Shown: piece by piece, positions 1-64,000 of the stretch
How the letters are laid out: every line of letters begins with the position of its first letter
How positions within the stretch are numbered: the first letter of the stretch is position 1
Source: a bacterium
GTDB lineage: Bacteria; SAR324; NAC60-12
Length of the DNA stretch: 64,000 nucleotides
Direction: 5' to 3'
Assembly (NCBI GenBank): GCA_965233585.1
Contig: CBDDTI010000747.1
Location: 96,001-160,000 of the forward strand
Translations under genes and position numbers: made by a program
The notes under the pieces: generated by a model
Databases searched by the model: none
Seen by the model: only the letters and a program-made list of their open reading frames with translations
Told to the model about the DNA's origin: nothing

Positions 1-39
1 TCTTAAAAAAGCAGGCTTCATTTTTGAATTTTTTATCAA

Positions 40-2157
40 TTAGAATGAAATGATTCCACCATACTCTACAAAGAATGGCACGAAAACAAGACTTAAAATT
101 GCAGAGAGTTTAATCAGGACATTTAAAGAAGGACCTGACGTGTCTTTGAGGGGGTCACCTACGGTGTCTCCCACGACTGCAGCTTTGTGATTTTCTGAAC
201 CCTTTCCTCCAAGATTTCCCGCCTCAATGTATTTCTTGGCATTATCCCATGCTCCTCCAGAGTTTGCAGAGGCAATGGCAAGCACACCACCTGCTGTTAA
301 TGCTCCAATCAAGACACCTGCTAATGCCTGAACACCAAGCAAGAATCCAATGACTAGGGGAGTACCGATAATCAATGCACCGGGCATCATCATTTCACGC
401 AGCGCTGCTTGTGTGGAGATGGCAACGCATCTTTTATAATCAGGCTCTGCCTTGCCTTCCATCAAGCCTGTAATTTCTCTAAACTGTTTTCTCACTTCCT
501 CAATCATATCCCCTGCGGCTTTGCTAACAGATTGCATCGTCATAGCAGAAAAAGAAAATGGCAATACTGCTCCGATAAAAATGCCTGCCAAAACAAGTGG
601 GTCAAGTAAGTTAATTTTTTCAAGAATTTGGGCATCAGGGTCTAGCGAATTAGCACGGGTCAAGAATGCGGCAAATAATGCAAGTGCGGTCAAGATAGCA
701 GAACCAATCGCAAATCCTTTTCCGATTGCCGCCGTTGTGTTCCCTGCAGCGTCAAGGTGGTCTGTGCGTGAGCGGATTTCTGAGCCAAGCCCTGTCATTT
801 CTGCAATCCCTCCTGCATTGTCTGCGACTGGACCATACGCATCTATTGTTAATGCAATAGCAAGAGTTCCAAGAGTTCCAAGCGAGGCAATAGCAACCCC
901 ATACATTCCGCCAAAAGTAAACGAGGCAAAAATCACTGCTGCAATCACTAAAGTTGGTCCCAATGCACTATGATAACCAAGAGCAAGCCCTGAAATGATC
1001 GTTGTTGCCGCACCTGTGTCAGAAGATTGTGCAACATGCCTCACCGGCTTATAGTCGTGCGAAGTAAAGTATTCTGTTAAAAGTCCAATGAGCAAACCAC
1101 CCACTAAACCAAAGAGAAAGCAAAGATAAACTCCTATTCTTGTGTATTCACTGCCATTGATGACAAATTGTTCAGGCAACACCCAAAGGCTCACAAAAAG
1201 TGCTACAACTCCCATCAAAACGCTGGAAACCACAAGCATTTTTTTAAGGGCGGGATTGACGTCATCAGCACTTTTGACCTTGACTGTAAGAATTGTTAGA
1301 AAACTGACAGGAATTCCAGCCGCAATCAATAGAATAGGATAAAGCAAAGCATTCATGCTGGAAGCAAAAACAGTTGCACCAATCACAAGAGCGGCACAGG
1401 CACTTTCTGCACATGAACCAAACAAATCTGCTCCCATGCCTGCAACGTCTCCAACATTATCTCCAACATTATCAGCAATGACAGCAGGATTGCGGGGGTC
1501 ATCTTCAGGAATGCCTTGCTCCACCTTACCTACTAAATCCGCACCAACATCCGCCGCTTTGGTATAAATTCCACCACCGACACGAGCAAAAAGGGCGATT
1601 GAAGATCCACCCAGACCAAAGCCTGCAATGATTTCCATCAAAATATGAGTTTCAACATCACTCAACAAAGCCTGCATGATAACAAAAATGGCAATCAATC
1701 CCAAAGTTGCCAGACTGACCAAAGCAAACCCCATGACTGCACCAGATTTCAAGGCAACATCAAATGCTTTTTCAATGGAAGACCTTGCCGCTGTCGTTGT
1801 ACGAACATTGCCAATAGTCGCAATCTTCATTCCAATAAAGCCAGACAAGATAGAAATGACGCAACCCACAACGAAGGCAATCGCCGTGTAGATTCCTGTA
1901 CCTGCAACATGAGGGTCGCTCACCAACAGACCTATCACAGCTGCAAACGCTATCACGAAAATTGTGAGATAGCGATACTCTTGCACCAAAAATGCGATAG
2001 CTCCATCTGCAATCGCTTGGTGAATAGATTTGAGTTTACGAGATTCTTCAGCATTCTCTGCCCCTTGATCCACAGGAATTGCAGAAACTTGTTTTGAGTA
2101 AAATAACGCGACTGCAACGCCAAACAAACCACATGCAGTGATAATTGCTGTTACCAT
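40..2157 (-). CDS. hppA: Membrane-bound K+-dependent H+(/Na+)-translocating pyrophosphatase
   Basis: Motifs [40 protein letters not shown] and [14 protein letters not shown]; many hydrophobic helices. Confidence 0.96.
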
Positions 2158-2210
2158 AAAATAGATTCCTTTACAAATAATTGGGTTTGAGTTTCAAGAA
2201 AAATACGGAC

Positions 2211-2284
2211 TGGGTCTACCTGGACTTGAACCAGGGACCAACCGATTATGAGTCGGCCGCTCTAACCAACTGAGCTATAGACCC
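2211..2284 (-). tRNA. tRNA with CAT anticodon, probably tRNA-Ile2 (lysidine type) rather than Met; CCA not encoded
   Basis: Reverse complement GGGTCTATAGCTCAGTTGGTTAGAGCGGCCGACTCATAATCGGTTGGTCCCTGGTTCAAGTCCAGGTAGACCCA folds as a cloverleaf; anticodon loop CTCATAA; resembles Ile2 tRNAs. Confidence 0.9.
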
Positions 2285-2383
2285 AAACAAAACTGGACAT
2301 GCTAACATGAAGCCCTCTAAGCACGCAAGAGATTTTTTGAAAGCGAGATTTTAGCACCTGTGAAATAGAGTGGCTAGAATGAC

Positions 2384-2412
2384 TTGACAAATGAAATTGA
2401 GCCAATTATCCT
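2384..2412 (+). promoter_or_regulatory. Sigma70-like promoter for tRNA-Gly
   Basis: TTGACA (2384-2389), 17 bp spacer, TATCCT (2407-2412), 18 nt upstream of the tRNA. Confidence 0.6.
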
Positions 2413-2430
2413 ATTTTGTCATTCTTTGGT

Positions 2431-2506
2431 GCGAAAGTAGCTCAGCTGGTAGAGTCCCACCTTGCCAAGGTGGATGTCGCGGGTTCGAACCCCGTCTTTC
2501 GCTCCA
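2431..2506 (+). tRNA. tRNA-Gly(GCC)
   Basis: GCGAAAG/CTTTCGC acceptor stem, anticodon arm CCACC-TTGCCAA-GGTGG, GGTTCGAA T-loop, encoded CCA. Confidence 0.96.
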
Positions 2507-2696
2507 TTTCCTCTAGTCTAACACTTCAACTCTATTACTTTTCCTTTTTGATTGCAGTCTCAAGCCAACTTCCCTAACCTCATTTTTAACAAAATCGGTC
2601 GCTTTCTGGAAGAGACACAAACTTACTTGCACTTGTCTCATCGGTTTAGTAAATTGGCTGATGAGTCCAATTTGAATCATCAATTTTTGGTATGAC

Positions 2697-3008
2697 ATGG
2701 ATTCTTTTGATGTTTTACTTGGCTATTTTTTACTAGGTGCATTTTTTCTTTGTCTTTTGATTCTACTTTCTCCACTCATTGCTTTTGTTTTGTTGATTTT
2801 TCCTATCATTTATTTTTTTGATGATGGACTAGCAACGGAGATCAATACAATATTGTTGCCTTTCATTCCTGAACCTATGATCCCTTTGACGATGCCTCTT
2901 GTCTCTTTTGTTGCCCTTGTGATACTTATCAAAGTAGGTAGGTGGTCACAAAAAGATGTTGAAAAATGGGAAAAGATTTTTGATCGTCTGAAGCAGAAAT
3001 ATTTGTAA
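2697..3008 (+). CDS. Small hypothetical membrane protein
   Basis: 103 aa ORF with two hydrophobic segments and a charged C-terminal tail. Confidence 0.55.
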   Translation: MDSFDVLLGYFLLGAFFLCLLILLSPLIAFVLLIFPIIYFFDDGLATEINTILLPFIPEPMIPLTMPLVSFVALVILIKVGRWSQKDVEKWEKIFDRLKQKYL

Positions 3009-3092
3009 GCACTAACTCCCGCCAAAAGCCTGATTGATGCCTGATGCGATGGCAGTTTGCATGTTTTTCCAAAAATCTTGTTCGTGTTAGTT

Positions 3093-4100
3093 TTAACAAC
3101 TTTTACGAATCACAAACTGCCCTTGTGAAAGCCTTCTTAAACCAAATAGATTTTGTTCTAAATAGAGTCTCATCAACTCAAAGGCTTCTTCTGACATGAG
3201 ACGTGTCCTTTGACGAATGGTGGAAAGTTGATAAGAGTCCCAAGAAGCCATTGGAATATCGTCAAAACCAAAGACAGCCATTTCTTCAGGGACACTCACG
3301 TCCAGTTGATGTCTCAACGCATCTAATGCTCCCAGTGCTATCAAATCGTTTCCTCCAATGACGGCTGTCACTCCCCTTTCTCTTAAAGCAAACTGATGAT
3401 CCACAACCACTTGGTAAGCATCACGATAATTTTGCTGACACTTCAGGATTAAAAGTTCAGGAAGTCCTGCTTGCTTCAAATAATCCTGCACACCATTCAA
3501 ACGGTCTTCAAATGTTGGAATTTCAGAATGGCTCGTAATGAATGCAAACTGACTATGATTTTTGTGATGAAGAAATTTTGCAACTTGGTAAGCAGATTCT
3601 TGGTTATCGCATGCTACTGCAGAAACATTGAGGAACTTTGTTGGACGATTGATTAGCACCAATGCCATTCCAAATTGAGAGCAGAGATTGGGCAAAGTGC
3701 TATTTGGTGAGATAGAAGCAGCAAAAATACCTCTGACTTGATCTTTTTTTAACGCTGTCAGTAATGCTTTGAGCTTCGTTGGGGTTTCATTTTCCAAAAT
3801 GTGTATGGAAAGCAGATGATATTTTTTGCCTTCCATCATGTGTGAAAAATCCTTCATCAAACTGCTAAAAAAAGGGTTGTGCATCTCTCCTACAACGAAT
3901 GCAAGCCTCGTCTGTTCTTCCTCCAACAAAATTTTTTTTGCTTGGTCTTGCTTGTATCCCATCTCTATTGATTTTTCCAAAATCAATTTTCTTTTAGCAG
4001 ATGAAATGGGTGATTCTCTGTGAAATGCCCTAGAGATAGAAGGCTGTGAAACGTTCAAGGCATGAGCAACATCTGTTGCTGTCATTTTCTTTCTTCTCAT
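3093..4100 (-). CDS. LacI-family transcriptional regulator
   Basis: N-terminal HTH (TATDVAHALNVSQPSISRAF); sugar-binding-like domain with NDLIALGA, VFGFDDI, LSTIRQ; divergent from the catabolic operon. Confidence 0.92.
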   Translation of the reverse strand: MRRKKMTATDVAHALNVSQPSISRAFHRESPISSAKRKLILEKSIEMGYKQDQAKKILLEEEQTRLAFVVGEMHNPFFSSLMKDFSHMMEGKKYHLLSIHILENETPTKLKALLTALKKDQVRGIFAASISPNSTLPNLCSQFGMALVLINRPTKFLNVSAVACDNQESAYQVAKFLHHKNHSQFAFITSHSEIPTFEDRLNGVQDYLKQAGLPELLILKCQQNYRDAYQVVVDHQFALRERGVTAVIGGNDLIALGALDALRHQLDVSVPEEMAVFGFDDIPMASWDSYQLSTIRQRTRLMSEEAFELMRLYLEQNLFGLRRLSQGQFVIRKSC

Positions 4101-4154
4101 GGTTTCTTTGTATTGAACTTCAATTTTAAATTTGCAAAAAATGCAAAATATGGG

Positions 4155-4220
4155 TTGACATTCATCAAGAACTGGTTTTTAATGAATGGAATTTATATTT
4201 TATTCAAAATGATGAATAAA
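4155..4220 (+). promoter_or_regulatory. Sigma70-like promoter of the catabolic operon with a candidate operator palindrome
   Basis: TTGACA (4155-4160), 17 bp, TTTAAT (4178-4183); inverted repeat TTTATTCA-N6-TGAATAAA (4199-4220) just downstream. Confidence 0.5.
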
Positions 4221-4246
4221 TCAACCCCTTAATTCTTAAATACAAT

Positions 4247-5530
4247 ATGAAAATTATTAAGCAAGGTTTGACTGATACTGCCAAACAAGAGCGAAATGCC
4301 CAAGTGAGAGAAGTTGTTGAAAATGCTTTGCAGGAGATTGAAAGCAAAGGAGATGAGGCAGTGCGTGCCATGTCTCAAAAATTTGACAAATGGTCTCCTG
4401 AAAGTTTTAGAGTGTCAGCCAAGCAAATTGAAGAATCTTACCAGCAACTGACCAAGCAGAACATAGAGGATATTCAGTTTGCACAAAAACAAATTCGCAA
4501 TTTTGCACAAATCCAAAGGGATAGCATGAAAGATGTGGAAGTAGAAACGCTGCCCGGTGTGATTTTAGGTCATAAACATTTAGCCATTGAAGCAGTTGGT
4601 TGCTACATTCCGGGTGGCAAGTATCCTCTGGTTGCCTCTGCTCACATGGGAGTTGTCACGGCAAAAGTTGCAGGTTGTAAACGCGTGATTGCATGTGCGC
4701 CTCCTTATCAAGGCAAACCTAGTGCGCCAATTGTGGTGGCGATGGATTTAGCAGGAGCAGATGAGATTTACTGCCTTGGAGGCATTCAAGCAGTTGGGGC
4801 AATGGCAATTGGAACAGAATCTATTGCACCTGTGGACATGCTTGTTGGACCGGGCAATGCTTTTGTCGCAGAAGCTAAACGTCAGTTGTTTGGAAGAGTG
4901 GGAATTGACCTTTTTGCAGGACCAACAGAAACATTGGTGATTTGTGATGACGCAGTGGACGCAGAACTTGTGGCAACAGATTTGTTGGGACAAGCAGAAC
5001 ATGGAACAAACTCTCCTGCGATTTGTTTAACAACCTCTCAAAAAATTGCTGATGAGCTTCCCCAAGAGATTGAAAAACAACTTAAAACATTGGAAACTGC
5101 TGATATTGCAGGGGTGGCATGGAAAGAGTGCGGGGGAATCATTCTTTGTGAGAATCATCAAGAAATGTTGCAGGTTGCTGATGAAATTGCATCAGAACAC
5201 GTACAAGTGATGACCAGCAATGATGATTATTTTTTGAATAATATGCAAAATTTTGGTGCATTGTTTGTGGGAGAAGAGACCAATGTTTCATACGGTGATA
5301 AGGTCATTGGCACAAATCACACGCTTCCAACAAACAAAGCGGCAAGATATACAGGCGGGCTTTGGGTAGGAAAGTTTATCAAAACTTGCACTTACCAACG
5401 CATCACAAAAGAAGCCTCTGTCATGGTAGGACAATACTGCTCTAGGCTTTGTGCATTAGAAGGCTTTATGGGGCATAAGGCGCAAGCAGATATTCGTGTG
5501 AAACGTTATAGCAAGGAGCGTCATCAATGA
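4247..5530 (+). CDS. Histidinol-dehydrogenase-family oxidoreductase (HpsN-like catabolic paralog)
   Basis: [55 protein letters not shown]; no his genes nearby. Confidence 0.85.
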
Positions 5531-6255
5531 GTCAATATGCGTTAGTTACAGGAGCAACAGGAGGCATCGGTCAAGCGATTGCTCGTGCCTTAGCTGAACA
5601 TGGGTATTCCGTAGCTATTGGCTACAACCAAAAACAGCAAAAAGCCCAAAACATTGTCAATTCTCTTGCAGGCAAAGGACATCTGGCACTGCAATGTTCA
5701 GTAGATCAAACTAGTTCTATCAAGCAAGCCTCTCAAACGATTCAAGAGACTTTTGGAAGTCTTGACATTTTAGTCAACTGTGCAGGATTCACTCAATTTA
5801 TAGAGCATTCTCAAATTCAAGAATTATCTGATGATTTGATAGATTCCATTTTTCAAACACATGTCAGAGGAACGTTTGCCTGCATCAGAGAATTTGAATA
5901 TTTATTCAATCAAAATGCGTGTGTTGTGAATATAACTTCTATTGCAGGAGAAAGTGCAATGGGTAGCAACATCGCCTATTGTGCGGCAAAAGCCGCAGTG
6001 GACAACATGACCAAATCACTCGCTAGAGCGTTAGCCCCTAAGATTCGTGTGATGGCAGTCGCGCCAGGTCTTGTGGATACAGAATTTGTCAAGGACATAG
6101 ACCCCAAATGGCGTCATACTCAAGAACAAAGCACAACGTTAAAACGTCTAGCCAATCCCAAAGAGGTGGCAGAGGCTGTCATTGCATGTGCTAAAATCTT
6201 AACTTTTTCAACAGGTCGTACCATCTACATTGATGGGGGGAGACATTTAGGTTAG
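5527..6255 (+). CDS. SDR-family oxidoreductase
   Basis: [21 protein letters not shown] overlap with the upstream gene. Confidence 0.93.
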
Positions 6256-6278
6256 TTTGTAATTTTTAAAAAGACAAT

Positions 6279-7430
6279 ATGAAACAAGGACAAAATTACT
6301 CTCCATTGAGAGAAGACAATATTTCTCCCAAAGGAACACTACACGGGCGGTCTTATACTTATGCAGATGTCATGGCATTATCCCGTGAAAGAGAGGAATC
6401 ACTCAAAGGTTTTGAAGAGCATTATGGGAGTCTGGTGGACTACATTTTGCGAATCACCTATCGCATCTGGGAAGATAAAAATGTCGGGCTGGTTTACCAA
6501 TACTATGCTGAAAACATTGACCTCTACACTCCTCTTGGCTGTATTGATTCTGCACAAACTGTGGTAGAAGACACCACCCGCACTTTGCAAGCCTTTCCAA
6601 ATCGTCAACTTTATTCACTCAATGTCATTGGTGGTGGGAATGACGCTGACGGCTATCTTTCTTCTCATCTGATACGGAGTGTGATGACCAACACAGGCGA
6701 CAGCATCTTTGGCAAGGCAACGGGTAAAAAAGTTGATGTCTTGACTATTGCAGACTGCCTTTGTCAAGACAATCAAATTGTTCGTGAGTGGCTTGTCCGT
6801 GATAATGGGGACTACGTCAGACAGCTTGGTTTTGATATTGAAAACATTGCAGAACAACTTGCACAAGCAGATTTACAGGCAAATCGTGTTGCTTGGTTTG
6901 AAGACGAAATGCAAGAGAGAGTCAGCCAGAAAAGACAAGCACCTCAAGTGCAGGGGCGTCCTAAAGGTGAGCATCATGTAGAAGAAGTGGTCAAGGCAAT
7001 GTTCTATGATGTTTGGCAGGCACAACATTTTGGAATGGTTGATGATTATTATTTTTTCAACGTGCAAGTGCATGGTCTTGGTGGCAGAAGTCTGTGTGGC
7101 ACACCAAACTTGCAAGAGTTTCTCGCTCAGTTCCATGCGACTTTTAGCAATGCAGATTTTCAAATCCACCATGTGCAAAGTATTGACTCTGATGCAGGAG
7201 CAAATGAAAAATTTGTGCATGTCCGTTGGTCTATTTGCGGAAGTCATGCCTCGTGTGGTCTTTTGGGGATTGGCACAGGGTGTCCATTATACATGATGGG
7301 CATTTCTCATTTTCGTTTAATCAGGGGAAGGATTGCTGAAGAATGGACTCTTTTTGATGAACTTTCGCTTTGGAAGCAAATCAAGCTGGCACAACTCAAA
7401 ATGAAAAAGACAGAAATCAAGAATCAATAA
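6279..7430 (+). CDS. Double SnoaL-like/ester cyclase (NTF2-fold) protein
   Basis: Two repeats ending GKATGKKV..IVREWLVRD and GTGCPLY..IAEEWTLFD. Confidence 0.75.
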   Translation: MKQGQNYSPLREDNISPKGTLHGRSYTYADVMALSREREESLKGFEEHYGSLVDYILRITYRIWEDKNVGLVYQYYAENIDLYTPLGCIDSAQTVVEDTTRTLQAFPNRQLYSLNVIGGGNDADGYLSSHLIRSVMTNTGDSIFGKATGKKVDVLTIADCLCQDNQIVREWLVRDNGDYVRQLGFDIENIAEQLAQADLQANRVAWFEDEMQERVSQKRQAPQVQGRPKGEHHVEEVVKAMFYDVWQAQHFGMVDDYYFFNVQVHGLGGRSLCGTPNLQEFLAQFHATFSNADFQIHHVQSIDSDAGANEKFVHVRWSICGSHASCGLLGIGTGCPLYMMGISHFRLIRGRIAEEWTLFDELSLWKQIKLAQLKMKKTEIKNQ

Positions 7431-7454
7431 ACGCTACTCCAAAATTCACAAGAT

Positions 7455-8210
7455 ATGATGACACTTAAGCAAAAATTTGCAAATTTTAAAAAACCAATTA
7501 TTGGAGGTTGGGCAAGCATCGGGTCAACCTTCAGCGCTGAGATGTTGGGACATGCAGGCTTTGATTGTGTGACTGTTGACATGCAACATGGATTGACAAG
7601 CGATGCTAACGCATTGCAGATGATTCAAGCCATTTCTGCCACACCTGCAGTGCCGATGGTACGTGTTCGTTGGAATGACCCTGCCAGCATCATGCGACTA
7701 CTTGATTTTGGAGCAATGGGTGTCATTTGTCCCATGATCAATACATCACAAGACACACAAAATTTTGTGCAAGCATGTCGCTATGAGCCAAGAGGTTTCC
7801 GCAGTTTTGGACCAATCCGTGCGGCTGTCAAATATCCAAACTATTTTCAAAAGGCAAACGACGCCATTGTCACGTTAGCAATGATTGAGACCAAACAAGC
7901 ATGTGATGATTTAGAACAAATTCTTGCAGTCTATGAACTTGATGGGATTTTTGTTGGTCCTAACGACTTGGGAATCGCCTTGGGCTACGGTGCCATCTTA
8001 GACCAAGACCATCAAGAATTTGATGAAATCATAGAAAATATTGCAAAAGCAGCCAAGAGGTTTGACAAATGGACAGGTATTTTTTGTGGTAGTGCATCAG
8101 GAGCAAAAAAAAGAATCGCACAAGGCTATCAATATGTGGTAGTGGGTAATGACAACATCTATCTCAAAAACGCATCAAAACAAGCCATAGACCAGATGCG
8201 AGACATATAG
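7455..8210 (+). CDS. HpcH/HpaI aldolase family protein
   Basis: VDMQHG, LDFGAMGVICPMI, AMIET, IFVGPNDL. Confidence 0.92.
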   Translation: MMTLKQKFANFKKPIIGGWASIGSTFSAEMLGHAGFDCVTVDMQHGLTSDANALQMIQAISATPAVPMVRVRWNDPASIMRLLDFGAMGVICPMINTSQDTQNFVQACRYEPRGFRSFGPIRAAVKYPNYFQKANDAIVTLAMIETKQACDDLEQILAVYELDGIFVGPNDLGIALGYGAILDQDHQEFDEIIENIAKAAKRFDKWTGIFCGSASGAKKRIAQGYQYVVVGNDNIYLKNASKQAIDQMRDI

Positions 8211-8253
8211 GTCATCATTCAGATTTCAGTAAATCTTAAAATGAAGTGAGAAT

Positions 8254-8961
8254 ATGAAAACTCTAGTCTGCTTGTCTGGTCTACTTTGTGATGAAAGACT
8301 ATGGAAAGACCAACAAAAAGCACTACAAGGGACGTATCAGTGCTTGTTTCCGTCTATCAGCACGCATGAAAGCGTTCAAGATTTAGCAAGCTCCATTTTA
8401 GAAACGACACCAGAACGTTTTTGCCTTGCTGGCATGTCTGCTGGCTCAGTTGTGGCATTGGAGATGTTGCGACAGACTGAAAAATCTGCTGACAAGCAGA
8501 TTGAAAAATTAGCCTTAATTGCCGCAAATCCTCATGCTTTGACTGACGAAATCAAAAACTCCATGTTACAAAGCATAGCGACCATTGAAACAACGGGTAT
8601 GGAACAGTTTGTCATGCAAGACCTTTTGCCTCACGGTTTAGGTCAGGCAAGCCAAAACAATCATCGCATCAGATCCTTGATTGTGGAAATGGCAAAGAGT
8701 GTGGGACTCAAAGCGTATAAAAACCAAGTAGCAATGCTCAATACAAGGTCTGGTGCGCTGGAACTTTTAGCAAGAACTGATGTTCCCATTTTGGCAGTCT
8801 GTGGAAAAGAAGACCGAAAATGCCCTCCCGCATTCCATGAAATCATTGCCCAAACAGCACCTCATGGCAGTCTCGTCTCCCTAGAAAAAACTGGACATTA
8901 CATCAATTTAGAAAATCCTGAATCTTTAAATCATGCACTTCTTCAATTCTTGACTAGCTAA
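8254..8961 (+). CDS. Alpha/beta-fold hydrolase
   Basis: Nucleophile elbow GMSAG, CGKED acid motif, C-terminal GHYINLE. Confidence 0.88.
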   Translation: MKTLVCLSGLLCDERLWKDQQKALQGTYQCLFPSISTHESVQDLASSILETTPERFCLAGMSAGSVVALEMLRQTEKSADKQIEKLALIAANPHALTDEIKNSMLQSIATIETTGMEQFVMQDLLPHGLGQASQNNHRIRSLIVEMAKSVGLKAYKNQVAMLNTRSGALELLARTDVPILAVCGKEDRKCPPAFHEIIAQTAPHGSLVSLEKTGHYINLENPESLNHALLQFLTS

Positions 8962-9048
8962 AAACTCACATGCTAGATAGTTTGACCCTCAATCATTAGG
9001 AAATCTTGACAACAGAAGCAAAAAACTATCGTCAAAGCCAATTATTCT

Positions 9049-10041
9049 ATGCAGAATTTAAAGGTGAGAAGCCAAACCAATAAGGTTTTGAAAAACCAAG
9101 TCATCTGTGGAGATGCCCTAGAATTGCTTGATGAGTTAGAGGACAACTCTATTGATGCTGTCTTAACAGACCCTCCGTATTTTTTAGATAGATTGGGAAG
9201 TGATTGGAATGTCAAGAAAGTTCATAACCAAAAAAATTTAAAGGTTGTGCAATCCTTACCTGCGGGAATGAAGTTTGACCGAGAACAAGGGCAACAGCTT
9301 TACAAGTGGTATCTTCAAATTTCCAAAAAACTTTTTAGAGTTTTGAAGACAGGGGGCTTTTTCTTTTCATTTTCAAGTCCAAGACTTTATCATCGTTTGG
9401 CATGTGCAGTGGACGATGCAGGCTTTGAAATCAGGGATTGCTTCATCTGGCTTTACACTCAAAATCAAGCCAAAGCCATGAGTCTTAACCATTTTATAGA
9501 TAAGCTAGACATTGCAGAACGGGAAAAAGTACAATTAAAAAATCAATTAGAAGGCTGGAAGACTCCGCAACTGAAAAGTTGTTTTGAACCCATTGTTGTT
9601 GCTCAAAAACCTGTTGACCAAACTTACTTGAATAACATGATAAATCATCAAGTCGGCTTGCTTAATTCTCATGCTAAAACTCATCAAAAAATGTTCCCTT
9701 CCAATGTCATGTCCACTGATGAAATTTGTGACTTGATTGACAAAACATTTCTGGTTTCAAAACCAACAGCCAAAGAAAAAGGAACGTACAATCATCACAA
9801 AACTGTCAAACCTTTAGACTTGTGTAAACATCTTTTAAACTTATCGGTGTTTCATCAAGACGCAGTCGTTTTAGACCCTTTTGCAGGCAGTGGCACAACA
9901 TTAGTTGCATCAAAGGAGTTAGGATTCAACTACGTCGGTTTTGAATTAAACCAAGCCTACGTAGACATCACTCAAAAAAGACTAAAGTCTTTGGATGTTG
10001 AAGAATCCCCTCTTTTTCAATCACACGCTTCAAACACTTAA
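9049..10041 (+). CDS. Orphan N6A/N4C DNA methyltransferase (beta class)
   Basis: TDPPY catalytic motif before HKTVKP and LDPFAGSGTT; no adjacent endonuclease. Confidence 0.92.
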   Translation: MQNLKVRSQTNKVLKNQVICGDALELLDELEDNSIDAVLTDPPYFLDRLGSDWNVKKVHNQKNLKVVQSLPAGMKFDREQGQQLYKWYLQISKKLFRVLKTGGFFFSFSSPRLYHRLACAVDDAGFEIRDCFIWLYTQNQAKAMSLNHFIDKLDIAEREKVQLKNQLEGWKTPQLKSCFEPIVVAQKPVDQTYLNNMINHQVGLLNSHAKTHQKMFPSNVMSTDEICDLIDKTFLVSKPTAKEKGTYNHHKTVKPLDLCKHLLNLSVFHQDAVVLDPFAGSGTTLVASKELGFNYVGFELNQAYVDITQKRLKSLDVEESPLFQSHASNT

Positions 10042-10066
10042 AACTTTTTATTCCACTTACAACATT

Positions 10067-11197
10067 ATGACAACAATCACACAAGAACAATTAGACCGCT
10101 ACACTATCCGCTCCAGCCAATTTGTTTCATGTAACCAAGCCTTTGTAGATTGCCGAACACCGGGATCTGACAAAAAAGAAAATTATTCATTCATTGGTCC
10201 GGGCGTCAGCCAGTCAGCAGACCAGTTTGTGAACTTAAAAGAACGGCACGGCTTTAATATCGGAGCCGCTGCCATGCCCAAAGGTTGTGTCAATAGTCTG
10301 CACACTCATTTTACTGCAGAAGTGTTTTACATCTACAAAGGAGATTGGGAGTTTAAATGGGGAAACAAGGGAGAACATACAGCAGTCTTGCCTGAAAAGG
10401 CAGTCTTTTCCCCAATGACGTGGATGTTTCGCGGCTTCCGTAATGTTGGGGTAGATGATGGCTTCATTTTCACAGTGCTTGGAGGTGATGAAACGGGGGG
10501 GATTATTTGGCATCCTGATGTTTTGAAAGAGGCGGCAACTCATGGATTATTCCTGTCTGTTGACAATCAGCTTTTGGATACTGTGGAAAATCCTGATGCT
10601 CTCAATGGCGTCCAATTATTTGAGCCACTGACAGAAGACCAGATGCAACAAACCATGCACCAAATCTCTCCTGAAGAGATGAAACAACGTATTGTGCTTT
10701 TTGAGGATTTGGTTTGGTCAGATGAGGCGTTGCTCTGTTCTAAAATTGATGAGCATCAATGCAGTGTCGCTCCCGTGATTGGCTGGGGAATGAGTGAAGA
10801 CAAAAACCACGTGCCTCCCATTTATACACCACATACTTTTTCGGTAGAGTGGCTCAAAATTCCTGTTGGCAATTCTGTTGCCATGCACCGACTTGCAGAA
10901 CACCAAGTTTTAAAGTTGCATCAAGGGACTTTAGAGGTTGTTCTCAATACGCAAGACGAAGGTCAAGTCTCCAACACCATTCAATCCAAAGACATTCTTT
11001 CTGTGCCTCCTCATTCATGGCGGACTTTCAAAAATGTTGGAAATGAGGACGTTTGCGTGATGGTCGTTTTAGAAGGCGATGCCCCTAAACATATTGAATG
11101 GTCAACAGAAGTCATTCAACAGGCACAAGACCAAAACTATGCACTAGATCATTGTGGATACATCACTTTGCACTCTCTGGTCAAACACGCCAAATAA
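10067..11197 (+). CDS. Double cupin-domain protein
   Basis: NSLHTHFTAEVF and a second cupin (AMHRLAEHQV..VPPHSWRTFKN); ATG at 10067 preferred over TTG at 9995, which overlaps the methyltransferase. Confidence 0.8.
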   Translation: MTTITQEQLDRYTIRSSQFVSCNQAFVDCRTPGSDKKENYSFIGPGVSQSADQFVNLKERHGFNIGAAAMPKGCVNSLHTHFTAEVFYIYKGDWEFKWGNKGEHTAVLPEKAVFSPMTWMFRGFRNVGVDDGFIFTVLGGDETGGIIWHPDVLKEAATHGLFLSVDNQLLDTVENPDALNGVQLFEPLTEDQMQQTMHQISPEEMKQRIVLFEDLVWSDEALLCSKIDEHQCSVAPVIGWGMSEDKNHVPPIYTPHTFSVEWLKIPVGNSVAMHRLAEHQVLKLHQGTLEVVLNTQDEGQVSNTIQSKDILSVPPHSWRTFKNVGNEDVCVMVVLEGDAPKHIEWSTEVIQQAQDQNYALDHCGYITLHSLVKHAK

Positions 11198-11300
11198 AAC
11201 ATGAAAGCAGAAAATAAAAAAATCAGTTAAGCAGTGAAGAAATAAGTCATCTAACAATGGAACATAGAAAAAATAAATCAGTTTTATAAAATTCAAAAAA

Positions 11301-13448
11301 ATGAATCATCAAAATTTTAAAAAACATATAGAAGATATTTTAAAAGCAGATACAAGACTTTGGTATCAAGAAACCCACGAAGACGGAACTAAAACCACCA
11401 AATTAGACCAAATCTTACTCATTGATTTAGCTGAAAAACATGATGCAAGAATCTTGTCTTTGCTCTTTGCTGATGAAACTTTAAAAGAAAAGTTTTTTGT
11501 CAAAATAGGAGAAAGTTATGTGTTTAGAAATAGAGACTTTCAATTCTTTTTAGAAGAAAACAAAGTGGATAATTCTTATACAAAATATAAAAACCGTATT
11601 GGTTTAAGTGATGGCAAAAGGTTCTTAAAAGACAATAAAGAAGTCGTTTTAAATTTTCCTTTTAAGGATTGCACTTTAGAAGGTGGACAATCAACAGAAG
11701 AAGGACAAGATAGCTATTTTGAGATTGCGGGTCAAGCCCGCAATGACGGTCACAGTCATTCCGCACTTGATGCGGAATCTCCAGAGATTTATAACCAAAA
11801 ACAAGCCAAACGCAAAGAAATCTTTTTTAATGAAATTTTAGCAGCCGATGAGATAGACCGATTAAAAGATGAAAAAGCCTTAGTGAATTGGCAACGGTTT
11901 GATGTTGATGATAAAAATGTAGGGACAGACCCACGTGTCTGTCCAAATGAAAACGGACAAACAAATTTACACGATGGACAAACACATAGGTTTGTCCCTA
12001 CGGAAATAAAACGAGACCAAAACGGCACGATTAAAGAAAATCTTATCATTAAAGGCAATAACCTTTTGGCTTTGTATTCTCTCAAAAAACAATTTGCTAA
12101 GAAAATCAAACTCATTTACATTGACCCACCTTATAACACAGGAGGCGATGCCAATATTTTTACTTATAATAATAATTTTAACCATTCTACTTGGTTAACC
12201 TTTATGAAAAATAGATTAGAGGTAGCAAGGGAATTATTGAGGGAAGACGGATTTATTGCCATTGCCATAGACCATTGTGAACTTGGCTATTTGATTGTTC
12301 TAGCTGATGAGATTTTTGGAAGAGAAAATAGATTAGGGATTATTACTGTTGTGCATAATGCTGGTGGTAGACCTGATGCAACTTTTTTCTCTGTTTCAAA
12401 TGAGTATATGCTTGTTTACGCTAAGAATAAAAGCTATGCTAAACTTAAAAATTTTGATTTGCCAGATGAAAAATCTAAAAAATATAGATATAAAGATGAT
12501 AAAGGTTTTTATAAATTAGATATTTTTCACAGAGCAAGTCATAATTCTAATAGAGAAGATAGACCAAATTTATTTTATCCAATTTTTTACAGCAAAGAAA
12601 AAAATATACTTTCTACTATCAAGAAAGAAAATTTTATAGAAATTTATCCAATAGATAATCATGGAAATGAAAAATGTTGGAGATGGAGTAAAGAAAGAAC
12701 ACAAGAAAATATAGAAGAATTAGTTATAAAAAAAATAAAAAATCAGTATAGAATTTTTGCTAAAAGCAGATTAGAAAACAATAAAGGAGATAAACCAAGA
12801 ACTTTTTGGAACGATAGTAAATATTCTGGAAGCAGTGGAAGTATTTTATTAAGTAAACTATTAGGACACTCTAAACCACTTTCATTTCCCAAATCCCTTT
12901 ACACTATTTTAGACACTCTCAAACTAACAACAGAAAAGGACGACATTATTTTAGATTTTCATGCAGGTTCTGGAACAACGGGGCATGCTGTTTTGGCTTT
13001 GAATAAAGAGGATGGAGGAAACAGGAAATTTATTTTAGTAGAGCAGTTAGACCAGCATATAGACATTTGCAAAGAACGAATACAGAAAGTATTAGAAAAA
13101 GAAAATATTAATGATTCTTTTGTCTACTGTGAAATTGCCAAATGGAACGAACAAGCGAGGGAGCAAATATTAGCTTGTCAAAGTTTAGAACAACTAAAAA
13201 CTTTTTTTAGTGAAATGGTAGATAAATATTTTCTCAATTACAACCTGAAAATAAAAGAGTTTCAAGAAAAAGTTTTGCAAGAAGATGAATTTAAAAACTT
13301 ACCTTTGAACAAACAAAAAGAAATATTTATCACGATGCTAGATAATAATCAAATGTATGTGTGTAGAAGTGAGATGGAAGACGCAAAGTTTGGCATTAGT
13401 GAGGAGGACATTGAGATGACGAGGGAGTTTTATGGCAATAATAATTAA
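11301..13448 (+). CDS. mod: Type III restriction-modification methyltransferase (Mod) carrying in-frame REP insertions
   Basis: NLIIKGNNLLAL, IYIDPPYNTG, FPKS..IILDFHAGSGTTGHAV; paired with res downstream. Confidence 0.93.
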   Translation: MNHQNFKKHIEDILKADTRLWYQETHEDGTKTTKLDQILLIDLAEKHDARILSLLFADETLKEKFFVKIGESYVFRNRDFQFFLEENKVDNSYTKYKNRIGLSDGKRFLKDNKEVVLNFPFKDCTLEGGQSTEEGQDSYFEIAGQARNDGHSHSALDAESPEIYNQKQAKRKEIFFNEILAADEIDRLKDEKALVNWQRFDVDDKNVGTDPRVCPNENGQTNLHDGQTHRFVPTEIKRDQNGTIKENLIIKGNNLLALYSLKKQFAKKIKLIYIDPPYNTGGDANIFTYNNNFNHSTWLTFMKNRLEVARELLREDGFIAIAIDHCELGYLIVLADEIFGRENRLGIITVVHNAGGRPDATFFSVSNEYMLVYAKNKSYAKLKNFDLPDEKSKKYRYKDDKGFYKLDIFHRASHNSNREDRPNLFYPIFYSKEKNILSTIKKENFIEIYPIDNHGNEKCWRWSKERTQENIEELVIKKIKNQYRIFAKSRLENNKGDKPRTFWNDSKYSGSSGSILLSKLLGHSKPLSFPKSLYTILDTLKLTTEKDDIILDFHAGSGTTGHAVLALNKEDGGNRKFILVEQLDQHIDICKERIQKVLEKENINDSFVYCEIAKWNEQAREQILACQSLEQLKTFFSEMVDKYFLNYNLKIKEFQEKVLQEDEFKNLPLNKQKEIFITMLDNNQMYVCRSEMEDAKFGISEEDIEMTREFYGNNN
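11721..11781. repeat. Pair of GTCATT-type (CGTC-like) palindromic REP elements inside mod
   Basis: GAGATTGCGGGTCAAGCCCGCAATGACGG (11721-11749) and CAGTCATTCCGCACTTGATGCGGAATCTC (11753-11781); near-identical inverted copies at 60846-60874 and 60772-60800. Confidence 0.88.
11919..12001. repeat. GTAG-type REP doublet (REPIN-like) inside mod
   Basis: GTAGGGACAGACCCACGTGTCTGTCC (11919-11944) and inverted GGACAAACACATAGGTTTGTCCCTAC (11976-12001); same REP occurs in the RAYT gene. Confidence 0.9.
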
Positions 13449-13471
13449 AAATTTTAATAAAGGATAAGAAT

Positions 13472-16027
13472 ATGAAAAATGAATTAAAAATATTTATAAG
13501 TTATTCACATCAAGATGAGGAATATGTTACTGGATTTGAAAAATATTTTGAACCGATAAAGAATAAATATAATTTGAAGTTATGGCATGATACAAAAAAT
13601 AAAGCAGGCGATAAATTTCAGCAAAAAATAGATAAGAATCTAAATGATTCAGATATTATTCTTTTATTTGTTTCTGCTAATTTTTTTTCATCTGATGCTT
13701 GTAAAAAAGAATTAAAAGAATCTTTAAAATTAAGAAATGAGAAAAATGCTATTATTGTTCCTATCATTTTATCTACTTGTGCATGGAAAGAAACAGAATT
13801 AAAAGATTTATTATGTGTTCCAAAAGATGGAAAACCTGTATCAGATTTTGAAGACAAAAATAAAGCATGGGAGGATGTTAGTAACTCAATTAAAAAACAT
13901 ATTGAAGAATTGAATCAAATAAACAATTTAAAAATAGAAGACAGTTTTAAAAAATTTTTAGAAAGCTGTGAAATTTTGGAAAAGGCTCATCAAAATAAAC
14001 AAAATGTTTCATTAGAAGATATTTTTGTTTCTCCTCAATTAGAATGTTTTGATGAACTTAGAGAATCTGAAGAGACAACTATTAATTATCAGGAACTAGA
14101 AGAAAATATTACTGATTACAAAGCTATTGTTATAGCAGGAGATGACCAATCTGGAAAAACTACTCTATGTAAAAGATTATTTTTAGCACTAAAACAAAAA
14201 AGATATTTACCAGTTTATATTTTTGATAAAGATAAAAAATTACAAGGAAAAATAAAGAATAAAATTGAAAAGGAATTTAAAGAACAATATAACTCTGAAA
14301 ATATAGAATATTCAAAAATTATGAATAGGATTATCCCTATAATAGATAATTTTTACTTGGCTAAACAAAAAGAAAATCATATAAAAAATCTATCTGAATT
14401 TAAATTTTCTATTCTTATCATAGATGATATTTACGGTTTAAATATCAAAGACAAAGATATTATCAAAAAACATAAGCATTTTAGAATAAAAGAGTTTTTG
14501 CCTACTTTAAGAAATGATTTAATTCAAAAGTGGTTGCAATTAACAGATAAAGATAGTCATAATAACGATTCTTATAAAGAATTAGATGAAAAGACAAAAT
14601 TAATAGATACAACTTTAGGAAAGATTATAGGTAATGGAATTGTTCCATCATATCCATTTTTTATATTAACTATCCTTAGCACTTACGAAACAGTTAAACC
14701 TTTAGATGAAAACATTACTTCTCAAGGGCATTGCTATCAAGCATTGATTTACATTGCTTTAAGAAAAGAAATTGATAATAAGGATATAGATATTTATCTT
14801 AATTTTATGAATGTGATTGCTTATAAGTTCTTTGAAACTCAAAAAAAAGAATTTAATGAAGAGGAATTAAATAGTTTCATAACTGAATATAAAGAAAAGT
14901 ATAATCTTCCTTTTCAAGAAGACAATTTACTTTCCAAATTAATCAGAGTAAATATTTTGAAGAAAGATTCTTTTGGCAACATTAGTTTTAAATACGATTA
15001 TTTATATTTTTATTTTGTAGCAAAATATATTGCGGAGCATATTGATGAAAACAAAAAAACTATTGATAATATCATCGCTAATCTCCACAAAAACGAAAAT
15101 GCTTATATTACTATATTTATATCTCATCATTCTAAAGATAATTATGTTCTTGATGAAGTAGTTTTAAATGCTATGTGTTTATTTGATAAATATGAATCTG
15201 CAACTTTAGAAAAAAAGGAAATCAGCTTTTTGGATAATGAAGTAAAAAATATTATTGATGCTTCACTCCCTAAACCAGATGAAAGTTCAGAACAACATAG
15301 AGCGAAACAATTAGAAATAGAAAGTCAAATTGAAGAGTCAAAAAATAAAAAACCTTTAAATGAAGATGAACAAGATATAGACCCGCTTGATTTAGAAATA
15401 AGACGAAGTATTAAAACGGTAGAAGTTATGGGTAGAATTATCCGAAACCGTGCTGGTTCTTTAGAAAATGATAGATTAAAACAAATTTTTGAAAATGGAA
15501 TGAATGTTCATCTAAGATTCTTAAAATTATTTTTAGAGTTGATGAAAGATAAAGATCAACAAGAATTTATTATAGATTTTATACGAGATAGATTAAATAA
15601 AACAGTTAAAGAATCTAAAGAGAAGATATCAGAACAAGAATTAAAAAAAATAGCTGAAAAAATATTTTGGAATTTAAATTTTCAATTCTTATATGTTGTT
15701 ATCAATAAAACAATACATTCATTAGGATCAGATAATTTAACAAATATTACTAACAATGTGTGTGATAAAATAAATACTCCTGCTTCTTTTTTAATCAAAC
15801 ACGGTATTTTAATGTGGTATTCTAAAAATCTTCAAATTGATAGTCTTTATAAAAAAACAACAGAAAAGACGTTTTCAGATACAGCAAAAAAATTAATAAA
15901 TTATTTTATTGTATCTTATTGTTATATGCACAAAATAAATTATAAAGATAGACAAAAATTAGAACAAAATTTTGGCTTTTCATCTAAAAAATTACTTCTT
16001 AATAAACCTCAAAAACCAACGCAATAA
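13472..16027 (+). CDS. TIR domain + P-loop NTPase (STAND-like) protein, putative anti-phage effector
   Basis: N-terminal TIR (IFISYSHQD..SANFFSSDACKKEL..IVPIIL); Walker A GDDQSGKTT; IIPIIDNF; long helical C-terminus. Confidence 0.85.
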   Translation: MKNELKIFISYSHQDEEYVTGFEKYFEPIKNKYNLKLWHDTKNKAGDKFQQKIDKNLNDSDIILLFVSANFFSSDACKKELKESLKLRNEKNAIIVPIILSTCAWKETELKDLLCVPKDGKPVSDFEDKNKAWEDVSNSIKKHIEELNQINNLKIEDSFKKFLESCEILEKAHQNKQNVSLEDIFVSPQLECFDELRESEETTINYQELEENITDYKAIVIAGDDQSGKTTLCKRLFLALKQKRYLPVYIFDKDKKLQGKIKNKIEKEFKEQYNSENIEYSKIMNRIIPIIDNFYLAKQKENHIKNLSEFKFSILIIDDIYGLNIKDKDIIKKHKHFRIKEFLPTLRNDLIQKWLQLTDKDSHNNDSYKELDEKTKLIDTTLGKIIGNGIVPSYPFFILTILSTYETVKPLDENITSQGHCYQALIYIALRKEIDNKDIDIYLNFMNVIAYKFFETQKKEFNEEELNSFITEYKEKYNLPFQEDNLLSKLIRVNILKKDSFGNISFKYDYLYFYFVAKYIAEHIDENKKTIDNIIANLHKNENAYITIFISHHSKDNYVLDEVVLNAMCLFDKYESATLEKKEISFLDNEVKNIIDASLPKPDESSEQHRAKQLEIESQIEESKNKKPLNEDEQDIDPLDLEIRRSIKTVEVMGRIIRNRAGSLENDRLKQIFENGMNVHLRFLKLFLELMKDKDQQEFIIDFIRDRLNKTVKESKEKISEQELKKIAEKIFWNLNFQFLYVVINKTIHSLGSDNLTNITNNVCDKINTPASFLIKHGILMWYSKNLQIDSLYKKTTEKTFSDTAKKLINYFIVSYCYMHKINYKDRQKLEQNFGFSSKKLLLNKPQKPTQ

Positions 16028-16707
16028 TGACCCCTAATCCCACAATCAAATCCCGCAAGCCCAACCGATTAAAAGGTTATGGTTATTCTAAGGAAGGTTA
16101 TTATTTTGTTACGATTTGTGTTCAAAATAGGTTGTGTTTGTTTGGGGATATTATAGGTGGCAAGATGGTTTTGAACAGTGCAGGAGAGATGATTAAAAAA
16201 TGGTGGTTAAAATTGCCTGAGAAATTTGAAAATATTTGTTTTGAAGATGTATTTGTTGTCATGCCAAACCATATTCATGGAATTATCATTATTGAAAATA
16301 ATAAACCCATAAGGACAAATCCATGTGTCAATGTAGGGACAGACCCACGTGTCTGTCCAGAAGATAAAAATATCAATTCAACAGACCCATCCGTCAATGT
16401 AGGGACAGACCCACGTGTCTGTCCAGAAGATAAAAATATCAATTCAGCAGAGGACAAACACGCGGGTTTGTCCCTACAAGGTTTGTCATTATCAGAAATG
16501 ATGCAATGGTTTAAAACCATGACCACAAATGAATATATCAAAGGGGTAAAAAATCAAAATTGGCAGGGTTTTGACAAAAAATTATGGCAAAGATCATTTT
16601 ATGACCATGTCATTAGAGATGAAAAAGCATTATTCAATATCCAAAATTACATTATTGAGAACCCGTTAAAATGGGAAAATGACGATTATAATTTAAATAA
16701 GATATGA
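16027..16707 (+). CDS. REP-associated tyrosine transposase (RAYT, Y1 HUH family)
   Basis: YFVTICVQNR, HUH motif VMPNHIHGII, WQRSFYDHVIR, YIIENP. Confidence 0.92.
   Translation: MTPNPTIKSRKPNRLKGYGYSKEGYYFVTICVQNRLCLFGDIIGGKMVLNSAGEMIKKWWLKLPEKFENICFEDVFVVMPNHIHGIIIIENNKPIRTNPCVNVGTDPRVCPEDKNINSTDPSVNVGTDPRVCPEDKNINSAEDKHAGLSLQGLSLSEMMQWFKTMTTNEYIKGVKNQNWQGFDKKLWQRSFYDHVIRDEKALFNIQNYIIENPLKWENDDYNLNKI
16327..16477. repeat. GTAG REP copies and a 66-bp-period tandem duplication inside RAYT
   Basis: GTAGGGACAGACCCACGTGTCTGTCC at 16333 and 16399, inverted copy at 16452-16477; translated as VNVGTDPRVCPEDKNINS twice. Confidence 0.9.
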
Positions 16708-19478
16708 CTCCAACTAACAACCTACACCAAACCATCTCCACTCAAAAACAAGCACTTAAAAACTTTCAACCTGAAATTTTTGAGATACCGAAATACATTA
16801 CTGATAATCTCAAACATTCTTTTTTTGATTGGCAGAGAGAGGCATTTGAAAATTTATTATTTTACGAACATCCAAATTCCAAGCTAAAAAAATCCCCCAC
16901 TCACTTAATGTTTAATATGGCAACAGGAACGGGAAAAACACTGCTGATGGCAGCAAGCATTTTGTATTATTACAAGCAAGGTTATAGACATTTTATATTT
17001 TTTGTCAATCAAAATAACATCATAGACAAAACAGAAAATAATTTTATAGAAAATACCCACAACAAATATTTGTTTACAGAGAAAGTCATTATAGAAGATA
17101 AAATTATCCCGATTGAAAAGGTCAATGTTTTTAGTGATGAACCGCAGGGCATAGAAATCAAATTTACCTCTATTCAAAAGCTCTATAATGATATTCACCT
17201 ACAAAGAGAAAACCAAACAACTTTAGACGATTTACAAAGCAGAAATATTGTGATGCTTGCCGATGAAGCACATCATCTCAATGCGAATACTAAAAAAAAT
17301 GAACAAGAAAGTTTGATACACACAGAACTAAAAGGGAACACAGGAAAAGAAATAGTAGAGAGAAAAGGTTGGGAACATACGGTTATAGAGTTGATATTAA
17401 ACAAGCAAGGTTATCAAGGACAGGAACAAAATAAAAATGTATTATTAGAATTTACAGCAACCATTCCTGATAATAAACAAGTAGCCAATAAATACCAAGA
17501 CAAAATCATTTATCAATTCACCTTAAAAGAATTTCTACAAGCAGGTTATACCAAAGAGATTAATCTTATCTCTTCTACTTTGGATAAAAAAGAAAGGGTT
17601 TTACAGGCATTACTTTTTCAGTGGTATAGGCATCAAATTGCACTTAAAAACAAGATTGCTAATTTTAAACCTGTGATTTTGTTTAGAAGCAAAACCATTG
17701 AAGAATCTAAACAAGATTATGAAGAATTTTTAACTTGTATAGAAGATTTAGAAAGTAAAGATTTTGATTTTTGTCAAACCATAGCAAGTAAAATTCATCA
17801 AGCTCATAAAACTAACCCAAATGAAATCGGAAAATCCAGAACAGAGCAGGTTTTAAACTATATCCAAAAAAATAATATTCAATTTGTAGAGATTAGCGAT
17901 TGGATAAAACAAAACTTTAAAGAACAAAATACCATTATCACTAATTCTAAAACCAACACAACCAAAAAGGAAAAAACAGAAGAAGAGACAGAGAAATTGC
18001 TTAATTCTTTAGAAGATAAAAACAACCATATCCGAGCTATTTTTACGGTAGATAGATTGACAGAAGGTTGGGATGTGCTGAACCTTTTTGATATTGTGCG
18101 GCTGTATCAAGGGCAAAATACAGGGGGAAGCACGAAAAAGACCCCTGAAGCTACTACCAAAGAAAAACAGTTGATAGGTAGAGGGGTACGGTATTTTCCT
18201 TTTCAATTTCAAGATCAACAAGTCAACAAAAGAAAATTTGATAATGATTTAAACGATGAACTTAGGATTTTAGAAGAATTGTTTTATTATACCTATGATG
18301 AAGATTCAAAATATATTTCACACTTAAAAGCAGAATTGAAAAAAGATGGTTATATAAAAGACGATAGAACCATTAAAACCTTTGATTTAAAAAGTGATTT
18401 TAAACAAAGTTGTTTTTATAAAGAAACTATTATTTGGTATAATGAACAAAGAGATAACCCAGAGAGAAAAAAGAAGGATTTACAAAATATCAAACAAGAT
18501 TTTAGCTTTGAATATAAAATTCAAGACTTAGAGCTAACAGAGCAAAAAGGTATTTTAGATAAAACAGAAAGTCAAGAATCATTACAAATAGCTGAACAGA
18601 GAAATAAAAGAATTAGTAAAAAATTTAGTGAGATTGAAAAACATATTTTTTACAAAGCAATCAACATCAAAGCAAAAGCAGAGGGTTCTCTTTTTCAATT
18701 TGAGAATTTAAGAAAGGAATTAGCCATTACAAGTATAGATGATTTAAGGAAAGATGAATTTTTAGGGAATTTGGAACTCAAAATAATTACCAATACGAAT
18801 TATGAAGAGATAAGCAATAAAGATAAATTAGATTTAACATTAAAATTTTTAGATAAAGCTATCAATCAACTAAAAGAACATATTCACCCCAAAATAGGCA
18901 GCGAGTTTAAAGCAGGCAATTTTGATACATTTTTTAAACATCCAAAAAGGAAAAGTATTGAACAAAACAATTTAGATCTAACTATTCCAAAAGACAATCA
19001 ATGGTATGTTTTGGATACTTTTGTTGGAACAAACGAAGAAAAAGAACTTGTGCAATTCATCAAAAATAGCATCAGCAATTTGGAGGAAACCTATCAAGAG
19101 ATTTATCTTTTAAAAAATGAAGAAGTCTATAAAATTTATAACTTTAAAGATGGAAAAGGCTTTGCCCCAGACTTTCTTTTATTCCTGAAAACAAAGGACA
19201 AACAAAACACAGGCGTTGCCAGCACAGAAATTTATTACCAAATTTTTATAGAACCAAAAGGGGATCAATTCAAAGATTTGGAAGGTGGCTTTAGAAACTC
19301 TAAAGAAAGTTGGAAAGAGGAGTTTTTAGAACAAATCACCAAAAAATATGGTTTTGGTAAGGTAATAAAGGCAGAAAATCCAAATTATAGATTGATAGGT
19401 CTGCCTTTTTATAACAAAGCAAGTCAACAAATCTTTGAAGAGGAATACAACAAACTTTTAAAATCTGATGAGTTTTGA
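16704..19478 (+). CDS. res: Type III restriction endonuclease (Res) subunit
   Basis: MATGTGKT, LADEAHH, EFTAT, LTEGWDV, QLIGRGVR; C-terminal PDF..FIEPKG nuclease motif. Confidence 0.92.
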   Translation: MTPTNNLHQTISTQKQALKNFQPEIFEIPKYITDNLKHSFFDWQREAFENLLFYEHPNSKLKKSPTHLMFNMATGTGKTLLMAASILYYYKQGYRHFIFFVNQNNIIDKTENNFIENTHNKYLFTEKVIIEDKIIPIEKVNVFSDEPQGIEIKFTSIQKLYNDIHLQRENQTTLDDLQSRNIVMLADEAHHLNANTKKNEQESLIHTELKGNTGKEIVERKGWEHTVIELILNKQGYQGQEQNKNVLLEFTATIPDNKQVANKYQDKIIYQFTLKEFLQAGYTKEINLISSTLDKKERVLQALLFQWYRHQIALKNKIANFKPVILFRSKTIEESKQDYEEFLTCIEDLESKDFDFCQTIASKIHQAHKTNPNEIGKSRTEQVLNYIQKNNIQFVEISDWIKQNFKEQNTIITNSKTNTTKKEKTEEETEKLLNSLEDKNNHIRAIFTVDRLTEGWDVLNLFDIVRLYQGQNTGGSTKKTPEATTKEKQLIGRGVRYFPFQFQDQQVNKRKFDNDLNDELRILEELFYYTYDEDSKYISHLKAELKKDGYIKDDRTIKTFDLKSDFKQSCFYKETIIWYNEQRDNPERKKKDLQNIKQDFSFEYKIQDLELTEQKGILDKTESQESLQIAEQRNKRISKKFSEIEKHIFYKAINIKAKAEGSLFQFENLRKELAITSIDDLRKDEFLGNLELKIITNTNYEEISNKDKLDLTLKFLDKAINQLKEHIHPKIGSEFKAGNFDTFFKHPKRKSIEQNNLDLTIPKDNQWYVLDTFVGTNEEKELVQFIKNSISNLEETYQEIYLLKNEEVYKIYNFKDGKGFAPDFLLFLKTKDKQNTGVASTEIYYQIFIEPKGDQFKDLEGGFRNSKESWKEEFLEQITKKYGFGKVIKAENPNYRLIGLPFYNKASQQIFEEEYNKLLKSDEF

Positions 19479-20220
19479 GATTTGGCAACTTGCTTTACTT
19501 GGTGGTGTAGGAATTTTTGCAGGCTGGCTGAATGTGCTGGCAGGTGGGGGGTCTTTAATGACTATTCCAATCATGCTGTTTATGGGGATTCCTGCTCCTG
19601 TTGCTAATGGAACAAACCGCATTGGCATTTTGTTTCAAAACCTTGCTGCAATCTATGGTTTTTTTCAAAAAGGACTTCATCAGGTGAAGTTAAGTTTAAG
19701 TTTGGCAGCATGTGCAACGTTTGGGGCAATCATCGGTGCTTCTTTGGGTGTTCAAATCACAGGCAAGTTGTTTGATTATTTGTTAGCGGCAGTCATGCTG
19801 GCGGTGATGTTACTCACAGCACTAGGGAACAAAAGTGAAAGCCGTGACCAGTTAGGTAACCCAAAAAATTTGATGCTAGGACACTTCTGCATGATTGGTG
19901 CGGGGGTTTGGGGCGGAATGATTCAAATCGGCATAGGGTTTATCTTAATGCCTATTCTCAATCGCATCATGGGCTTCAACTTGGTTCACACGAACATGCA
20001 CAAGGTCACAATCGTTGCCTGTTACACGTCAGCAGCATTGATTGTGTTTGCTATTCACATACAAATTCTCTGGCTACCGGGAATCATCTTGGCAATAGGG
20101 ACAAGCACGGGGGCTTATCTGGGTGTCCACACAACGACTTTAAAGAAAGGAGAATATTGGATTAAATGGGTGCTTTACCTCACTATCACTGCTTTTATTG
20201 TCAAACTCTTGCTTTTCTAA
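19468..20220 (+). CDS. TauE/SafE-family sulfite exporter
   Basis: AGWLNVLAGGGSL..P..ANGTN; about 8 hydrophobic segments in two repeats. Confidence 0.88.
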   Translation: MSFEIWQLALLGGVGIFAGWLNVLAGGGSLMTIPIMLFMGIPAPVANGTNRIGILFQNLAAIYGFFQKGLHQVKLSLSLAACATFGAIIGASLGVQITGKLFDYLLAAVMLAVMLLTALGNKSESRDQLGNPKNLMLGHFCMIGAGVWGGMIQIGIGFILMPILNRIMGFNLVHTNMHKVTIVACYTSAALIVFAIHIQILWLPGIILAIGTSTGAYLGVHTTTLKKGEYWIKWVLYLTITAFIVKLLLF

Positions 20221-20273
20221 CTCATTCATATTAAAGTCTCTGGTCAATGTAAACCTGCACTTATGAAAAGACA

Positions 20274-21338
20274 ATGGCACGTATAGAGTTAAAAAATTTG
20301 ACAAAACGTTGGGGGAGTTTTGAAGCGGTGAAAGAGACTAGCATTGACATTCAAGACAAAGAATTTTTAGTCTTGCTTGGGCCCAGCGGTTGTGGAAAGA
20401 CAACAACAATGCGAATGGTGGCAGGGTTAGAGTCACCCACGTCAGGAGAAATCCTAATAGATGGGAAGTTGGTCAATGACTTAGAACCCAAAGACCGCAA
20501 TGTGGCAATGGTCTTTCAATCCTATGCACTTTATGCACATCTCACCGTTTATGAAAACATTTGCTTCCCCTTAAAAGTCAGACGCATTCCCAAAAAACAA
20601 TGGAAAGATGCCGCTTTGAAAGCTGCAAAGATGGTAGAGTTAGACCATCTTTTAGAAAGATACCCCAAAGAGCTTTCAGGGGGGCAACGTCAGCGAGTTG
20701 CTTTGGCAAGAGCCATTGTTAGGCAAAAGCCAAGCTGTTTTTTGATGGACGAGCCTCTTTCTAACTTAGATGCCAAGCTTCGTGTCACCATGAGAACAGA
20801 AATCAAACATTTACAAGAACAACTTCAAGTGACGACAATTTACGTCACACATGACCAAATAGAAGCTATGACTTTGGCAGACCGTGTGGCACTCATTAAA
20901 CATGGCGTCATACAACAGCTTGGAACGCCCCAAGAAATTTACAACAATCCCCAAACTCTCTTTGTTGCAGGCTTTATTGGCAATCCTGCTATGAATTTGA
21001 TTCATGGTGAGCTAGTTGATGGCAAGTTTCGCTCCGATGGTATCCAAGCAAAAATGACTGATGGTCTTTCCAAAAGCAATGTCATTTTGGGAGTTCGTGC
21101 AGAAGATTTGCAACTGCAAGCCCCTGGAGAAGGTGACATACAAGGACAAGTCTATGCCTTTGAACAATTAGGCGAGTGCAATATGGTTGTCATGGTGCTA
21201 GGAGAAGGCAGGTTGTCTGCCAAAGTAGATAAAAACCAGTTCTTTAAAACGGGCGATGCAGTCTCTTTTTCTGCACCTCAAAATGCTTACTATCTCTTTG
21301 ATGGTGAAACTGAACAAAGAATCTATTTAAAAGATTGA
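20274..21338 (+). CDS. Carbohydrate-type ABC transporter ATP-binding protein (MalK/UgpC-like)
   Basis: GPSGCGKTT, LSGGQRQRVA, LMDEPLSNLDAKLR, YVTHDQ. Confidence 0.95.
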   Translation: MARIELKNLTKRWGSFEAVKETSIDIQDKEFLVLLGPSGCGKTTTMRMVAGLESPTSGEILIDGKLVNDLEPKDRNVAMVFQSYALYAHLTVYENICFPLKVRRIPKKQWKDAALKAAKMVELDHLLERYPKELSGGQRQRVALARAIVRQKPSCFLMDEPLSNLDAKLRVTMRTEIKHLQEQLQVTTIYVTHDQIEAMTLADRVALIKHGVIQQLGTPQEIYNNPQTLFVAGFIGNPAMNLIHGELVDGKFRSDGIQAKMTDGLSKSNVILGVRAEDLQLQAPGEGDIQGQVYAFEQLGECNMVVMVLGEGRLSAKVDKNQFFKTGDAVSFSAPQNAYYLFDGETEQRIYLKD

Positions 21339-22345
21339 TGTCAAATTTTCAAGCCAACAAACAACTTGTCTTAGATTTATATCGCGAGTTAGAAAAAGCA
21401 CAGGGAGATGAGCTAAAATCTGTGTTCTGTCGTTACGCAAGCCAAGATTACCATTGGCGGGGAATGCACCCTTTTCACGAGCAGCAAGGCATTGATGCTG
21501 TTTGCGAGGTCTTTTGGAAGCCATTGAAAATGTCATTCACTTCTTTACAAAGGCGTCCTGATGTCTTGATGGCAGGGTTAAACGATGTGGACAATGGGCA
21601 AACCGAGTGGGTTTGTAGCATGGGGCATTTGATGGGATTGTTTGACCAAGCATGGCTAGGTATTCCACCAACAAAAAAGATGGCATTCTTCCGTTATGCC
21701 GAATTTCATTGCATTCAGAAACAAAAAATCACTGAAACAGCTTTGTTCTTTGACGTCATTAGCATCATGCAACAAGCAGGGCATTATCCCTTACCTCCGC
21801 AAACAGGGGCATTTTTCATTCACCCAGGACCCAAAACGCATGACGGATTGCTGTTTGACAAACAAGCCTCTGATGAGTCCCAAAAAACTTTAGACCTAGT
21901 TAAAACAATGTGTTCTCATTTGGCTGACCTAAATGAAAGTAACGAACGTTGCCCCCCTGAATTATTAGCACAAACTTGGCATGATGACATGGTCTGGTAT
22001 GGTCCTGCTGGAATTGGTGCAACCTATACCATTCCTAGATACCAAAAACAACACCAATACCCGTTCCGTGACCATCTTAAAAACAAAGTGTTTAATGGTC
22101 ATGTCTGCCGTTTTGCAGAAGGGAAGTATGCGGGTTTTTTTGGCTGGGCTAATTTAACGAATACACCCACAGGGGGCTTTTTAGGGTTACCTGCTAATGA
22201 AACACGTGCCGATATGAGAGTCGTAGATATTTACAGACGAGAAGGAAACAAACTTGCAGAAAATTGGGTGTTCATGGACTTGCTGCATTACCTCAATATG
22301 CAAGGCTTGGATCTTTTGAAACGTCTCAAAGACCTCACTGGCTAA
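21335..22345 (+). CDS. SnoaL-like/ester cyclase double-domain protein
   Basis: WLGIPPTKK, WYGPAGIG, RVVDIYRREGNKLAENWV; start may be the ATG at 21338. Confidence 0.78.
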   Translation: MMSNFQANKQLVLDLYRELEKAQGDELKSVFCRYASQDYHWRGMHPFHEQQGIDAVCEVFWKPLKMSFTSLQRRPDVLMAGLNDVDNGQTEWVCSMGHLMGLFDQAWLGIPPTKKMAFFRYAEFHCIQKQKITETALFFDVISIMQQAGHYPLPPQTGAFFIHPGPKTHDGLLFDKQASDESQKTLDLVKTMCSHLADLNESNERCPPELLAQTWHDDMVWYGPAGIGATYTIPRYQKQHQYPFRDHLKNKVFNGHVCRFAEGKYAGFFGWANLTNTPTGGFLGLPANETRADMRVVDIYRREGNKLAENWVFMDLLHYLNMQGLDLLKRLKDLTG

Positions 22346-22385
22346 AACTTGACCAAACCTATAAACCTCTAATTAAAGATACAAA

Positions 22386-23468
22386 ATGATGACGGAACAA
22401 TCCCCAATCGCATTGATTCACAACTACACTCAAGAAGCCATTCAATGCCCCACTGAAGAGGTGTTGCAAAAATACTTTGCACCCGATTTCAAGTTTCATG
22501 CAGGGTATCCCATTGATGATTTGCTCACTCTGACTGATGTTGCCACAAAATTTTGGCAACCTTTGAAAGATGCTTTTGAGGGCTTAAAACGGATTGAACA
22601 TATTGCACTTGATGGAACTTGTGCGATTGACGGCAAGACATGGGTTGCTTGCACAGGTCGCTACGTTGGGAACTTCACCAAGCCTTTGCTTAGCATTCCT
22701 GCAAATCAATCTTCTGCACACCTGCGTTTTGGTGAATTTTATTGCATAGAAGCTGGCAAGATTGTTGAAGTGTATACGTTGTTGGATTATGTGCATTTGA
22801 TGAAAGATGTAGGTGTGTCTGCCCTCCCCAAAACGCTTGGCTCTGACGAAGATGTCCCACCTCCCCAAACATCAGATGGCTTGCAGTATGGTGATGCTGA
22901 CCCAAAAATGAGTCAGCAAAGTCTGTCATTAGTGATGTGCATGCTTGCCGAGTTACTGGTTGATCGTCAAACCTCCAGTCAACAAAGAAGCTATTGGGCA
23001 GATGACATGGTTTGGTATGGACCCTCAGGGATTGGGACTTTTCGCAGCCTCAAGTCTTTTGCTCTCTATCGGAGTGCTTTTTTAAATACTTTCCCAGACC
23101 GTGATTATGGCAATCATCATGGCGTCATCTCAAAAAATGCTTATGTTGCAGTAGTCGGGTGGAAGGGAGTGCATGCAACGCATCAAGGTTCAGGTTGGTT
23201 TGGACTTGCTCCAACAGGTCAAAAAATTACATTGAGACTCATGGATTTTTGGAGGCTGGAACAAAACCTGATTCAAGAAAATTGGGTTTTGATTGACATT
23301 CCTCATTTTTTCACGCAATTAGGGATTGACCTGTTTAGATGTATTAATTATCTTTACCTGAAATCTCCGTTTGAAGTGCCTCAATCTTCTGGCAAATCTC
23401 CTATTGAAACCCGTGAAGATGCGCAATTCAAACAATTTTTAACCAAATGTTACCAAGAATCGCTGTGA
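22386..23468 (+). CDS. SnoaL-like/ester cyclase double-domain protein (paralog of the previous gene)
   Basis: WYGPSGIG, WFGLAPTGQKITLRLMDFWR..ENWVLID. Confidence 0.78.
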   Translation: MMTEQSPIALIHNYTQEAIQCPTEEVLQKYFAPDFKFHAGYPIDDLLTLTDVATKFWQPLKDAFEGLKRIEHIALDGTCAIDGKTWVACTGRYVGNFTKPLLSIPANQSSAHLRFGEFYCIEAGKIVEVYTLLDYVHLMKDVGVSALPKTLGSDEDVPPPQTSDGLQYGDADPKMSQQSLSLVMCMLAELLVDRQTSSQQRSYWADDMVWYGPSGIGTFRSLKSFALYRSAFLNTFPDRDYGNHHGVISKNAYVAVVGWKGVHATHQGSGWFGLAPTGQKITLRLMDFWRLEQNLIQENWVLIDIPHFFTQLGIDLFRCINYLYLKSPFEVPQSSGKSPIETREDAQFKQFLTKCYQESL

Positions 23469-23510
23469 TAACATGGTGACGTTTTTATCTTTAAATCAAA
23501 AGGAATCAAA

Positions 23511-24752
23511 ATGAAAAATTATTTTAAAACAATGATGATGGCTTCTTTAGGAAGCGTGATGGGTGCAAGTGTTGCGTTGGCAGACAAGTGTGACGTCAGT
23601 GCCAGCGGAACGTATGGGTTTATTTCAAACTCTACTCCTCTGTTTGTGGACTTTGGAAAAGAATTGAAATCAAATTGCGATGTTGATGTGCAATGGAAGG
23701 CGTTGGTTGAAAATAATCCTCCAACGTTAGAAGGATTGTCTGTTCCCAAGTCGCCATTTGCAGGTGTGGTGTTGTCTAATAGTCAATTTGGAGATTACAA
23801 CTCTCAAGGATTGTTGAGACCTTTAGATGATTTGTTGAAAAAATATCGCAGTCAGTATTCATTTTTGACAGACAATATGTTGATTAAGGTTGATGGGAAA
23901 GTCTATGCGATTGCCTTTAAATCTAATCTGCAACACTTGATTTATCGTAAAGATTTGTTTCAAAAATACGGAATTGAAGAACCCCAAACCTTTGATGAAG
24001 TCATTGCTGCTGCCAAAAAGTTACGTGGTAAAAAAGACGTAGATTATGCTTTTGGCGCAGCATTTAAATCAGGTTGGAACTTAGCAACAGAATTTACAAA
24101 CTTGTATCTTTCTACTGGCGATGAGTTTTTTAAATCAGGTTTTCAACCAAACCTTTACAGAAACAAAAATGCCTCTCGTGCCTTAAAAACACTAAAGAAA
24201 CTCTATGGGTATTCTTCCCCGAATAGTCTTGCTTTAGCGTCTGGAGACGTCACGTCGTTGTTTCAAAGTGGTCAGATTGGGATCATGCAAATCTGGGCAA
24301 CACGTGCTTCTGCTACTGAAGACCCTAAACTTTCTAAAGTGATTGGAAAAGTTGAGATAGGAAGTGCAGCAAAACTTTCTGCAAGTGACCCCTACACTGC
24401 CTCTGCTTTATGGTGGGACGGCTTTGCTATTCCCAAAACAACAACCAACGACCCAGAAACCACTTTTAAGTTATTCATGGAACTTTTGGATAAAGAAACA
24501 GTGTCTAAATCATCTGACAAAGCAGTTTGGATTTCTCCTTACTACAAGGCTGGTCAATATTCAAAAGGAGTCACTAAAACGATTGCCAATCAAGTAAGAG
24601 TCTGGCCCAATGAACCCCAATTTTCCATTTTACATAGTGCTTTGGGTAAATACTTGCCTGACTATCTGCATGGTTCTCGTACCTTAACCCAGACTATGAA
24701 AAGGGTAGAAGCTGAATACAAAAAAGTAGCTAAAGAAAAAGGCTTCCTTTAA
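23511..24752 (+). CDS. Sugar-type ABC transporter substrate-binding protein
   Basis: Signal peptide ending VALA; DGKVYAIAF..HLIYRKDLF..PQTFDEVIAAAKKL. Confidence 0.88.
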   Translation: MKNYFKTMMMASLGSVMGASVALADKCDVSASGTYGFISNSTPLFVDFGKELKSNCDVDVQWKALVENNPPTLEGLSVPKSPFAGVVLSNSQFGDYNSQGLLRPLDDLLKKYRSQYSFLTDNMLIKVDGKVYAIAFKSNLQHLIYRKDLFQKYGIEEPQTFDEVIAAAKKLRGKKDVDYAFGAAFKSGWNLATEFTNLYLSTGDEFFKSGFQPNLYRNKNASRALKTLKKLYGYSSPNSLALASGDVTSLFQSGQIGIMQIWATRASATEDPKLSKVIGKVEIGSAAKLSASDPYTASALWWDGFAIPKTTTNDPETTFKLFMELLDKETVSKSSDKAVWISPYYKAGQYSKGVTKTIANQVRVWPNEPQFSILHSALGKYLPDYLHGSRTLTQTMKRVEAEYKKVAKEKGFL

Positions 24753-24769
24753 TCCGTCTAATCCATTCA

Positions 24770-24810
24770 AAAAGACATTGCAACGTTTTTTGAACTTCAC
24801 AATGTCTTTT
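24770..24810 (+). terminator. Intercistronic hairpin after the binding-protein gene (partial terminator or mRNA stabiliser)
   Basis: 11-bp perfect stem AAAAGACATTG / CAATGTCTTTT with a 19-nt loop. Confidence 0.5.
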
Positions 24811-24844
24811 CTTCTCATATCTTCAATTTTCAAGCCCATCAACT

Positions 24845-25876
24845 ATGGATCGCAAGACATTCCTCATCTTTATCGCACCAACTTTAGTAGCAATGACCAT
24901 TTTGATTGCATTGCCACTGGTGGGGGTCGTGTACATCAGCACCTTAAATTCTTATGTTAAGACAGAGCTGAAGGAAGTAGAAGAGACCAATCCCCTGTTG
25001 GGCACTGTGAAAAAAACAATCTCTCAACCTGTTTTAGATGAGAACGGGAATGCCATCAGGATTTGGGAAGATGTGGGAATAGACAATTACAAAAGTTTGA
25101 TAGGGCTAGAGGCGATTTTAGAGGCAGTGTCGGAAGAAAAAGAAGATGGGTTGAATGTTTTTGGGTGGCTGTATCAAATCATCTCAGATGTCGCTTTTTT
25201 GAGTGCCTTAGAATTTACAATCTTATATGTTTTGGTGACCACTCCTTTTGTGCTGGTCTTGGGCTTTTTAAGTGCCTTAGCAGTCAACAAAATGACTCGC
25301 TTTTTAAAAGCCATCTTTATCCCCGCAACGCTCTTGCCATTTATCATCACTCCCGTCGTTGGAGCATTATCTATTAAATGGCTGTTTATAGACAATGCTG
25401 TCATCACAGTCATGTTAGAAAATATTGGATTGGGCAAAATTTATTTTCTTGAAAGCAAATGGACTACACGTTTCTTAATCATACTTTATGGAGTGTGGCA
25501 CATGACCCCTTTTGCCTTTGTGGTGTTATATGCAGGATTACAAACCATTTCAGAAGATGCACTAGAAGCCGCTAGAGTTGATGGGGCATCAAAATTTCAG
25601 TGCGTTTGGTATGTAGTGATTCCGTCATTAGTCCCGTTGTTTGTTTTTATTTTGTTGATTCATGTCATGGATGCTTACCGAGTGTTTGAGCCTGTGTTGG
25701 TGTTTTCTGGAGGCAATAATGCAACCTCACTCCAATTCTTGACCTATGATATTTTGGCAACAGAAAGCAACTTTTTTAAAGCGTCAGCTGCTGCAGTTGC
25801 GACAATAGTTGGAGTGATTTTGTTGCTTTCTCCAATGATTGTGCGCACCTATCGTGAATATCGTAGAGGTCTTTAA
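24845..25876 (+). CDS. Sugar ABC transporter permease
   Basis: EAARVDGAS EAA loop, multiple TM helices. Confidence 0.92.
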   Translation: MDRKTFLIFIAPTLVAMTILIALPLVGVVYISTLNSYVKTELKEVEETNPLLGTVKKTISQPVLDENGNAIRIWEDVGIDNYKSLIGLEAILEAVSEEKEDGLNVFGWLYQIISDVAFLSALEFTILYVLVTTPFVLVLGFLSALAVNKMTRFLKAIFIPATLLPFIITPVVGALSIKWLFIDNAVITVMLENIGLGKIYFLESKWTTRFLIILYGVWHMTPFAFVVLYAGLQTISEDALEAARVDGASKFQCVWYVVIPSLVPLFVFILLIHVMDAYRVFEPVLVFSGGNNATSLQFLTYDILATESNFFKASAAAVATIVGVILLLSPMIVRTYREYRRGL

Positions 25877-26715
25877 TGTTGCAAAAACTCAATCCTTTCA
25901 TCTCTAAAACTGCCCTGTCCACTTTGTTAATGGCATGGCTCATCGTGGGGGTCTTTCCGTTCTTGTGGATGACGATTATTTCATTTCGCCTGCCTGTTGA
26001 TGCCTTTTCAAGTTCTCCGACTTTGTTCACTTCTTATACTTTAGAAAATTTTTATAAAGTTTGGGTAGAAGATGCGTTTTACTGGAATTTTTTGAACACC
26101 ATCATTGTTACTGCTGGCGTAACTTGTATTTCTTTAGCATTAGGTTGTTTGGGCGGCTATGCACTTTCTCGCTATACAGGGAGCTTGGGTTTTTGGATTT
26201 TGTTAGTGGCTCTCATCTTTCGTGCCTTACCATATACTTCATTATTGCCTGCCTACAAATTAGTCTTTCACGAGCTGGGAATCATCAATCGCTATGAAAC
26301 GATTATTCTTGTGTTGGTGGTGTTAAACCAACCGTTTACTTTGTGGATGTTGCGTTCTTTCTTTGTAGGGATTCCCAAAGACCTAGATGAGGCGGCATTA
26401 GTAGATGGATGCGGTAGGATTAGTGCTTTTTTTAGAGTGATTATGCCAGTCATGTGGCCTGGGGTTGTCACAACAGGTCTTTTTTCTTTGCTGTTGGCAT
26501 ACAATGATTTTGTCATCTCCAGTCAGCTTTTGGTAGGAGACAAGCAAACAGTGGTCTCTGCATTGAGTATCTACATGAACGCAGATGATGACCAGTATTT
26601 ATTGATGCAGGGGATTGCAGGTGCAGTCTCTGTAATGATTCCCCTCGTGGTTCTTGTCATCTTCTTTCAAAGACGCATCGTTGCAGGGTTAGTGCAAGGT
26701 GCTGTCAAAGGTTAG
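25876..26715 (+). CDS. Sugar ABC transporter permease
   Basis: LDEAALVDGC, C-terminal GAVKG. Confidence 0.93.
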   Translation: MLQKLNPFISKTALSTLLMAWLIVGVFPFLWMTIISFRLPVDAFSSSPTLFTSYTLENFYKVWVEDAFYWNFLNTIIVTAGVTCISLALGCLGGYALSRYTGSLGFWILLVALIFRALPYTSLLPAYKLVFHELGIINRYETIILVLVVLNQPFTLWMLRSFFVGIPKDLDEAALVDGCGRISAFFRVIMPVMWPGVVTTGLFSLLLAYNDFVISSQLLVGDKQTVVSALSIYMNADDDQYLLMQGIAGAVSVMIPLVVLVIFFQRRIVAGLVQGAVKG

Positions 26716-26863
26716 CAGGTTGATTTTTTGACCTGCTCTTGTCATCTTACAAAGTCTTCTTAAGACTCCTTTTTTAGCTTGGTCTAAGCCATTGAGATTG
26801 GCTCACTCATTGAGATTAAGCCACTTCATTCAAAAATCAGTTTTTAGATTTTCTGGAAAAACG

Positions 26864-27919
26864 ATGTTAAAAGTCATGTTCACAGGAGGGGGTTCAGGAG
26901 GTCCAACAATCCCTTTGATTTGTGTATATGAAACACTACAAAACAAATTAGGCAAGGACAAGGTTGATGCTTTGTTTTTGGGAACGTATGGTGGGGTGGA
27001 AAAACCTTTGGTGGAGGAGGCAGGTCTTCGGTTTGAGCCAATTCCTTCTGGCAAATTAAGGAGGTATTGGAGCTGGCAAAATTTGCGTGATCCTTTTTAT
27101 ATCGTGGCAGGTTTTTTTGTGGGATTGCTCAAACTGATTCAGTTTCGTCCAAATGTTGTGGTGTCAGCAGGCAGTTTTGCAAGCGTCCCTGTGGCATACG
27201 CCTCAAAAATGCTGGGCATTCCTCATCTCATTTTACAGATGGATGTCAAGGCAGGTTTAGCAAATCGTTTGATGAAATTGGCAAGCGTCGCCGTGGCACA
27301 TTGGTTTGAATCGTCTGCCAAGCAATTTCAAGGGATTCCAACGTACCAGATTGGAATGATTGCACGGCAAGCAGTTAAAAATGGAAGCCCTCATCGTGCT
27401 AACGAATGCTTTGGCTTAAAACCTGACCAACCATTGCTTTTGATTACAGGGGGCGGACAAGGTGCGTTAGGACTCAACTTGGCACTGGAGAAGGTTTTGA
27501 CGTTTTTACTTGAATCATTTCAAATCATACATCTGACAGGCAAGTCTTATCAGCCAAAAACTTACGAAGGCTATCAAACTTTTGAATTGATGACAACACA
27601 GATGGGAGATTTGCTGGCACGTGCGGACTTAGTCATCACACGTGCTGGAATGAGTGCCATTGCAGAGTTAGTGAGTTTGCAAAAGGATATGATTGTCGTA
27701 CCACTGCCTCATTCACACCAAGAAGACAATGCCAGACAAATCCAAGAAGGTGCTTTTTATTTGGCTCAAGAGGACATCAGCCTCCAGTGGTTTCAAGATT
27801 TTTTAAAATCTTATCAAAAAGGTAAAATCAAAAACCTTTCAACACTTACAAATGGTGAAGAAGCCTTTGCCTCTCTCATCTTAAAATATGCAAAAGGCAA
27901 CACTCTAAAAACTGCATGA
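26864..27919 (+). CDS. murG: MurG-like GT28 glycosyltransferase
   Basis: FTGGGSGG, SGKLRRY, GGGQGA, TRAGMSAIAE, HQEDNA; ATG at 26864 preferred. Confidence 0.8.
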   Translation: MLKVMFTGGGSGGPTIPLICVYETLQNKLGKDKVDALFLGTYGGVEKPLVEEAGLRFEPIPSGKLRRYWSWQNLRDPFYIVAGFFVGLLKLIQFRPNVVVSAGSFASVPVAYASKMLGIPHLILQMDVKAGLANRLMKLASVAVAHWFESSAKQFQGIPTYQIGMIARQAVKNGSPHRANECFGLKPDQPLLLITGGGQGALGLNLALEKVLTFLLESFQIIHLTGKSYQPKTYEGYQTFELMTTQMGDLLARADLVITRAGMSAIAELVSLQKDMIVVPLPHSHQEDNARQIQEGAFYLAQEDISLQWFQDFLKSYQKGKIKNLSTLTNGEEAFASLILKYAKGNTLKTA

Positions 27920-27943
27920 GCTTCATCAAAAAAGCATGTGCTG

Positions 27944-28939
27944 CTACAAATCTTCAAAGGCTTCAAAATTTCCATAACCAAAGGGGCTATATACCCTGAT
28001 TTTGACGATGGTTTGAGTGGTTAATAATTTTTGGTCTTCCAACTTCAAAGAAAACGTAGTCGTCTCCCCGTTCAGCATTTTGATTGGTTCTCTTCCCCTG
28101 TCAACAGACATAAAAAAGATGGGTTCATCGTTTGCGGCAAAGAAGACTAGCAAAGGAGTCAAGTCAAAATCCCCTTCTTCAATATTTTCGTTGTGTACAT
28201 GTTTGTTAGTCCAAAGACTCAATTCACGCTCTGGGGCATCGTTTTTTAGTTCAGTGTGCTTAAAATCTACATCAAGTTTGACAATACTATTAAAATCATC
28301 TACTGCTAGGTTTCTGATAGCAGTTGGTCGGACAGCTACCTCGGGTTGATAGTATTTTCGTTTGTCATAGGAAATAGACTGAATGATAAAACGTAGACTA
28401 GCAAAATCATTAGGGTCTCCACTCAGTGTTAAAGAGGCTCTAATATACCCTGTTTCTCCTTTTGCCAAACATGAGTTTGACCCCGTTTCTAAAAAGCCAA
28501 AACTTCCCAAGATAGGAATACGATTTTTCTCCTGATTTGATGGACTATCGCCATACTTGGTTGCCAAATTCAAAACTCCAATCCAACAATAGCCTTGATT
28601 TCCCACATTTTTAATGGGAATGGTCACATAACCCTGTGTAATTCCTAACCCAACAAGAGGGACATACAATGTTGCATTTTGGACGTTGAAGTCAGACGTC
28701 GGGTTGGTGACAGAAACTGGCACATTACGCCTCAAAGACCCTCTAAAACCTGCATTGCTGAGTGTCACAGCAGACACTTGGTTGGCTGGAAAATCTTGAT
28801 AGTTATTACCTGCCTTAAATTCTTCATCTTGTGGCATTTGATCATCAAACTCATTTTGATTCTTCTCAGCACAGCCTGTTGCGATGAGCAATAGCATCAC
28901 AAGACAAAACCTAAACAACCAAGAGACTTGTTTCAACAT
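27944..28939 (-). CDS. Hypothetical lipoprotein
   Basis: Lipobox-like LIATGC after a hydrophobic signal; beta-rich body. Confidence 0.65.
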   Translation of the reverse strand: MLKQVSWLFRFCLVMLLLIATGCAEKNQNEFDDQMPQDEEFKAGNNYQDFPANQVSAVTLSNAGFRGSLRRNVPVSVTNPTSDFNVQNATLYVPLVGLGITQGYVTIPIKNVGNQGYCWIGVLNLATKYGDSPSNQEKNRIPILGSFGFLETGSNSCLAKGETGYIRASLTLSGDPNDFASLRFIIQSISYDKRKYYQPEVAVRPTAIRNLAVDDFNSIVKLDVDFKHTELKNDAPERELSLWTNKHVHNENIEEGDFDLTPLLVFFAANDEPIFFMSVDRGREPIKMLNGETTTFSLKLEDQKLLTTQTIVKIRVYSPFGYGNFEAFEDL

Positions 28940-29096
28940 AAATTCCTCTGATAAAAATTGTATTTTTTGATTTCTTGCTTCGGTTAATGATTTTTCTCAC
29001 TTGGTGCTTGGCTCTGCACTGAAACAAATGAAAAATCATCAAGCATCTTCAACGTTTGCGTTATATTGATTTTGTAAAACTGCATTACAAGATCAA

Positions 29097-29393
29097 TTAT
29101 TTATTTTTATAATTTTCTCCTAAATTTTTTAATAAATCATAAACTTTATCTCTTTTTTCAATTACAAATATAAATATAAAATCATTTTCTACTTTATATT
29201 CATAAATAATTCTATAAAAATTAACTCTTACACGATATAAAAAATATCCTTTTAATCTAATACAAGAATCAGGTAAAGGTTCATCAGTAAGTTCTTTTAT
29301 TTTTTGAGAAATATCTTTTGCAACCTTTACGTCTCCTTTTTCTAAAAATTTTAACTTTTTTGTAGCCTGTTTAGAAAATCTTAAATTAAGCAT
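29097..29393 (-). CDS. RelE/ParE-family toxin
   Basis: FSKQATKKL..LKGYFLYRVRVNFYRIIY..IEKRDKVY; basic, 98 aa. Confidence 0.88.
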   Translation of the reverse strand: MLNLRFSKQATKKLKFLEKGDVKVAKDISQKIKELTDEPLPDSCIRLKGYFLYRVRVNFYRIIYEYKVENDFIFIFVIEKRDKVYDLLKNLGENYKNK

Positions 29394-29604
29394 TTTGAAT
29401 GCGGTTTAACAATTCAATAGATTCCTCATGACCTATGCTATCTTCTTTCATTGCTTGAGATGCAAGTTCTCCCCATGCTCTATCTTCCAACTCTCCAAAA
29501 TCACGAAGAATATCTAATATGCAATTATTTAAACTTTTTCCTCTTGCTTCTGCTAACTCTTGCAAATCTTCTTCTAATTCCTTTGGTAAATCTAATGTAA
29601 CCAT
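29386..29604 (-). CDS. RHH/CopG-like antitoxin
   Basis: VTLDLPKELEEDLQELAEARGKSLN; acidic; overlaps the toxin start. Confidence 0.82.
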   Translation of the reverse strand: MVTLDLPKELEEDLQELAEARGKSLNNCILDILRDFGELEDRAWGELASQAMKEDSIGHEESIELLNRIQNA

Positions 29605-29725
29605 AATTTAACTCCTAAAAAATAAAATAATTAAACAAATCAATCATAACCATAAATTTATAAAAATCAAATTTTTTACCCTCTAAATCAAAATCCCTTT
29701 CATATTCTTGATGATTTAGAATAGA

Positions 29726-31018
29726 TTAAAAAGGGTTACCAAAAAAGGCAGTCAGTTGCTCGCCCTCTTCTCCTGTTGCATAATCCAAACGCAAGATGAC
29801 TCCGCCTAAAATGATACGGAAGCCAAGACCTGCTGAATATTTAAACTCTTTAAATTCTTGTGTTCTGGAGACACTTCCTACATCAAGAAAAGTGGCAAGT
29901 TGCAAAGCATTGAACAATCCCTTCTCAATCACCCAATCAAAATCCCGACTGCTTTCTGCAAAATAAAATCGGTATTCCATGCCAAAGAAGGCAGTGTTAG
30001 AGTCCCAAAACCTTCCGACTGGGTAGCTCCTTAAACGTCTGGCACCACCAAGAGTTGTTGACCCCATCGTGTCATTTTTTTCCAGCCTCAAATAACGGTC
30101 TATTCCTGCATTGTGAACTAAACAGAACTCAAGGGGTGTCATCGTTTCAGGGTCATATCCTTCTTCTTCCTCTTTGCCTGTCTCTATGTTTGAGATACAT
30201 TGATTGACGTCACGTTCTTGGTCGCTGCTAAAAAAACGATGGTCTTTTTGAGAAGACACGGCTTCAGAAAAAAAGAGATTATACACAAAAACATCTTGCT
30301 TGTTATTCATGTCAATAAAATGAGTCCATGAATAATCATTGATAGTGAAGTTAAAAACGTCTTCCATAAAACCTGATGTGTATTGTTCAAACCCTACGGT
30401 AAAGCCTTCTCGTGGGTCAACAGCATCGTCAGTATTGTCCCACTTCGCACCAGCTCGTTTGATGACGGGTTTAAACACATTCAGAATCTTGTACAGGTTA
30501 GCATCTTGACTCACAGCCTCTGAGAACGACTCAACTTTGCGTTCTTTGATAGATTTGACTTTGAAAACGTTGGCAGAATATCCAAAATAAAATTGCAACT
30601 GCCTTTCCCAAAAATACAGCGATAACTCTGCACCAAGTAGCTGTGAGCTTTCTAACTCAACATCAAGAATCGGTTCTTCAGAAGAATCTATCCCGCGGTC
30701 ATACATGGTAAACGTTCCTCTGTCTATCGTGGCTCCCGCAAACGAGAACGTAAAATGTTTTGTAAAAAGAGGAATATCAATCAATGCCACCGATGTAAAA
30801 TCCCATTCTCCCTGAATCTTCACCACCGAAAAATTGAAATCACTGTACAACCAACTAAAACCTGCACCATATCCTGTGCCAACACCGGGCACCGTGTAAA
30901 CAACAGGATAAAGAAAATATGAGACGTCGTCATTCTCTTTTGCTGGACGATCCACGATAATATCTGCAAAAGCACTGCTGACCACCAACAAATGAAACCA
31001 AAAAAATAAATATTTCAT
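29726..31018 (-). CDS. BamA/TamA-like outer-membrane beta-barrel protein
   Basis: Signal peptide, LGGARRLRSYPVGRF loop motif, GLGFR..RLDYA, terminal Phe. Confidence 0.72.
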   Translation of the reverse strand: MKYLFFWFHLLVVSSAFADIIVDRPAKENDDVSYFLYPVVYTVPGVGTGYGAGFSWLYSDFNFSVVKIQGEWDFTSVALIDIPLFTKHFTFSFAGATIDRGTFTMYDRGIDSSEEPILDVELESSQLLGAELSLYFWERQLQFYFGYSANVFKVKSIKERKVESFSEAVSQDANLYKILNVFKPVIKRAGAKWDNTDDAVDPREGFTVGFEQYTSGFMEDVFNFTINDYSWTHFIDMNNKQDVFVYNLFFSEAVSSQKDHRFFSSDQERDVNQCISNIETGKEEEEGYDPETMTPLEFCLVHNAGIDRYLRLEKNDTMGSTTLGGARRLRSYPVGRFWDSNTAFFGMEYRFYFAESSRDFDWVIEKGLFNALQLATFLDVGSVSRTQEFKEFKYSAGLGFRIILGGVILRLDYATGEEGEQLTAFFGNPF

Positions 31019-31273
31019 CTAAGAATATCATTCAAATTAAGTTGATAGATTGAAGGACGCAAGAATTAACCTCTTTGGACAAAGAAAACCATTTAAACAC
31101 GAAAATTGAGCAAAGCAAGAATCAGCCCTTTTTTGAACAAAAAGCTGAAACAAAAAACTTTTAGAAATTGACCATCAAAAATATTGAAGACATCAATATA
31201 AAGTGATGAATTAAGAAATGCAATAATAATTACTTTTTAGTAAACTAAACTTAAAATAAAAAATATTAAAAAC

Positions 31274-31302
31274 TTGACATCATAAGAAACTTTTTTTAAA
31301 AT
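31274..31302 (+). promoter_or_regulatory. Sigma70-like promoter of the propeller lipoprotein gene
   Basis: TTGACA (31274-31279), 17 bp, TAAAAT (31297-31302). Confidence 0.65.
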
Positions 31303-31335
31303 GCTCTGTTAAATAAATTTTTACCACCTTAACCA

Positions 31336-33723
31336 ATGGTCTTTATTATGAAGAAGTTTTTAGCTTGTGCAGTTTTGCCTTTGACTCTTGCTGCTTGTGG
31401 AGAAATAGCTGTGGAAGAAAAACAGACTGAAAAGCCTGAAGAAATAAAGGTCACAGAAGCAACCTATCATGTTTCAGACAATCTTTTAACGTTGGTAGGC
31501 TCAAACCTTGACCAAGCAACAGATAGTCAGATTGAAGACCTCAAACTCAGTTGGCAGTCTTTTCAAAAAGAGTTAACCGATGGTCAGTATTCTGCGACAG
31601 GAAACAATGAAGAAATAGCATCAGCAACAGATGCTGATGATTTGGAACAAGGTCAGTATGCTTATAGAGAGACTCACAAAGATCAACTATGGGTTAAACT
31701 TGCAAACAGCGATGCTTTGGCTTTTGAAGACTTTGCAGCGAATGAAATTTTGGAATTAGCTCAAGGCAATACTTCAGCAGTGAAGCTAGGCGTTGGTTCA
31801 AATGCTTGGGGAGGGTTAAGCACTGACGCTACCATGAAAGTCACTATCAGGTTAGGCAATCCCTCACCCAAAAAGAAGCCCTCCAATCCACCGAAACAAG
31901 AACTTAATCCTGAGATACCTCAAAAGAAACCTTCCAATCCTCCAAAACAACAATCTAGCCCCAAACAGTCTCAACCCAACAAGGCAAAGCCCCAAGCAAA
32001 TGTCAAAGTTTCTGACCAAAAACCACTTCTCTGGTCAAAAATTTTGGATAAAACAGAAACGTGGAGACCCCAACGCAGACATCATGCCAGCGTGTCTTTT
32101 CAAGACAAGATGTGGATTTTCGGAGGAAATTCTGCGAGATCTAGAAATGACATTTGGAGTTCTGCTGATGGCAAGAATTGGAAGCGAGAGAAAGAACATG
32201 CAGAATGGCCTGCCACCAACTTCTTGAAAGTTTTTGAATTTCAAAACAAGCTCTGGCTAATTGGGGGAAGGCGTGAGGGTGATATTTGGGTGTCTTCCGA
32301 TGGTGTCCAATGGACTAAGAAAGCCTCACCAGATTTTCTAAAGAACTTATGGAGATTTGATGTGACGGTGTTTAACAACGCTATTTGGATCACAGGAGGA
32401 TACGACTGGGAGGAAGAGGTGACGAGAGGTGCGACCGATGGAGTTTGGACATCGGCAAACGGAGTAGAATGGACTCAAGTGACGTCTGACAGTGGTTGGG
32501 AACCTAGGCTAGAACATACCACTTTCGTTTTTGACGATAAATTATGGGTGATGGGAGGAAATGCAAGATTTTTTACGAATGATAAGCCTCTCAAAGACCT
32601 TTGGAGTTCCTCTGACGGCAAAAGTTGGACAAAAGAAAAAGATGACTTGAACATTGACTTCCCAGAACAAGTTATTTTTGACAACAAGATTTGGTTGTTA
32701 GATTCCGATGACACAGTTTGGTACTCTACGAATGGTCAAGATTGGCAAGATCAAGCCCAAATTCAAGGATTTGGATTGCACGAGTTTAGCAGTCTGGTGT
32801 TTCAAGACAAAATCTGGGTGATTGATAAAGATGCACGGAGTCTTTTAAGCTCTGCTGATGGAAAGACTTGGAATATAGAATCGCCAAATTATTGGGCGCC
32901 CAACACATCAAGTGTTGTTTTTAAAGATAAAATATGGACACTGGGCGGTTTTTGTGGTCAGGAGTGTTGGAATAACAATGTTTGGAGTTCTGCTGACGGA
33001 GTCAACTGGACAGAAGAACAGGCAGCAGCACCTTGGAAACCACGTTATAATCACACGAGCGTCGTGTTCAAAGATAGAATCTGGGTCATTGGTGGTTATC
33101 AGTCATGGGAGGCTGACATCTGGAGTTCTGCTGATGGAAAAACATGGCAAAAAGAAGTTGACCAAGTGGATTTTTCTGATAGTCAACGTTGGATTATTGC
33201 CAGAATGACAAGTCTTGTCTTTAAAGACAGAATTTGGGTTCTAGGTGCAGGAGATACACACAACGGAAACTACAAGAAAATTTATAGCTCTGACGATGGT
33301 AAGAATTGGAGGGAAGAGGGAACTTTTAACTTTCCTTTTCGTCATGCTAGTCTTGTCTTCCAAAATAAAATGTGGATTTTAGATAGTGAATTTAAGGGGG
33401 CTTGGAGTTCTGCTGATGGCAACACTTGGACGAAAGAAAGCACACTTCCAAGTGATTCATTTAACAATTTTTATGCTGTTGTCCTAGACAAAAGAATTTG
33501 GATTTTTGGAGGCTCTAGTAGCACAGGAAAAAACAGCCCTGTTTATAGTTCTGCTGACGGAAAAACATGGCAAAAAGAAAAGACCCCTGTGCCTTGGGTG
33601 GGAAGTAGCACACTTGCATCCGCCCTAGTCTTTCAAGACAAAATTTATGTCTTAGGTGGGTTTAATGGACAAAAAGTAGAATATGAAAACATCGTTTGGA
33701 AAGCAGAATTAGAAACCGAATAA
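31336..33723 (+). CDS. Surface lipoprotein with Pro/Lys linker and Asp-box/kelch-like (W-S-S-x-D-G-x-x-W) beta-propeller repeats
   Basis: Lipobox LAAC; about ten repeats of VF-x-DKIWVLGG..WSSADGKTW; start may be the ATG at 31348. Confidence 0.82.
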   Translation: MVFIMKKFLACAVLPLTLAACGEIAVEEKQTEKPEEIKVTEATYHVSDNLLTLVGSNLDQATDSQIEDLKLSWQSFQKELTDGQYSATGNNEEIASATDADDLEQGQYAYRETHKDQLWVKLANSDALAFEDFAANEILELAQGNTSAVKLGVGSNAWGGLSTDATMKVTIRLGNPSPKKKPSNPPKQELNPEIPQKKPSNPPKQQSSPKQSQPNKAKPQANVKVSDQKPLLWSKILDKTETWRPQRRHHASVSFQDKMWIFGGNSARSRNDIWSSADGKNWKREKEHAEWPATNFLKVFEFQNKLWLIGGRREGDIWVSSDGVQWTKKASPDFLKNLWRFDVTVFNNAIWITGGYDWEEEVTRGATDGVWTSANGVEWTQVTSDSGWEPRLEHTTFVFDDKLWVMGGNARFFTNDKPLKDLWSSSDGKSWTKEKDDLNIDFPEQVIFDNKIWLLDSDDTVWYSTNGQDWQDQAQIQGFGLHEFSSLVFQDKIWVIDKDARSLLSSADGKTWNIESPNYWAPNTSSVVFKDKIWTLGGFCGQECWNNNVWSSADGVNWTEEQAAAPWKPRYNHTSVVFKDRIWVIGGYQSWEADIWSSADGKTWQKEVDQVDFSDSQRWIIARMTSLVFKDRIWVLGAGDTHNGNYKKIYSSDDGKNWREEGTFNFPFRHASLVFQNKMWILDSEFKGAWSSADGNTWTKESTLPSDSFNNFYAVVLDKRIWIFGGSSSTGKNSPVYSSADGKTWQKEKTPVPWVGSSTLASALVFQDKIYVLGGFNGQKVEYENIVWKAELETE

Positions 33724-33845
33724 TTGCCTTGAGTCTTTTTAAAAAAATCTTGTTTTACAACTTTTTTTATGGCATAGCTTGTCAAAAAAAACAATATAGT
33801 TATACTTTTCATATAAATTTCAAAATCATAACTTGTGAGGACAGC

Positions 33846-35972
33846 ATGAAAAAGTTGCTTATTTGGAGTTGGTTGCTATTTTTTATTGTTGGATGCGGAG
33901 ACCAAGAAGAAGAGAACATCAATACTAAAGTCAGTGAAAAAGTAGAGAAACTACAAGAGGAACAAGAACCTCCAGAATCTTCAAAGGAGGAGGAGGAACA
34001 ATTCCAAGACAAACAAGAACAACATCAGAATTATAAGGAATCTCAAGATATTCCCTTGAAACGTCCTGCTGTTCAAAAGAGTAAACCCAAAAAGGATAAA
34101 ACTCCGAAAAACCCCGTTGTTCAAAAAAGTAAACCTAAAAAAGATAAAACTCAACCCAAGCCAAAGCCCCAAGCAAATGTCAAAGTTTCTGACCAAAAAC
34201 CACTTCTCTGGTCAAAAATTTTGGATAAAACAGAAACTTGGAGACCACGAAGAAGTTCTTCCGCTGCTATTGCTTTTCAGGGAAAACTTTGGATTTTTGG
34301 TGGGAGCAGTGTTGGTAGAAAAAATGACATTTGGAATTCTGTTGATGGCAAGAATTGGACAAGAGTCAAAGAATTTGCCGAATGGTCACCGCGTCTTTTC
34401 CATGCTGTGTTTGAGTTTAAAAACGAGCTTTGGTTGATAGATCGTGATACTAGACCCAAAAACGATATTTGGAAATCTGCTGATGGCATCAATTGGACTT
34501 TGGTCAAAGATGCCTCAAAAGTGATTGAACGTTTTTTTATTCCTTCTGTTACGGTTTTCAAAAACCAAATTTGGATTATGGGAGACGTTAAAACTGACTC
34601 TGATGATTCATCTAGTGAGATATGGGTTTCTTCTAACGGTACAGAATGGACACAGATCGCAGTTGACCAAGATAACATATGGGAAGCCAGAGACTTTCAT
34701 CAATCCTTTGTATTTGATAACAAAATTTGGGTTGCAGGTGGAAGAGAATTTTTAGGTAAAAGGTTTGAAGATATTTGGAGTTCTGTTGATGGAAAAGTTT
34801 GGGTGAAAGAATTTGATGCCTCTCAAGCATCAGAATCTGACAGTCCTGACCATATTTACAATGCTGATTATGTTGTTTTTGATAACCAATTGTGGATGTT
34901 AGATTATACTTGGGATGATGAAACATACGCCTCATCAGGAACGGTTTGGAGTTCTGCCGATGGTCAAACATGGCAAAAAGAAGAGCAAATTCAAACATTC
35001 AATTCGTCAGAGTTCAATAGTCTAGTTTTTAATCATCAACTTTGGGTGATTGATTCAGCTGAACGCGATATTTGGAGTTCTGTTGATGGAAAAACTTGGA
35101 AGATAGAAGTTCCTAATTACTGGGCGCCCCATCATGCTAGCACTGTCTTTAAAGACAGAATTTGGATCATGGGTGGTTTTTGTGGTTCAGATTGCTGGAA
35201 CAACAATGTTTGGAGTTCTGCTGATGGAATCAATTGGCGAGAAGAACTAGATCATGCGGCTTGGAAACCTCGCTACATGCACACGGGCGTTGCCTTCAAA
35301 GATAGACTGTGGGTTATAGGTGGTTATCAATCATGGGAGGCTGACATCTGGAGTTCTGCTGATGGAAAAACATGGCAAAAAGAGTTTGACCAAACGAAAA
35401 GTCCAGAGCGATGGATTGGTCCTAGGATGACGAGTCTAGTTTTCAAAAACAAAATCTGGGTATTAGGAGCAGGAGATTATGATTCTAATACTGATAGGAA
35501 TGGTAAGGAGGTTTGGAGTTCTGCTGATGGCAAAAACTGGCAAAAAGAAGCAGAGTTGAATATGCCTTACAGTTATAGACATAGCAGTTTTGTATTCCAA
35601 AATAAAATCTGGTTCTTTCCTACTACATGGATTCAGACTAAGGATTACTATAGTTCCACAGATGGTCAGAAATGGGAGAAATCAGGAGAATTGCCTCAGC
35701 TGCCAAACTATAGCTATGTTGCTCCTTTGGGCGACAGAATTTGGTTTTTTGGAGGAGAAAAAGGTCAAGATCCTGATACCTCAATTGTTTATAGCACCCG
35801 AGATGGCAAAACATGGTCTAAAGAAAAAAACCCTGTTCCTTGGAATGATCAGGGACATAATTACGGTTCTGTTCTGACATTTAAGGATAAGCTCTATTTA
35901 TTGGGTGGATTCAATGATGAAAAGTCAGAATATGAGAATGTGGTTTGGCAAGCAGAATTAGAAACCGAATAA
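33846..35972 (+). CDS. Paralogous beta-propeller surface lipoprotein
   Basis: ATG at 33846 with GAGG RBS; lipobox IVGC; same repeats and same AELETE C-terminus. Confidence 0.82.
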   Translation: MKKLLIWSWLLFFIVGCGDQEEENINTKVSEKVEKLQEEQEPPESSKEEEEQFQDKQEQHQNYKESQDIPLKRPAVQKSKPKKDKTPKNPVVQKSKPKKDKTQPKPKPQANVKVSDQKPLLWSKILDKTETWRPRRSSSAAIAFQGKLWIFGGSSVGRKNDIWNSVDGKNWTRVKEFAEWSPRLFHAVFEFKNELWLIDRDTRPKNDIWKSADGINWTLVKDASKVIERFFIPSVTVFKNQIWIMGDVKTDSDDSSSEIWVSSNGTEWTQIAVDQDNIWEARDFHQSFVFDNKIWVAGGREFLGKRFEDIWSSVDGKVWVKEFDASQASESDSPDHIYNADYVVFDNQLWMLDYTWDDETYASSGTVWSSADGQTWQKEEQIQTFNSSEFNSLVFNHQLWVIDSAERDIWSSVDGKTWKIEVPNYWAPHHASTVFKDRIWIMGGFCGSDCWNNNVWSSADGINWREELDHAAWKPRYMHTGVAFKDRLWVIGGYQSWEADIWSSADGKTWQKEFDQTKSPERWIGPRMTSLVFKNKIWVLGAGDYDSNTDRNGKEVWSSADGKNWQKEAELNMPYSYRHSSFVFQNKIWFFPTTWIQTKDYYSSTDGQKWEKSGELPQLPNYSYVAPLGDRIWFFGGEKGQDPDTSIVYSTRDGKTWSKEKNPVPWNDQGHNYGSVLTFKDKLYLLGGFNDEKSEYENVVWQAELETE

Positions 35973-36128
35973 TTGCCTTGAGTCTTTCTCACAACAAACC
36001 TTGTCACCTAGTCTTGTTGACTTTGAAAGCCTTGCTTAGGTTCTTTGAGAATCTTTAATGTTTTAAAGAATTAGAAAGATGTTAAGTTTTTGAACATCTT
36101 CAAACTTAACGTTGTCTTAATTTGGTTC

Positions 36129-38309
36129 TTAAATTTTAATTTGACGTAAGCGATTGGAGTTTAGAACGACAGTGAGAGATGAAAGAGCCATCGCAATTCC
36201 TGCGATTGTAGGGTGTAACAACACCCCAAAGAATGGATACAACGCACCTGCCGCAACTGGGATTCCAAGGACATTGTAAATGAATGCGCCAAACAGGTTT
36301 TGTTTGATGTTACGCATCGTCAAACGAGCAACTTGAAGAGTGTGTAAAATGGTGGTTGATGAATGTTTAAGCAAGATGATGTCAGAAACCTGCAAGGCTG
36401 TGTCAGAACCTGAACCGACAGCACAACCTACATTGGCTTGAGCCAGTGCTGGGGCATCGTTAATTCCATCTCCTACCATACAAACAATCGCTCCTTTGGT
36501 CTGAAGGTTTTTAATGAACTCTTGTTTGTCTTGGGGGAGCAATAAGCCATGATGTTCTTGCACCTGAAGTTTTATAGCCACGTGTTCTACCACTTCCTGA
36601 CGATCCCCTGACAAAATCACTGTGCGAACTCCAAGTTTGTTCAGTTTTTGTACTGTCTCAAGAGCGTCTGCTTTGACAGCATCAGTCAAGAAGATTGCAC
36701 CAATCATCTGCCCATCAACTGCTACAAAAATAGGAGCAACGCCTGCTTTGGCAGGTTCTAACTGTAATAACTTGACTTGTCGTTCTTCAAAGAAACGACT
36801 TCCCCCAACCAAAACTTGTTTGCCTTCCAGCATTGCTTGTACCCCAAAACCTGAAAAACTTTCAAAATCACTGACAGCTTGCAACTCTAAATTTGTTGCA
36901 TGTTTGACAATGGCTTTGGCTAAAGGGTGTTCTGAGTGGGTTTCAACAGATGCCGCAATCCTCAACAATTCATCTTCTGACATGGTAGGTGAGATAATTT
37001 GTTCAACAATAGGTTTTCCCTCTGTCAACGTCCCAGTTTTGTCAAAAATCACATGTGTCAACTTCGCCATGTTCTGCAAGGCATTGCCATCTTGAATCAA
37101 TGCCCCCACTTCGGCAGCTTTGCCGATCCCTGCAATCACTGATGTTGGCGTTGCCAAACCCAAAGCACAAGGACACGCAATGACAAGCGTTGCAAGACCT
37201 ATGACCAGCATATAATTTGGAGCAAAGAAGAACCAAATGCTCATAGCTAACAATGCAATGCAGATGACAGTCGGTGCAAAATAATGACAAATCGTGTCAG
37301 CCAATTTGGCAAGTTCAGGCTTGGTATTTTGTGCATTTTTAACAGCACGAATGATGGCAGATAAGACGGTTGACTCACCTACATTTTCTGCACGAATGAT
37401 GAATGACCCCGAATGATTAGTGCTTCCTCCAATCACTTGAGACCCCGTTTCTTTATTCACAGGCTCCCATTCTCCAGTCAGCATAGATTCATCAACAGTG
37501 GAACGACCTTCTATCACTACTCCATCAACAGGAATTTGGTCGCCCGGACGAATTTTCAAGCAACCTCCAACCTGAATGGCTGACCATTCAATGATACGTT
37601 CTTGACCCTCTTCAATTAAAGTTGCAGTCTTTGGTCTTAAATTGAGCAGGGATTCTACCACAGAAGAAGTTTTAGTCCGCGATCGGATTTCTAGGGCTTT
37701 ACCAAATGAGACGAAACCTAGAATAAAAAGTGCAGTTTCAAAATAAAGATATTGAGAGTCTTTTGGAATTTGTTCAGTGAAAAGAATGACGACCATAGAA
37801 TAAACCCACGCCATACTTGTCCCCAAAGTGATGAGTGAATCCATGTTGGCAGAGCGATTTTTGAAAGCCTTCCATGCTCCAGCATAACGTTTGTGTCCTG
37901 AAAAGTACATCGCCACTGATGAAATGATGGCAATGAACCACACGGCAATTCTGTCTGTTGTCAAATCAATTTGGTAGGGAGACATAGACCATGCCATGAT
38001 TCCAGAACCCACCGCCAAGCTGATGATTGCCGCACGGATTGACTCTTTCCATTCCTGATTTTGGTTGGCTTTAGACTGTTGCAGTGTGGCAACATCACTT
38101 TCCACCAATGTTGCCTCATAACCTGCCTTTTTCAACAAAGACACCACTTGCTTGGGCTTGAAAGAAGACAACAAAGTCAACTCTTTTTCTGCAAAATTGA
38201 CTGATGCTGAATCTACCTCTTGTTGATTGGTCAAAAGACTTTCAATCGTTTTAACACAACCGCCACAAGAAATTCCTGCTAATGCAAATCGCATTTGATG
38301 TGTAGCCAT
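36129..38309 (-). CDS. copA: Copper-translocating P1B-type ATPase
   Basis: CGGC metal-binding domain, CPCALGLA, DKTGT, SEHPL, GDGINDAP, YN and MALSS Cu(I) signatures. Confidence 0.94.
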   Translation of the reverse strand: MATHQMRFALAGISCGGCVKTIESLLTNQQEVDSASVNFAEKELTLLSSFKPKQVVSLLKKAGYEATLVESDVATLQQSKANQNQEWKESIRAAIISLAVGSGIMAWSMSPYQIDLTTDRIAVWFIAIISSVAMYFSGHKRYAGAWKAFKNRSANMDSLITLGTSMAWVYSMVVILFTEQIPKDSQYLYFETALFILGFVSFGKALEIRSRTKTSSVVESLLNLRPKTATLIEEGQERIIEWSAIQVGGCLKIRPGDQIPVDGVVIEGRSTVDESMLTGEWEPVNKETGSQVIGGSTNHSGSFIIRAENVGESTVLSAIIRAVKNAQNTKPELAKLADTICHYFAPTVICIALLAMSIWFFFAPNYMLVIGLATLVIACPCALGLATPTSVIAGIGKAAEVGALIQDGNALQNMAKLTHVIFDKTGTLTEGKPIVEQIISPTMSEDELLRIAASVETHSEHPLAKAIVKHATNLELQAVSDFESFSGFGVQAMLEGKQVLVGGSRFFEERQVKLLQLEPAKAGVAPIFVAVDGQMIGAIFLTDAVKADALETVQKLNKLGVRTVILSGDRQEVVEHVAIKLQVQEHHGLLLPQDKQEFIKNLQTKGAIVCMVGDGINDAPALAQANVGCAVGSGSDTALQVSDIILLKHSSTTILHTLQVARLTMRNIKQNLFGAFIYNVLGIPVAAGALYPFFGVLLHPTIAGIAMALSSLTVVLNSNRLRQIKI

Positions 38310-38343
38310 ATAATCGCCCTTAAAAAATTAAAATTTGATTTTC

Positions 38344-38850
38344 CTAAAACTGACTTTGCCTAATACGATAGATTTCAGGCCACAATGATTTAACATGTTT
38401 TAAAACTGCACGGATTTGGTCATCGTTCAATCTTCCTTTAAACCCGACCATTCTTGAGTTTGGATCCCCAGAACCATTTTTGATGATGCTGAATAACACT
38501 TCGTCAGAATGATGCCATGTATGACCTGTCCCGTTCAAGGCAGGCGCAATCAAAAGACCCGCAGCACTCATGCCCCCGCGAGGTTGATTAGAATTTTCTC
38601 CAATTCCATCTTTTCCATGGCAGGAAGCACAATTTTCTGCAAACAACTGTTTGCCATCGTAGCTCACACCAGATTGTAAATTTTGGTTAAGATTAAACTC
38701 ACTTTGTTTCGTCTGCTCATAAAAATACCATACCATGCCAATCGTCAAAATGGCTCCTAAGACGATGGCAAGTTGCCTTTGGTTTGCTTTTTGTCTCTTA
38801 GTTGATTTGTTTTTTCTTGACATAGTTGAAAAATAAGGTAGGGGTTTCAA
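38344..38850 (-). CDS. Membrane-anchored monoheme cytochrome c
   Basis: CASCH heme motif, APALNGTGHTWHH, distal Met; N-terminal TM helix. Confidence 0.88.
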   Translation of the reverse strand: MKPLPYFSTMSRKNKSTKRQKANQRQLAIVLGAILTIGMVWYFYEQTKQSEFNLNQNLQSGVSYDGKQLFAENCASCHGKDGIGENSNQPRGGMSAAGLLIAPALNGTGHTWHHSDEVLFSIIKNGSGDPNSRMVGFKGRLNDDQIRAVLKHVKSLWPEIYRIRQSQF

Positions 38851-39116
38851 GAAATAGAATAAAGTTTAACAAGCTCTTGAATCATTGCCTGTTTTTTTTC
38901 AGGGGTTGACTCTAGCGTTGCAGCATAGACACAAGATTCCAGATGTTTACCAATGATTTTTCGCTCTGCTGAACAAATTGCAGAACGTGCCGCCTTGAGT
39001 TGCATCAAAATATCTGGGCAATATCTTTGATTTTCAATCATACGTTTCACACCTTCAAGTTGTCCAATAATCCGATTGATCCGAACCAGCTCGTTTTCAT
39101 GGCAGGGTGGCTTCAT
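38847..39116 (-). CDS. csoR: CsoR/RcnR-family metal-sensing repressor
   Basis: RINRIIGQLEGV..RYCPDIL..HLESCV. Confidence 0.9.
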   Translation of the reverse strand: MKPPCHENELVRINRIIGQLEGVKRMIENQRYCPDILMQLKAARSAICSAERKIIGKHLESCVYAATLESTPEKKQAMIQELVKLYSIS

Positions 39117-39150
39117 TTTTGACCTCTCTTTGAAATTATTTTAAATCAAT

Positions 39151-39180
39151 ACTCTATACCCCTATGGTGTATATTGTCAA
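39151..39180 (-). promoter_or_regulatory. csoR promoter with overlapping CsoR-type operator
   Basis: Minus-strand TTGACA (39180-39175), 18 bp, TAGAGT; pseudo-palindrome TATACCCCTATGGTGTATA (39155-39173) in the spacer. Confidence 0.75.
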
Positions 39181-39370
39181 GATAAAAAATTTCATAGAAA
39201 CTAGGAACAATGATTTGAGAAAAAATAAAGCTATTTATAGAGAAGGGAAGGCAGGGAATCTACGATTTTTTGGGAGGGAGATAACGACTCAGAGACTAGA
39301 CGACTGACAAAACAGACTTTGTTCAATTTCAAAAAGTTCTCTGAGAGTATGCGACTCGTGGAGGTGAGTC

Positions 39371-40804
39371 TTAGCCTCTTCTCCAACGATGGAACTTTTC
39401 AGAAAAGTTGATCGCCCATTCGGGAATATGTTTTTTCCTCCAAACTCCAGCAACATATTTGTTTGCTTCTGCATAAGAAGGATACAAATGAGTTGTTGCT
39501 AAAATATGGTTTAGTCCTAGTTTATGTTTCATTGCTAGAACAAACTCTGATAAAAGCTCAGCTGCATGTTCACCTACAATGGTCACACCCAAAATTTTGT
39601 CTTTGTTAACTGGTGTCAAGACTTTGATAAATCCATGGTTGACTTGGTCAACGATGGCTCTATCCAAATGGTCTAAATCAAACTCGGTTACTTCATAGTC
39701 AATGCCCTGAGATTTGGCAGTGCTTTCATGCAGCCCAACATGAGCAACTTGAGGGTGAGTAAAGATACAATAAGGCATGATGGAATGGTCACAACGAAAC
39801 CTTTTGAAGGGAGAAAAAAGAGCATTCATACTGGCGTACCAACCCTCATGTGCAGCTGCATGAGTGAATTGAGGAGGACCTGCGACATCTCCGCAAACAT
39901 AAATGGAAGGTACTTTTGTCTGTAAAAAAGCATCTGACACAACCCCTTGCCTGTTGACTTCTACCCCTAGCTTTTCCAGCCCCAAACCCTCAACATCTAT
40001 TTTTCTTCCCACTGCAAACAACACTTGATCAAATGGAATTTCAATTTCTTGTGCTTGATGTTCCGCAATCAGAACATTCTCTCCATTTTTCTTTTCAAAT
40101 TTGATTGTTTTGGATTTGCCGTAAAGTGTAATGCCTTCTTCTTGAAAACGTTTTTCCATGAAAAGAGAAGTGTCAATATCTTCCCTCGCCATTAAATGCT
40201 CTTCAAGAAACAACATGCTCACTTTTGAACCTAAGCGACTGAAGGCTTGTGCCATTTCGCAGCCAATAGCTCCTGCTCCTAAAACCAAAAGTCTTTTGGG
40301 CAGAGTGTCTATCTGCCACAAGGAATCACTGGTCAAGTAATCTATGTCTTCTAAACCTTCTATTGGTAACACATGAGGCGTGGAACCTGTTGCAATGACA
40401 ATGGCTCTAGTGGTTAAAGTGCGACCGTCCACCTCTACGGAGTGAGGGCTTGTGATAGTAGCATGCCCCTGAAGACATTCTACTCCAAGCTGCGTATATC
40501 GCTCAACGGAGTCATTTGGCTCAATTTTTTTGATTGACTCGTGTACTTTTGCCATCACATTTTTGAAGTCAAAATCAACATCTATGCTTTTTAAGCCAAA
40601 ATCTTGTGGAATTTTGGCAAGGTGTACCAGAGAGGCAACATTAATCAAGGCTTTACTTGGAACACAACCCGTATTCAAGCAATCTCCCCCCATTTTATGT
40701 TTTTCTATCAAAGCAACTTTCGCTTTTGAAGCACTGGCAATGTAAGAGCTAACCAATCCACCTGCACCTGCACCGATCACAATCAAGTTATAGTCGTATT
40801 TCAT
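39371..40804 (-). CDS. FAD-dependent pyridine nucleotide-disulfide oxidoreductase (MerA/LpdA-like, not true MerA)
   Basis: GAGAGG, GGDCLNTGCVPSK, GAGAIGCE; no C-terminal Cys-Cys pair or HMA domain. Confidence 0.88.
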   Translation of the reverse strand: MKYDYNLIVIGAGAGGLVSSYIASASKAKVALIEKHKMGGDCLNTGCVPSKALINVASLVHLAKIPQDFGLKSIDVDFDFKNVMAKVHESIKKIEPNDSVERYTQLGVECLQGHATITSPHSVEVDGRTLTTRAIVIATGSTPHVLPIEGLEDIDYLTSDSLWQIDTLPKRLLVLGAGAIGCEMAQAFSRLGSKVSMLFLEEHLMAREDIDTSLFMEKRFQEEGITLYGKSKTIKFEKKNGENVLIAEHQAQEIEIPFDQVLFAVGRKIDVEGLGLEKLGVEVNRQGVVSDAFLQTKVPSIYVCGDVAGPPQFTHAAAHEGWYASMNALFSPFKRFRCDHSIMPYCIFTHPQVAHVGLHESTAKSQGIDYEVTEFDLDHLDRAIVDQVNHGFIKVLTPVNKDKILGVTIVGEHAAELLSEFVLAMKHKLGLNHILATTHLYPSYAEANKYVAGVWRKKHIPEWAINFSEKFHRWRRG

Positions 40805-40809
40805 CGTTT

Positions 40810-41502
40810 TTATTTAGTTTTAGGTTTAAGCATTGCAAGCAATTTCTTGGAAGCAATGGGAAGTAATCCAACGAGGCTAAAGGCAATCGCTAACTCCAAA
40901 GATAAAATATCTGAAACCTGTTGAATTTGTGAAAGAGTTGTGCCAGCGTAAACATAAACAGCTGTCCCCAAAAGCATGCCGATTTGAGACACCCAATAAA
41001 AATGAACAGCCTTCACTGGTAAAAGAGCCATGAGCATATTGACTAAAAAGAACGGAAACAATGGCACAAGCCTTAACGCAAACAAATACCACAGTCCTTC
41101 CTTTTCAAAGGCTTCATTACATTTTGTAAGTGCATTGCTATATCGCTTTTGCACAGCCTCTTTGAAAAGATAACGTGTAATCAAAAAAGCAATAAAAGCC
41201 CCGAGTGAGCTGGCAAATGAGGCAATGGGAAGTCCTAACCCAAATCCAAAAATAGCTCCTGATAACAAGGTCAGCAAAGCCGCAATAGGCAGAGACAAGG
41301 CACTAGAAGCCGTGTAGATTGCAAAAAACACAATCACCACCGTCCATTGATTTTCAGCATAAAGATTTTGCCATTCTTGATAACGTTCTTTGATGTATTC
41401 TAGGCTCAAAACCTCTCCTAAACCTGAGAGAAAAAAGCCTACGATTGCCAAAATGATCGCAAGCACTAACAGTGGCTTCAAAAATTTTTGATATGGTTTC
41501 AT
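40810..41502 (-). CDS. TVP38/TMEM64 (DedA/VTT) membrane protein
   Basis: LLSGAIFG, LRLVPLFPFFLVN; start at 41502 couples (ATGA) to the upstream stop. Confidence 0.88.
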   Translation of the reverse strand: MKPYQKFLKPLLVLAIILAIVGFFLSGLGEVLSLEYIKERYQEWQNLYAENQWTVVIVFFAIYTASSALSLPIAALLTLLSGAIFGFGLGLPIASFASSLGAFIAFLITRYLFKEAVQKRYSNALTKCNEAFEKEGLWYLFALRLVPLFPFFLVNMLMALLPVKAVHFYWVSQIGMLLGTAVYVYAGTTLSQIQQVSDILSLELAIAFSLVGLLPIASKKLLAMLKPKTK

Positions 41503-42350
41503 GGTAAAAATTGTTTTAACCAAGACAGTCTTTTGCACGATGAAAATTTTTGATGTAAGGTAACCAAATCATCTAAAGTCTCCATGTCAAGTTTGTTGTC
41601 TAGGTAGTGAAGAGTTGTAGAAAGTTGATGTATAAACTGCTTAAAGGTGTCATGTTGTGAGTAAGCAACATTCTTAAAGACAAAGCACGGCAAAAATTGT
41701 TTTAACCAAGATAGCCTCTTGCATGATGAAAACTCTTGATGCAGGGCAATCAAATCATCTAAGGTATCCACATCAAGTTTGGTATCTAGGTAGTGAATGG
41801 GAGTTGTAGAGAGTTGATGCACAAGTTGCTTGAGAGTGTCATGTCGTGAATAGGTAACATTTTTAAAGACAAAGTCAGGTAAGTCTATCGCCCCCCCAAA
41901 CAAATAAAAACCACCATCTACACTTGCACCAATAACAATTTGCTTCGGATTTTGCTCAAGATGACGAGATGCCTCAAGCAATAAATCAGATTCTAATTGG
42001 GGACTGTCTGTCCCGATGATGATGACTGAATCGTAATTTTGTTTGAGATGAGAGTAAATACTGTGCAGTCTATCGCCCAGAGTCCCTTGACCTGTCCAAA
42101 TGACTTGAAAATCTTGTTCCCGGTGATTTTGCCAATATTTATGAGTGACGCCTTCTTCTTCTGCAACTGCAATGTATAAATCAATTTGTTCACTCTTTAT
42201 AGTTCCAACAGTCTGGCAGACCTGTCTTTGAGATTGATGATAGAAACACTCTGCCTGATCCTGACCAATACTTTGTGCAAGCCTCGTTTTGACTGGGGAA
42301 AGTCCAACTGTCTTAGCAAAAATGGCTATAGCACACTGAGTTCGAGACAT
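41499..42350 (-). CDS. DUF2064/TIGR04282-type transferase (arsenosugar-cluster associated) with duplicated C-terminus
   Basis: AIFAK..VKTRLA, GTLGDRL, IIGTDSPQL, IGASVDGGFYL, DVDTLDDL. Confidence 0.85.
   Translation of the reverse strand: MSRTQCAIAIFAKTVGLSPVKTRLAQSIGQDQAECFYHQSQRQVCQTVGTIKSEQIDLYIAVAEEEGVTHKYWQNHREQDFQVIWTGQGTLGDRLHSIYSHLKQNYDSVIIIGTDSPQLESDLLLEASRHLEQNPKQIVIGASVDGGFYLFGGAIDLPDFVFKNVTYSRHDTLKQLVHQLSTTPIHYLDTKLDVDTLDDLIALHQEFSSCKRLSWLKQFLPCFVFKNVAYSQHDTFKQFIHQLSTTLHYLDNKLDMETLDDLVTLHQKFSSCKRLSWLKQFLP
41503..41874 (-). repeat. Diverged tandem duplication of about 186 bp
   Basis: FVFKNV..CKRLSWLKQFLP occurs twice at the protein end. Confidence 0.9.
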
Positions 42351-42530
42351 AGATTTGGGAAATCAGTTTGAAAAATAAGCTAACATAGACATCAGAGTCT
42401 CATCACACTACGAAAAGACAAAGTCTTAAAAACAGTCTTCAATTATATTGACCACCAGACTAAAAGTCAATCTAAAAATAACATTTAATTACATTTGCTG
42501 TCAAACCGAAAGCCGGTGTGAATGAAAAAA

Positions 42531-43274
42531 TCATCTCTTTTTTTGAAAAAGATAACGTTGCTTCCACCACAAGTACTGATGTTGTAAGGTGATTTTAAGC
42601 CAACCATAAGCCATATATTTTCTGGCACTGGTCAGTAGTGGAATAGGTATCTTATTAAAAGGAATTTTCAAAAATTTTGCTTGTAAGGTCAGTAGATGAT
42701 CTTCACCATAGAGGCAGTTGACTGGGTAACCTTGTAATCTTTCAAAAAGCTCACGATGCAAACAAAAACCTTGATCACCAAAAGGGGCATGAAAGAGTTT
42801 GGAGCGAACATTTGCTCCTAACGCGTTGAGTCTCATCAATTCTTGAACAAAACGTTCTTTCAAGCCAACCGACTGAAAAGGCATAAAGGCTAACTGAAAA
42901 TAATGAAAGTGTTTTGGATTCTTTTTTAGGGATTGAATCAGTTGAGACAACACATTCTCTGGCAAAAAGCTGTCAGCATGTAAGAACCACAAAAACGGAT
43001 ATTGAGCCAATTTTGCACCTGCATTTAAAGCTAATGCTCTTGGATTCAAGCCTGCCTGTGCTTCTGAACACTCAACATGAACCCATTTAACGCGATCGGA
43101 AGGCACTGAGCTTTGTTGTTTAATGAGGTTTTGGGGGCTGCACAAAAGGATTTCATAGAGGCAGTCGCTGCTGGAAAAATCAGACGTCAGGCTTTCGTAA
43201 TGTTGCTCAACTTGGTGAACCAACCTTTGCCAGTTTGGCTCATTGGGTGCCAGAGGAATGATGATGCTAATCAT
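42531..43274 (-). CDS. GT2 glycosyltransferase (TIGR04283-like)
   Basis: ISIIIP, RALALNAGA, LWFLHADS, FGDQG, GED, TSARKY. Confidence 0.85.
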   Translation of the reverse strand: MISIIIPLAPNEPNWQRLVHQVEQHYESLTSDFSSSDCLYEILLCSPQNLIKQQSSVPSDRVKWVHVECSEAQAGLNPRALALNAGAKLAQYPFLWFLHADSFLPENVLSQLIQSLKKNPKHFHYFQLAFMPFQSVGLKERFVQELMRLNALGANVRSKLFHAPFGDQGFCLHRELFERLQGYPVNCLYGEDHLLTLQAKFLKIPFNKIPIPLLTSARKYMAYGWLKITLQHQYLWWKQRYLFQKKR

Positions 43275-44110
43275 TTCATCAAAACTTCAAGCATTGCCTG
43301 TTTTTGTGGTGGAATGGCATTTTGAGGGGTGAGCAGTGCATTGCATAAAGACATTCTTTGGGTGTCGTCAATGGGGGGCAAATCCTGCTGGAGCAACTGG
43401 CATAACAAAGATTTGGCTTTTTCTACACTTTGCCCATATCGCTGAATCACATCGGAGACATTGACGTGTTGGTCGGGGTTGTCCTTCCAACAATCATAAT
43501 CAGTCACAATCGCAATCGTGGCATAATTGATCTGCGCTTCTTTGGCTAAAAAGACTTCAGGGACATTCGTCATACCTACCAAATCACAGCCTGCAGTTCT
43601 TAAAAAATGGCTTTCTGCTTGAGTCCCTAATCTTGGTCCGTCAACGCAAGCGTAAGTTTTGTTAGTGTGCATGGTGAGCTTCATCGCTTGTGCTTGGGTT
43701 GCAATCCACTCGGTCAAAAGTTCGCAAGTAGGTTTTGCAGTAGAAACGTGAGCGGCAAGTCCTTCGCCAAAAAAAGTCTTTTCACGATGTCCTTTCACGA
43801 AGTCAAAATATTGACTGGGAATCACAAAATCGCCGGGGTGGATGTCCTCTCGCAAAGAACCCACTGCTGAAAGACCAATGATTTGCTTCACTCCCAATGA
43901 CTTTAGGGCATAAATGTTTGCCCTGTAATTGATTTCATGTGGTAAAAACTGATGATTTTGCCCGTGCCTTGCCAAAAAAAATAAAGACTTCTCTTGATAA
44001 GTTGCTTGAATCACTTCAGCTTGACCAAAAGGAGTCTGAATTTGTTTGACTTGGTCAATATGTAAATTTTCCAGCTGATAAATTCCTGTTCCACCAATAA
44101 TTGCTAGCAT
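43271..44110 (-). CDS. mtnP: 5'-methylthioadenosine phosphorylase-like nucleoside phosphorylase
   Basis: AIIGGTG, LARHG..PHEINYRANI, SAVGSL, GPRLGTQAES, VGMT..PE, VTDYDCW; start set to the ATG at 44110. Confidence 0.9.
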   Translation of the reverse strand: MLAIIGGTGIYQLENLHIDQVKQIQTPFGQAEVIQATYQEKSLFFLARHGQNHQFLPHEINYRANIYALKSLGVKQIIGLSAVGSLREDIHPGDFVIPSQYFDFVKGHREKTFFGEGLAAHVSTAKPTCELLTEWIATQAQAMKLTMHTNKTYACVDGPRLGTQAESHFLRTAGCDLVGMTNVPEVFLAKEAQINYATIAIVTDYDCWKDNPDQHVNVSDVIQRYGQSVEKAKSLLCQLLQQDLPPIDDTQRMSLCNALLTPQNAIPPQKQAMLEVLMK

Positions 44111-44117
44111 CGTTTGT

Positions 44118-44927
44118 TTATTTTTGAGGATTAGTCCAAGGTATCCATAGTAAATTCCACAGATTCGTTTTGTCAAAGTTTTTGTATTCGTTTAAACCCA
44201 GAACCATTTTTTCCTGCTCATATTTAGGATGGGCAGTGTAAGTCCCGAACAACTTATCCCAACATGCCAAATGAAACCCAAAGTTGCTATGATGTTCTTT
44301 GGCAATCACAGAATGATGAATGCGGTGCATGTCTGGAGTGACGAATAGGTAATGCAAAACTTGGTTAAGTTTTGGAGACAATTTGATATTGGAGTGGGTG
44401 AACATTGCCATTACATTCAATACAATCTCAAAAAGAAGCACGGCTTCAAAAGGGATTCCAAAGACAATCACAATCAATGCTTTCAAAAGTACAGACAACA
44501 GAATTTCCAGAGGGTGAAACCTGATCCCTGATGAGACATCTAAATCGTGGTCAATGTGATGTACTTTATGAAGACGCCAAAGTGCAGGGACCCAATGAAA
44601 GACGACATGTTGTAGATAAATGAAAAAATCTAGCAGAATGATGCTCACGGCAACAGTAGTCCAGTAAAGCCATGGCGTGTTAATTTCAAGAAGGTTGAAA
44701 AGCCCCCAGCTTTTTTGTTGAGCTAAAATGGCAACTCCTCCAACACTAAATGGTAGCAGATACTTTACAAGCAGTTGGCTAATAAAAAGCAGACCAAAAT
44801 TTCTAACATACCTAAAATTTTGCGGATAATTCCATTTTCTTTTGGGAACCCACCTTTCCAAAAAAAATAAAATCCCCAATGTACCTAAAAAGATAGCAAT
44901 ACGCCATAAGCTACTGTCGTTCATCAT
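44118..44927 (-). CDS. Sterol desaturase / fatty acid hydroxylase family protein
   Basis: His boxes HVVFH, HKVHH, RFHPLE, HRIHH; WDKLFGTY. Confidence 0.9.
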   Translation of the reverse strand: MMNDSSLWRIAIFLGTLGILFFLERWVPKRKWNYPQNFRYVRNFGLLFISQLLVKYLLPFSVGGVAILAQQKSWGLFNLLEINTPWLYWTTVAVSIILLDFFIYLQHVVFHWVPALWRLHKVHHIDHDLDVSSGIRFHPLEILLSVLLKALIVIVFGIPFEAVLLFEIVLNVMAMFTHSNIKLSPKLNQVLHYLFVTPDMHRIHHSVIAKEHHSNFGFHLACWDKLFGTYTAHPKYEQEKMVLGLNEYKNFDKTNLWNLLWIPWTNPQK

Positions 44928-45002
44928 TTCTTAATTATATTGGATTGTTAAATGATTAGGTGATAGTTGATGGTTTCTTTTTTAAGAAATAGATACAATT
45001 TT

Positions 45003-45956
45003 TTAGTCTAAACTACCACTGCAAGAACTTCCAGCTCCTGCAGTGCAACCATAGCAGTGACTTCCCAACGCGATCCCTTGACTTAAATCTGAAAAATCAT
45101 TGATGCCCCAAATGGTTGTTGGTTTAGAGTCAATTGGTATTTCTAACATTTGATTGAAATCACAATCATAAATCTGTCCATCCCAACTGATAGACACTAA
45201 ATTAGTACACATGACATTGTGAGCAACATCTGGGTTAAAGTTGTTGGTGAGTAACTCCATATACTCTTGAAACTTTCCTTTCCTTTGAAGCCACCACAAG
45301 TACCTTTTAATCGGCATATTGGTTATGGTAAATAACTGATTGAACACGATGCCAAAATGTTTTTGTAAATGCTCTTTATATGCTTCTTCCAACGCTTTTT
45401 GGTCACCGGGCAAGACATTGCTGGTTGGATTGTAAACCAAATTTAAATTTAGACCTTTTTGACGTCCGTATCCTAGTTGATTGAGTTGTTGCAAAGACAA
45501 AATGCTTTTATTAAAAACGCCTCTGCCTCGTTGTGAGTCCACATTATCTTCCAAATAACAAGGGAGAGATGCCACAATTTGCACCTGATGGTCTCTCAAG
45601 AAAACGGCTGTGTCTTCATACCCTTTCTCCTGCAAAATCGTCAAATTACAGCGATCTATCACCTCTTTCTTCATCTGCCTTAGCTCCTTGACAAAATAGA
45701 CAAAATGAGGGTTCATCTCAGGAGCGCCACCAGTGATGTCAATCGTCTTGACAGATGGTGCATGTTCCAGCAATTCTAACAAGCGATTGACCGTTGTCAA
45801 AGTCATGTTTTCTGTTCGTATCGGGCTAGATTCCACATGACAATGCGAACATGCCTGATTGCAACGTTTACCAATATTAACTTGCAATGTTGTGATTATT
45901 TTTCTCTGCAACGTAATACGATGTTCTTGTAATTTTTTAGCGAATGGTGTGAACAT
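45003..45956 (-). CDS. arsS: ArsS-type radical SAM / Cys-rich protein (arsenosugar biosynthesis)
   Basis: CNQACSHCHV, ITGGAPEMNP, ASLPCY, YDCDFNQML, C-terminal HCYGCTAGAGSSC. Confidence 0.88.
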   Translation of the reverse strand: MFTPFAKKLQEHRITLQRKIITTLQVNIGKRCNQACSHCHVESSPIRTENMTLTTVNRLLELLEHAPSVKTIDITGGAPEMNPHFVYFVKELRQMKKEVIDRCNLTILQEKGYEDTAVFLRDHQVQIVASLPCYLEDNVDSQRGRGVFNKSILSLQQLNQLGYGRQKGLNLNLVYNPTSNVLPGDQKALEEAYKEHLQKHFGIVFNQLFTITNMPIKRYLWWLQRKGKFQEYMELLTNNFNPDVAHNVMCTNLVSISWDGQIYDCDFNQMLEIPIDSKPTTIWGINDFSDLSQGIALGSHCYGCTAGAGSSCSGSLD

Positions 45957-46056
45957 AGGAGACCTAAATCATAATATTTACTTAAATTCCCCACATTGTA
46001 ACATATAAGATAAAATTTTGACTAAAAAATCCTATCTTATAAAAAAATTGGCATTG

Positions 46057-46739
46057 TTAAGTAATAAGTGATAGCTGATTATTCCGTTTTGCCATGAACA
46101 AAAGAACAGAATATTGTAATGCTTTAAGAGACTTGCTGTAACATTTGGTTTTCCTTCTCATTCTTGCCAAGAAATGTCTCAAGAGAGAATTATACCCTTC
46201 TATCGTGTATGTTTCTGCCTTGGAACATGTATGAATTTCTTTGGGAATGACTTGTTTGTAAGCCTTGCAGTGATCAGTCATCACCTGAAGAGGTTTTGTT
46301 TCCTTGACCTTGTCCCATAAATGCCTACAGGCTTTTGAGTCTCTGTTTCCAAGCACATAATTGATAAATTGCTTCCCACGTCTATCAACAGCAATCCAGA
46401 GCCAGCAGTAGTTTTTTTTGACTGGATGTAGGTGTGCATTTCATCAATTTCCATAATTTCAATGTCTGTGTCCTTTCTTAATGCCTTGAGCTGTTCGCCA
46501 AAACTACAGACCCAATTATAAACTGAAACATGAGAACAATTCAGCAAACGACCGATTGACCTGAAACCAAGACCCTCCAAATACAACTCTAATGCTCTTC
46601 TTTTGATCTGTGGTGAGATTTGACCACGATAGGACTTGGTATATTGATAGTTGCAGGCATTGCAACGCCTCCTCGGTTTACCATATAAGAAACCATTCTT
46701 AACCGTCTTCTCACTTTCACATCTAGGACACGACTTCAT
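46057..46739 (-). CDS. insAB: IS1 transposase InsAB' (programmed -1 frameshift), copy 1
   Basis: Zn finger CPRC..CNAC, HTH, EIDEMH; A8C slip site (T8 at 46412-46419) leads into the KNYCWLWIAVD..TDH..IEGYN frame. Confidence 0.9.
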
Positions 46740-46775
46740 TGCTACACCATGACTATCAATTCAATTAAATGAACT

Positions 46776-47535
46776 GGCATTGTTAAGTAATAAGTGATAG
46801 CTGATTATTCCGTTTTGCCATGAACAAAAGAACAGAATATTGTAATGCTTTAAGAGACTTGCTGTAACATTTGGTTTTCCTTCTCATTCTTGCCAAGAAA
46901 TGTCTCAAGAGAGAATTATACCCTTCTATCGTGTATGTTTCTGCCTTGGAACATGTATGAATTTCTTTGGGAATGACTTGTTTGTAAGCCTTGCAGTGAT
47001 CAGTCATCACCTGAAGAGGTTTTGTTTCCTTGACCTTGTCCCATAAATGCCTACAGGCTTTTGAGTCTCTGTTTCCAAGCACACAATTGATAAATTGCTT
47101 CCCACATCTATCAACAGCAATCCAGAGCCAGCAGTAGTTTTTTTTGACTGGATGTAGGTGTGCATTTCATCAATTTCCATAATTTCAATGTCTGTGTCCT
47201 TTCTTAATGCCTTGAGCTGTTCGCCAAAACTACAGACCCAATTATAAACTGAAACATGAGAACAATTCAGCAAACGACCGATTGACCTGAAACCAAGACC
47301 CTCCAAATACAACTCTAATGCTCTTCTTTTGATCTGTGGTGAGATTTGACCACGATAGGACTTGGTATATTGATAGTTGCAGGCATTGCAACGCCTCCTC
47401 GGTTTACCATATAAGAAACCATTCTTAACCGTCTTCTCACTTTCACATCTAGGACACAACTTCATTGCTACACCATGACTATCAATTCAATTAAATGAAC
47501 TTAATATCGCATATCACTTATAGTTTAACAATACC
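46776..47535 (-). mobile_element. Inner intact IS1-family element (760 bp)
   Basis: Both IRs present; 8-bp TSD AATGAACT at 46768-46775 and 47536-47543. Confidence 0.94.
46783..47465 (-). CDS. insAB: IS1 transposase InsAB' (programmed -1 frameshift), copy 2
   Basis: Near-identical to copy 1; slip site T8 at 47138-47145. Confidence 0.9.
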
Positions 47536-47711
47536 AATGAACTTAATATCGCATATCACTTATAGTTTAACAATACCAAAAAATTTAATTTGAGGATACT
47601 TAACTCAAAGTTATACTAAGATAAAAAATGGTTTGCAATAGCTGAATTTGTAAAGATTTTTTCAATTTCATTTGAAAACTATGCTAGCTGAAAATTGCAT
47701 TTTAAACTAAT

Positions 47712-49043
47712 TTAGTGGAGAGATTGAATGGGAAATGGAATTTGAACATAAAGGGTATTGGATTGCCTGAAAACTTTACAATTTTGTAGTCTCATCAACT
47801 GCATGAAAAATGTGGAAGCTGCTAAAAAAAATTCGGAACGTTTAAAAGGTTCTTGTCCAAATTTTTTGCACAATTCTTTTCCTGATTCAAAAGACTGCGC
47901 AAGATGTGTGAGTTCTTCCAAAGTATAGAAGTGTTTGGGATGAGACAGGCTTAAAAAAAGATTGGCAAACTCCTGCTGAATTTGCAGTCCCCAGTGGATC
48001 TCTGACTTTTCTGTGGCAAGTTCAATTAGCGAAAAAATCCATGTAATAAAAAGGTGGTGCATAATTTTAGCATCTCCGACAATCTCTTCTTGCTTTAACA
48101 ATTCTTGGTCTAAAATCAAAGAAAGTTTTTGCTGCCTTGCATAATTTCCTAGCACTGCATGGCATTCAAACATTAATTCTTTGACATTAAAGGTTTGATA
48201 ATTCCATTTGAGCAAGTTGTTTTGTTCAAAAACCCGCAAAACACACTCATTTGTCCAAGATTGAAGCAATAGCAAATAGAGATCTGAGAACATGTTGACC
48301 ATGACTTGATAATCTTCACCAGAATTGATGAGTTCTTTGACACGGTGAATTAACCTTCCAATCATGCGGTCTGTTGGTAAATATTCTGCTCTAAAATAAT
48401 AGCAATGCTGTTCTTCTGACTGACAACGCTTGACCAATTCTTCATTAGTTCTTCTTAGTCTTGTCAATTCACTCCTAAATTGATTGAGAGGCTCAAAGCA
48501 TGCTGGAAGCTCCACCTTAGCATCTCCAAAAAAGCGATTTAAAGCATCAATATTTTGTGGCTCACCATATCGCAACATTTTATTCAATCGCCAACAATAC
48601 AAGCCAAATAAAACAAACGATGCCACTTGCAATAACTTGGTGACGTTAGACGCACTGATGACTGCTTGAGTGGCATAAATCTCCCAACTGAAATCAAGAG
48701 TCCCCCTATTAGAATCAAAAAAAGTTTTACTCCCCTGACCCAATACCTTGCTGACTGTCCCTGCTTTCCAGACTTTTTGATCTTGCTTTAAAGCCACTTG
48801 CAGACCATCAATTCCAAGCTGCTCAATGAGAGTATTCAGATTTTCCATCATGCGAGATTTTAAATTCCCTTGAAGGTTCATCGTTTGAATTTTGTCAATC
48901 ATTTTGAGGTTGATGTCTTGGACAGACCTCTGACGTCCAGTCTCATAGGTCAAATGTACTATGTCAGAGATGAAAAGATGAAACACCACCAAAAGGACTA
49001 AACAACCGATGAAAGTGAAAGTTTTATTTGAGGTGTGACTCAT
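47712..49043 (-). CDS. Membrane protein resembling a degenerate sensor histidine kinase
   Basis: Two TM helices around a periplasmic loop, coiled coil, FNVKELM..IVGDAKIMHHLF segment like the HATPase entry; no clear H, N or G boxes. Confidence 0.5.
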   Translation of the reverse strand: MSHTSNKTFTFIGCLVLLVVFHLFISDIVHLTYETGRQRSVQDINLKMIDKIQTMNLQGNLKSRMMENLNTLIEQLGIDGLQVALKQDQKVWKAGTVSKVLGQGSKTFFDSNRGTLDFSWEIYATQAVISASNVTKLLQVASFVLFGLYCWRLNKMLRYGEPQNIDALNRFFGDAKVELPACFEPLNQFRSELTRLRRTNEELVKRCQSEEQHCYYFRAEYLPTDRMIGRLIHRVKELINSGEDYQVMVNMFSDLYLLLLQSWTNECVLRVFEQNNLLKWNYQTFNVKELMFECHAVLGNYARQQKLSLILDQELLKQEEIVGDAKIMHHLFITWIFSLIELATEKSEIHWGLQIQQEFANLFLSLSHPKHFYTLEELTHLAQSFESGKELCKKFGQEPFKRSEFFLAASTFFMQLMRLQNCKVFRQSNTLYVQIPFPIQSLH

Positions 49044-49576
49044 TTGAATGATGGAATTGCTTTTTGAATTTGCAGAGTCAGAACAGAGGCAATGCCTGCT
49101 TTGATAAGGTCTCCTGGGATATAGACTAAAGCAATCATCAATGCCTCAAACAATGTCCTGTCCATCTTCCATGCCATCCATGGAACACCAAACAAGTATA
49201 AGACAAAGATACCTCCAATAGTGCTACATGCAAATAAACAAAAGAAGTTTTGTGGGTTTTTTAAAGATTCACAAAGAAACCCTATCATAAAAGATGCGAT
49301 AGAAAAGCCTAAAAAAAATCCTCCTGAAGGTGATGTGATGACTGCTAAACCTCCTCGCCCCCCTGAAAGCAATGGTAAACCTGCAGCCACCAATAAGCAA
49401 AATAATGCGATGGATAAAAAGCCCAAACGTTTTCCAAGTAAAAGACCTGACAACATCACACCCAAGGTTTGTGCAGTGATAGGAACACCTATTGGGAGGG
49501 GTATAGCGGGAATTAAACCCAAAACAGCAGTCAATGCGGCAAAACAAGAAATATAGACGATGTGTAATGTTTTCAT
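49040..49576 (-). CDS. bioY: Biotin ECF transporter S component
   Basis: VPITAQTLGV, GLPLLSGGRGG..PSGGFFLGF, IPGDLIKA. Confidence 0.93.
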   Translation of the reverse strand: MKTLHIVYISCFAALTAVLGLIPAIPLPIGVPITAQTLGVMLSGLLLGKRLGFLSIALFCLLVAAGLPLLSGGRGGLAVITSPSGGFFLGFSIASFMIGFLCESLKNPQNFFCLFACSTIGGIFVLYLFGVPWMAWKMDRTLFEALMIALVYIPGDLIKAGIASVLTLQIQKAIPSFK

Positions 49577-50208
49577 GATGCAAAACCTCTTGCGTCAAGG
49601 GCATTTGATAAATCTTGTGCCATTTTTAAAATAGCCACAATCCAAGCAACAAAAATAAAGAAATGAAAACCTTGCATTCCTCTTGATTCAGCACTCTCTT
49701 TGAGTGCCTCAAACATAGCCAATCCACAAGGAATGAGACGCAAGACTAATGCACAACAAAACGCTACTTTTTGATGAGAAACACCCAAAGGACTTAATAA
49801 TTTAGCGGGGTATTCAAAAACTCTGATCATTTCAGAAAAGGGCGTAATGTACGTCACCCATGCAGAGATCATAATCAACAGCGCCAAGCGAGTTGACGTA
49901 AAAAGCCCGTATTGGAAGCCACCGAACAATGATTCCATGACCACCAATAAAATGACCCAAAAAGCGATGAGTTTGACAACTTGTAAGGTCTGTTGACATG
50001 GAATATGAGCATAGCAGAACAGTGAAAACACAACCACTACACTCCCTAACATGAGGTAGAACTCCCACGCAAAAATGCCTGCGCTAGAGTTGTATTCTAA
50101 TAGTCCATAAAATAACATGCTTGCCAATAAGAAGAGCATTTTGCATTCAGTATTGACAAATCGCAAGGCTGTCTTTTGACCGTATGTTGCCCCTAAATTT
50201 ATTGCCAT
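49573..50208 (-). CDS. bioN: ECF transporter T component (BioN)
   Basis: LRLIP, ESRG and DARG motifs; lies between the ATPase and bioY. Confidence 0.85.
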   Translation of the reverse strand: MAINLGATYGQKTALRFVNTECKMLFLLASMLFYGLLEYNSSAGIFAWEFYLMLGSVVVVFSLFCYAHIPCQQTLQVVKLIAFWVILLVVMESLFGGFQYGLFTSTRLALLIMISAWVTYITPFSEMIRVFEYPAKLLSPLGVSHQKVAFCCALVLRLIPCGLAMFEALKESAESRGMQGFHFFIFVAWIVAILKMAQDLSNALDARGFAS

Positions 50209-50894
50209 GCCAACTGCTGATAAGTCTTAAAGGCATCTTTCGGGAGTCCTTCAAAAATGAGCTGACCTTCATGTAAAACAAGAGCATGCTCAAAATCTGC
50301 CACATCTTCCAAACGATGCGTTGTAACAATCATCATTTGTTCTAATTTTTGCATGATATTCTTCCACTCACACTGCCTTTTTAAATCCAAAAAACACATC
50401 GGTTCGTCAAAAACTAAAACAGTGGGATTCATTACCAAAATAGACAACAAGGTCAGTAATTTCTTTTCCCCACCACTTAATTCATAACAGTTTTTTTTTC
50501 TGAAGGCTTCCCACTTAAAATGCTCAAGAATACCTGTGGTTTTTTGCTCAATCACACCTGAGTCATATTTTTGATTTTTGAGTCCAAAGCCCAATTCTTC
50601 TTCAACAGTTGGAAAGATGATTTGGTGTTCAGGGTTTTGAAAAATCAAACCGACTTGTTCTCTAACTTGTTTGGTATTTTGGATTGTACAATGCTGATTG
50701 ACTAAAATTTGACCTAAAGAAGGAGCAATTAATCCGTTGAGAGTTTTGAGCAAAGTCGTTTTACCCGACCCATTCAAACCAAAAATTGCAACTCTGTGGT
50801 GAGACAACTCAAAAGATAGTTGATTCAGAATCGTCTGACTCTGGAAAGAGACAGAAACATTTTGAAATTGAATCATTTTGAAAGGCGTGAGCAT
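50199..50894 (-). CDS. bioM: ECF transporter ATPase (BioM)
   Basis: GLNGSGKTT, FQNPEHQIIFPTVEEE, LSGGE, FDEP. Confidence 0.88.
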   Translation of the reverse strand: MLTPFKMIQFQNVSVSFQSQTILNQLSFELSHHRVAIFGLNGSGKTTLLKTLNGLIAPSLGQILVNQHCTIQNTKQVREQVGLIFQNPEHQIIFPTVEEELGFGLKNQKYDSGVIEQKTTGILEHFKWEAFRKKNCYELSGGEKKLLTLLSILVMNPTVLVFDEPMCFLDLKRQCEWKNIMQKLEQMMIVTTHRLEDVADFEHALVLHEGQLIFEGLPKDAFKTYQQLAWQ

Positions 50895-50939
50895 AGCCCG
50901 CTAGAAAGGCAGGCTATTTTGAATCCGATAGGAGAGCGA

Positions 50940-51986
50940 TTATTTTTTGGGTCTGCGATCGTTGGGTTGGTCAAAGTACTCCCATTTTGACCCATCAGGA
51001 AGTGTAGCGTCCATGTCAGTCAACGCACTGTACAAGTCAGGTCGTCGGTCTTTGATGTAATCGCTTTGTCCGTAGGGGTGAGTATATTCATAATCGCCGG
51101 GAATACAGTCAACAACAATCAAAGTCTCCACATTTTCTGCACGTGCAAGGTTATCTCCATAAGGGTCAGAAACCGCACTATTGCCCATGTAAACACCGCT
51201 TAAATCACCATTAGTCCGCCATTCCCACAAAGCACGATTACTATATGCGGCAAAAACCTTGTTTTGTCTGGCATTAGCAGGAATCACTTGCAATGTCGCA
51301 TCAGGATAAGCCCACATGCTCCAAGAATCATCAGGAAGTTTGACGCCAACATCTGCCGCAGTTGGCATGACAATGAGTTGAGCGCCTTTGAGAGCAAGGA
51401 TACGATAAAGGTCTGCAAACTCTGCTTCATAGCAGTTCAACAGTCCAACATTGATTCCGTTGACTGGAGCAACAGGATAGGCGTCTTTATGCTCATCTTT
51501 ATCAGCATAGCCAAAATGCCAGTTTGCTCGTTCGCAATCACCCCAAAGCGATGTTTTACGGTAGTTTGCCAAAAATGAACCATCTTGGTCATACATGATG
51601 ATGGAATCATAATAACGAGTCTCACCATTCCTCACTTCTTTTTCTGCATAAGACATGACAATTCCCATTTGATGCTCTTTGCCAACTTCTGCCATACGTT
51701 TCAAACGTGGGTCATCTTGGGTGACACCTACATTTTCAATATCGCCCGGCAGAATGTTGTAACCGCAAAAATAAAGTTCAGGGAACACCATTAACTGAAC
51801 ACCATGCTTTGCACCAATCGCCACGCTTTTTTTAAAAAGCTCAAAGTTTCTCTCAATCGCCTCTGCATCACCGACCCAAGCACTAATCTGGTGCATTCCT
51901 AGACGGATTCCTTCACCCTTTTTGGGAGCTTCTGCTCCACCGACTTTTTTTCTAATGACCGGGAAGTCAAACTGAAATTGTCCCAT
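50940..51986 (-). CDS. Carbon-nitrogen hydrolase (nitrilase superfamily)
   Basis: Catalytic triad motifs VFPE, YRK, LNCYE; C-terminal DRRPDLY. Confidence 0.9.
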   Translation of the reverse strand: MGQFQFDFPVIRKKVGGAEAPKKGEGIRLGMHQISAWVGDAEAIERNFELFKKSVAIGAKHGVQLMVFPELYFCGYNILPGDIENVGVTQDDPRLKRMAEVGKEHQMGIVMSYAEKEVRNGETRYYDSIIMYDQDGSFLANYRKTSLWGDCERANWHFGYADKDEHKDAYPVAPVNGINVGLLNCYEAEFADLYRILALKGAQLIVMPTAADVGVKLPDDSWSMWAYPDATLQVIPANARQNKVFAAYSNRALWEWRTNGDLSGVYMGNSAVSDPYGDNLARAENVETLIVVDCIPGDYEYTHPYGQSDYIKDRRPDLYSALTDMDATLPDGSKWEYFDQPNDRRPKK

Positions 51987-52022
51987 AATTCTCCATAAAT
52001 TAAGAATGATTAAAAATAAAAA

Positions 52023-53552
52023 TTAAAGCCTGCCTGCATCAAACATAGATCTACGTTTACGACCGCTTTGAAAGCGATCCACGACTTGTTCCATGTTTTG
52101 AACGAGCTGATAAAGTTTGTCTCCTGTAATATTTTGCCTCACAACAATTCTCAGGACGTCCATGCCGTCAGGTTCTTCATGGTCATGTGTGGGGAGTTGA
52201 TAAGTTGGGATAGTCCAGCCAAAGGTTCGGAGTCCATCAGAAAGCTCTTTCATTGTCCAACCTCTTTCCCCGTGCCTCCATTTTAGAACGATGATGGGAT
52301 AGTGGTCTAAGTCGCTGATATTTTCAAACCATTGGTCTAAGATTTGGCTTTTCTCAAGGTCGCTTACAAACTTTCTTGCCCTTGCGACGCTGCTGCAAAT
52401 CACAGAACGATACCCCTCCAAACCTAGACGCAAAAAATTGTAATACTGCATCAAGATTGCATAAGTTCCCCTTGAGAAGTTGACGGTGTAGTCATAAAAA
52501 TTCCCTCCCAAGTAGGTGATGCGATAAATCAAACTTTGGTCAACCACTTGGCTATTGCGAAAAATCACAGTTCCAAGACCCGGATAAACTAATCCAAATT
52601 TGTGATTGGAAATGTTAATGGATCTAGCACGAGGCACATCACGAAAATTAAACTTCACATCATTTGGTCCCCCGTTGTTAGTAAAAGGCAAAGTAAAACC
52701 GCCACTTCCTGCATCTACGTGAATTGGAATGTCAAGCTGAAGCTCCTTTTGCTCTTCACAATAGCGATCTATTGCGTCAGACGCACCTTTCACATCATCT
52801 GAATTGCCTGTAAATGTTGTAGCGGTTGCACAGCCAACAGCCATGACTAATTCCCCAACCGTTCTATTTTGCAAATTTTCCAAGTATTCTTCAGGATACT
52901 CACAAAACTCAACAATTTGGTCTCTGTAAGGACTATCCTCAATCGTGCTAGACAACACTTCGTAAACATCATCTTCTGTCATGATGAACTTATCATCATC
53001 AAGAGGAATGTATAAAACGCCTGCATCAAAGTAACGACCAAATTTATCCCAACAGGTGTGCATGTGTGTTGTAATCACCACAAAACATCGGTCATAACGA
53101 CTACTTTGGGGATTCAGACGAATTTGCTTAGACCAGTTTTTTTTATGGGCAATCAGACTCAGCATGATAGCCTCAGACGAACCAATCGTTGTTGAGCCGT
53201 AGTAGCCTCTGGCATGATTGGGGTCTGCATCTTTGGCAGTAAACTCCACACCATACCAATTCCCCATCATCCAGATAATCCTTTTTTCAATCATGTTAGA
53301 TTGAGGGTATTCCTCGTGGTTGATGAAATTTTTATCAAGATGCTCTACACCAATACGTGTCCCCCATTCGTCCATCCATGTATTGACAAATGTTGCCAAG
53401 TTTAAAGAGGGGCTGCCATCAAAATGAAGCTCTTCTTGAATCAGCTGATAAGCTGATTCAGGCTCCATAGAAGACTCAGGGATTCTGGTATGAGAGGAAA
53501 CTTGTTGAAATTCTTTGCGAGAATAAAGCGGAGTGAGATAAGTATCGGTCAT
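52023..53552 (-). CDS. PLP-dependent decarboxylase, glutamate-decarboxylase-like
   Basis: NLATFV, GSSEAIML, HVDAGSGGF, SNHKFGLVYPG, NFSR, LRIVVR. Confidence 0.88.
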   Translation of the reverse strand: MTDTYLTPLYSRKEFQQVSSHTRIPESSMEPESAYQLIQEELHFDGSPSLNLATFVNTWMDEWGTRIGVEHLDKNFINHEEYPQSNMIEKRIIWMMGNWYGVEFTAKDADPNHARGYYGSTTIGSSEAIMLSLIAHKKNWSKQIRLNPQSSRYDRCFVVITTHMHTCWDKFGRYFDAGVLYIPLDDDKFIMTEDDVYEVLSSTIEDSPYRDQIVEFCEYPEEYLENLQNRTVGELVMAVGCATATTFTGNSDDVKGASDAIDRYCEEQKELQLDIPIHVDAGSGGFTLPFTNNGGPNDVKFNFRDVPRARSINISNHKFGLVYPGLGTVIFRNSQVVDQSLIYRITYLGGNFYDYTVNFSRGTYAILMQYYNFLRLGLEGYRSVICSSVARARKFVSDLEKSQILDQWFENISDLDHYPIIVLKWRHGERGWTMKELSDGLRTFGWTIPTYQLPTHDHEEPDGMDVLRIVVRQNITGDKLYQLVQNMEQVVDRFQSGRKRRSMFDAGRL

Positions 53553-53556
53553 GGAT

Positions 53557-54615
53557 TTATTGAACTTGAAAAACAGGCTTAAAATATTTTGGGGCTAAAA
53601 AGTTTTCGCGTGGGAAAAGACCTAAAGTATCGGCATTGATGACGTAGATTTCTGGACCAACATGCCTCAATACAGGTTTGCCTTCCAGCACTCTGACAGC
53701 TTGGTCAATCGCAATTTTGCCTTGTATGACAGTAGAGTCTGTTGGAGATGCCACGACACTACCTTGAGAAATGGCATCGTAAACGAAGGGAGTTAGGTAG
53801 TAAGACAAGACTTTGATGTTTTCAGAACGATTGACCTCTTGCAAATACTTTACTGCTACCTCTGCAGTCACAGCAGAACCAACAATGTAATCTACATCAG
53901 GAGTCTTTTTTAGGACATCTTTCAAGAGGTCTAATTGTTCTTGATTGCTTAAACCACCATAGTTAACAGAGGTGATGGAAACAGCCCCCTTGCTTGTTGA
54001 AGCTGTAAAACCCTTATGAGCAGCACTGACAAAACCTGCCCCTTTGGGTCCAGGAAACCATGCAATATTGACATTGTTAAACCCTTTAGGATGCCTTAAA
54101 ACAAGGTAGTCTCCCACACTCCTACCCATATCTACAAATGACACCAATGATTTGGCAGACATTTGTCTTGTGGACATGCCGTTGATCATATCCACCACCA
54201 CAATTCCACTTGAACGTAGCTGACCAACCAGCCCATTTAAACCATCATACGAAATCGCTCCGACAATCACTGCGGCTGCATTCTTTGAACAATCCTTGAT
54301 TTGTTGAATCTGAACAGGTAGATTGCCATACCCTCCAGCTTCTACAAGATTGATCTTGACGCCAAGCCTCCTTGCTTCCTCTACAATCCCATAATTCACT
54401 GACACCCAATAAGCATCTTGCATGTGAGGAAACGAAACGCAGATTTTCCAAGCAGAAGTCGCTTTTGTCAAAGGACGATACTTGATTCCGATGTTCGGGC
54501 TTTCAGAGTTAAAAGGAGGATGCCAAACTCGGATATCATAATCCCATGAATTAGCCCAAACTCCCATATTCAACCAGCTGAAACCCAAGATCAATAAGCC
54601 AATTTTCAATAACAT
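53557..54615 (-). CDS. torT: TorT-like periplasmic binding protein
   Basis: WKICVSFPHMQDAYWVSVNYGIVEEARRLGV, EAGGY, WFPGP, QGKIAIDQAVRVLEG. Confidence 0.8.
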   Translation of the reverse strand: MLLKIGLLILGFSWLNMGVWANSWDYDIRVWHPPFNSESPNIGIKYRPLTKATSAWKICVSFPHMQDAYWVSVNYGIVEEARRLGVKINLVEAGGYGNLPVQIQQIKDCSKNAAAVIVGAISYDGLNGLVGQLRSSGIVVVDMINGMSTRQMSAKSLVSFVDMGRSVGDYLVLRHPKGFNNVNIAWFPGPKGAGFVSAAHKGFTASTSKGAVSITSVNYGGLSNQEQLDLLKDVLKKTPDVDYIVGSAVTAEVAVKYLQEVNRSENIKVLSYYLTPFVYDAISQGSVVASPTDSTVIQGKIAIDQAVRVLEGKPVLRHVGPEIYVINADTLGLFPRENFLAPKYFKPVFQVQ

Positions 54616-55053
54616 AAACCTCCTTCAATCAAGGCACAGTCAATAAACAAACTGACGATTCTGACATAGTCATCAACCGTTGTAAAGTCTCTTATTCGTG
54701 AAAAAACTTTTAAATCTGCAAATTCAAGAAAAAGCACAGCCTAAATTTGCAATTTTGGCAACGCAGGTGTTTTAGGTTTGACAAACAGGAGTATCTTTCG
54801 TCAAAGACTTGTTTGGTAGAATGCCCGTTTTCTTGCGTATCCTAAATGGTCATCAGATTCTCATCTTGCTGCTTAACCTCAAATCGTCTAGTATGTTGCG
54901 TTTCAAGATGCTCTTTTTCCAAATCATCTAAATTCAAATGGCATGATTATTCTCGCATCAGCTTTTCATGCTTCTTTTCTCTCTGGATTGACTGTTGGAA
55001 AAAGTAACAAGAAAAAACTCTGACAAAATTATTTTTACTCTAGCAAGATTTTA

Positions 55054-55725
55054 GTGATTTATTTAAGAGGTATAGAAAAAACCTTTCAAGATGGCAAATC
55101 TCAACGCGTGTTGTTCCAAGACTTAGACTTTACGGTAGAGTCAGCTCAGAAAGTTGCCATTACAGGGGCAAGTGGAAGTGGAAAAACAACCCTGCTCTAT
55201 CTGCTAAGTGGTTTGGAACAACCGCAAAAAGGGACAATCCAAATTGGTTCACTGGAAATGACTCAGCTTTCTGAAAAAGAAAGGACGCTCTTCCGTAGAA
55301 AATCGGTCGGGTTTGTCTTTCAATCTTTTCATCTCATTGAGTATCTTTCGGTTCAAGACAACATTTTAGTCCCATTAGAGTTAAATCAGATGGAACTAAA
55401 ACAAGACCACTTTCTTTCATTGGTTCAGACCTTAAAACTTCAAAACCTCCTCTATCGTTATCCCACAACACTTTCTGGTGGCGAAAAACAAAGAGTTGCC
55501 ATTGCCAGATCATTGATTCATCAGCCATCTTTTGTCCTAGCTGATGAACCGACAGGCAGTTTAGATGCAAAAACAGCAGAAGAAACTTTAGAAATGTTGC
55601 AAAACGTTGCCAGACTCTTTCAACAAACTTTAATTATTGTCACGCATAGTCCAAAAACTCTTGACTATGTGGATACTGTTTTTCATTTGGAAGACCAAAA
55701 GCTCAAACAAACGCAATCATTATGA
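55054..55725 (+). CDS. LolD/MacB-type ABC ATP-binding protein
   Basis: GASGSGKTT, GFVFQSFHL, LSGGEKQRVAIAR, LADEPTGSLD. Confidence 0.93.
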   Translation: MIYLRGIEKTFQDGKSQRVLFQDLDFTVESAQKVAITGASGSGKTTLLYLLSGLEQPQKGTIQIGSLEMTQLSEKERTLFRRKSVGFVFQSFHLIEYLSVQDNILVPLELNQMELKQDHFLSLVQTLKLQNLLYRYPTTLSGGEKQRVAIARSLIHQPSFVLADEPTGSLDAKTAEETLEMLQNVARLFQQTLIIVTHSPKTLDYVDTVFHLEDQKLKQTQSL

Positions 55726-58220
55726 ATTTTGTTTGGAAGACAATGCTTTTGTTTTATAAAAAGCATTACTTTTACTGGCTTTTGATGATTTTTAGTTTGT
55801 CAGTCGGAGTAGGTGTTGTCGTCAGTGTGGATTCTACAATCTACAGCATCTTCAAAGCATTAGAAATTCAAGATGATTACTTGATGGGTAAAGCAACACA
55901 TTCTATGATTTCTCCAACTCAAAATATTCCTGAAACTTTTTATCAAAGTTTAAAACTAAATTCGGGAGAAATCATTGCAACACCTTGGATCAGTGGCAAA
56001 ATTAAGTGGCAAAATCAAGATTGGAATTTAATAGGAATAGAACCCATTCAAGAAATTAAATTAAGAAACCATTGGTTCAATAGTAAAAGTGACTTCCAAA
56101 TCATTGACTTCTTCAAAAAACCTAATGCCACAGTCATCATTCAACAAAATCCATCTCAACTAGAATCCAATGAAATTCAGATTTTAGGTGTGACAAACAA
56201 GCATACTTTACACGTCATTGATGTCATTCAAAAGCCTTCTATCCAAGAATTAGATCAAACCTTGCTCGTTGATATTGGTACCGCACAAACTATTTTAAAC
56301 CAAGAAAAAACAATTCAGAGAATTGACTTAATTCTTAAAAATCAAAAAGAATTTCAAAGGGTTTCACAGTGGTTAAAAACATACCCTTCTGACATAAGTC
56401 TGCAAGAGGTACAACAAAATTTTCAAGAATCACAAACCTTAATTTCTGCATTCAAAATGAATTTACAGGCATTAAGTTTAATCGTTGTTATAGTAGGTTG
56501 TTTTGTGATTTTGAATACAATGTATTTTTTGATTTTGAAACGTAAGGAGGTTTTAGAAATTTATTATACTTTAGGAATGACGAAAGCAGAGATATTGCGT
56601 TCTTTGCTAGGTGAGGCACTTCTTTTAGGAATCATTGGTTCGGGGCTTGGTACTGTTTTGGGTAGAGTTTTTAGCCACTTTTTGATCACACAAGTAACGC
56701 AAAATATTAATGATCATTTTTTTGAGGTCAGTGTCAATCAAATTTACTTTCATCAGTTTGATTTTATCAAAGCGTATTTGATTGGTATTTCTGCTTCTTT
56801 AGTGGCTACCCTTTTACCTGCATGGGATATTAATAAAAAAATCACAGGTCAGACATTCTCTCAACAAACTAAACATACGACACTGCCTCAGTCTTCTTTT
56901 AAAATCGTGATTTATGGATTGCTATTTTTTCTTTTAGGCTTTTACTTAGCATCTCATACTTCAATTGCTCTGCAATGGAACATTGTTGGTTTTTTTCTTC
57001 AGTTTTTAGGGATACTTTGCTTTTTTCCAACATTGAGTCATTCCATCTTTTTAGTTGCTCAAAAATATAGTCAAAAATCATTCTGGTTAAAATGTTTATT
57101 TGCAACACTCTTGTATTCTTCCACAAGAATCCGAATACTTTGCATTGCAGTCATTTTGGCATTAGCAACAATGATTGCAGTAGAAACGATGACTTCTAGT
57201 TTTAGAAAAACTTTTGTTGAAGTAATGAACCAGACAGTTCAAGGAGACTTCTATGTGTTTCATCGCTTATCACAAAAGACTTTTATTCTACCAAACTGGT
57301 TAGTAGATTTTCAAAACAATGAAAAAGTAAAAACAATCACGACTTACTTTTTGACTCAAACTACTTATCAAGAAAAAAACTATCCTCTCTATGTTTATGA
57401 TGTTTTAAGAGGGGACGACTTTCAAGGTCAGATTTTAAAAAACCCACCATTGCAACTGAAAAATAATAACTTGCCCCAAGTAAAAGTCTCAGAAGTCTTG
57501 CAAAATAGACTTCAAATGATGCAAGGAGATGTCATCAGTCTAGCAACCGATCAAGGAACAGTGAATTTTTTTGTAGCAAATATCTTTTATGATTATGCCT
57601 ATCCTCAGGGTCTTATCTCAATAGATGCAAAAACCTACCATCAATATTGGCAAGGAAACCCCCAAGAAGTCAACGGCTTTGCCTTAGAATGGCAAGACAA
57701 CACTCAGCAAAATCCACTTGCCAATCAATTCATCAAAAAGCTAGACAATATGGAAACTTTGGAATGGAAAAATCACCAGATGATTAAACAAGCCGCATTA
57801 AAAATTTTTGACAGAACTTTTGCAATTACTGCTGTTCTTAAAACAATCGTTGTGATTGTGGCATTAATTGGAATGTTAAGTACATATTTTTTACTGCAAT
57901 TTGAGAATTTAAGCACGTTCGGTCTTTTTAGAGTTATGGGGGTTAGCTCTCAACAAGTGACAGGTTTTATGATATTGGAGTCTCTTATATTGGGAGGAAT
58001 GCTAGGTTTTTTGTCATGGCTGCCGGGGATTTGGCTGTCGTGGATTTTGGTGGACTTTATCAACGTCAAAGCCTTTGGCTGGAGTTTTCAATGGCAAATA
58101 GACATGGGGATTTTGTGGCAAGCATTGTTTTTAAACCTTATTGCAACATTATGTGCGGTTTCTATTCCTAGCTGGTATGTCTCTCAAAAAATGCCAATCC
58201 ATTTGGTGCATCATGAATAA
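55722..58220 (+). CDS. FtsX-like ABC permease (duplicated architecture)
   Basis: Two periplasmic-domain + TM blocks; FDRTFAIT, INVKAFGWS. Confidence 0.88.
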   Translation: MNFVWKTMLLFYKKHYFYWLLMIFSLSVGVGVVVSVDSTIYSIFKALEIQDDYLMGKATHSMISPTQNIPETFYQSLKLNSGEIIATPWISGKIKWQNQDWNLIGIEPIQEIKLRNHWFNSKSDFQIIDFFKKPNATVIIQQNPSQLESNEIQILGVTNKHTLHVIDVIQKPSIQELDQTLLVDIGTAQTILNQEKTIQRIDLILKNQKEFQRVSQWLKTYPSDISLQEVQQNFQESQTLISAFKMNLQALSLIVVIVGCFVILNTMYFLILKRKEVLEIYYTLGMTKAEILRSLLGEALLLGIIGSGLGTVLGRVFSHFLITQVTQNINDHFFEVSVNQIYFHQFDFIKAYLIGISASLVATLLPAWDINKKITGQTFSQQTKHTTLPQSSFKIVIYGLLFFLLGFYLASHTSIALQWNIVGFFLQFLGILCFFPTLSHSIFLVAQKYSQKSFWLKCLFATLLYSSTRIRILCIAVILALATMIAVETMTSSFRKTFVEVMNQTVQGDFYVFHRLSQKTFILPNWLVDFQNNEKVKTITTYFLTQTTYQEKNYPLYVYDVLRGDDFQGQILKNPPLQLKNNNLPQVKVSEVLQNRLQMMQGDVISLATDQGTVNFFVANIFYDYAYPQGLISIDAKTYHQYWQGNPQEVNGFALEWQDNTQQNPLANQFIKKLDNMETLEWKNHQMIKQAALKIFDRTFAITAVLKTIVVIVALIGMLSTYFLLQFENLSTFGLFRVMGVSSQQVTGFMILESLILGGMLGFLSWLPGIWLSWILVDFINVKAFGWSFQWQIDMGILWQALFLNLIATLCAVSIPSWYVSQKMPIHLVHHE

Positions 58221-59376
58221 ACAGCCGCTTTATATTCAACTGCTAGTGACTACTAGTTTGTTTTCTTTGTTGCTGATCTTTCCTCTATTTTACTTTCAGG
58301 AATCCAACAAATCACTCTCAGACCAAGAGTGGTCTCTTCAAGAGACTCTAGGCACAGCTTCAGATGATGACCTCTTCCAAAAAGCAGAAACACCTGTCAA
58401 CTTTCAATTTCCCAAAGATCATGGAGGACATCGTCAGTTTCGCAACGAGTGGTGGTATTGGGTTGGGCATTTGAGAACAAGAGAAGGTCGTGAATTTGGT
58501 TATCAGTGGACAATTTTCCGCACCTCTCTTTTTCCTCAAGATTCCGCACAAGCCCAATCATCTCCTTGGCAATCACAATCTATGTATATGGGACACTTTG
58601 CCGTTTCTGACATGCAAGAAAACAAATTTTATTCCTTTGAACGTTTTTCAAGAGAATCACTGGGTCTGGCAGGGGTGCAAATACAACCCTTTCAGCTTTG
58701 GTTGGAAGATTGGAAATTAGCAGAAAACCCAAAAAAACCTTTGCAATGGACATTGCAAGTGCAACAACAAGGCTTGGCGTTGAATCTTCATTTTCAAATG
58801 GACACACAACTCATCTTGCAGGGTCGTCAAGGTTTAAGCCAAAAAGGTTCTCAACTAGGCAATGCCTCTTATTACTATTCATTGCCACGCGTCCAAACTC
58901 AAGGCACAGTCTCTATTCAAGAAGAGACATTTGAGGTGGTTGGTGAAAGTTGGCAAGACCGAGAATGGAGTACAAGCTCTTTGGAAAAGGGTTTGGAAGG
59001 TTGGGATTGGTTCGCTATTCAACTTGCATCAGGGGAAAACATTATGGTCTATCTACTCAGAAAACGAGACCAATCCAAAAGCCGTTGGAGTTCTGGCATT
59101 TTTATTAGAAATCAACAAACACAATCTTTGACAGCAGAAGATTTTCAGATTGACGTTTTAGAAACATGGACTAGCCCTAAAACAAATAAAACCTATCCTT
59201 CTGGCTGGTTGCTCAAAATTCCAAAAGAGCAACTGACATTGACAATCATGCCTAAAATGAAGCATCAAGAACATCTTTTTCAATTTCATTACTGGGAAGG
59301 TGCAGCTGACGTTCAAGGTACATTGCAAGACCAAGACACAACAGGCAATGCTTACGTGGAACTTGTTGGATACTGA
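58213..59376 (+). CDS. AttH/CrtC-like lipocalin-domain protein
   Basis: FPKDHGGH..EWWYWVG, ASYYYS, WQDREWS, GWDWF, YWEG, YVELVGY; ATG at 58213 preferred. Confidence 0.88.
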   Translation: MNKQPLYIQLLVTTSLFSLLLIFPLFYFQESNKSLSDQEWSLQETLGTASDDDLFQKAETPVNFQFPKDHGGHRQFRNEWWYWVGHLRTREGREFGYQWTIFRTSLFPQDSAQAQSSPWQSQSMYMGHFAVSDMQENKFYSFERFSRESLGLAGVQIQPFQLWLEDWKLAENPKKPLQWTLQVQQQGLALNLHFQMDTQLILQGRQGLSQKGSQLGNASYYYSLPRVQTQGTVSIQEETFEVVGESWQDREWSTSSLEKGLEGWDWFAIQLASGENIMVYLLRKRDQSKSRWSSGIFIRNQQTQSLTAEDFQIDVLETWTSPKTNKTYPSGWLLKIPKEQLTLTIMPKMKHQEHLFQFHYWEGAADVQGTLQDQDTTGNAYVELVGY

Positions 59377-59417
59377 CCTCAATTTTTGTTGTTGAGTCTT
59401 GCCCTCAAAATCATTTT

Positions 59418-60588
59418 CTAAAAAATGAAACGTCCAGTCATTTCAAAACCTGATGAATCAAAAGTACCACTGGTTAAAAGTCCGTAACTGAACCGAACCA
59501 TTGCAATCGCAGATGGAGACAAAGCTATGCCAATCGTTTTGCTTGTTTCGTGATAGCTGTCAGTGTCAGTTTCATCAACGGTTTGAGACGCTACATTTTT
59601 TGCACCATAGTCCCCAAAAATGATAAGTTGCTTGGAGATTTGTCGTTCTGCATCAATTTTGTAACCCGATGAAGCTGCTGTTGCAGAATCCTCATTGTTT
59701 GATTCAGAGATGAAGGACAACTCAAATTGAGTTTGAGGATCCAAGTTTTTCCCAAAGAAAAAACTGAGAATATCTCCGTTACCTCTGCGATCCTTAGAGG
59801 ACATTTCGGCAAGAGTGGAGTCATCTGACATGGACTTCATTTTCATTGTACACGTCTTTTTAGAGCTGACTTTAGGGGTCAAGATAGCACCAAGAGTAAA
59901 CCCTTGTTCTAACTCAACTGCACCACCAAAACTTAAAACAAAAAAGTTATGACTGACGTCACATGGTGTGATTTTAAGCTCTTCATCTGTGAATTTGAAT
60001 TTGACGCTGGAATAAATCTGCTTTCGTGTGAAGCTGAAAAGTAAACGTTTTGATTCCTCCAGTAGATAGTCCACAAAGACTCCCATATCTGTGTTTTGCT
60101 GTTCTGCTGTTCCAACAAGAGTATCAGAGGAAGACTCCATTTCCATTTTTATCTGGGAATAACTAGCAGACAACAAAAGAGGGTCAGAGAAGCGTCCGTA
60201 GTATGAAAACTGCACACCTTTTGTTGGTTGATATTCTGTGTCCTCATCATGAGAATTTGTTTGAAGCTGTGTATAAGCTGCTGAAATGGCATGTCTTTCT
60301 TTGATTTTAGAAGTTTTTAAGTCAAACATCGTGCCTTGATTGGCTAGAGGGGTGAGCATAACAGGCTCAGCATGTGAAAAGCCACACCAGATAGAGGAGA
60401 GGAAAAATGGAAGAAACCAGAGCAACGAGGATTTGGCAGTAAAATCAGATTTTTTAGAAAAACTCAAAAAATCTGTATTTTTGCTTGACTTTTGAAAAAT
60501 CTGATTTAGCCTACAATAGATTGCGGATTGCGGATTGCGGATTGCGGATTGCGGATTGCGGATTGCGGATTGCGGATAAATTTTGCAT
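59418..60588 (-). CDS. Putative outer-membrane beta-barrel protein, currently out of frame with its ATG because of a heptamer tract
   Basis: ORF 59418-60467 has a signal-like segment (..GFSHA), alternating beta strands and terminal Phe; the upstream ATG at 60588 (AGGT RBS) is 1 nt out of frame across (TCCGCAA)8. Confidence 0.7.
60521..60576. repeat. Simple sequence repeat (TTGCGGA)8
   Basis: Eight perfect heptamer units read directly. Confidence 0.97.
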
Positions 60589-60771
60589 GGTACCTAGTTG
60601 AAATAAAATTAAAATAACAAAATAAGCCAATCTTAACGAATTAGGTAATCATCTCAATTAGCAGGGAATTTAGTCTCGTATAAGATAAAAAAAGAGTCAA
60701 GTAAGAAATGTCAAGTCTCACAGCCTTGACAAAGCCTTATCATTCCTTGAGTCAAACGACTTTTGTTTTTT

Positions 60772-60988
60772 GAGATTCCGCATCAAGTGCGGAATGACTG
60801 AGAGGTTTTGTAGGCGTGTCTTTTCGTCATTGCGTGCTTGTGTTTCCGTCATTGCGTGCTTGACCCGCAATCTCTCTTGTTTTCTATCCGCGTCATCGCT
60901 CACTTTGAAAACTGTCATTGCTGACCTTGACCCGCAATCTCTCTTTTTTTTCTTAAAACACAGGACAAACACTTGGGTTTGTCCCTAC
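60772..60988. repeat. Intergenic REP cluster (GTCATT-type and GTAG-type)
   Basis: Copies at 60772-60800, partial ~60825-60840, 60846-60874, ~60913-60941, and GGACAAACACTTGGGTTTGTCCCTAC at 60963-60988. Confidence 0.88.
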
Positions 60989-61320
60989 TCTGCCACCTGC
61001 TTGCTTTTCATCATTTTTCTGTTTTTTGACCTCCCAATCTGCTTACTTTTCAGATTTTTTTGAAAAATCTTCAAAATTTCTCAAAATTCCTTAAATTTTT
61101 TTCAAAACCCCTCAAACCCTCATCTTTCCTGACTTCCTGATCTTCCTCTTTTGACAAAAAATCTTCAAAATTCCTTAAAAAACTAAAAAATGACCCAAAA
61201 ATTAAAAACGTTGGCTTGTTTTTTTTTTTGTACGTGCATAATGCCCGTTTTGGCTTTTCGCAAAACTCTCATCTTGAAAACAAATGAGGTTTTCATTTCA
61301 AGAGAAGAGTTTTTGGTGTG

Positions 61321-61360
61321 ACAGCACCCGCAGGGGGTGCTGTTGTTTTGTTAATTTTTT
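61321..61360 (+). terminator. Rho-independent-terminator-like hairpin in the leader of the FN3 lipoprotein gene
   Basis: ACAGCACCC-gcagg-GGGTGCTGT stem followed by a T-rich run, about 60 nt before the ATG at 61404. Confidence 0.55.
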
Positions 61361-61403
61361 CATTTGTTCATCTCATTCAATTTTGTTTAATAGGTAGGTT
61401 TTT

Positions 61404-64000
61404 ATGCAAAAGCTCATCAATCGTTGTCTTGTTCATTTGGCATCTGTTGTCAAACCTTCTGTTGTCCAGACAGGTGTTTGCCTGCTGTGCATCACGACTC
61501 TCTTTGCCTGCAGTAGTGACGATGGTGGTGCGTCTTCAGGAGGAGGAAACACCCCAGCTGCCATCTCACCAAAGGAAGCAGAAAAAGAAAACGAAGCAGA
61601 AGGGGGTCAATGTTTGCAGATTCCTAAAACCCTGACGCAAGGCACAGGCAACCTTGCCATCTTCAACTCACTAGATGAAGATGTCCTGCTGTCGTATTCC
61701 AGCAGTCTGAATGCTGATGATGTGATGGCTGTCATTGGAGGCAAGCAGAACGGAGTGAAGGTGGACATTTCACAACGAAGTTCTTCAACGGTCATGGTGT
61801 TTGGATTCAAAATGCCAGCAGTCAAGGACTACCTGAAAGCAGACTGCGATGAGACCAAGATGCCAACAGCTTTTGTGCAAAGTGAGTTCATTCCCACAGC
61901 CGAATCTAGTTTTGTGCTAGAAGCCAGCGAGATGAAACAAGATTACGGAACATTGCTGATACTCAACAAACGTTCTGGTCTGGTGTCTATTTTTCAAGGC
62001 AGTTCAAGGAACAAGCAAATCGGAGTGGTTCAGGCTGGTCAGTCTAACTATCGGATTCAAATCCCCATCGGCTACAAGCAACTCGTGTTTTATTTGCACA
62101 AGGCATCAGGAGGCATTGACTTTACAAAACCTGTCTTTTCCAAAAATCTGGTCTTTAACAAAGGAGACACTAAACTGGTGTTCATTCCCAACAAGACCAT
62201 TTTCAATGGTGCGAAGATCAAGTTTCTCAATGCCTCTGCCCAAGATGTGATGCTGATGGTGAGAAAGAGTGATAGCCCGTTGTCTAATGTAGAGTGCAGT
62301 TGTGAGGTCGTTGGCAAGGAATCGGCTAAACCTGTGATGATTCTGGTGCAAGACAAGTATTATTCAGCTGACTTCTTCTTTTCTGTGATTAGTTTAGACA
62401 CAGGTCAAACCTTGACAGAGAGTCAACCCTTTGAGTTAGATAAAAAAACGAACGTGCAGTTTGAGTTGAAAGCAGATTTGTCTCTGAAGAAGACAGATTT
62501 GGGCAAGAATCAAGTTGTTGTGCCAAATGAAAAACCCAGCACCCCAAGTGAAGTGAAAACAAGCGAGGTCAAAGCCAGCAGTGTCAAAGTCAGCTGGTTG
62601 CCTTCAGCAGATTCAGATGGTCAAGTGGAAGGTTATGAAGTCTCTTACAAGACAAGTAGCGGGTCATGGACAGGAACACAAACCACCACGCAAACCAGTC
62701 TGATTGTGTCAGGATTACAGCCTGAAACCAGCTACGCTTTCCGCATACGAGCCAAAGATGATGAGGGAGACTGGAGTGCTTATGAAGAAAGCCAACCTGT
62801 CAAGACGCCTGAAGCTGCCAATCAACCACCCAGCAAACCTAGCACCATCAGCACCAGCCAAGTGACAGACTCCAGCATCAAGGTTTCATGGACTGCTGCC
62901 ACAGACTCTGACGGCAGCATTTCTGGCTATGAAATCTCTTATCAGACAGGTAATGGGTTTTGGAAAGGGGCAAGGACGATTACTGGCACCACTTACACTT
63001 TTTACTCACTGCAGTCTGAAACTAGCTACACTTTCCGCATTCGTGCCAAAGACAATGACGGACAATGGAGTGCTTACCAACAAAGTACCCAAGTTAAGAC
63101 TCTTGCACCCCCAAGCAAACCCAGCAACATCAGCACCAGCAACATTCAAAAGACTAGCATCAAGCTGTCTTGGACTGCTGCCACAGATTCTGACGGAGTC
63201 ATTGCAGGCTATGAAGTCTCTTACAAAACAGGCAACGGGGCATGGACAGGAACACAAACCACCACTCAAACGTCTTTAATTGTGTCAGGATTACAGCCGA
63301 ACACTGCCTACACTTTCCGCATTCGTGCCAGAGACAATCACAGACAATGGGGTGAGTATTTGCATGCCAGCGCTAAGACTCTTGCACCCCCAAGCAAACC
63401 AAGCACCATTAGCACCAGCAACATTCAAAAAACTAGCATCAAGGTCTCATGGACTGCTGCCACAGATTCTGATGGAGTCATTGCAGGTTATGAAGTCTCT
63501 TACAAAACAGGCAACGGGTCTTGGACAGGAACACAAACCACGACCCAAACCAATCTCACCGTGTCAGGATTACAACCGAACACTGCCTACACTTTCCGCA
63601 TTCGTGCCAAAGACAATCACGGACAATGGAGCGATTACCAGCAAAGTTCTGCTGTCAAAACCGATCTTGGCATCTCCAAATACACTTGGAAGCAAATCAA
63701 AGCCAATGACAACACAGGCTGGTCTAAACGACTTGAGCCTGCTAGTGTGGTATTTGATGGCAAACTCTGGGTGCTAGGGGGATATGATGGAAGTAAGAAA
63801 AACGATGTATGGAGCAGTACTGATGGACAAACTTGGAAACAGGTAACATCCTCTGCAAGTTGGTCTGTTCGTGATGATCATACAAGTGTCGTATTCAATA
63901 GCAAACTCTGGGTGCTGGGGGGAGGTAGCCACAAAAACGATGTATGGAGTTCTTCTGATGGCAAGAATTGGACAGAACACAAGATTCCAGCAGGCAAAAC
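61404..64000 (+). CDS. Large surface lipoprotein: N-terminal domain, four fibronectin type III repeats, then beta-propeller repeats (truncated by the window end)
   Basis: Hand translation from ATG 61404 (AGGT RBS) finds no stop to 64000; lipobox LFAC; four (P.KPS..SW..A.DSDG.I.GYE.SY..L.P.T.Y.FRIRA.D) units; then VFDGKLWVLGG..NDVWSSTDGQTW. Confidence 0.87.
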   Translation, partial: MQKLINRCLVHLASVVKPSVVQTGVCLLCITTLFACSSDDGGASSGGGNTPAAISPKEAEKENEAEGGQCLQIPKTLTQGTGNLAIFNSLDEDVLLSYSSSLNADDVMAVIGGKQNGVKVDISQRSSSTVMVFGFKMPAVKDYLKADCDETKMPTAFVQSEFIPTAESSFVLEASEMKQDYGTLLILNKRSGLVSIFQGSSRNKQIGVVQAGQSNYRIQIPIGYKQLVFYLHKASGGIDFTKPVFSKNLVFNKGDTKLVFIPNKTIFNGAKIKFLNASAQDVMLMVRKSDSPLSNVECSCEVVGKESAKPVMILVQDKYYSADFFFSVISLDTGQTLTESQPFELDKKTNVQFELKADLSLKKTDLGKNQVVVPNEKPSTPSEVKTSEVKASSVKVSWLPSADSDGQVEGYEVSYKTSSGSWTGTQTTTQTSLIVSGLQPETSYAFRIRAKDDEGDWSAYEESQPVKTPEAANQPPSKPSTISTSQVTDSSIKVSWTAATDSDGSISGYEISYQTGNGFWKGARTITGTTYTFYSLQSETSYTFRIRAKDNDGQWSAYQQSTQVKTLAPPSKPSNISTSNIQKTSIKLSWTAATDSDGVIAGYEVSYKTGNGAWTGTQTTTQTSLIVSGLQPNTAYTFRIRARDNHRQWGEYLHASAKTLAPPSKPSTISTSNIQKTSIKVSWTAATDSDGVIAGYEVSYKTGNGSWTGTQTTTQTNLTVSGLQPNTAYTFRIRAKDNHGQWSDYQQSSAVKTDLGISKYTWKQIKANDNTGWSKRLEPASVVFDGKLWVLGGYDGSKKNDVWSSTDGQTWKQVTSSASWSVRDDHTSVVFNSKLWVLGGGSHKNDVWSSSDGKNWTEHKIPAGK

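Follow-up and report, generated by a model that had tools for sequence, protein, structure and literature searches.

The window, meaning the whole 64,000-nucleotide stretch of DNA that was analysed, carries a Type III restriction-modification (RM) operon in which the genes for a TIR-NTPase protein and a REP-associated tyrosine transposase (RAYT) lie between mod and res. The features of the locus are listed below.

11301..13448, + strand: mod, Type III methyltransferase Mod, 715 aa (PADLOC MTase_III, E 1.7e-158; Pfam PF12564 and PF01555)
11721..11781, no strand assigned: REP doublet of family B, in frame in the N-terminal part of mod (two hairpins, z -4.7)
11919..12001, no strand assigned: GTAG-headed inverted REP pair of family A, in frame in mod upstream of DPPY (z -4.1)
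13472..16027, + strand: TIR-NTPase, 851 aa (ORF)
13472..13921, + strand: TIR domain, about residues 1-150 (Pfam TIR_2, E 2e-17, residues 7-116)
13922..16027, + strand: STAND/NACHT-like NTPase, winged helix and all-helical C-terminal putative sensor (NF053861, PDC-S60, PF24406 and predicted model)
16027..16707, + strand: RAYT, 226 aa (ORF; HUH motif H82/H84, Y208 and N212 intact)
16330..16478, no strand assigned: three family-A REP units, in frame in RAYT between the HUH and Tyr motifs (z -8.4)
16704..19478, + strand: res, Type III restriction subunit Res, 924 aa (PADLOC REase_III, E 5e-101; Pfam ResIII)

The gene order on one strand and the overlaps described in the first-pass annotation were borne out by the ORF coordinates. 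The stop of the TIR gene and the start of RAYT have one base in common (TAATG), the RAYT stop and the res start overlap at ATGA, and mod is separated from the TIR gene by a 23-nt gap. The gene after res, a host-like TauE-family gene of 43% GC, also overlaps res, by 11 nt, and overlap alone is therefore a weak sign of common function. That annotation had overlooked the REPs: mod contains two families of them, inserted in frame, and RAYT one. In the translations we found DPPY and SAM-binding motifs in Mod, and helicase and C-terminal nuclease motifs in Res, the set of methylase, helicase and nuclease motifs that marks a Type III RM system. The block is AT-rich, with a GC content of 23.7% in the TIR gene, 29.7% in res and 34.4% in RAYT against 42-44% in the flanking host genes. 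A promoter scan was at chance level (46 vs 44.0). Public contigs were identical to the stretch from 11755 to 16356 and from 16417 onward, and those that reproduce the operon end only at REP repeats. Three of the four runs behind this support are from one sample, possibly the source itself; contigs from a second sample of the same study span the TIR-RAYT and RAYT-res joins.

Elsewhere in the window, an N6/N4 DNA methyltransferase gene (9049-10041) lies 1.3 kb upstream of mod with no obvious adjoining nuclease, and the host has several further methylase-like genes. Long ORFs of about 46-codon repeats, a near-duplicated pair that possibly encodes propeller-type surface proteins, occupy 31980-36000 and 63748-64000. 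At 46040-47065, 41500-41874 and 62519-63637 there are a duplication of 300 bp or more with 99% identity and two further regions of tandem repeats. The host assembly holds about 2.9 Mb in a few contigs of bacterial coding density (0.83-0.89, four measured), where the REPs are found, and 732 small contigs (8.5 Mb) of similar GC that are probably non-bacterial (median coding density 0.15 in a sample of 40).

The TIR domain retains a glutamate at the position used by NADases, as had been proposed. This residue, Glu80 in helix C, aligns with the catalytic Glu of Cat1 and of plant TIRs and is invariant in all 77 aligned homologues, which were chosen from the best 120 of 652 matches. The predicted TIR model superposes on the TIR of RPP1 with a Z of 15.6 (rmsd 2.3, 134 aligned residues). 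The best sequence match among solved structures is Cat1, which we take to be an NAD-degrading TIR, and the domain is a putative NADase.

The remainder of the protein matched NCBIfam NF053861 (DS-8) with E 6e-139, residues 128-835 aligning with positions 281-993 of the 994-position model. Because its N-terminal domain is not that of DS-8, the protein scores 464.5 bits and misses the cut-off of 790. PADLOC PDC-S60 (E 3e-72) and Pfam nSTAND4 (PF24406) also matched, and homology to the DS-8/PDC-S60/nSTAND4 body runs the full length of the NTPase and C-terminal region. According to the accessible text of PMC13092281, DS-8 is a single-gene metallophosphoesterase-NACHT system that protects E. coli and in which effector and NTPase are both required. 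The window protein is likewise a single gene and is colinear with DS-8 over about 710 residues (NTPase, winged helix and C-terminal helical region; DefensePredictor, NF053861, PMC13092281), but it carries TIR_2 at the N-terminus in place of the metallophosphoesterase, is nested in a Type III RM operon and falls, with its sub-threshold score, outside DS-8 in the strict sense. The cut-off was passed by four metallophosphoesterase relatives, two from the body search described below and two from fetched genomic loci, and identity between the window protein and such members ranged from 22% (L098) to 35% (P0200). The N-terminus of the PDC-S60 model, a PADLOC candidate (Payne et al., bioRxiv 2024.01.29.577857), is not matched by the window TIR. 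In one homologous locus (L178:6888-7943), a separate gene just upstream of the TIR-STAND gene matches the first 165 positions of that model. On sequence grounds, we assign the 851-aa protein to the DS-8 family as a TIR-bearing form. The first-pass annotation had called the locus a candidate new defence system and had named a match to a described system as the refuting outcome; such a match, to DS-8 and PDC-S60, is what we found. It is by way of family membership that a role in defence gains support.

An NLR-like STAND fold, also suggested earlier, was corroborated by structure prediction. The model of the window protein (pLDDT 85) consists of a STAND module and an all-helical tail; its best Foldseek matches were NLRC4 (E 2.5e-9), RPP1 and NOD2, and it superposed on NLRP3 with a Z of 13.8 (rmsd 10.0, 318 aligned residues). 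The predicted layout is that of STAND and NLR-like receptors: effector, P-loop NTPase, helical and winged-helix regions, and a C-terminal helical putative sensor. The intact Walker A noted at first pass was confirmed, with G223, K229 and T230 conserved in 77, 76 and 77, respectively, of the 77 homologues, and Walker B, with D292 conserved, was likewise judged intact. At the second Walker B acid position the window protein has N293, a residue found in 12 of the 77 homologues where 64 have Asp, and this counts against the stand-alone sensor reading preferred below.

The same effector-STAND-helical sensor layout, with swappable effectors, characterises the Avs/bNACHT NLR-like receptors, for which the available portions of Lee et al. 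(PMC12803255, PMC13581612) describe 90 sensor clusters and Avs families including Avs11-24. As a lead, the C-terminal region of the window protein resembles NACHT-associated helical domains; the Avs models of NCBIfam and PADLOC gave no match to the protein. Within the literature searched, in which subscription papers are thinly covered, neither a paper describing a TIR form of DS-8 nor a tested TIR-bearing member of the family turned up, and no main text mentions 'PDC-S60'; the tables of Lee et al. may classify the family.

A search with the body alone (E 0.001) recovered 2,467 representatives of clusters at 50% identity, and an N-terminal domain was present in 125 of the best 150. By profile, 88 of these 125 were TIR-like (three weakly so), and two further TIR N-termini grouped apart, one of them confirmed by Pfam. 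The other 35 comprised conflict-type nucleotidyltransferase (8), metallophosphoesterase (8), cyclase-like (8), alpha/beta hydrolase (3), trypsin-like (2) and PNP (2) domains, and Mrr, SIR2, caspase and HD (one each). These labels rest on one or two members checked per group, with the second trypsin and PNP assigned by motif only and the cyclase-like label (P0188 group) taken from motifs with no Pfam match. Near this query, TIR is thus the commonest of about ten effector types, and the occurrence of 88 + 2 TIRs and 35 other effectors on one body follows the swappable-effector pattern of NLRs. The nucleotidyltransferase (P0125) and cyclase-like groups, eight members each, are possible signal makers on an NLR-like receptor.

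To place the family in its genomic contexts, we fetched 163 loci (80 of 106 genome, 80 of 250 metagenome and 3 viral, two of the last being duplicates of genome loci), or 137 after near-copies were collapsed. Requiring at least 3 kb of upstream and 2.5 kb of downstream flank left 55 loci to be counted and excluded 82. The genome loci were found by an alignment-based scan; a single-sequence scan of genome contigs gave no match, and neither did 50,697 phage records. An RM-type gene lay within 6 kb in 21 of the 55 loci, a lower bound since the RM seeds (Pfam-named, and drawn in part from these same loci) cover neither C5 methylases nor most Type II nucleases, and in 34 none was detected. In the large contigs of the host, the same seeds matched 456 of 2847 windows (16%), so that the homologues are enriched near RM genes, as the first-pass annotation had anticipated. 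Ten of the 55 were nested within RM genes: eight in Type I operons upstream of hsdR, one in a Type III operon and one between methylases. Copies adjacent to RM genes without being nested lay beside IIG, McrBC, Mrr and GmrSD. Among the 34 loci with no RM gene, 14 had some PADLOC match nearby and 20 had none (150 of 159 neighbours scanned). Three further relatives lay 5.5 kb from a methylase, beside a IIG gene and among insertion sequences. Searching 60 relatives recovered one body match, of the metallophosphoesterase form, and neither the same locus nor an empty site. The neighbour of a Fibrobacter homologue (L072:1-4428) bears TcA domains of the Tc toxin complex and is unrelated.

These contexts bear on the proposal that the protein guards the RM system, monitoring the restriction complex or sensing phage anti-restriction proteins and activating its TIR once restriction is inhibited, in the manner of PrrC in EcoprrI. 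PrrC is likewise a killing gene embedded in an RM operon and provides the precedent (in the part of PMC12707154 available), and eight of the nested copies sit between hsdS and hsdR, as prrC does. Nested copies also cluster on the tree: in a 56-row tree the nested label required 6 changes where shuffled labels needed 10.2 on average, none of 500 shuffles being as low, and well-supported branches force at least 3 changes. The window protein and its sister L036 (SH-aLRT 100), both between mod and res, form one such pair. However, kin have a common context, and clustering does not prove function. Moreover, PrrC is an ABC ATPase anticodon nuclease that is found almost always in Type I RM and, as the accessible text of Payne et al. 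(bioRxiv 2024.01.29.577857) has it, is almost exclusively embedded, whereas 45 of the 55 loci of the present family are not embedded and the ten that are span three kinds of RM context. One homologue is fused in frame to HsdS (L035:6504-10571, a single ORF of nucleotidyltransferase, HsdS and TIR-STAND), which would favour the guard. It is a singleton, possibly a lost stop or an assembly error; a relative at 85% identity lacks the fusion and the two domains occur together nowhere else among 119 further matches listed, and we set it aside as a Rosetta stone. Co-folding Mod (residues 1-712) with the C-terminal region (555-838) scored 0.00 against a mark of 0.32, which speaks neither for nor against contact. 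No RM gene was detected in 34 of 55 loci, and the nested copies are spread over Type I operons, a Type III operon and a site between methylases, which favours a stand-alone passenger over a dedicated Type III guard; a guard of RM in general is, in our estimate, unlikely.

L036, on a Spirochaetia chromosome, is informative about how such genes arrive. It is 59% identical to the window protein and is its closest relative with fetched context (P0002-P0005, P0007 and P0008, at 55-67%, lie outside the context set), and its gene order is mod-TIR-res, as in the window. The Type III systems that house these two genes show hardly any relationship, the Res proteins giving a best local match of E 0.005 over 30 aa and the Mod proteins 29% identity over 156 aa, which is hard to reconcile with a single binding surface on the RM complex. 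The TIR-STAND gene is bounded by a direct repeat of 281 bp at 99% identity (L036:7708-7988 and 10620-10900), which comprises the end of mod and the start of res and leaves a 104-codon mod remnant. We infer that this fits a one-crossover insertion into a formerly coupled mod-res pair; the gene looks like a cassette insertion and could be lost again through recombination between the repeats. In the window itself no duplication of the mod/res junction was found. Among 85 fetched loci of the Mod family, mod and res were both visible in 22, of which 17 had them adjacent and 5 had inserts, with no TIR-STAND or RAYT among the latter. The host's second Type III locus (L097:5539-14005) is possibly a cassette array, with two mods of different specificity regions, mod-end repeats and, in its mod-res region after each of the mods, PIN, DUF5615 and HEPN/nucleotidyltransferase genes of toxin-antitoxin type. 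The L036 repeat and this toxin-antitoxin-type cargo argue for the mod-res interval as a cargo slot. In the available text of Payne et al. (bioRxiv 2024.01.29.577857), whose PDC set was drawn from genes embedded in RM, BREX and DISARM, such embedding is described as common and its meaning as open. A narrower version of the guard is that the window protein and its Spirochaete sister form a lineage that enters mod/res junctions as a repeat-flanked cassette and guards restriction there, responding to anti-restriction proteins such as DNA mimics or to stalled Mod/Res. We hold this to be rather improbable; if true, a restriction enzyme would have an NLR as its guard, and the trigger of the DS-8 family would be identified.

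Alternatively, the protein might be a stand-alone sensor whose TIR, rather than draining NAD+, produces a cyclic ADP-ribose variant as a signal to an effector encoded elsewhere. Thoeris TIRs match the window TIR weakly (ThsB, E 9e-34, PADLOC), and the nucleotidyltransferase and cyclase-like forms of the family could make signals too. Yet Thoeris combines a stand-alone TIR with an adjoining ThsA-type effector, and here the TIR is fused to a STAND module, with no ThsA-type neighbour in the window operon and none recurring in 80 loci. Nor is there any other recurrent partner, the widest neighbour cluster apart from RM subunits covering no more than 5 of 80 loci. Among the other effectors borne by this body, most kill directly (nuclease, SIR2, protease, PNP), and Cat1, the best solved match, presumably degrades NAD. 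We judge a signal-making TIR quite improbable.

The RAYT, the sole copy found in the assembly (relatives made up 7342 of 7433 candidates), appears from its motifs to be an ordinary enzyme of the subclass-2.4 type. Quentin et al. (PMC6006769) describe REPs inserted in frame between the HUH and Tyr motifs as characteristic of TnpA-REP subclass 2.4, and the window RAYT has these and long GTAG REPs; the assignment uses the HUH/Tyr motifs and REP insertions, not a subclass HMM. It differs from that subclass in having no flanking intergenic REPs and in lying inside an RM operon. The first unit of the family-A pair in mod is identical to two copies in RAYT, an exact variant present in 3 of the 43 GTAG REP copies in the genome, all three in this operon, which suggests local copying. 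The family-B doublet, of which one unit has about 135 copies in host contigs, lies in an insertion missing from five related Mods; family B also occurs at 60772-60874 of the window, and no matching second transposase was found in the assembly. Both REP inserts in mod lie in variable loops upstream of DPPY, outside the specificity domain, and so leave specificity untouched, which runs counter to the earlier idea of RAYT as a specificity diversifier. With RAYT in none of the 163 TIR-STAND loci, and TIR-STAND or RAYT in none of 85 other Mod-family loci, the four genes do not recur as a unit and RAYT is supported as a passenger, the other role considered at first pass. A related RAYT (L288:1489-2163), overlapping its neighbours between hsdS and fic/hsdR of a Type I operon, indicates that RAYTs can ride in RM operons that have no TIR gene; this placement was seen in one of four non-own matches in the phylum sample (1.5-kb flanks). 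A contig joint of 11945 to 16328 was considered as a REP-to-REP deletion and rejected (one contig, depth 2, a 28-nt side no longer than the repeat, poor fit), and the idea that one RAYT group is RM-linked was not borne out by the accessible text of PMC5581495. That RAYT is a working part of the locus, diversifying Mod or moving a REP-bounded cassette (mod catalytic region, specificity domain and TIR-STAND) between RM loci, is highly improbable, for although the identical REPs of mod and RAYT form direct repeats that share a reading frame and lie 4.4 kb from each other, and the Type I operon offers a parallel, RAYT is absent from the homologous loci, the REP-bearing loop holds a different insertion in a paralogous Mod, and in-frame REPs are normal for subclass 2.4.

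The reading we prefer, with a probability of roughly 0.7, is a stand-alone NLR-like phage sensor with an NAD-depleting output that hitch-hikes in an RM cargo slot. What the analysis itself shows is the anatomy of the locus, the family match, the fold, the conservation of motifs and the gene contexts. An apparently intact Type III RM operon would have acquired, between mod and res, two passengers independently of each other. One would be an NLR-like defence protein that is encoded by a single gene and belongs to the DS-8/PDC-S60/nSTAND4 family. Following what the accessible parts of PMC12803255 and PMC13581612 describe for Avs receptors, and DS-8 itself, a phage protein would bind the helical C-terminal region, the putative sensor; the STAND module would exchange nucleotide and then oligomerise; and the clustered TIR domains would cut NAD+ through Glu80, arresting the infected cell. 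By analogy with the DS-8 family and other STANDs, defence, oligomerisation, NAD+ cleavage and independence of RM are all expected, and the protein would work without Mod, Res or RAYT, although it is probably transcribed with the operon and moves along with the RM genes. The second passenger would be an ordinary RAYT spreading GTAG REPs, one pair of which sits, presumably harmless, in a Mod loop. A stand-alone passenger is favoured by the end-to-end match to the body of DS-8, which protects as one gene. Against it stand the RM association over background, the clustering of nested copies and the mod-X-res order of the sister L036. The DS-8 assay in MG1655 also leaves RM sensing possible, as this strain has RM systems of its own.

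The receptor family is widespread in bacteria and archaea, as its 2,467 clusters indicate. For DS-8 the phenotype is validated, and the TIR version offers a simple NAD+ readout for finding what the family senses. The locus is also a clean case of RM operons as cargo slots, one that allows embedding as guarding to be tested against embedding as hitch-hiking.

Follow-up and report, generated by a model that had tools for sequence, protein, structure and literature searches.

We suggest, with a confidence a little better than even, that seven genes in the window (the whole stretch of DNA analysed, 64,000 nt) make up a laterally acquired arsenosugar-type cluster that works in the order ArsS, phosphorylase, DUF2064 protein and GT2 glycosyltransferase. 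In this route, ArsS would form 5'-deoxy-5'-dimethylarsinoyl-adenosine from SAM, which contributes its 5'-deoxyadenosyl moiety, and a methylated arsenic compound, a reaction that the literature shows for the ArsS family and that we assign to the window protein by analogy. The arsenic nucleoside would most likely be split with phosphate by the MTAP-family enzyme into adenine and an arsenic-bearing alpha-ribose-1-phosphate, alpha-ribose-1-phosphate being what NP-I phosphorylases yield according to the accessible part of PMC7226091. The DUF2064 protein would turn this compound into an NDP-sugar, from which GT2 would move the arsenic sugar onto an acceptor; an inverting transfer by GT2 would yield the beta-riboside linkage of natural arsenosugars. 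The MTAP-family enzyme appears to belong to a specialised subfamily that is found almost only inside such clusters, and a literature search found no paper naming a phosphorylase in arsenosugar synthesis. Because the cluster has its own altered phosphorylase, it provides a concrete, testable candidate for the step after the first known arsenic-sugar reaction.

Gene content and layout of the cluster

The co-directional run of arsS, desaturase-type, MTAP-like, GT2, DUF2064, TVP38 and disulfide oxidoreductase genes described in the sequence-only reading stands in full, with all seven genes on the minus strand at 39371-45956. ArsS (45003..45956), the radical SAM enzyme predicted to form the arsenic-adenosine bond, is far above the cut-off of its equivalog family (TIGR04167, 444.1 bits; cut-off 300), has Radical_SAM and DUF3641 domains (the latter at 187.6 bits), carries the cluster motif CNQACSHC (CX3CX2C) and a Cys-rich C-terminus HCYGCTAGAGSSCSG, and is encoded once in the genome. 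It is followed by a membrane di-iron protein of the fatty-acid-hydroxylase/desaturase type (44118..44927; PF04116, 96.1 bits) with the His boxes HVVFH, HKVHH and HRIHH; the superfamily match and the three boxes define this protein, and an identity as the ornithine lipid hydroxylase OlsE was rejected (NF052566, 87.7 bits against a cut-off of 475). The MTAP-family gene (43271..44110; PF01048, 131.6 bits) likely starts at the ATG at 44110, 7 nt past the hydroxylase stop, while the longest open reading frame begins with a TTG at 44176. Its product passes TIGR01694 narrowly (284.7 bits; cut-off 274.85), and several members of its clade fall just under that cut-off. The overlap of the MTAP stop with the GT2 start, also noted earlier, reads ATGA at 43271-43274.

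For the GT2 glycosyltransferase (42531..43274; PF00535), TIGR04283 is the only family match, at 123 bits against a cut-off of 182, and the protein has an insertion of ~30 residues. The DUF2064 protein (41499..42350) matches TIGR04282 (145.5 bits; cut-off 134), PF09837 (76.8 bits) and, at 28.5 bits, the CofC model TIGR03552; its last ~62 residues are tandemly duplicated (41500-41685 and 41686-41874, 82-84% identity). If the VTT/DedA-type membrane protein (40810..41538; PF09335, 79.8 bits) begins at its likely start, the ATG at 41502, the junction with the DUF2064 gene is a second ATGA overlap. The last gene, 5 nt past the VTT gene, encodes a class-I flavoprotein pyridine-nucleotide disulfide oxidoreductase (39371..40804; Pyr_redox_2, 205.4 bits; Pyr_redox_dim, 98 bits; NF004991, 465.5 bits against a cut-off of 620) with the redox-active motif CLNTGC. 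MerA was rejected as its identity (TIGR02053, 370 against 454.45; NF010311, 261 against 600), which leaves a generic class-I disulfide reductase. The role proposed for it earlier, reduction of As(V), is speculative; the ArsS product DDMAA already has the As(V) oxo state that occurs in arsenosugars, as stated in the accessible part of PMC13598754.

Directly upstream of arsS, and outside the pathway, are two tandem IS1 copies (46040..47490, minus strand) that form a 726-nt direct repeat with 99% identity and terminal inverted repeats; their transposase halves match NF033558 and PF03400. The cluster is bordered by copper genes (CsoR, cytochrome c, CopA) and not by an ars operon.

Structure models are in line with the folds suggested earlier for the two middle enzymes. 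The AF2 model of residues 1-215 of the DUF2064 protein (pLDDT 89.1) has as its closest PDB match 3cgx, a member of its own family, and then best matches the CofC/FbiD guanylyltransferases of F420 synthesis (2i5e, 6bwg and 7p97), in addition to KdsB, GlmU and IspD. CofC and FbiD link a phosphate-bearing substrate to GMP, which is the chemistry required to activate a sugar-1-phosphate; sequence identity to them is only 14-18%, and a ribose-1-phosphate derivative would be the corresponding substrate of the DUF2064 protein. The AF2 model of GT2 (pLDDT 87.0) matches NDP-sugar GT-A transferases, WrtF, GtrB, SpsA and TarP among them, with TM scores of 0.5-0.6. Since the two models are nucleotidyltransferase-like and NDP-sugar-transferase-like, respectively, a route from phosphorylase through activation to transfer is coherent. 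The window, like related loci, has members of all three families of the NCBIfam "arsenosugar biosynthesis" set (TIGR04167, TIGR04282 and, with a match below the cut-off here, TIGR04283). NCBIfam labels TIGR04282 a glycosyltransferase, whereas the model of the window member resembles nucleotidyltransferases; we take TIGR04282 and TIGR04283 to be the former rSAM/selenodomain-associated transferases. The set includes no phosphorylase model and, therefore, the window MTAP matches generic MTAP models only.

Phylogeny and active site of the phosphorylase

The window MTAP is 49-67% identical to the MTAPs of 67 loci, mainly from marine Alpha- and Gammaproteobacteria and Desulfobacterales together with one Chlamydiales and one Neomarinimicrobiota MAG, and just 36-45% identical to 43 MTAP-family genes of its own phylum (20 and 3 that were fetched, and 20 more in the tree). 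In a tree of 111 rows, the window and 67-locus MTAPs form one clade (SH-aLRT 100, stem 1.17) apart from the MTAPs of the phylum, and within it the window protein nests with support of 95 among MAGs of Alphaproteobacteria plus one of Chlamydiales, and the same cluster genes occur in some of these MAGs. Likewise, ArsS is 56-62% identical to ArsS of five related loci (61% and 62% for the alphaproteobacterial L033 and L043) but only 46-56% identical to ArsS of its own phylum. The cluster appears to be laterally acquired, and its MTAP, judged by alignment and tree, is not of the phylum's housekeeping type. The sequence-only reading had named as evidence against itself an enzyme that is the only mtnP and clusters with housekeeping enzymes: the gene is indeed the only one of the MTAP family in the genome, while its product groups apart from the housekeeping MTAPs. 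The search for a housekeeping mtnP, which found no second MTAP-family gene, did find MtnN on the same contig (TIGR01704, 127.9 bits; cut-off 73.8), and MtnN can cover housekeeping in this genome.

Compared with the canonical MtnP/MTAP enzymes of known structure (RsfP 4glf, Sulfolobus 1v4n and 2a8y, Aeropyrum 1wta, human 1cb0), the window MTAP belongs to the same NP-I fold family, passes TIGR01694, scores 177-217 bits and keeps the phosphate-binding and adenine-specific Asp residues. By contrast, its clade has a Leu-Gly pair, a single inserted Gly and other fixed differences, and occurs almost only in arsenic-type operons and not beside methionine-salvage genes. The Leu-Gly pair (Leu183-Gly184 in the window MTAP) takes the position of a conserved Phe-Ser (human F177-S178) and occurs in all 66 full-length members of the clade, the 67th being a fragment that ends short of the site. 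Phe-Ser is kept in all 24 comparison MTAPs (20/20 type-A MTAPs of the phylum and 4/4 outgroups) and in the solved MTAPs whose alignments could be read. Among the best 150 of 7374 matches in 1.84 billion representatives, 110 have Phe-Ser and 11 Leu-Gly, the latter all 48-67% identical to the window MTAP.

The window residues T30, R70, H71, S103/A104, M202, T203, D226 and D228 align with human T18, R60, H61, T93/A94, M196, T197, D220 and D222. The human numbering, in part a tentative mapping, agrees with the alignment end points, and what is presumably the 5'-methylthio pocket (equivalents of V233, V236 and L237) is conserved as well, a point against the proposed route. The phosphate, ribose and adenine contacts are otherwise conserved, and we read the Leu-Gly change as a probable alteration in substrate fit. 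The accessible part of PMC5738077 is the source of these human phosphate-site and adenine-specific residues, and lists F177 and S178 among 15 active-site residues.

Gene neighbourhoods and the role of the phosphorylase

Within 6 kb of the MTAP gene in the 67 related loci, a radical SAM gene is present in 63 (of the ArsS type in 5 and of a second family in 58), a DUF2064 gene in 62 and a GT2 gene in 57, in each of these directly downstream of the MTAP gene on the same strand; a reductase is found in 32, an ArsM-like gene in 22, VTT in 20 and ArsC in 18. NCBIfam bore out the identities of these partners in 11/11 representative loci. Altogether, arsenic-cluster partners lie beside 65 of the 67 clade members, while these partners are absent around the MTAP of four outgroup loci (36-39% identity). 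The test put forward earlier, whether this MTAP clade co-occurs with arsS-type genes, is therefore positive, mostly through the second radical SAM family. Seen from ArsS, a phosphorylase adjoins the gene in none of 20 phylum loci (20 of the 28 ArsS-bearing genomes) and occurs in 2 of 31 ArsS loci from metagenomes, all with flanks of 3 kb or more on each side, in neither case with Leu-Gly. Canonical ArsS loci thus mostly lack a phosphorylase, and a cluster-encoded one is not required in general.

This scarcity at ArsS loci would fit a role in clean-up, in which the phosphorylase removes MTA and the 5'-deoxyadenosine from abortive radical SAM cleavage, sparing the radical SAM enzyme product inhibition, and GT2 and the DUF2064 protein use another sugar. 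MTAPs commonly accept 5'-deoxyadenosine, and the kept phosphate, ribose and adenine contacts and the passed TIGR01694 cut-off point in the same direction. Moreover, two complete Parvibaculaceae genomes have no MTAP besides that of the cluster, and MtnN gave no significant match in them; the cluster MTAP therefore probably handles MTA there and may also serve ordinary MTA salvage. We nevertheless consider this alternative unlikely, because the MTAP gene is tied more closely to GT2 than to the radical SAM gene, as its place directly upstream of GT2 and the ATGA overlap indicate, and because, if the substrates were unchanged, an active-site pair that is conserved elsewhere would not be expected to be replaced throughout the clade. 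In addition, MtnN already covers the same clean-up in this genome and in two Neptuniibacter genomes, where the cluster MTAP is again the sole MTAP, and a nucleotidyltransferase and an NDP-sugar transferase need a sugar-1-phosphate donor, for which the cluster encodes no other source.

The supply of arsenic bears on a second alternative, which we regard as rather improbable: in this organism the ArsS-type enzyme would adenosylate an acceptor other than arsenic, and a different 5-substituted ribose conjugate would come from the enzymes downstream. The statement in the sequence-only reading that the window has no arsM was upheld and extends to the 12-Mb genome (92.5% complete): the best matches are 24.5 bits for NF038099 (cut-off 400) and 40.9 bits for NF008823 (cut-off 263), and a tblastn search of the genome, for which the query was the ArsM-like protein of a related locus, found nothing at 1e-5. 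Because of the completeness of 92.5%, the absence of arsM is likely and not certain. ArsC of the family seen in the related loci was not detected in this genome either, and these two results, together with the copper neighbours, would fit a non-arsenic product. On the other hand, ArsS scores far above its equivalog cut-off, same-clade MTAP loci carry ArsM-like and ArsC genes, and marine and fresh waters both offer methylated arsenic. In a genome without arsM, methylated arsenic would need an extracellular source and, thus, would come from outside the cell. The ArsM-ArsS pathway of Synechocystis sp. PCC 6803 (Xue et al. 2019 and Cheng et al. 2021, as cited in the accessible parts of PMC13598754, PMC12159101 and bioRxiv 10.1101/2022.09.23.509062) shares with the window the ArsS equivalog family and the expected first product, the arsenic nucleoside DDMAA. 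However, the Synechocystis locus is described in these parts as an arsM-arsS pair with no assignment of later steps, whereas here no arsM was found in the genome and the cluster holds five more conserved genes, a dedicated phosphorylase among them.

That the gene is an ordinary housekeeping MTAP lying beside arsS by chance is highly improbable and conflicts with both the tree and the gene neighbourhoods: the gene is the sole one of the MTAP family in the genome and MTAP is near-universal in the phylum (72/88 genomes; 33/35 of good quality), but its low identity to the phylum MTAPs, its place in a different clade with support of 100, the arsenic-cluster partners of its relatives and the presence of MtnN, which is shared with genus g10, a member of this family that likewise has no true MTAP, all argue against it.

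Returning to the arsenosugar-type route, we put forward a more specific version of it tentatively and at somewhat less than even confidence. Here, the Leu-Gly MTAP subfamily would be a dedicated arsenonucleoside phosphorylase that opens a Leloir-type route from arsenic-ribose-1-phosphate to NDP-arsenoribose (DUF2064 protein) and a beta-arsenoriboside (GT2), with the riboside perhaps assembled straight on the head group of a membrane lipid and the DedA-type protein, reductase and hydroxylase acting on the lipid. If true, this would provide enzymes for late steps in the synthesis of arsenosugars and arsenosugar lipids. As accessories that recur in such loci, the VTT/DedA protein, the disulfide reductase and the di-iron hydroxylase may point to a setting that involves membranes or lipids and to a need for thiol redox chemistry, and an arsenolipid product is a speculation from gene content. 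A homologue of the fatty-acid hydroxylase is present in 2/67 MTAP-centred and 5/31 ArsS-centred loci, and in Neptuniibacter the VTT protein is fused to the reductase (L050:11540-13678, 712 aa).

The seven-gene cluster

The host genome (12 Mb in 747 contigs, 92.5% complete) includes the window as part of a 1.07-Mb contig. ORF calls combined with Pfam and NCBIfam identities place seven ORFs head to tail on the minus strand at 39371-45956. In gene order, they encode ArsS (45003-45956; TIGR04167, 444.1 bits against a cut-off of 300; Radical_SAM and DUF3641 domains), which has the sequence CNQACSHC and a Cys-rich C-terminus; a fatty-acid-hydroxylase superfamily protein (44118-44927; PF04116) with three His boxes; an MTAP-family phosphorylase (43271-44176; TIGR01694, 284.7 bits, cut-off 274.85); a GT2 protein (42531-43274) with TIGR04283 as its sole match (123 bits, cut-off 182); a DUF2064 protein (41499-42350; TIGR04282, 145.5 bits, cut-off 134); a VTT/DedA protein (40810-41538; PF09335); and a class-I flavoprotein disulfide reductase (39371-40804; Pyr_redox_2 and Pyr_redox_dim) with a CLNTGC redox motif. 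The cluster belongs to a catalogued gene set of the arsenosugar type. The sequence-only reading had described the seven genes and an overlap of MTAP with GT2, and the junctions bear this out, with ATGA joining the MTAP stop and the GT2 start. The DUF2064-VTT junction is a second ATGA overlap, provided that the VTT start is the ATG at 41502; the VTT and reductase genes are spaced by 5 nt; and MTAP most likely starts at the ATG at 44110, 7 nt past the hydroxylase stop. The DUF2064 protein has the unusual length of 283 residues because its last ~62 residues arise from an in-frame tandem duplication at the 3' end of the gene (41500-41685 and 41686-41874, 82-84% identical), which a direct-repeat search detected and Tandem Repeats Finder did not report.

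The G+C contents of the cluster (0.397) and the genome (0.398) are equal. The scan for promoters and terminators gave no usable signal (22 promoter-like matches versus 23.9 expected, and 8 terminator-like matches versus 7.5 expected), and one 11/12 promoter-like match in the 180-nt gap between GT2 and DUF2064 was given no weight. Directly upstream of arsS are two tandem IS1 copies (46040-47590; 726-nt spacing, 99% identical, with terminal inverted repeats), the transposase of each being split into two ORFs, and this region also has a 42-nt unit in ~2.2 copies (47494-47589). Directly downstream of the cluster and on the same strand, a CsoR-type metal repressor, a c-type cytochrome and a CopA copper ATPase are encoded at 36129-39116.

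A cluster-restricted MTAP subfamily

The window MTAP falls into a narrow subfamily that is restricted to such clusters and carries a fixed change in the active site. Compared with one genome per prokaryote species, it matches 71 loci, of which 67 are 49-67% identical to it, while four archaeal or CPR loci at 36-39% identity served as outgroups. The 67 clade loci are hosted by marine Alphaproteobacteria (Parvibaculaceae, Rhodobiaceae, Emcibacter), Gammaproteobacteria (Neptuniibacter, Motiliproteus, Endozoicomonas, Parashewanella and others), Desulfobacterales, one Chlamydiales MAG and one Neomarinimicrobiota MAG. An IQ-TREE "quick" tree was computed for 111 rows, i.e. the window, 66 of the 67 clade loci (the one left out is a 115-residue fragment), the four outgroups, and 20 genes of each of the two kinds of MTAP-family genes in the host's phylum, here called type A and type B. 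In this tree, the window and the 66 loci form one clade with an SH-aLRT of 100 and a stem length of 1.17 changes per column, and the type-A genes form a clade of their own that tracks the families of the phylum. Because the window MTAP nests within a 12-row group (support 95) of alphaproteobacterial MAGs and the Chlamydiales MAG, and because L033, a locus in this group, has these seven genes too, arranged a little differently, the cluster very probably arrived as a unit by lateral transfer.

Aligned with MAFFT, the window protein retains the phosphate, ribose and adenine contacts of MTAP (T30, R70, H71, H75, S103/A104, H143, M202, T203, D226, D228) and likewise the hydrophobic V240, V243 and I244, and has Leu183-Gly184 in place of the Phe-Ser of other MTAPs. 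We take this pair to correspond, provisionally, to F177-S178 of human MTAP, a mapping that agrees with the alignment end points (query 23-264, chain 11-257). F177 and S178 are among 15 active-site residues of the human enzyme, and F177 contacts the purine and is conserved even in human PNP (PMC5738077). All 66 full-length members of the clade have Leu-Gly, against Phe-Ser in 20/20 type-A genes, in 4/4 outgroups and in the solved MTAPs aligned with the window protein (RsfP 4glf, 1v4n, 2a8y, 1wta/9vs8). An exhaustive HMMER search against 1.84 billion representative proteins yielded 7374 matches, 602 of them at E ≤ 1e-30; among the best 150 of the 7374, the pair is Leu-Gly in 11, Phe-Ser in 110, something else in 28 and a gap in one, and all 11 Leu-Gly proteins are 48-67% identical to the window MTAP. 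Further positions fixed solely in the clade are Y123, F124, V127, an inserted G129, T146, D179, P234, H237 and R246. For five database representatives, NCBIfam returned generic MTAP names and nothing more. Automatic annotation labels the clade genes as ordinary MTAP, hiding a possible specialised function.

We counted partners within 6 kb of MTAP at the 67 clade loci by tblastn, using the window proteins and extra queries from related loci. A radical SAM gene is present at 63 loci, DUF2064 at 62, GT2 at 57 (always immediately downstream of MTAP and on the same strand), the reductase at 32, an ArsM-like gene at 22, VTT at 20, ArsC at 18 and the hydroxylase at 2. Two loci have no partner, i.e. 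L077, with just 200 nt upstream of the gene, and L094, and the same search found no partners at any of the four outgroup loci. NCBIfam confirmed the partner identities for 89 ORFs from 11 representative loci. No anticorrelation between ArsM and the reductase was seen by eye in the clade loci, several of which have both. The co-occurrence of this clade with arsS, named as a check in the sequence-only reading, thus holds for a radical SAM gene, but the usual partner is ArsS-like (58 loci), with canonical ArsS (56-62% identity) at five. This second family, of ~305 residues, replaces ArsS beside the clade MTAP at L050:9083-9994 and at 57 other loci (within L033-L103). Its members score 88-121 bits with an Rv1681-type model (cut-off 380) and just 46-70 bits with the ArsS model, contain the Radical_SAM domain alone in Pfam, and share 23% identity with ArsS across the first 160 residues; their C-terminal Cys motif is much like that of ArsS (RCYSCFAYGASCSEG versus HCYGCTAGAGSSCSG). 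Related loci also contain a 712-aa VTT-reductase fusion (Neptuniibacter, L050:11540-13678) and a 611-aa fusion of DUF2064 with an ArsM-like methyltransferase (Parashewanella, L063:6393-8228), and these fusions support functional links between their parts.

A metagenome search with the window ArsS gave at least 595 relatives, the best 80 of which were kept (47-60% identical), and 31 of these have at least 3 kb on either side. ArsM-like genes are present at 14 of the 31 loci, GT2 at 10, the reductase at 9, DUF2064 at 7, the hydroxylase at 5, VTT at 3 and an MTAP-family match at 2 (one with Phe-Ser and one with an odd motif), counts in which tblastn with window queries probably underestimates divergent GT2, DUF2064 and PNP-type enzymes. 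Because an MTAP-family match is present at just 2/31 loci, ArsS systems can do without a cluster-encoded phosphorylase. The hydroxylase, which recurs at a minority of ArsS loci, is not a chance neighbour.

Among the 88 species genomes of the host's phylum in the collection, 28 have ArsS and 72 have an MTAP-family match at E ≤ 1e-20 (33 of the 35 good-quality genomes). ArsS neighbourhoods were fetched from 20 of the 28; these ArsS proteins are 46-56% identical to that of the window and are followed by VTT in five loci and a weak GT2 in two. MTAP, DUF2064, the hydroxylase and the reductase are not beside ArsS in any of these 20 loci, some of which are on contigs of just 3.5-6 kb. ArsS and MTAP are 12.5-14.9 kb apart in three genomes (G040, G041, G043) and 47.8 kb apart in a fourth (G039), and on separate contigs in the others; the type-A MTAPs of these four genomes were regarded as loosely linked and left out of the count of cluster members. 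Types A and B are each just 36-45% identical to the window MTAP and score ~300-335 and ~240-285 bits, respectively, with TIGR01694. Since type-B enzymes (L104-L122) lack the Asp-Tyr-Asp adenine motif and have Phe-Glu at the signature pair, they probably differ in base specificity. Arsenic-type neighbours are absent at 20/20 type-B loci and, together with the missing motif, this ruled out type B as relatives of the window MTAP.

A possible phosphorylase route to arsenosugars

Arsenosugars rank among the major organic arsenic compounds of marine food webs. Based on sequence and structural models, we lean towards the window MTAP being a dedicated phosphorylase for DDMAA, the arsenic nucleoside made by ArsS (5'-deoxy-5'-dimethylarsinoyl-adenosine), that feeds the nucleotidyltransferase and GT2. 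Acting on DDMAA, the phosphorylase would release a sugar-1-phosphate, which is exactly what a nucleotidyltransferase and an NDP-sugar transferase would need. Residues 1-215 of the DUF2064 protein were modelled from a nine-sequence alignment (pLDDT 89.1), and among the matches listed the model is closest to its own family member 3cgx; further down are the nucleotidyltransferases 3-phosphoglycerate guanylyltransferase 7p97, FbiD 6bwg, CofC 2i5e, KdsB, GlmU, IspD, TarI and MobA, and no Leloir glycosyltransferase was seen among the listed matches. The GT2 protein has no match in the PDB by sequence, and its model (pLDDT 87.0) resembles NDP-sugar GT-A transferases such as WrtF, GtrB, SpsA, TarP and chondroitin polymerase with TM of ~0.5-0.6. 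GT2 enzymes act with inversion at the anomeric centre, and the ribofuranosides of natural arsenosugars are beta-linked. A phosphorylase-to-GT2 route is stereochemically consistent with this, since the phosphorylase would provide alpha-ribose-1-phosphate, the product of NP-I phosphorylases (PMC7226091).

Alternatively, the window MTAP could have a clean-up role for 5'-deoxyadenosine and MTA. We consider this main rival unlikely. ArsS and MTAP are each present once in the host genome. The sequence-only reading had suggested looking for a separate mtnP and an arsM in the genome, and neither was found: MTAP is single-copy, and the best whole-genome scores are far below the cut-offs of both the arsenosugar ArsM model (24.5 versus 400 bits) and the general ArsM model (40.9 versus 263 bits). 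Similarly, tblastn with queries from related loci gave no genome match at 1e-5 for ArsM-like, ArsC or the second radical SAM family. The window's contig does encode an MtnN-type MTA/SAH nucleosidase (TIGR01704, 127.9 bits, cut-off 73.8). MtnN is above this cut-off in 29/88 phylum genomes, mostly in three genera of the host's family, where 16/18, 8/9 and 3/3 genomes have a match at E ≤ 1e-15; a true MTAP is absent from g10, one of the three. The ArsS-bearing phylum relatives have type-A MTAP without MtnN. Five complete genomes with a clade MTAP have exactly one MTAP-family match each, the cluster gene. Of these, two from Neptuniibacter have a strong MtnN (331 and 325 bits), one from Endozoicomonas has a weak match (56 bits), and two from Parvibaculaceae have no significant MtnN, one of them having just an 18.9-bit fragment with a stop codon. 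Because the presence of MtnN varies in this way, the clade MTAP is an extra enzyme in some hosts and may double as the MTA enzyme in others. That the window MTAP is a housekeeping enzyme is ruled out by identity and the tree, against 43 phylum MTAP-family genes including the 20 type-A and 20 type-B genes.

For a dedicated phosphorylase, the preceding steps are those described in three sources, in which ArsM is the source of methylated arsenite and ArsS forms DDMAA by adenosylating dimethylarsenite (PMC13598754, PMC12159101, bioRxiv 10.1101/2022.09.23.509062). The reduction of As(V) that the sequence-only reading had assigned to the reductase is not needed for known arsenosugars, because DDMAA itself is an As(V) oxo compound (PMC13598754); a possible role of the reductase is to supply the trivalent substrate from external dimethylarsenate. 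In the open-access literature searched, just the first two enzymes of arsenosugar synthesis, ArsM and ArsS, are assigned, and no phosphorylase, nucleotidyltransferase or glycosyltransferase; "arsenosugar biosynthesis glycosyltransferase" occurs as an annotation in the gene lists of one genome paper (PMC13077682). A cluster-confined phosphorylase whose active site has a fixed change, coupled to a predicted nucleotidyltransferase and a glycosyltransferase, makes up a testable three-enzyme hypothesis.

Other genes of the window

Two neighbouring large Kelch-repeat proteins (795 and 758 aa), unusual for bacteria, are encoded at 31336-35972. A stretch of low G+C (0.24-0.33) at 11301-19478 contains a type III restriction-modification pair (Mod, 11301-13448; Res, 16704-19478) with an 851-aa TIR and STAND-NTPase protein (13472-16027) and an unassigned 226-aa ORF between the two, and looks like a defence island. 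Finally, three paralogues with C-terminal SnoaL-like domains lie among transporter genes (6279-7430, 21335-22345 and 22386-23468).
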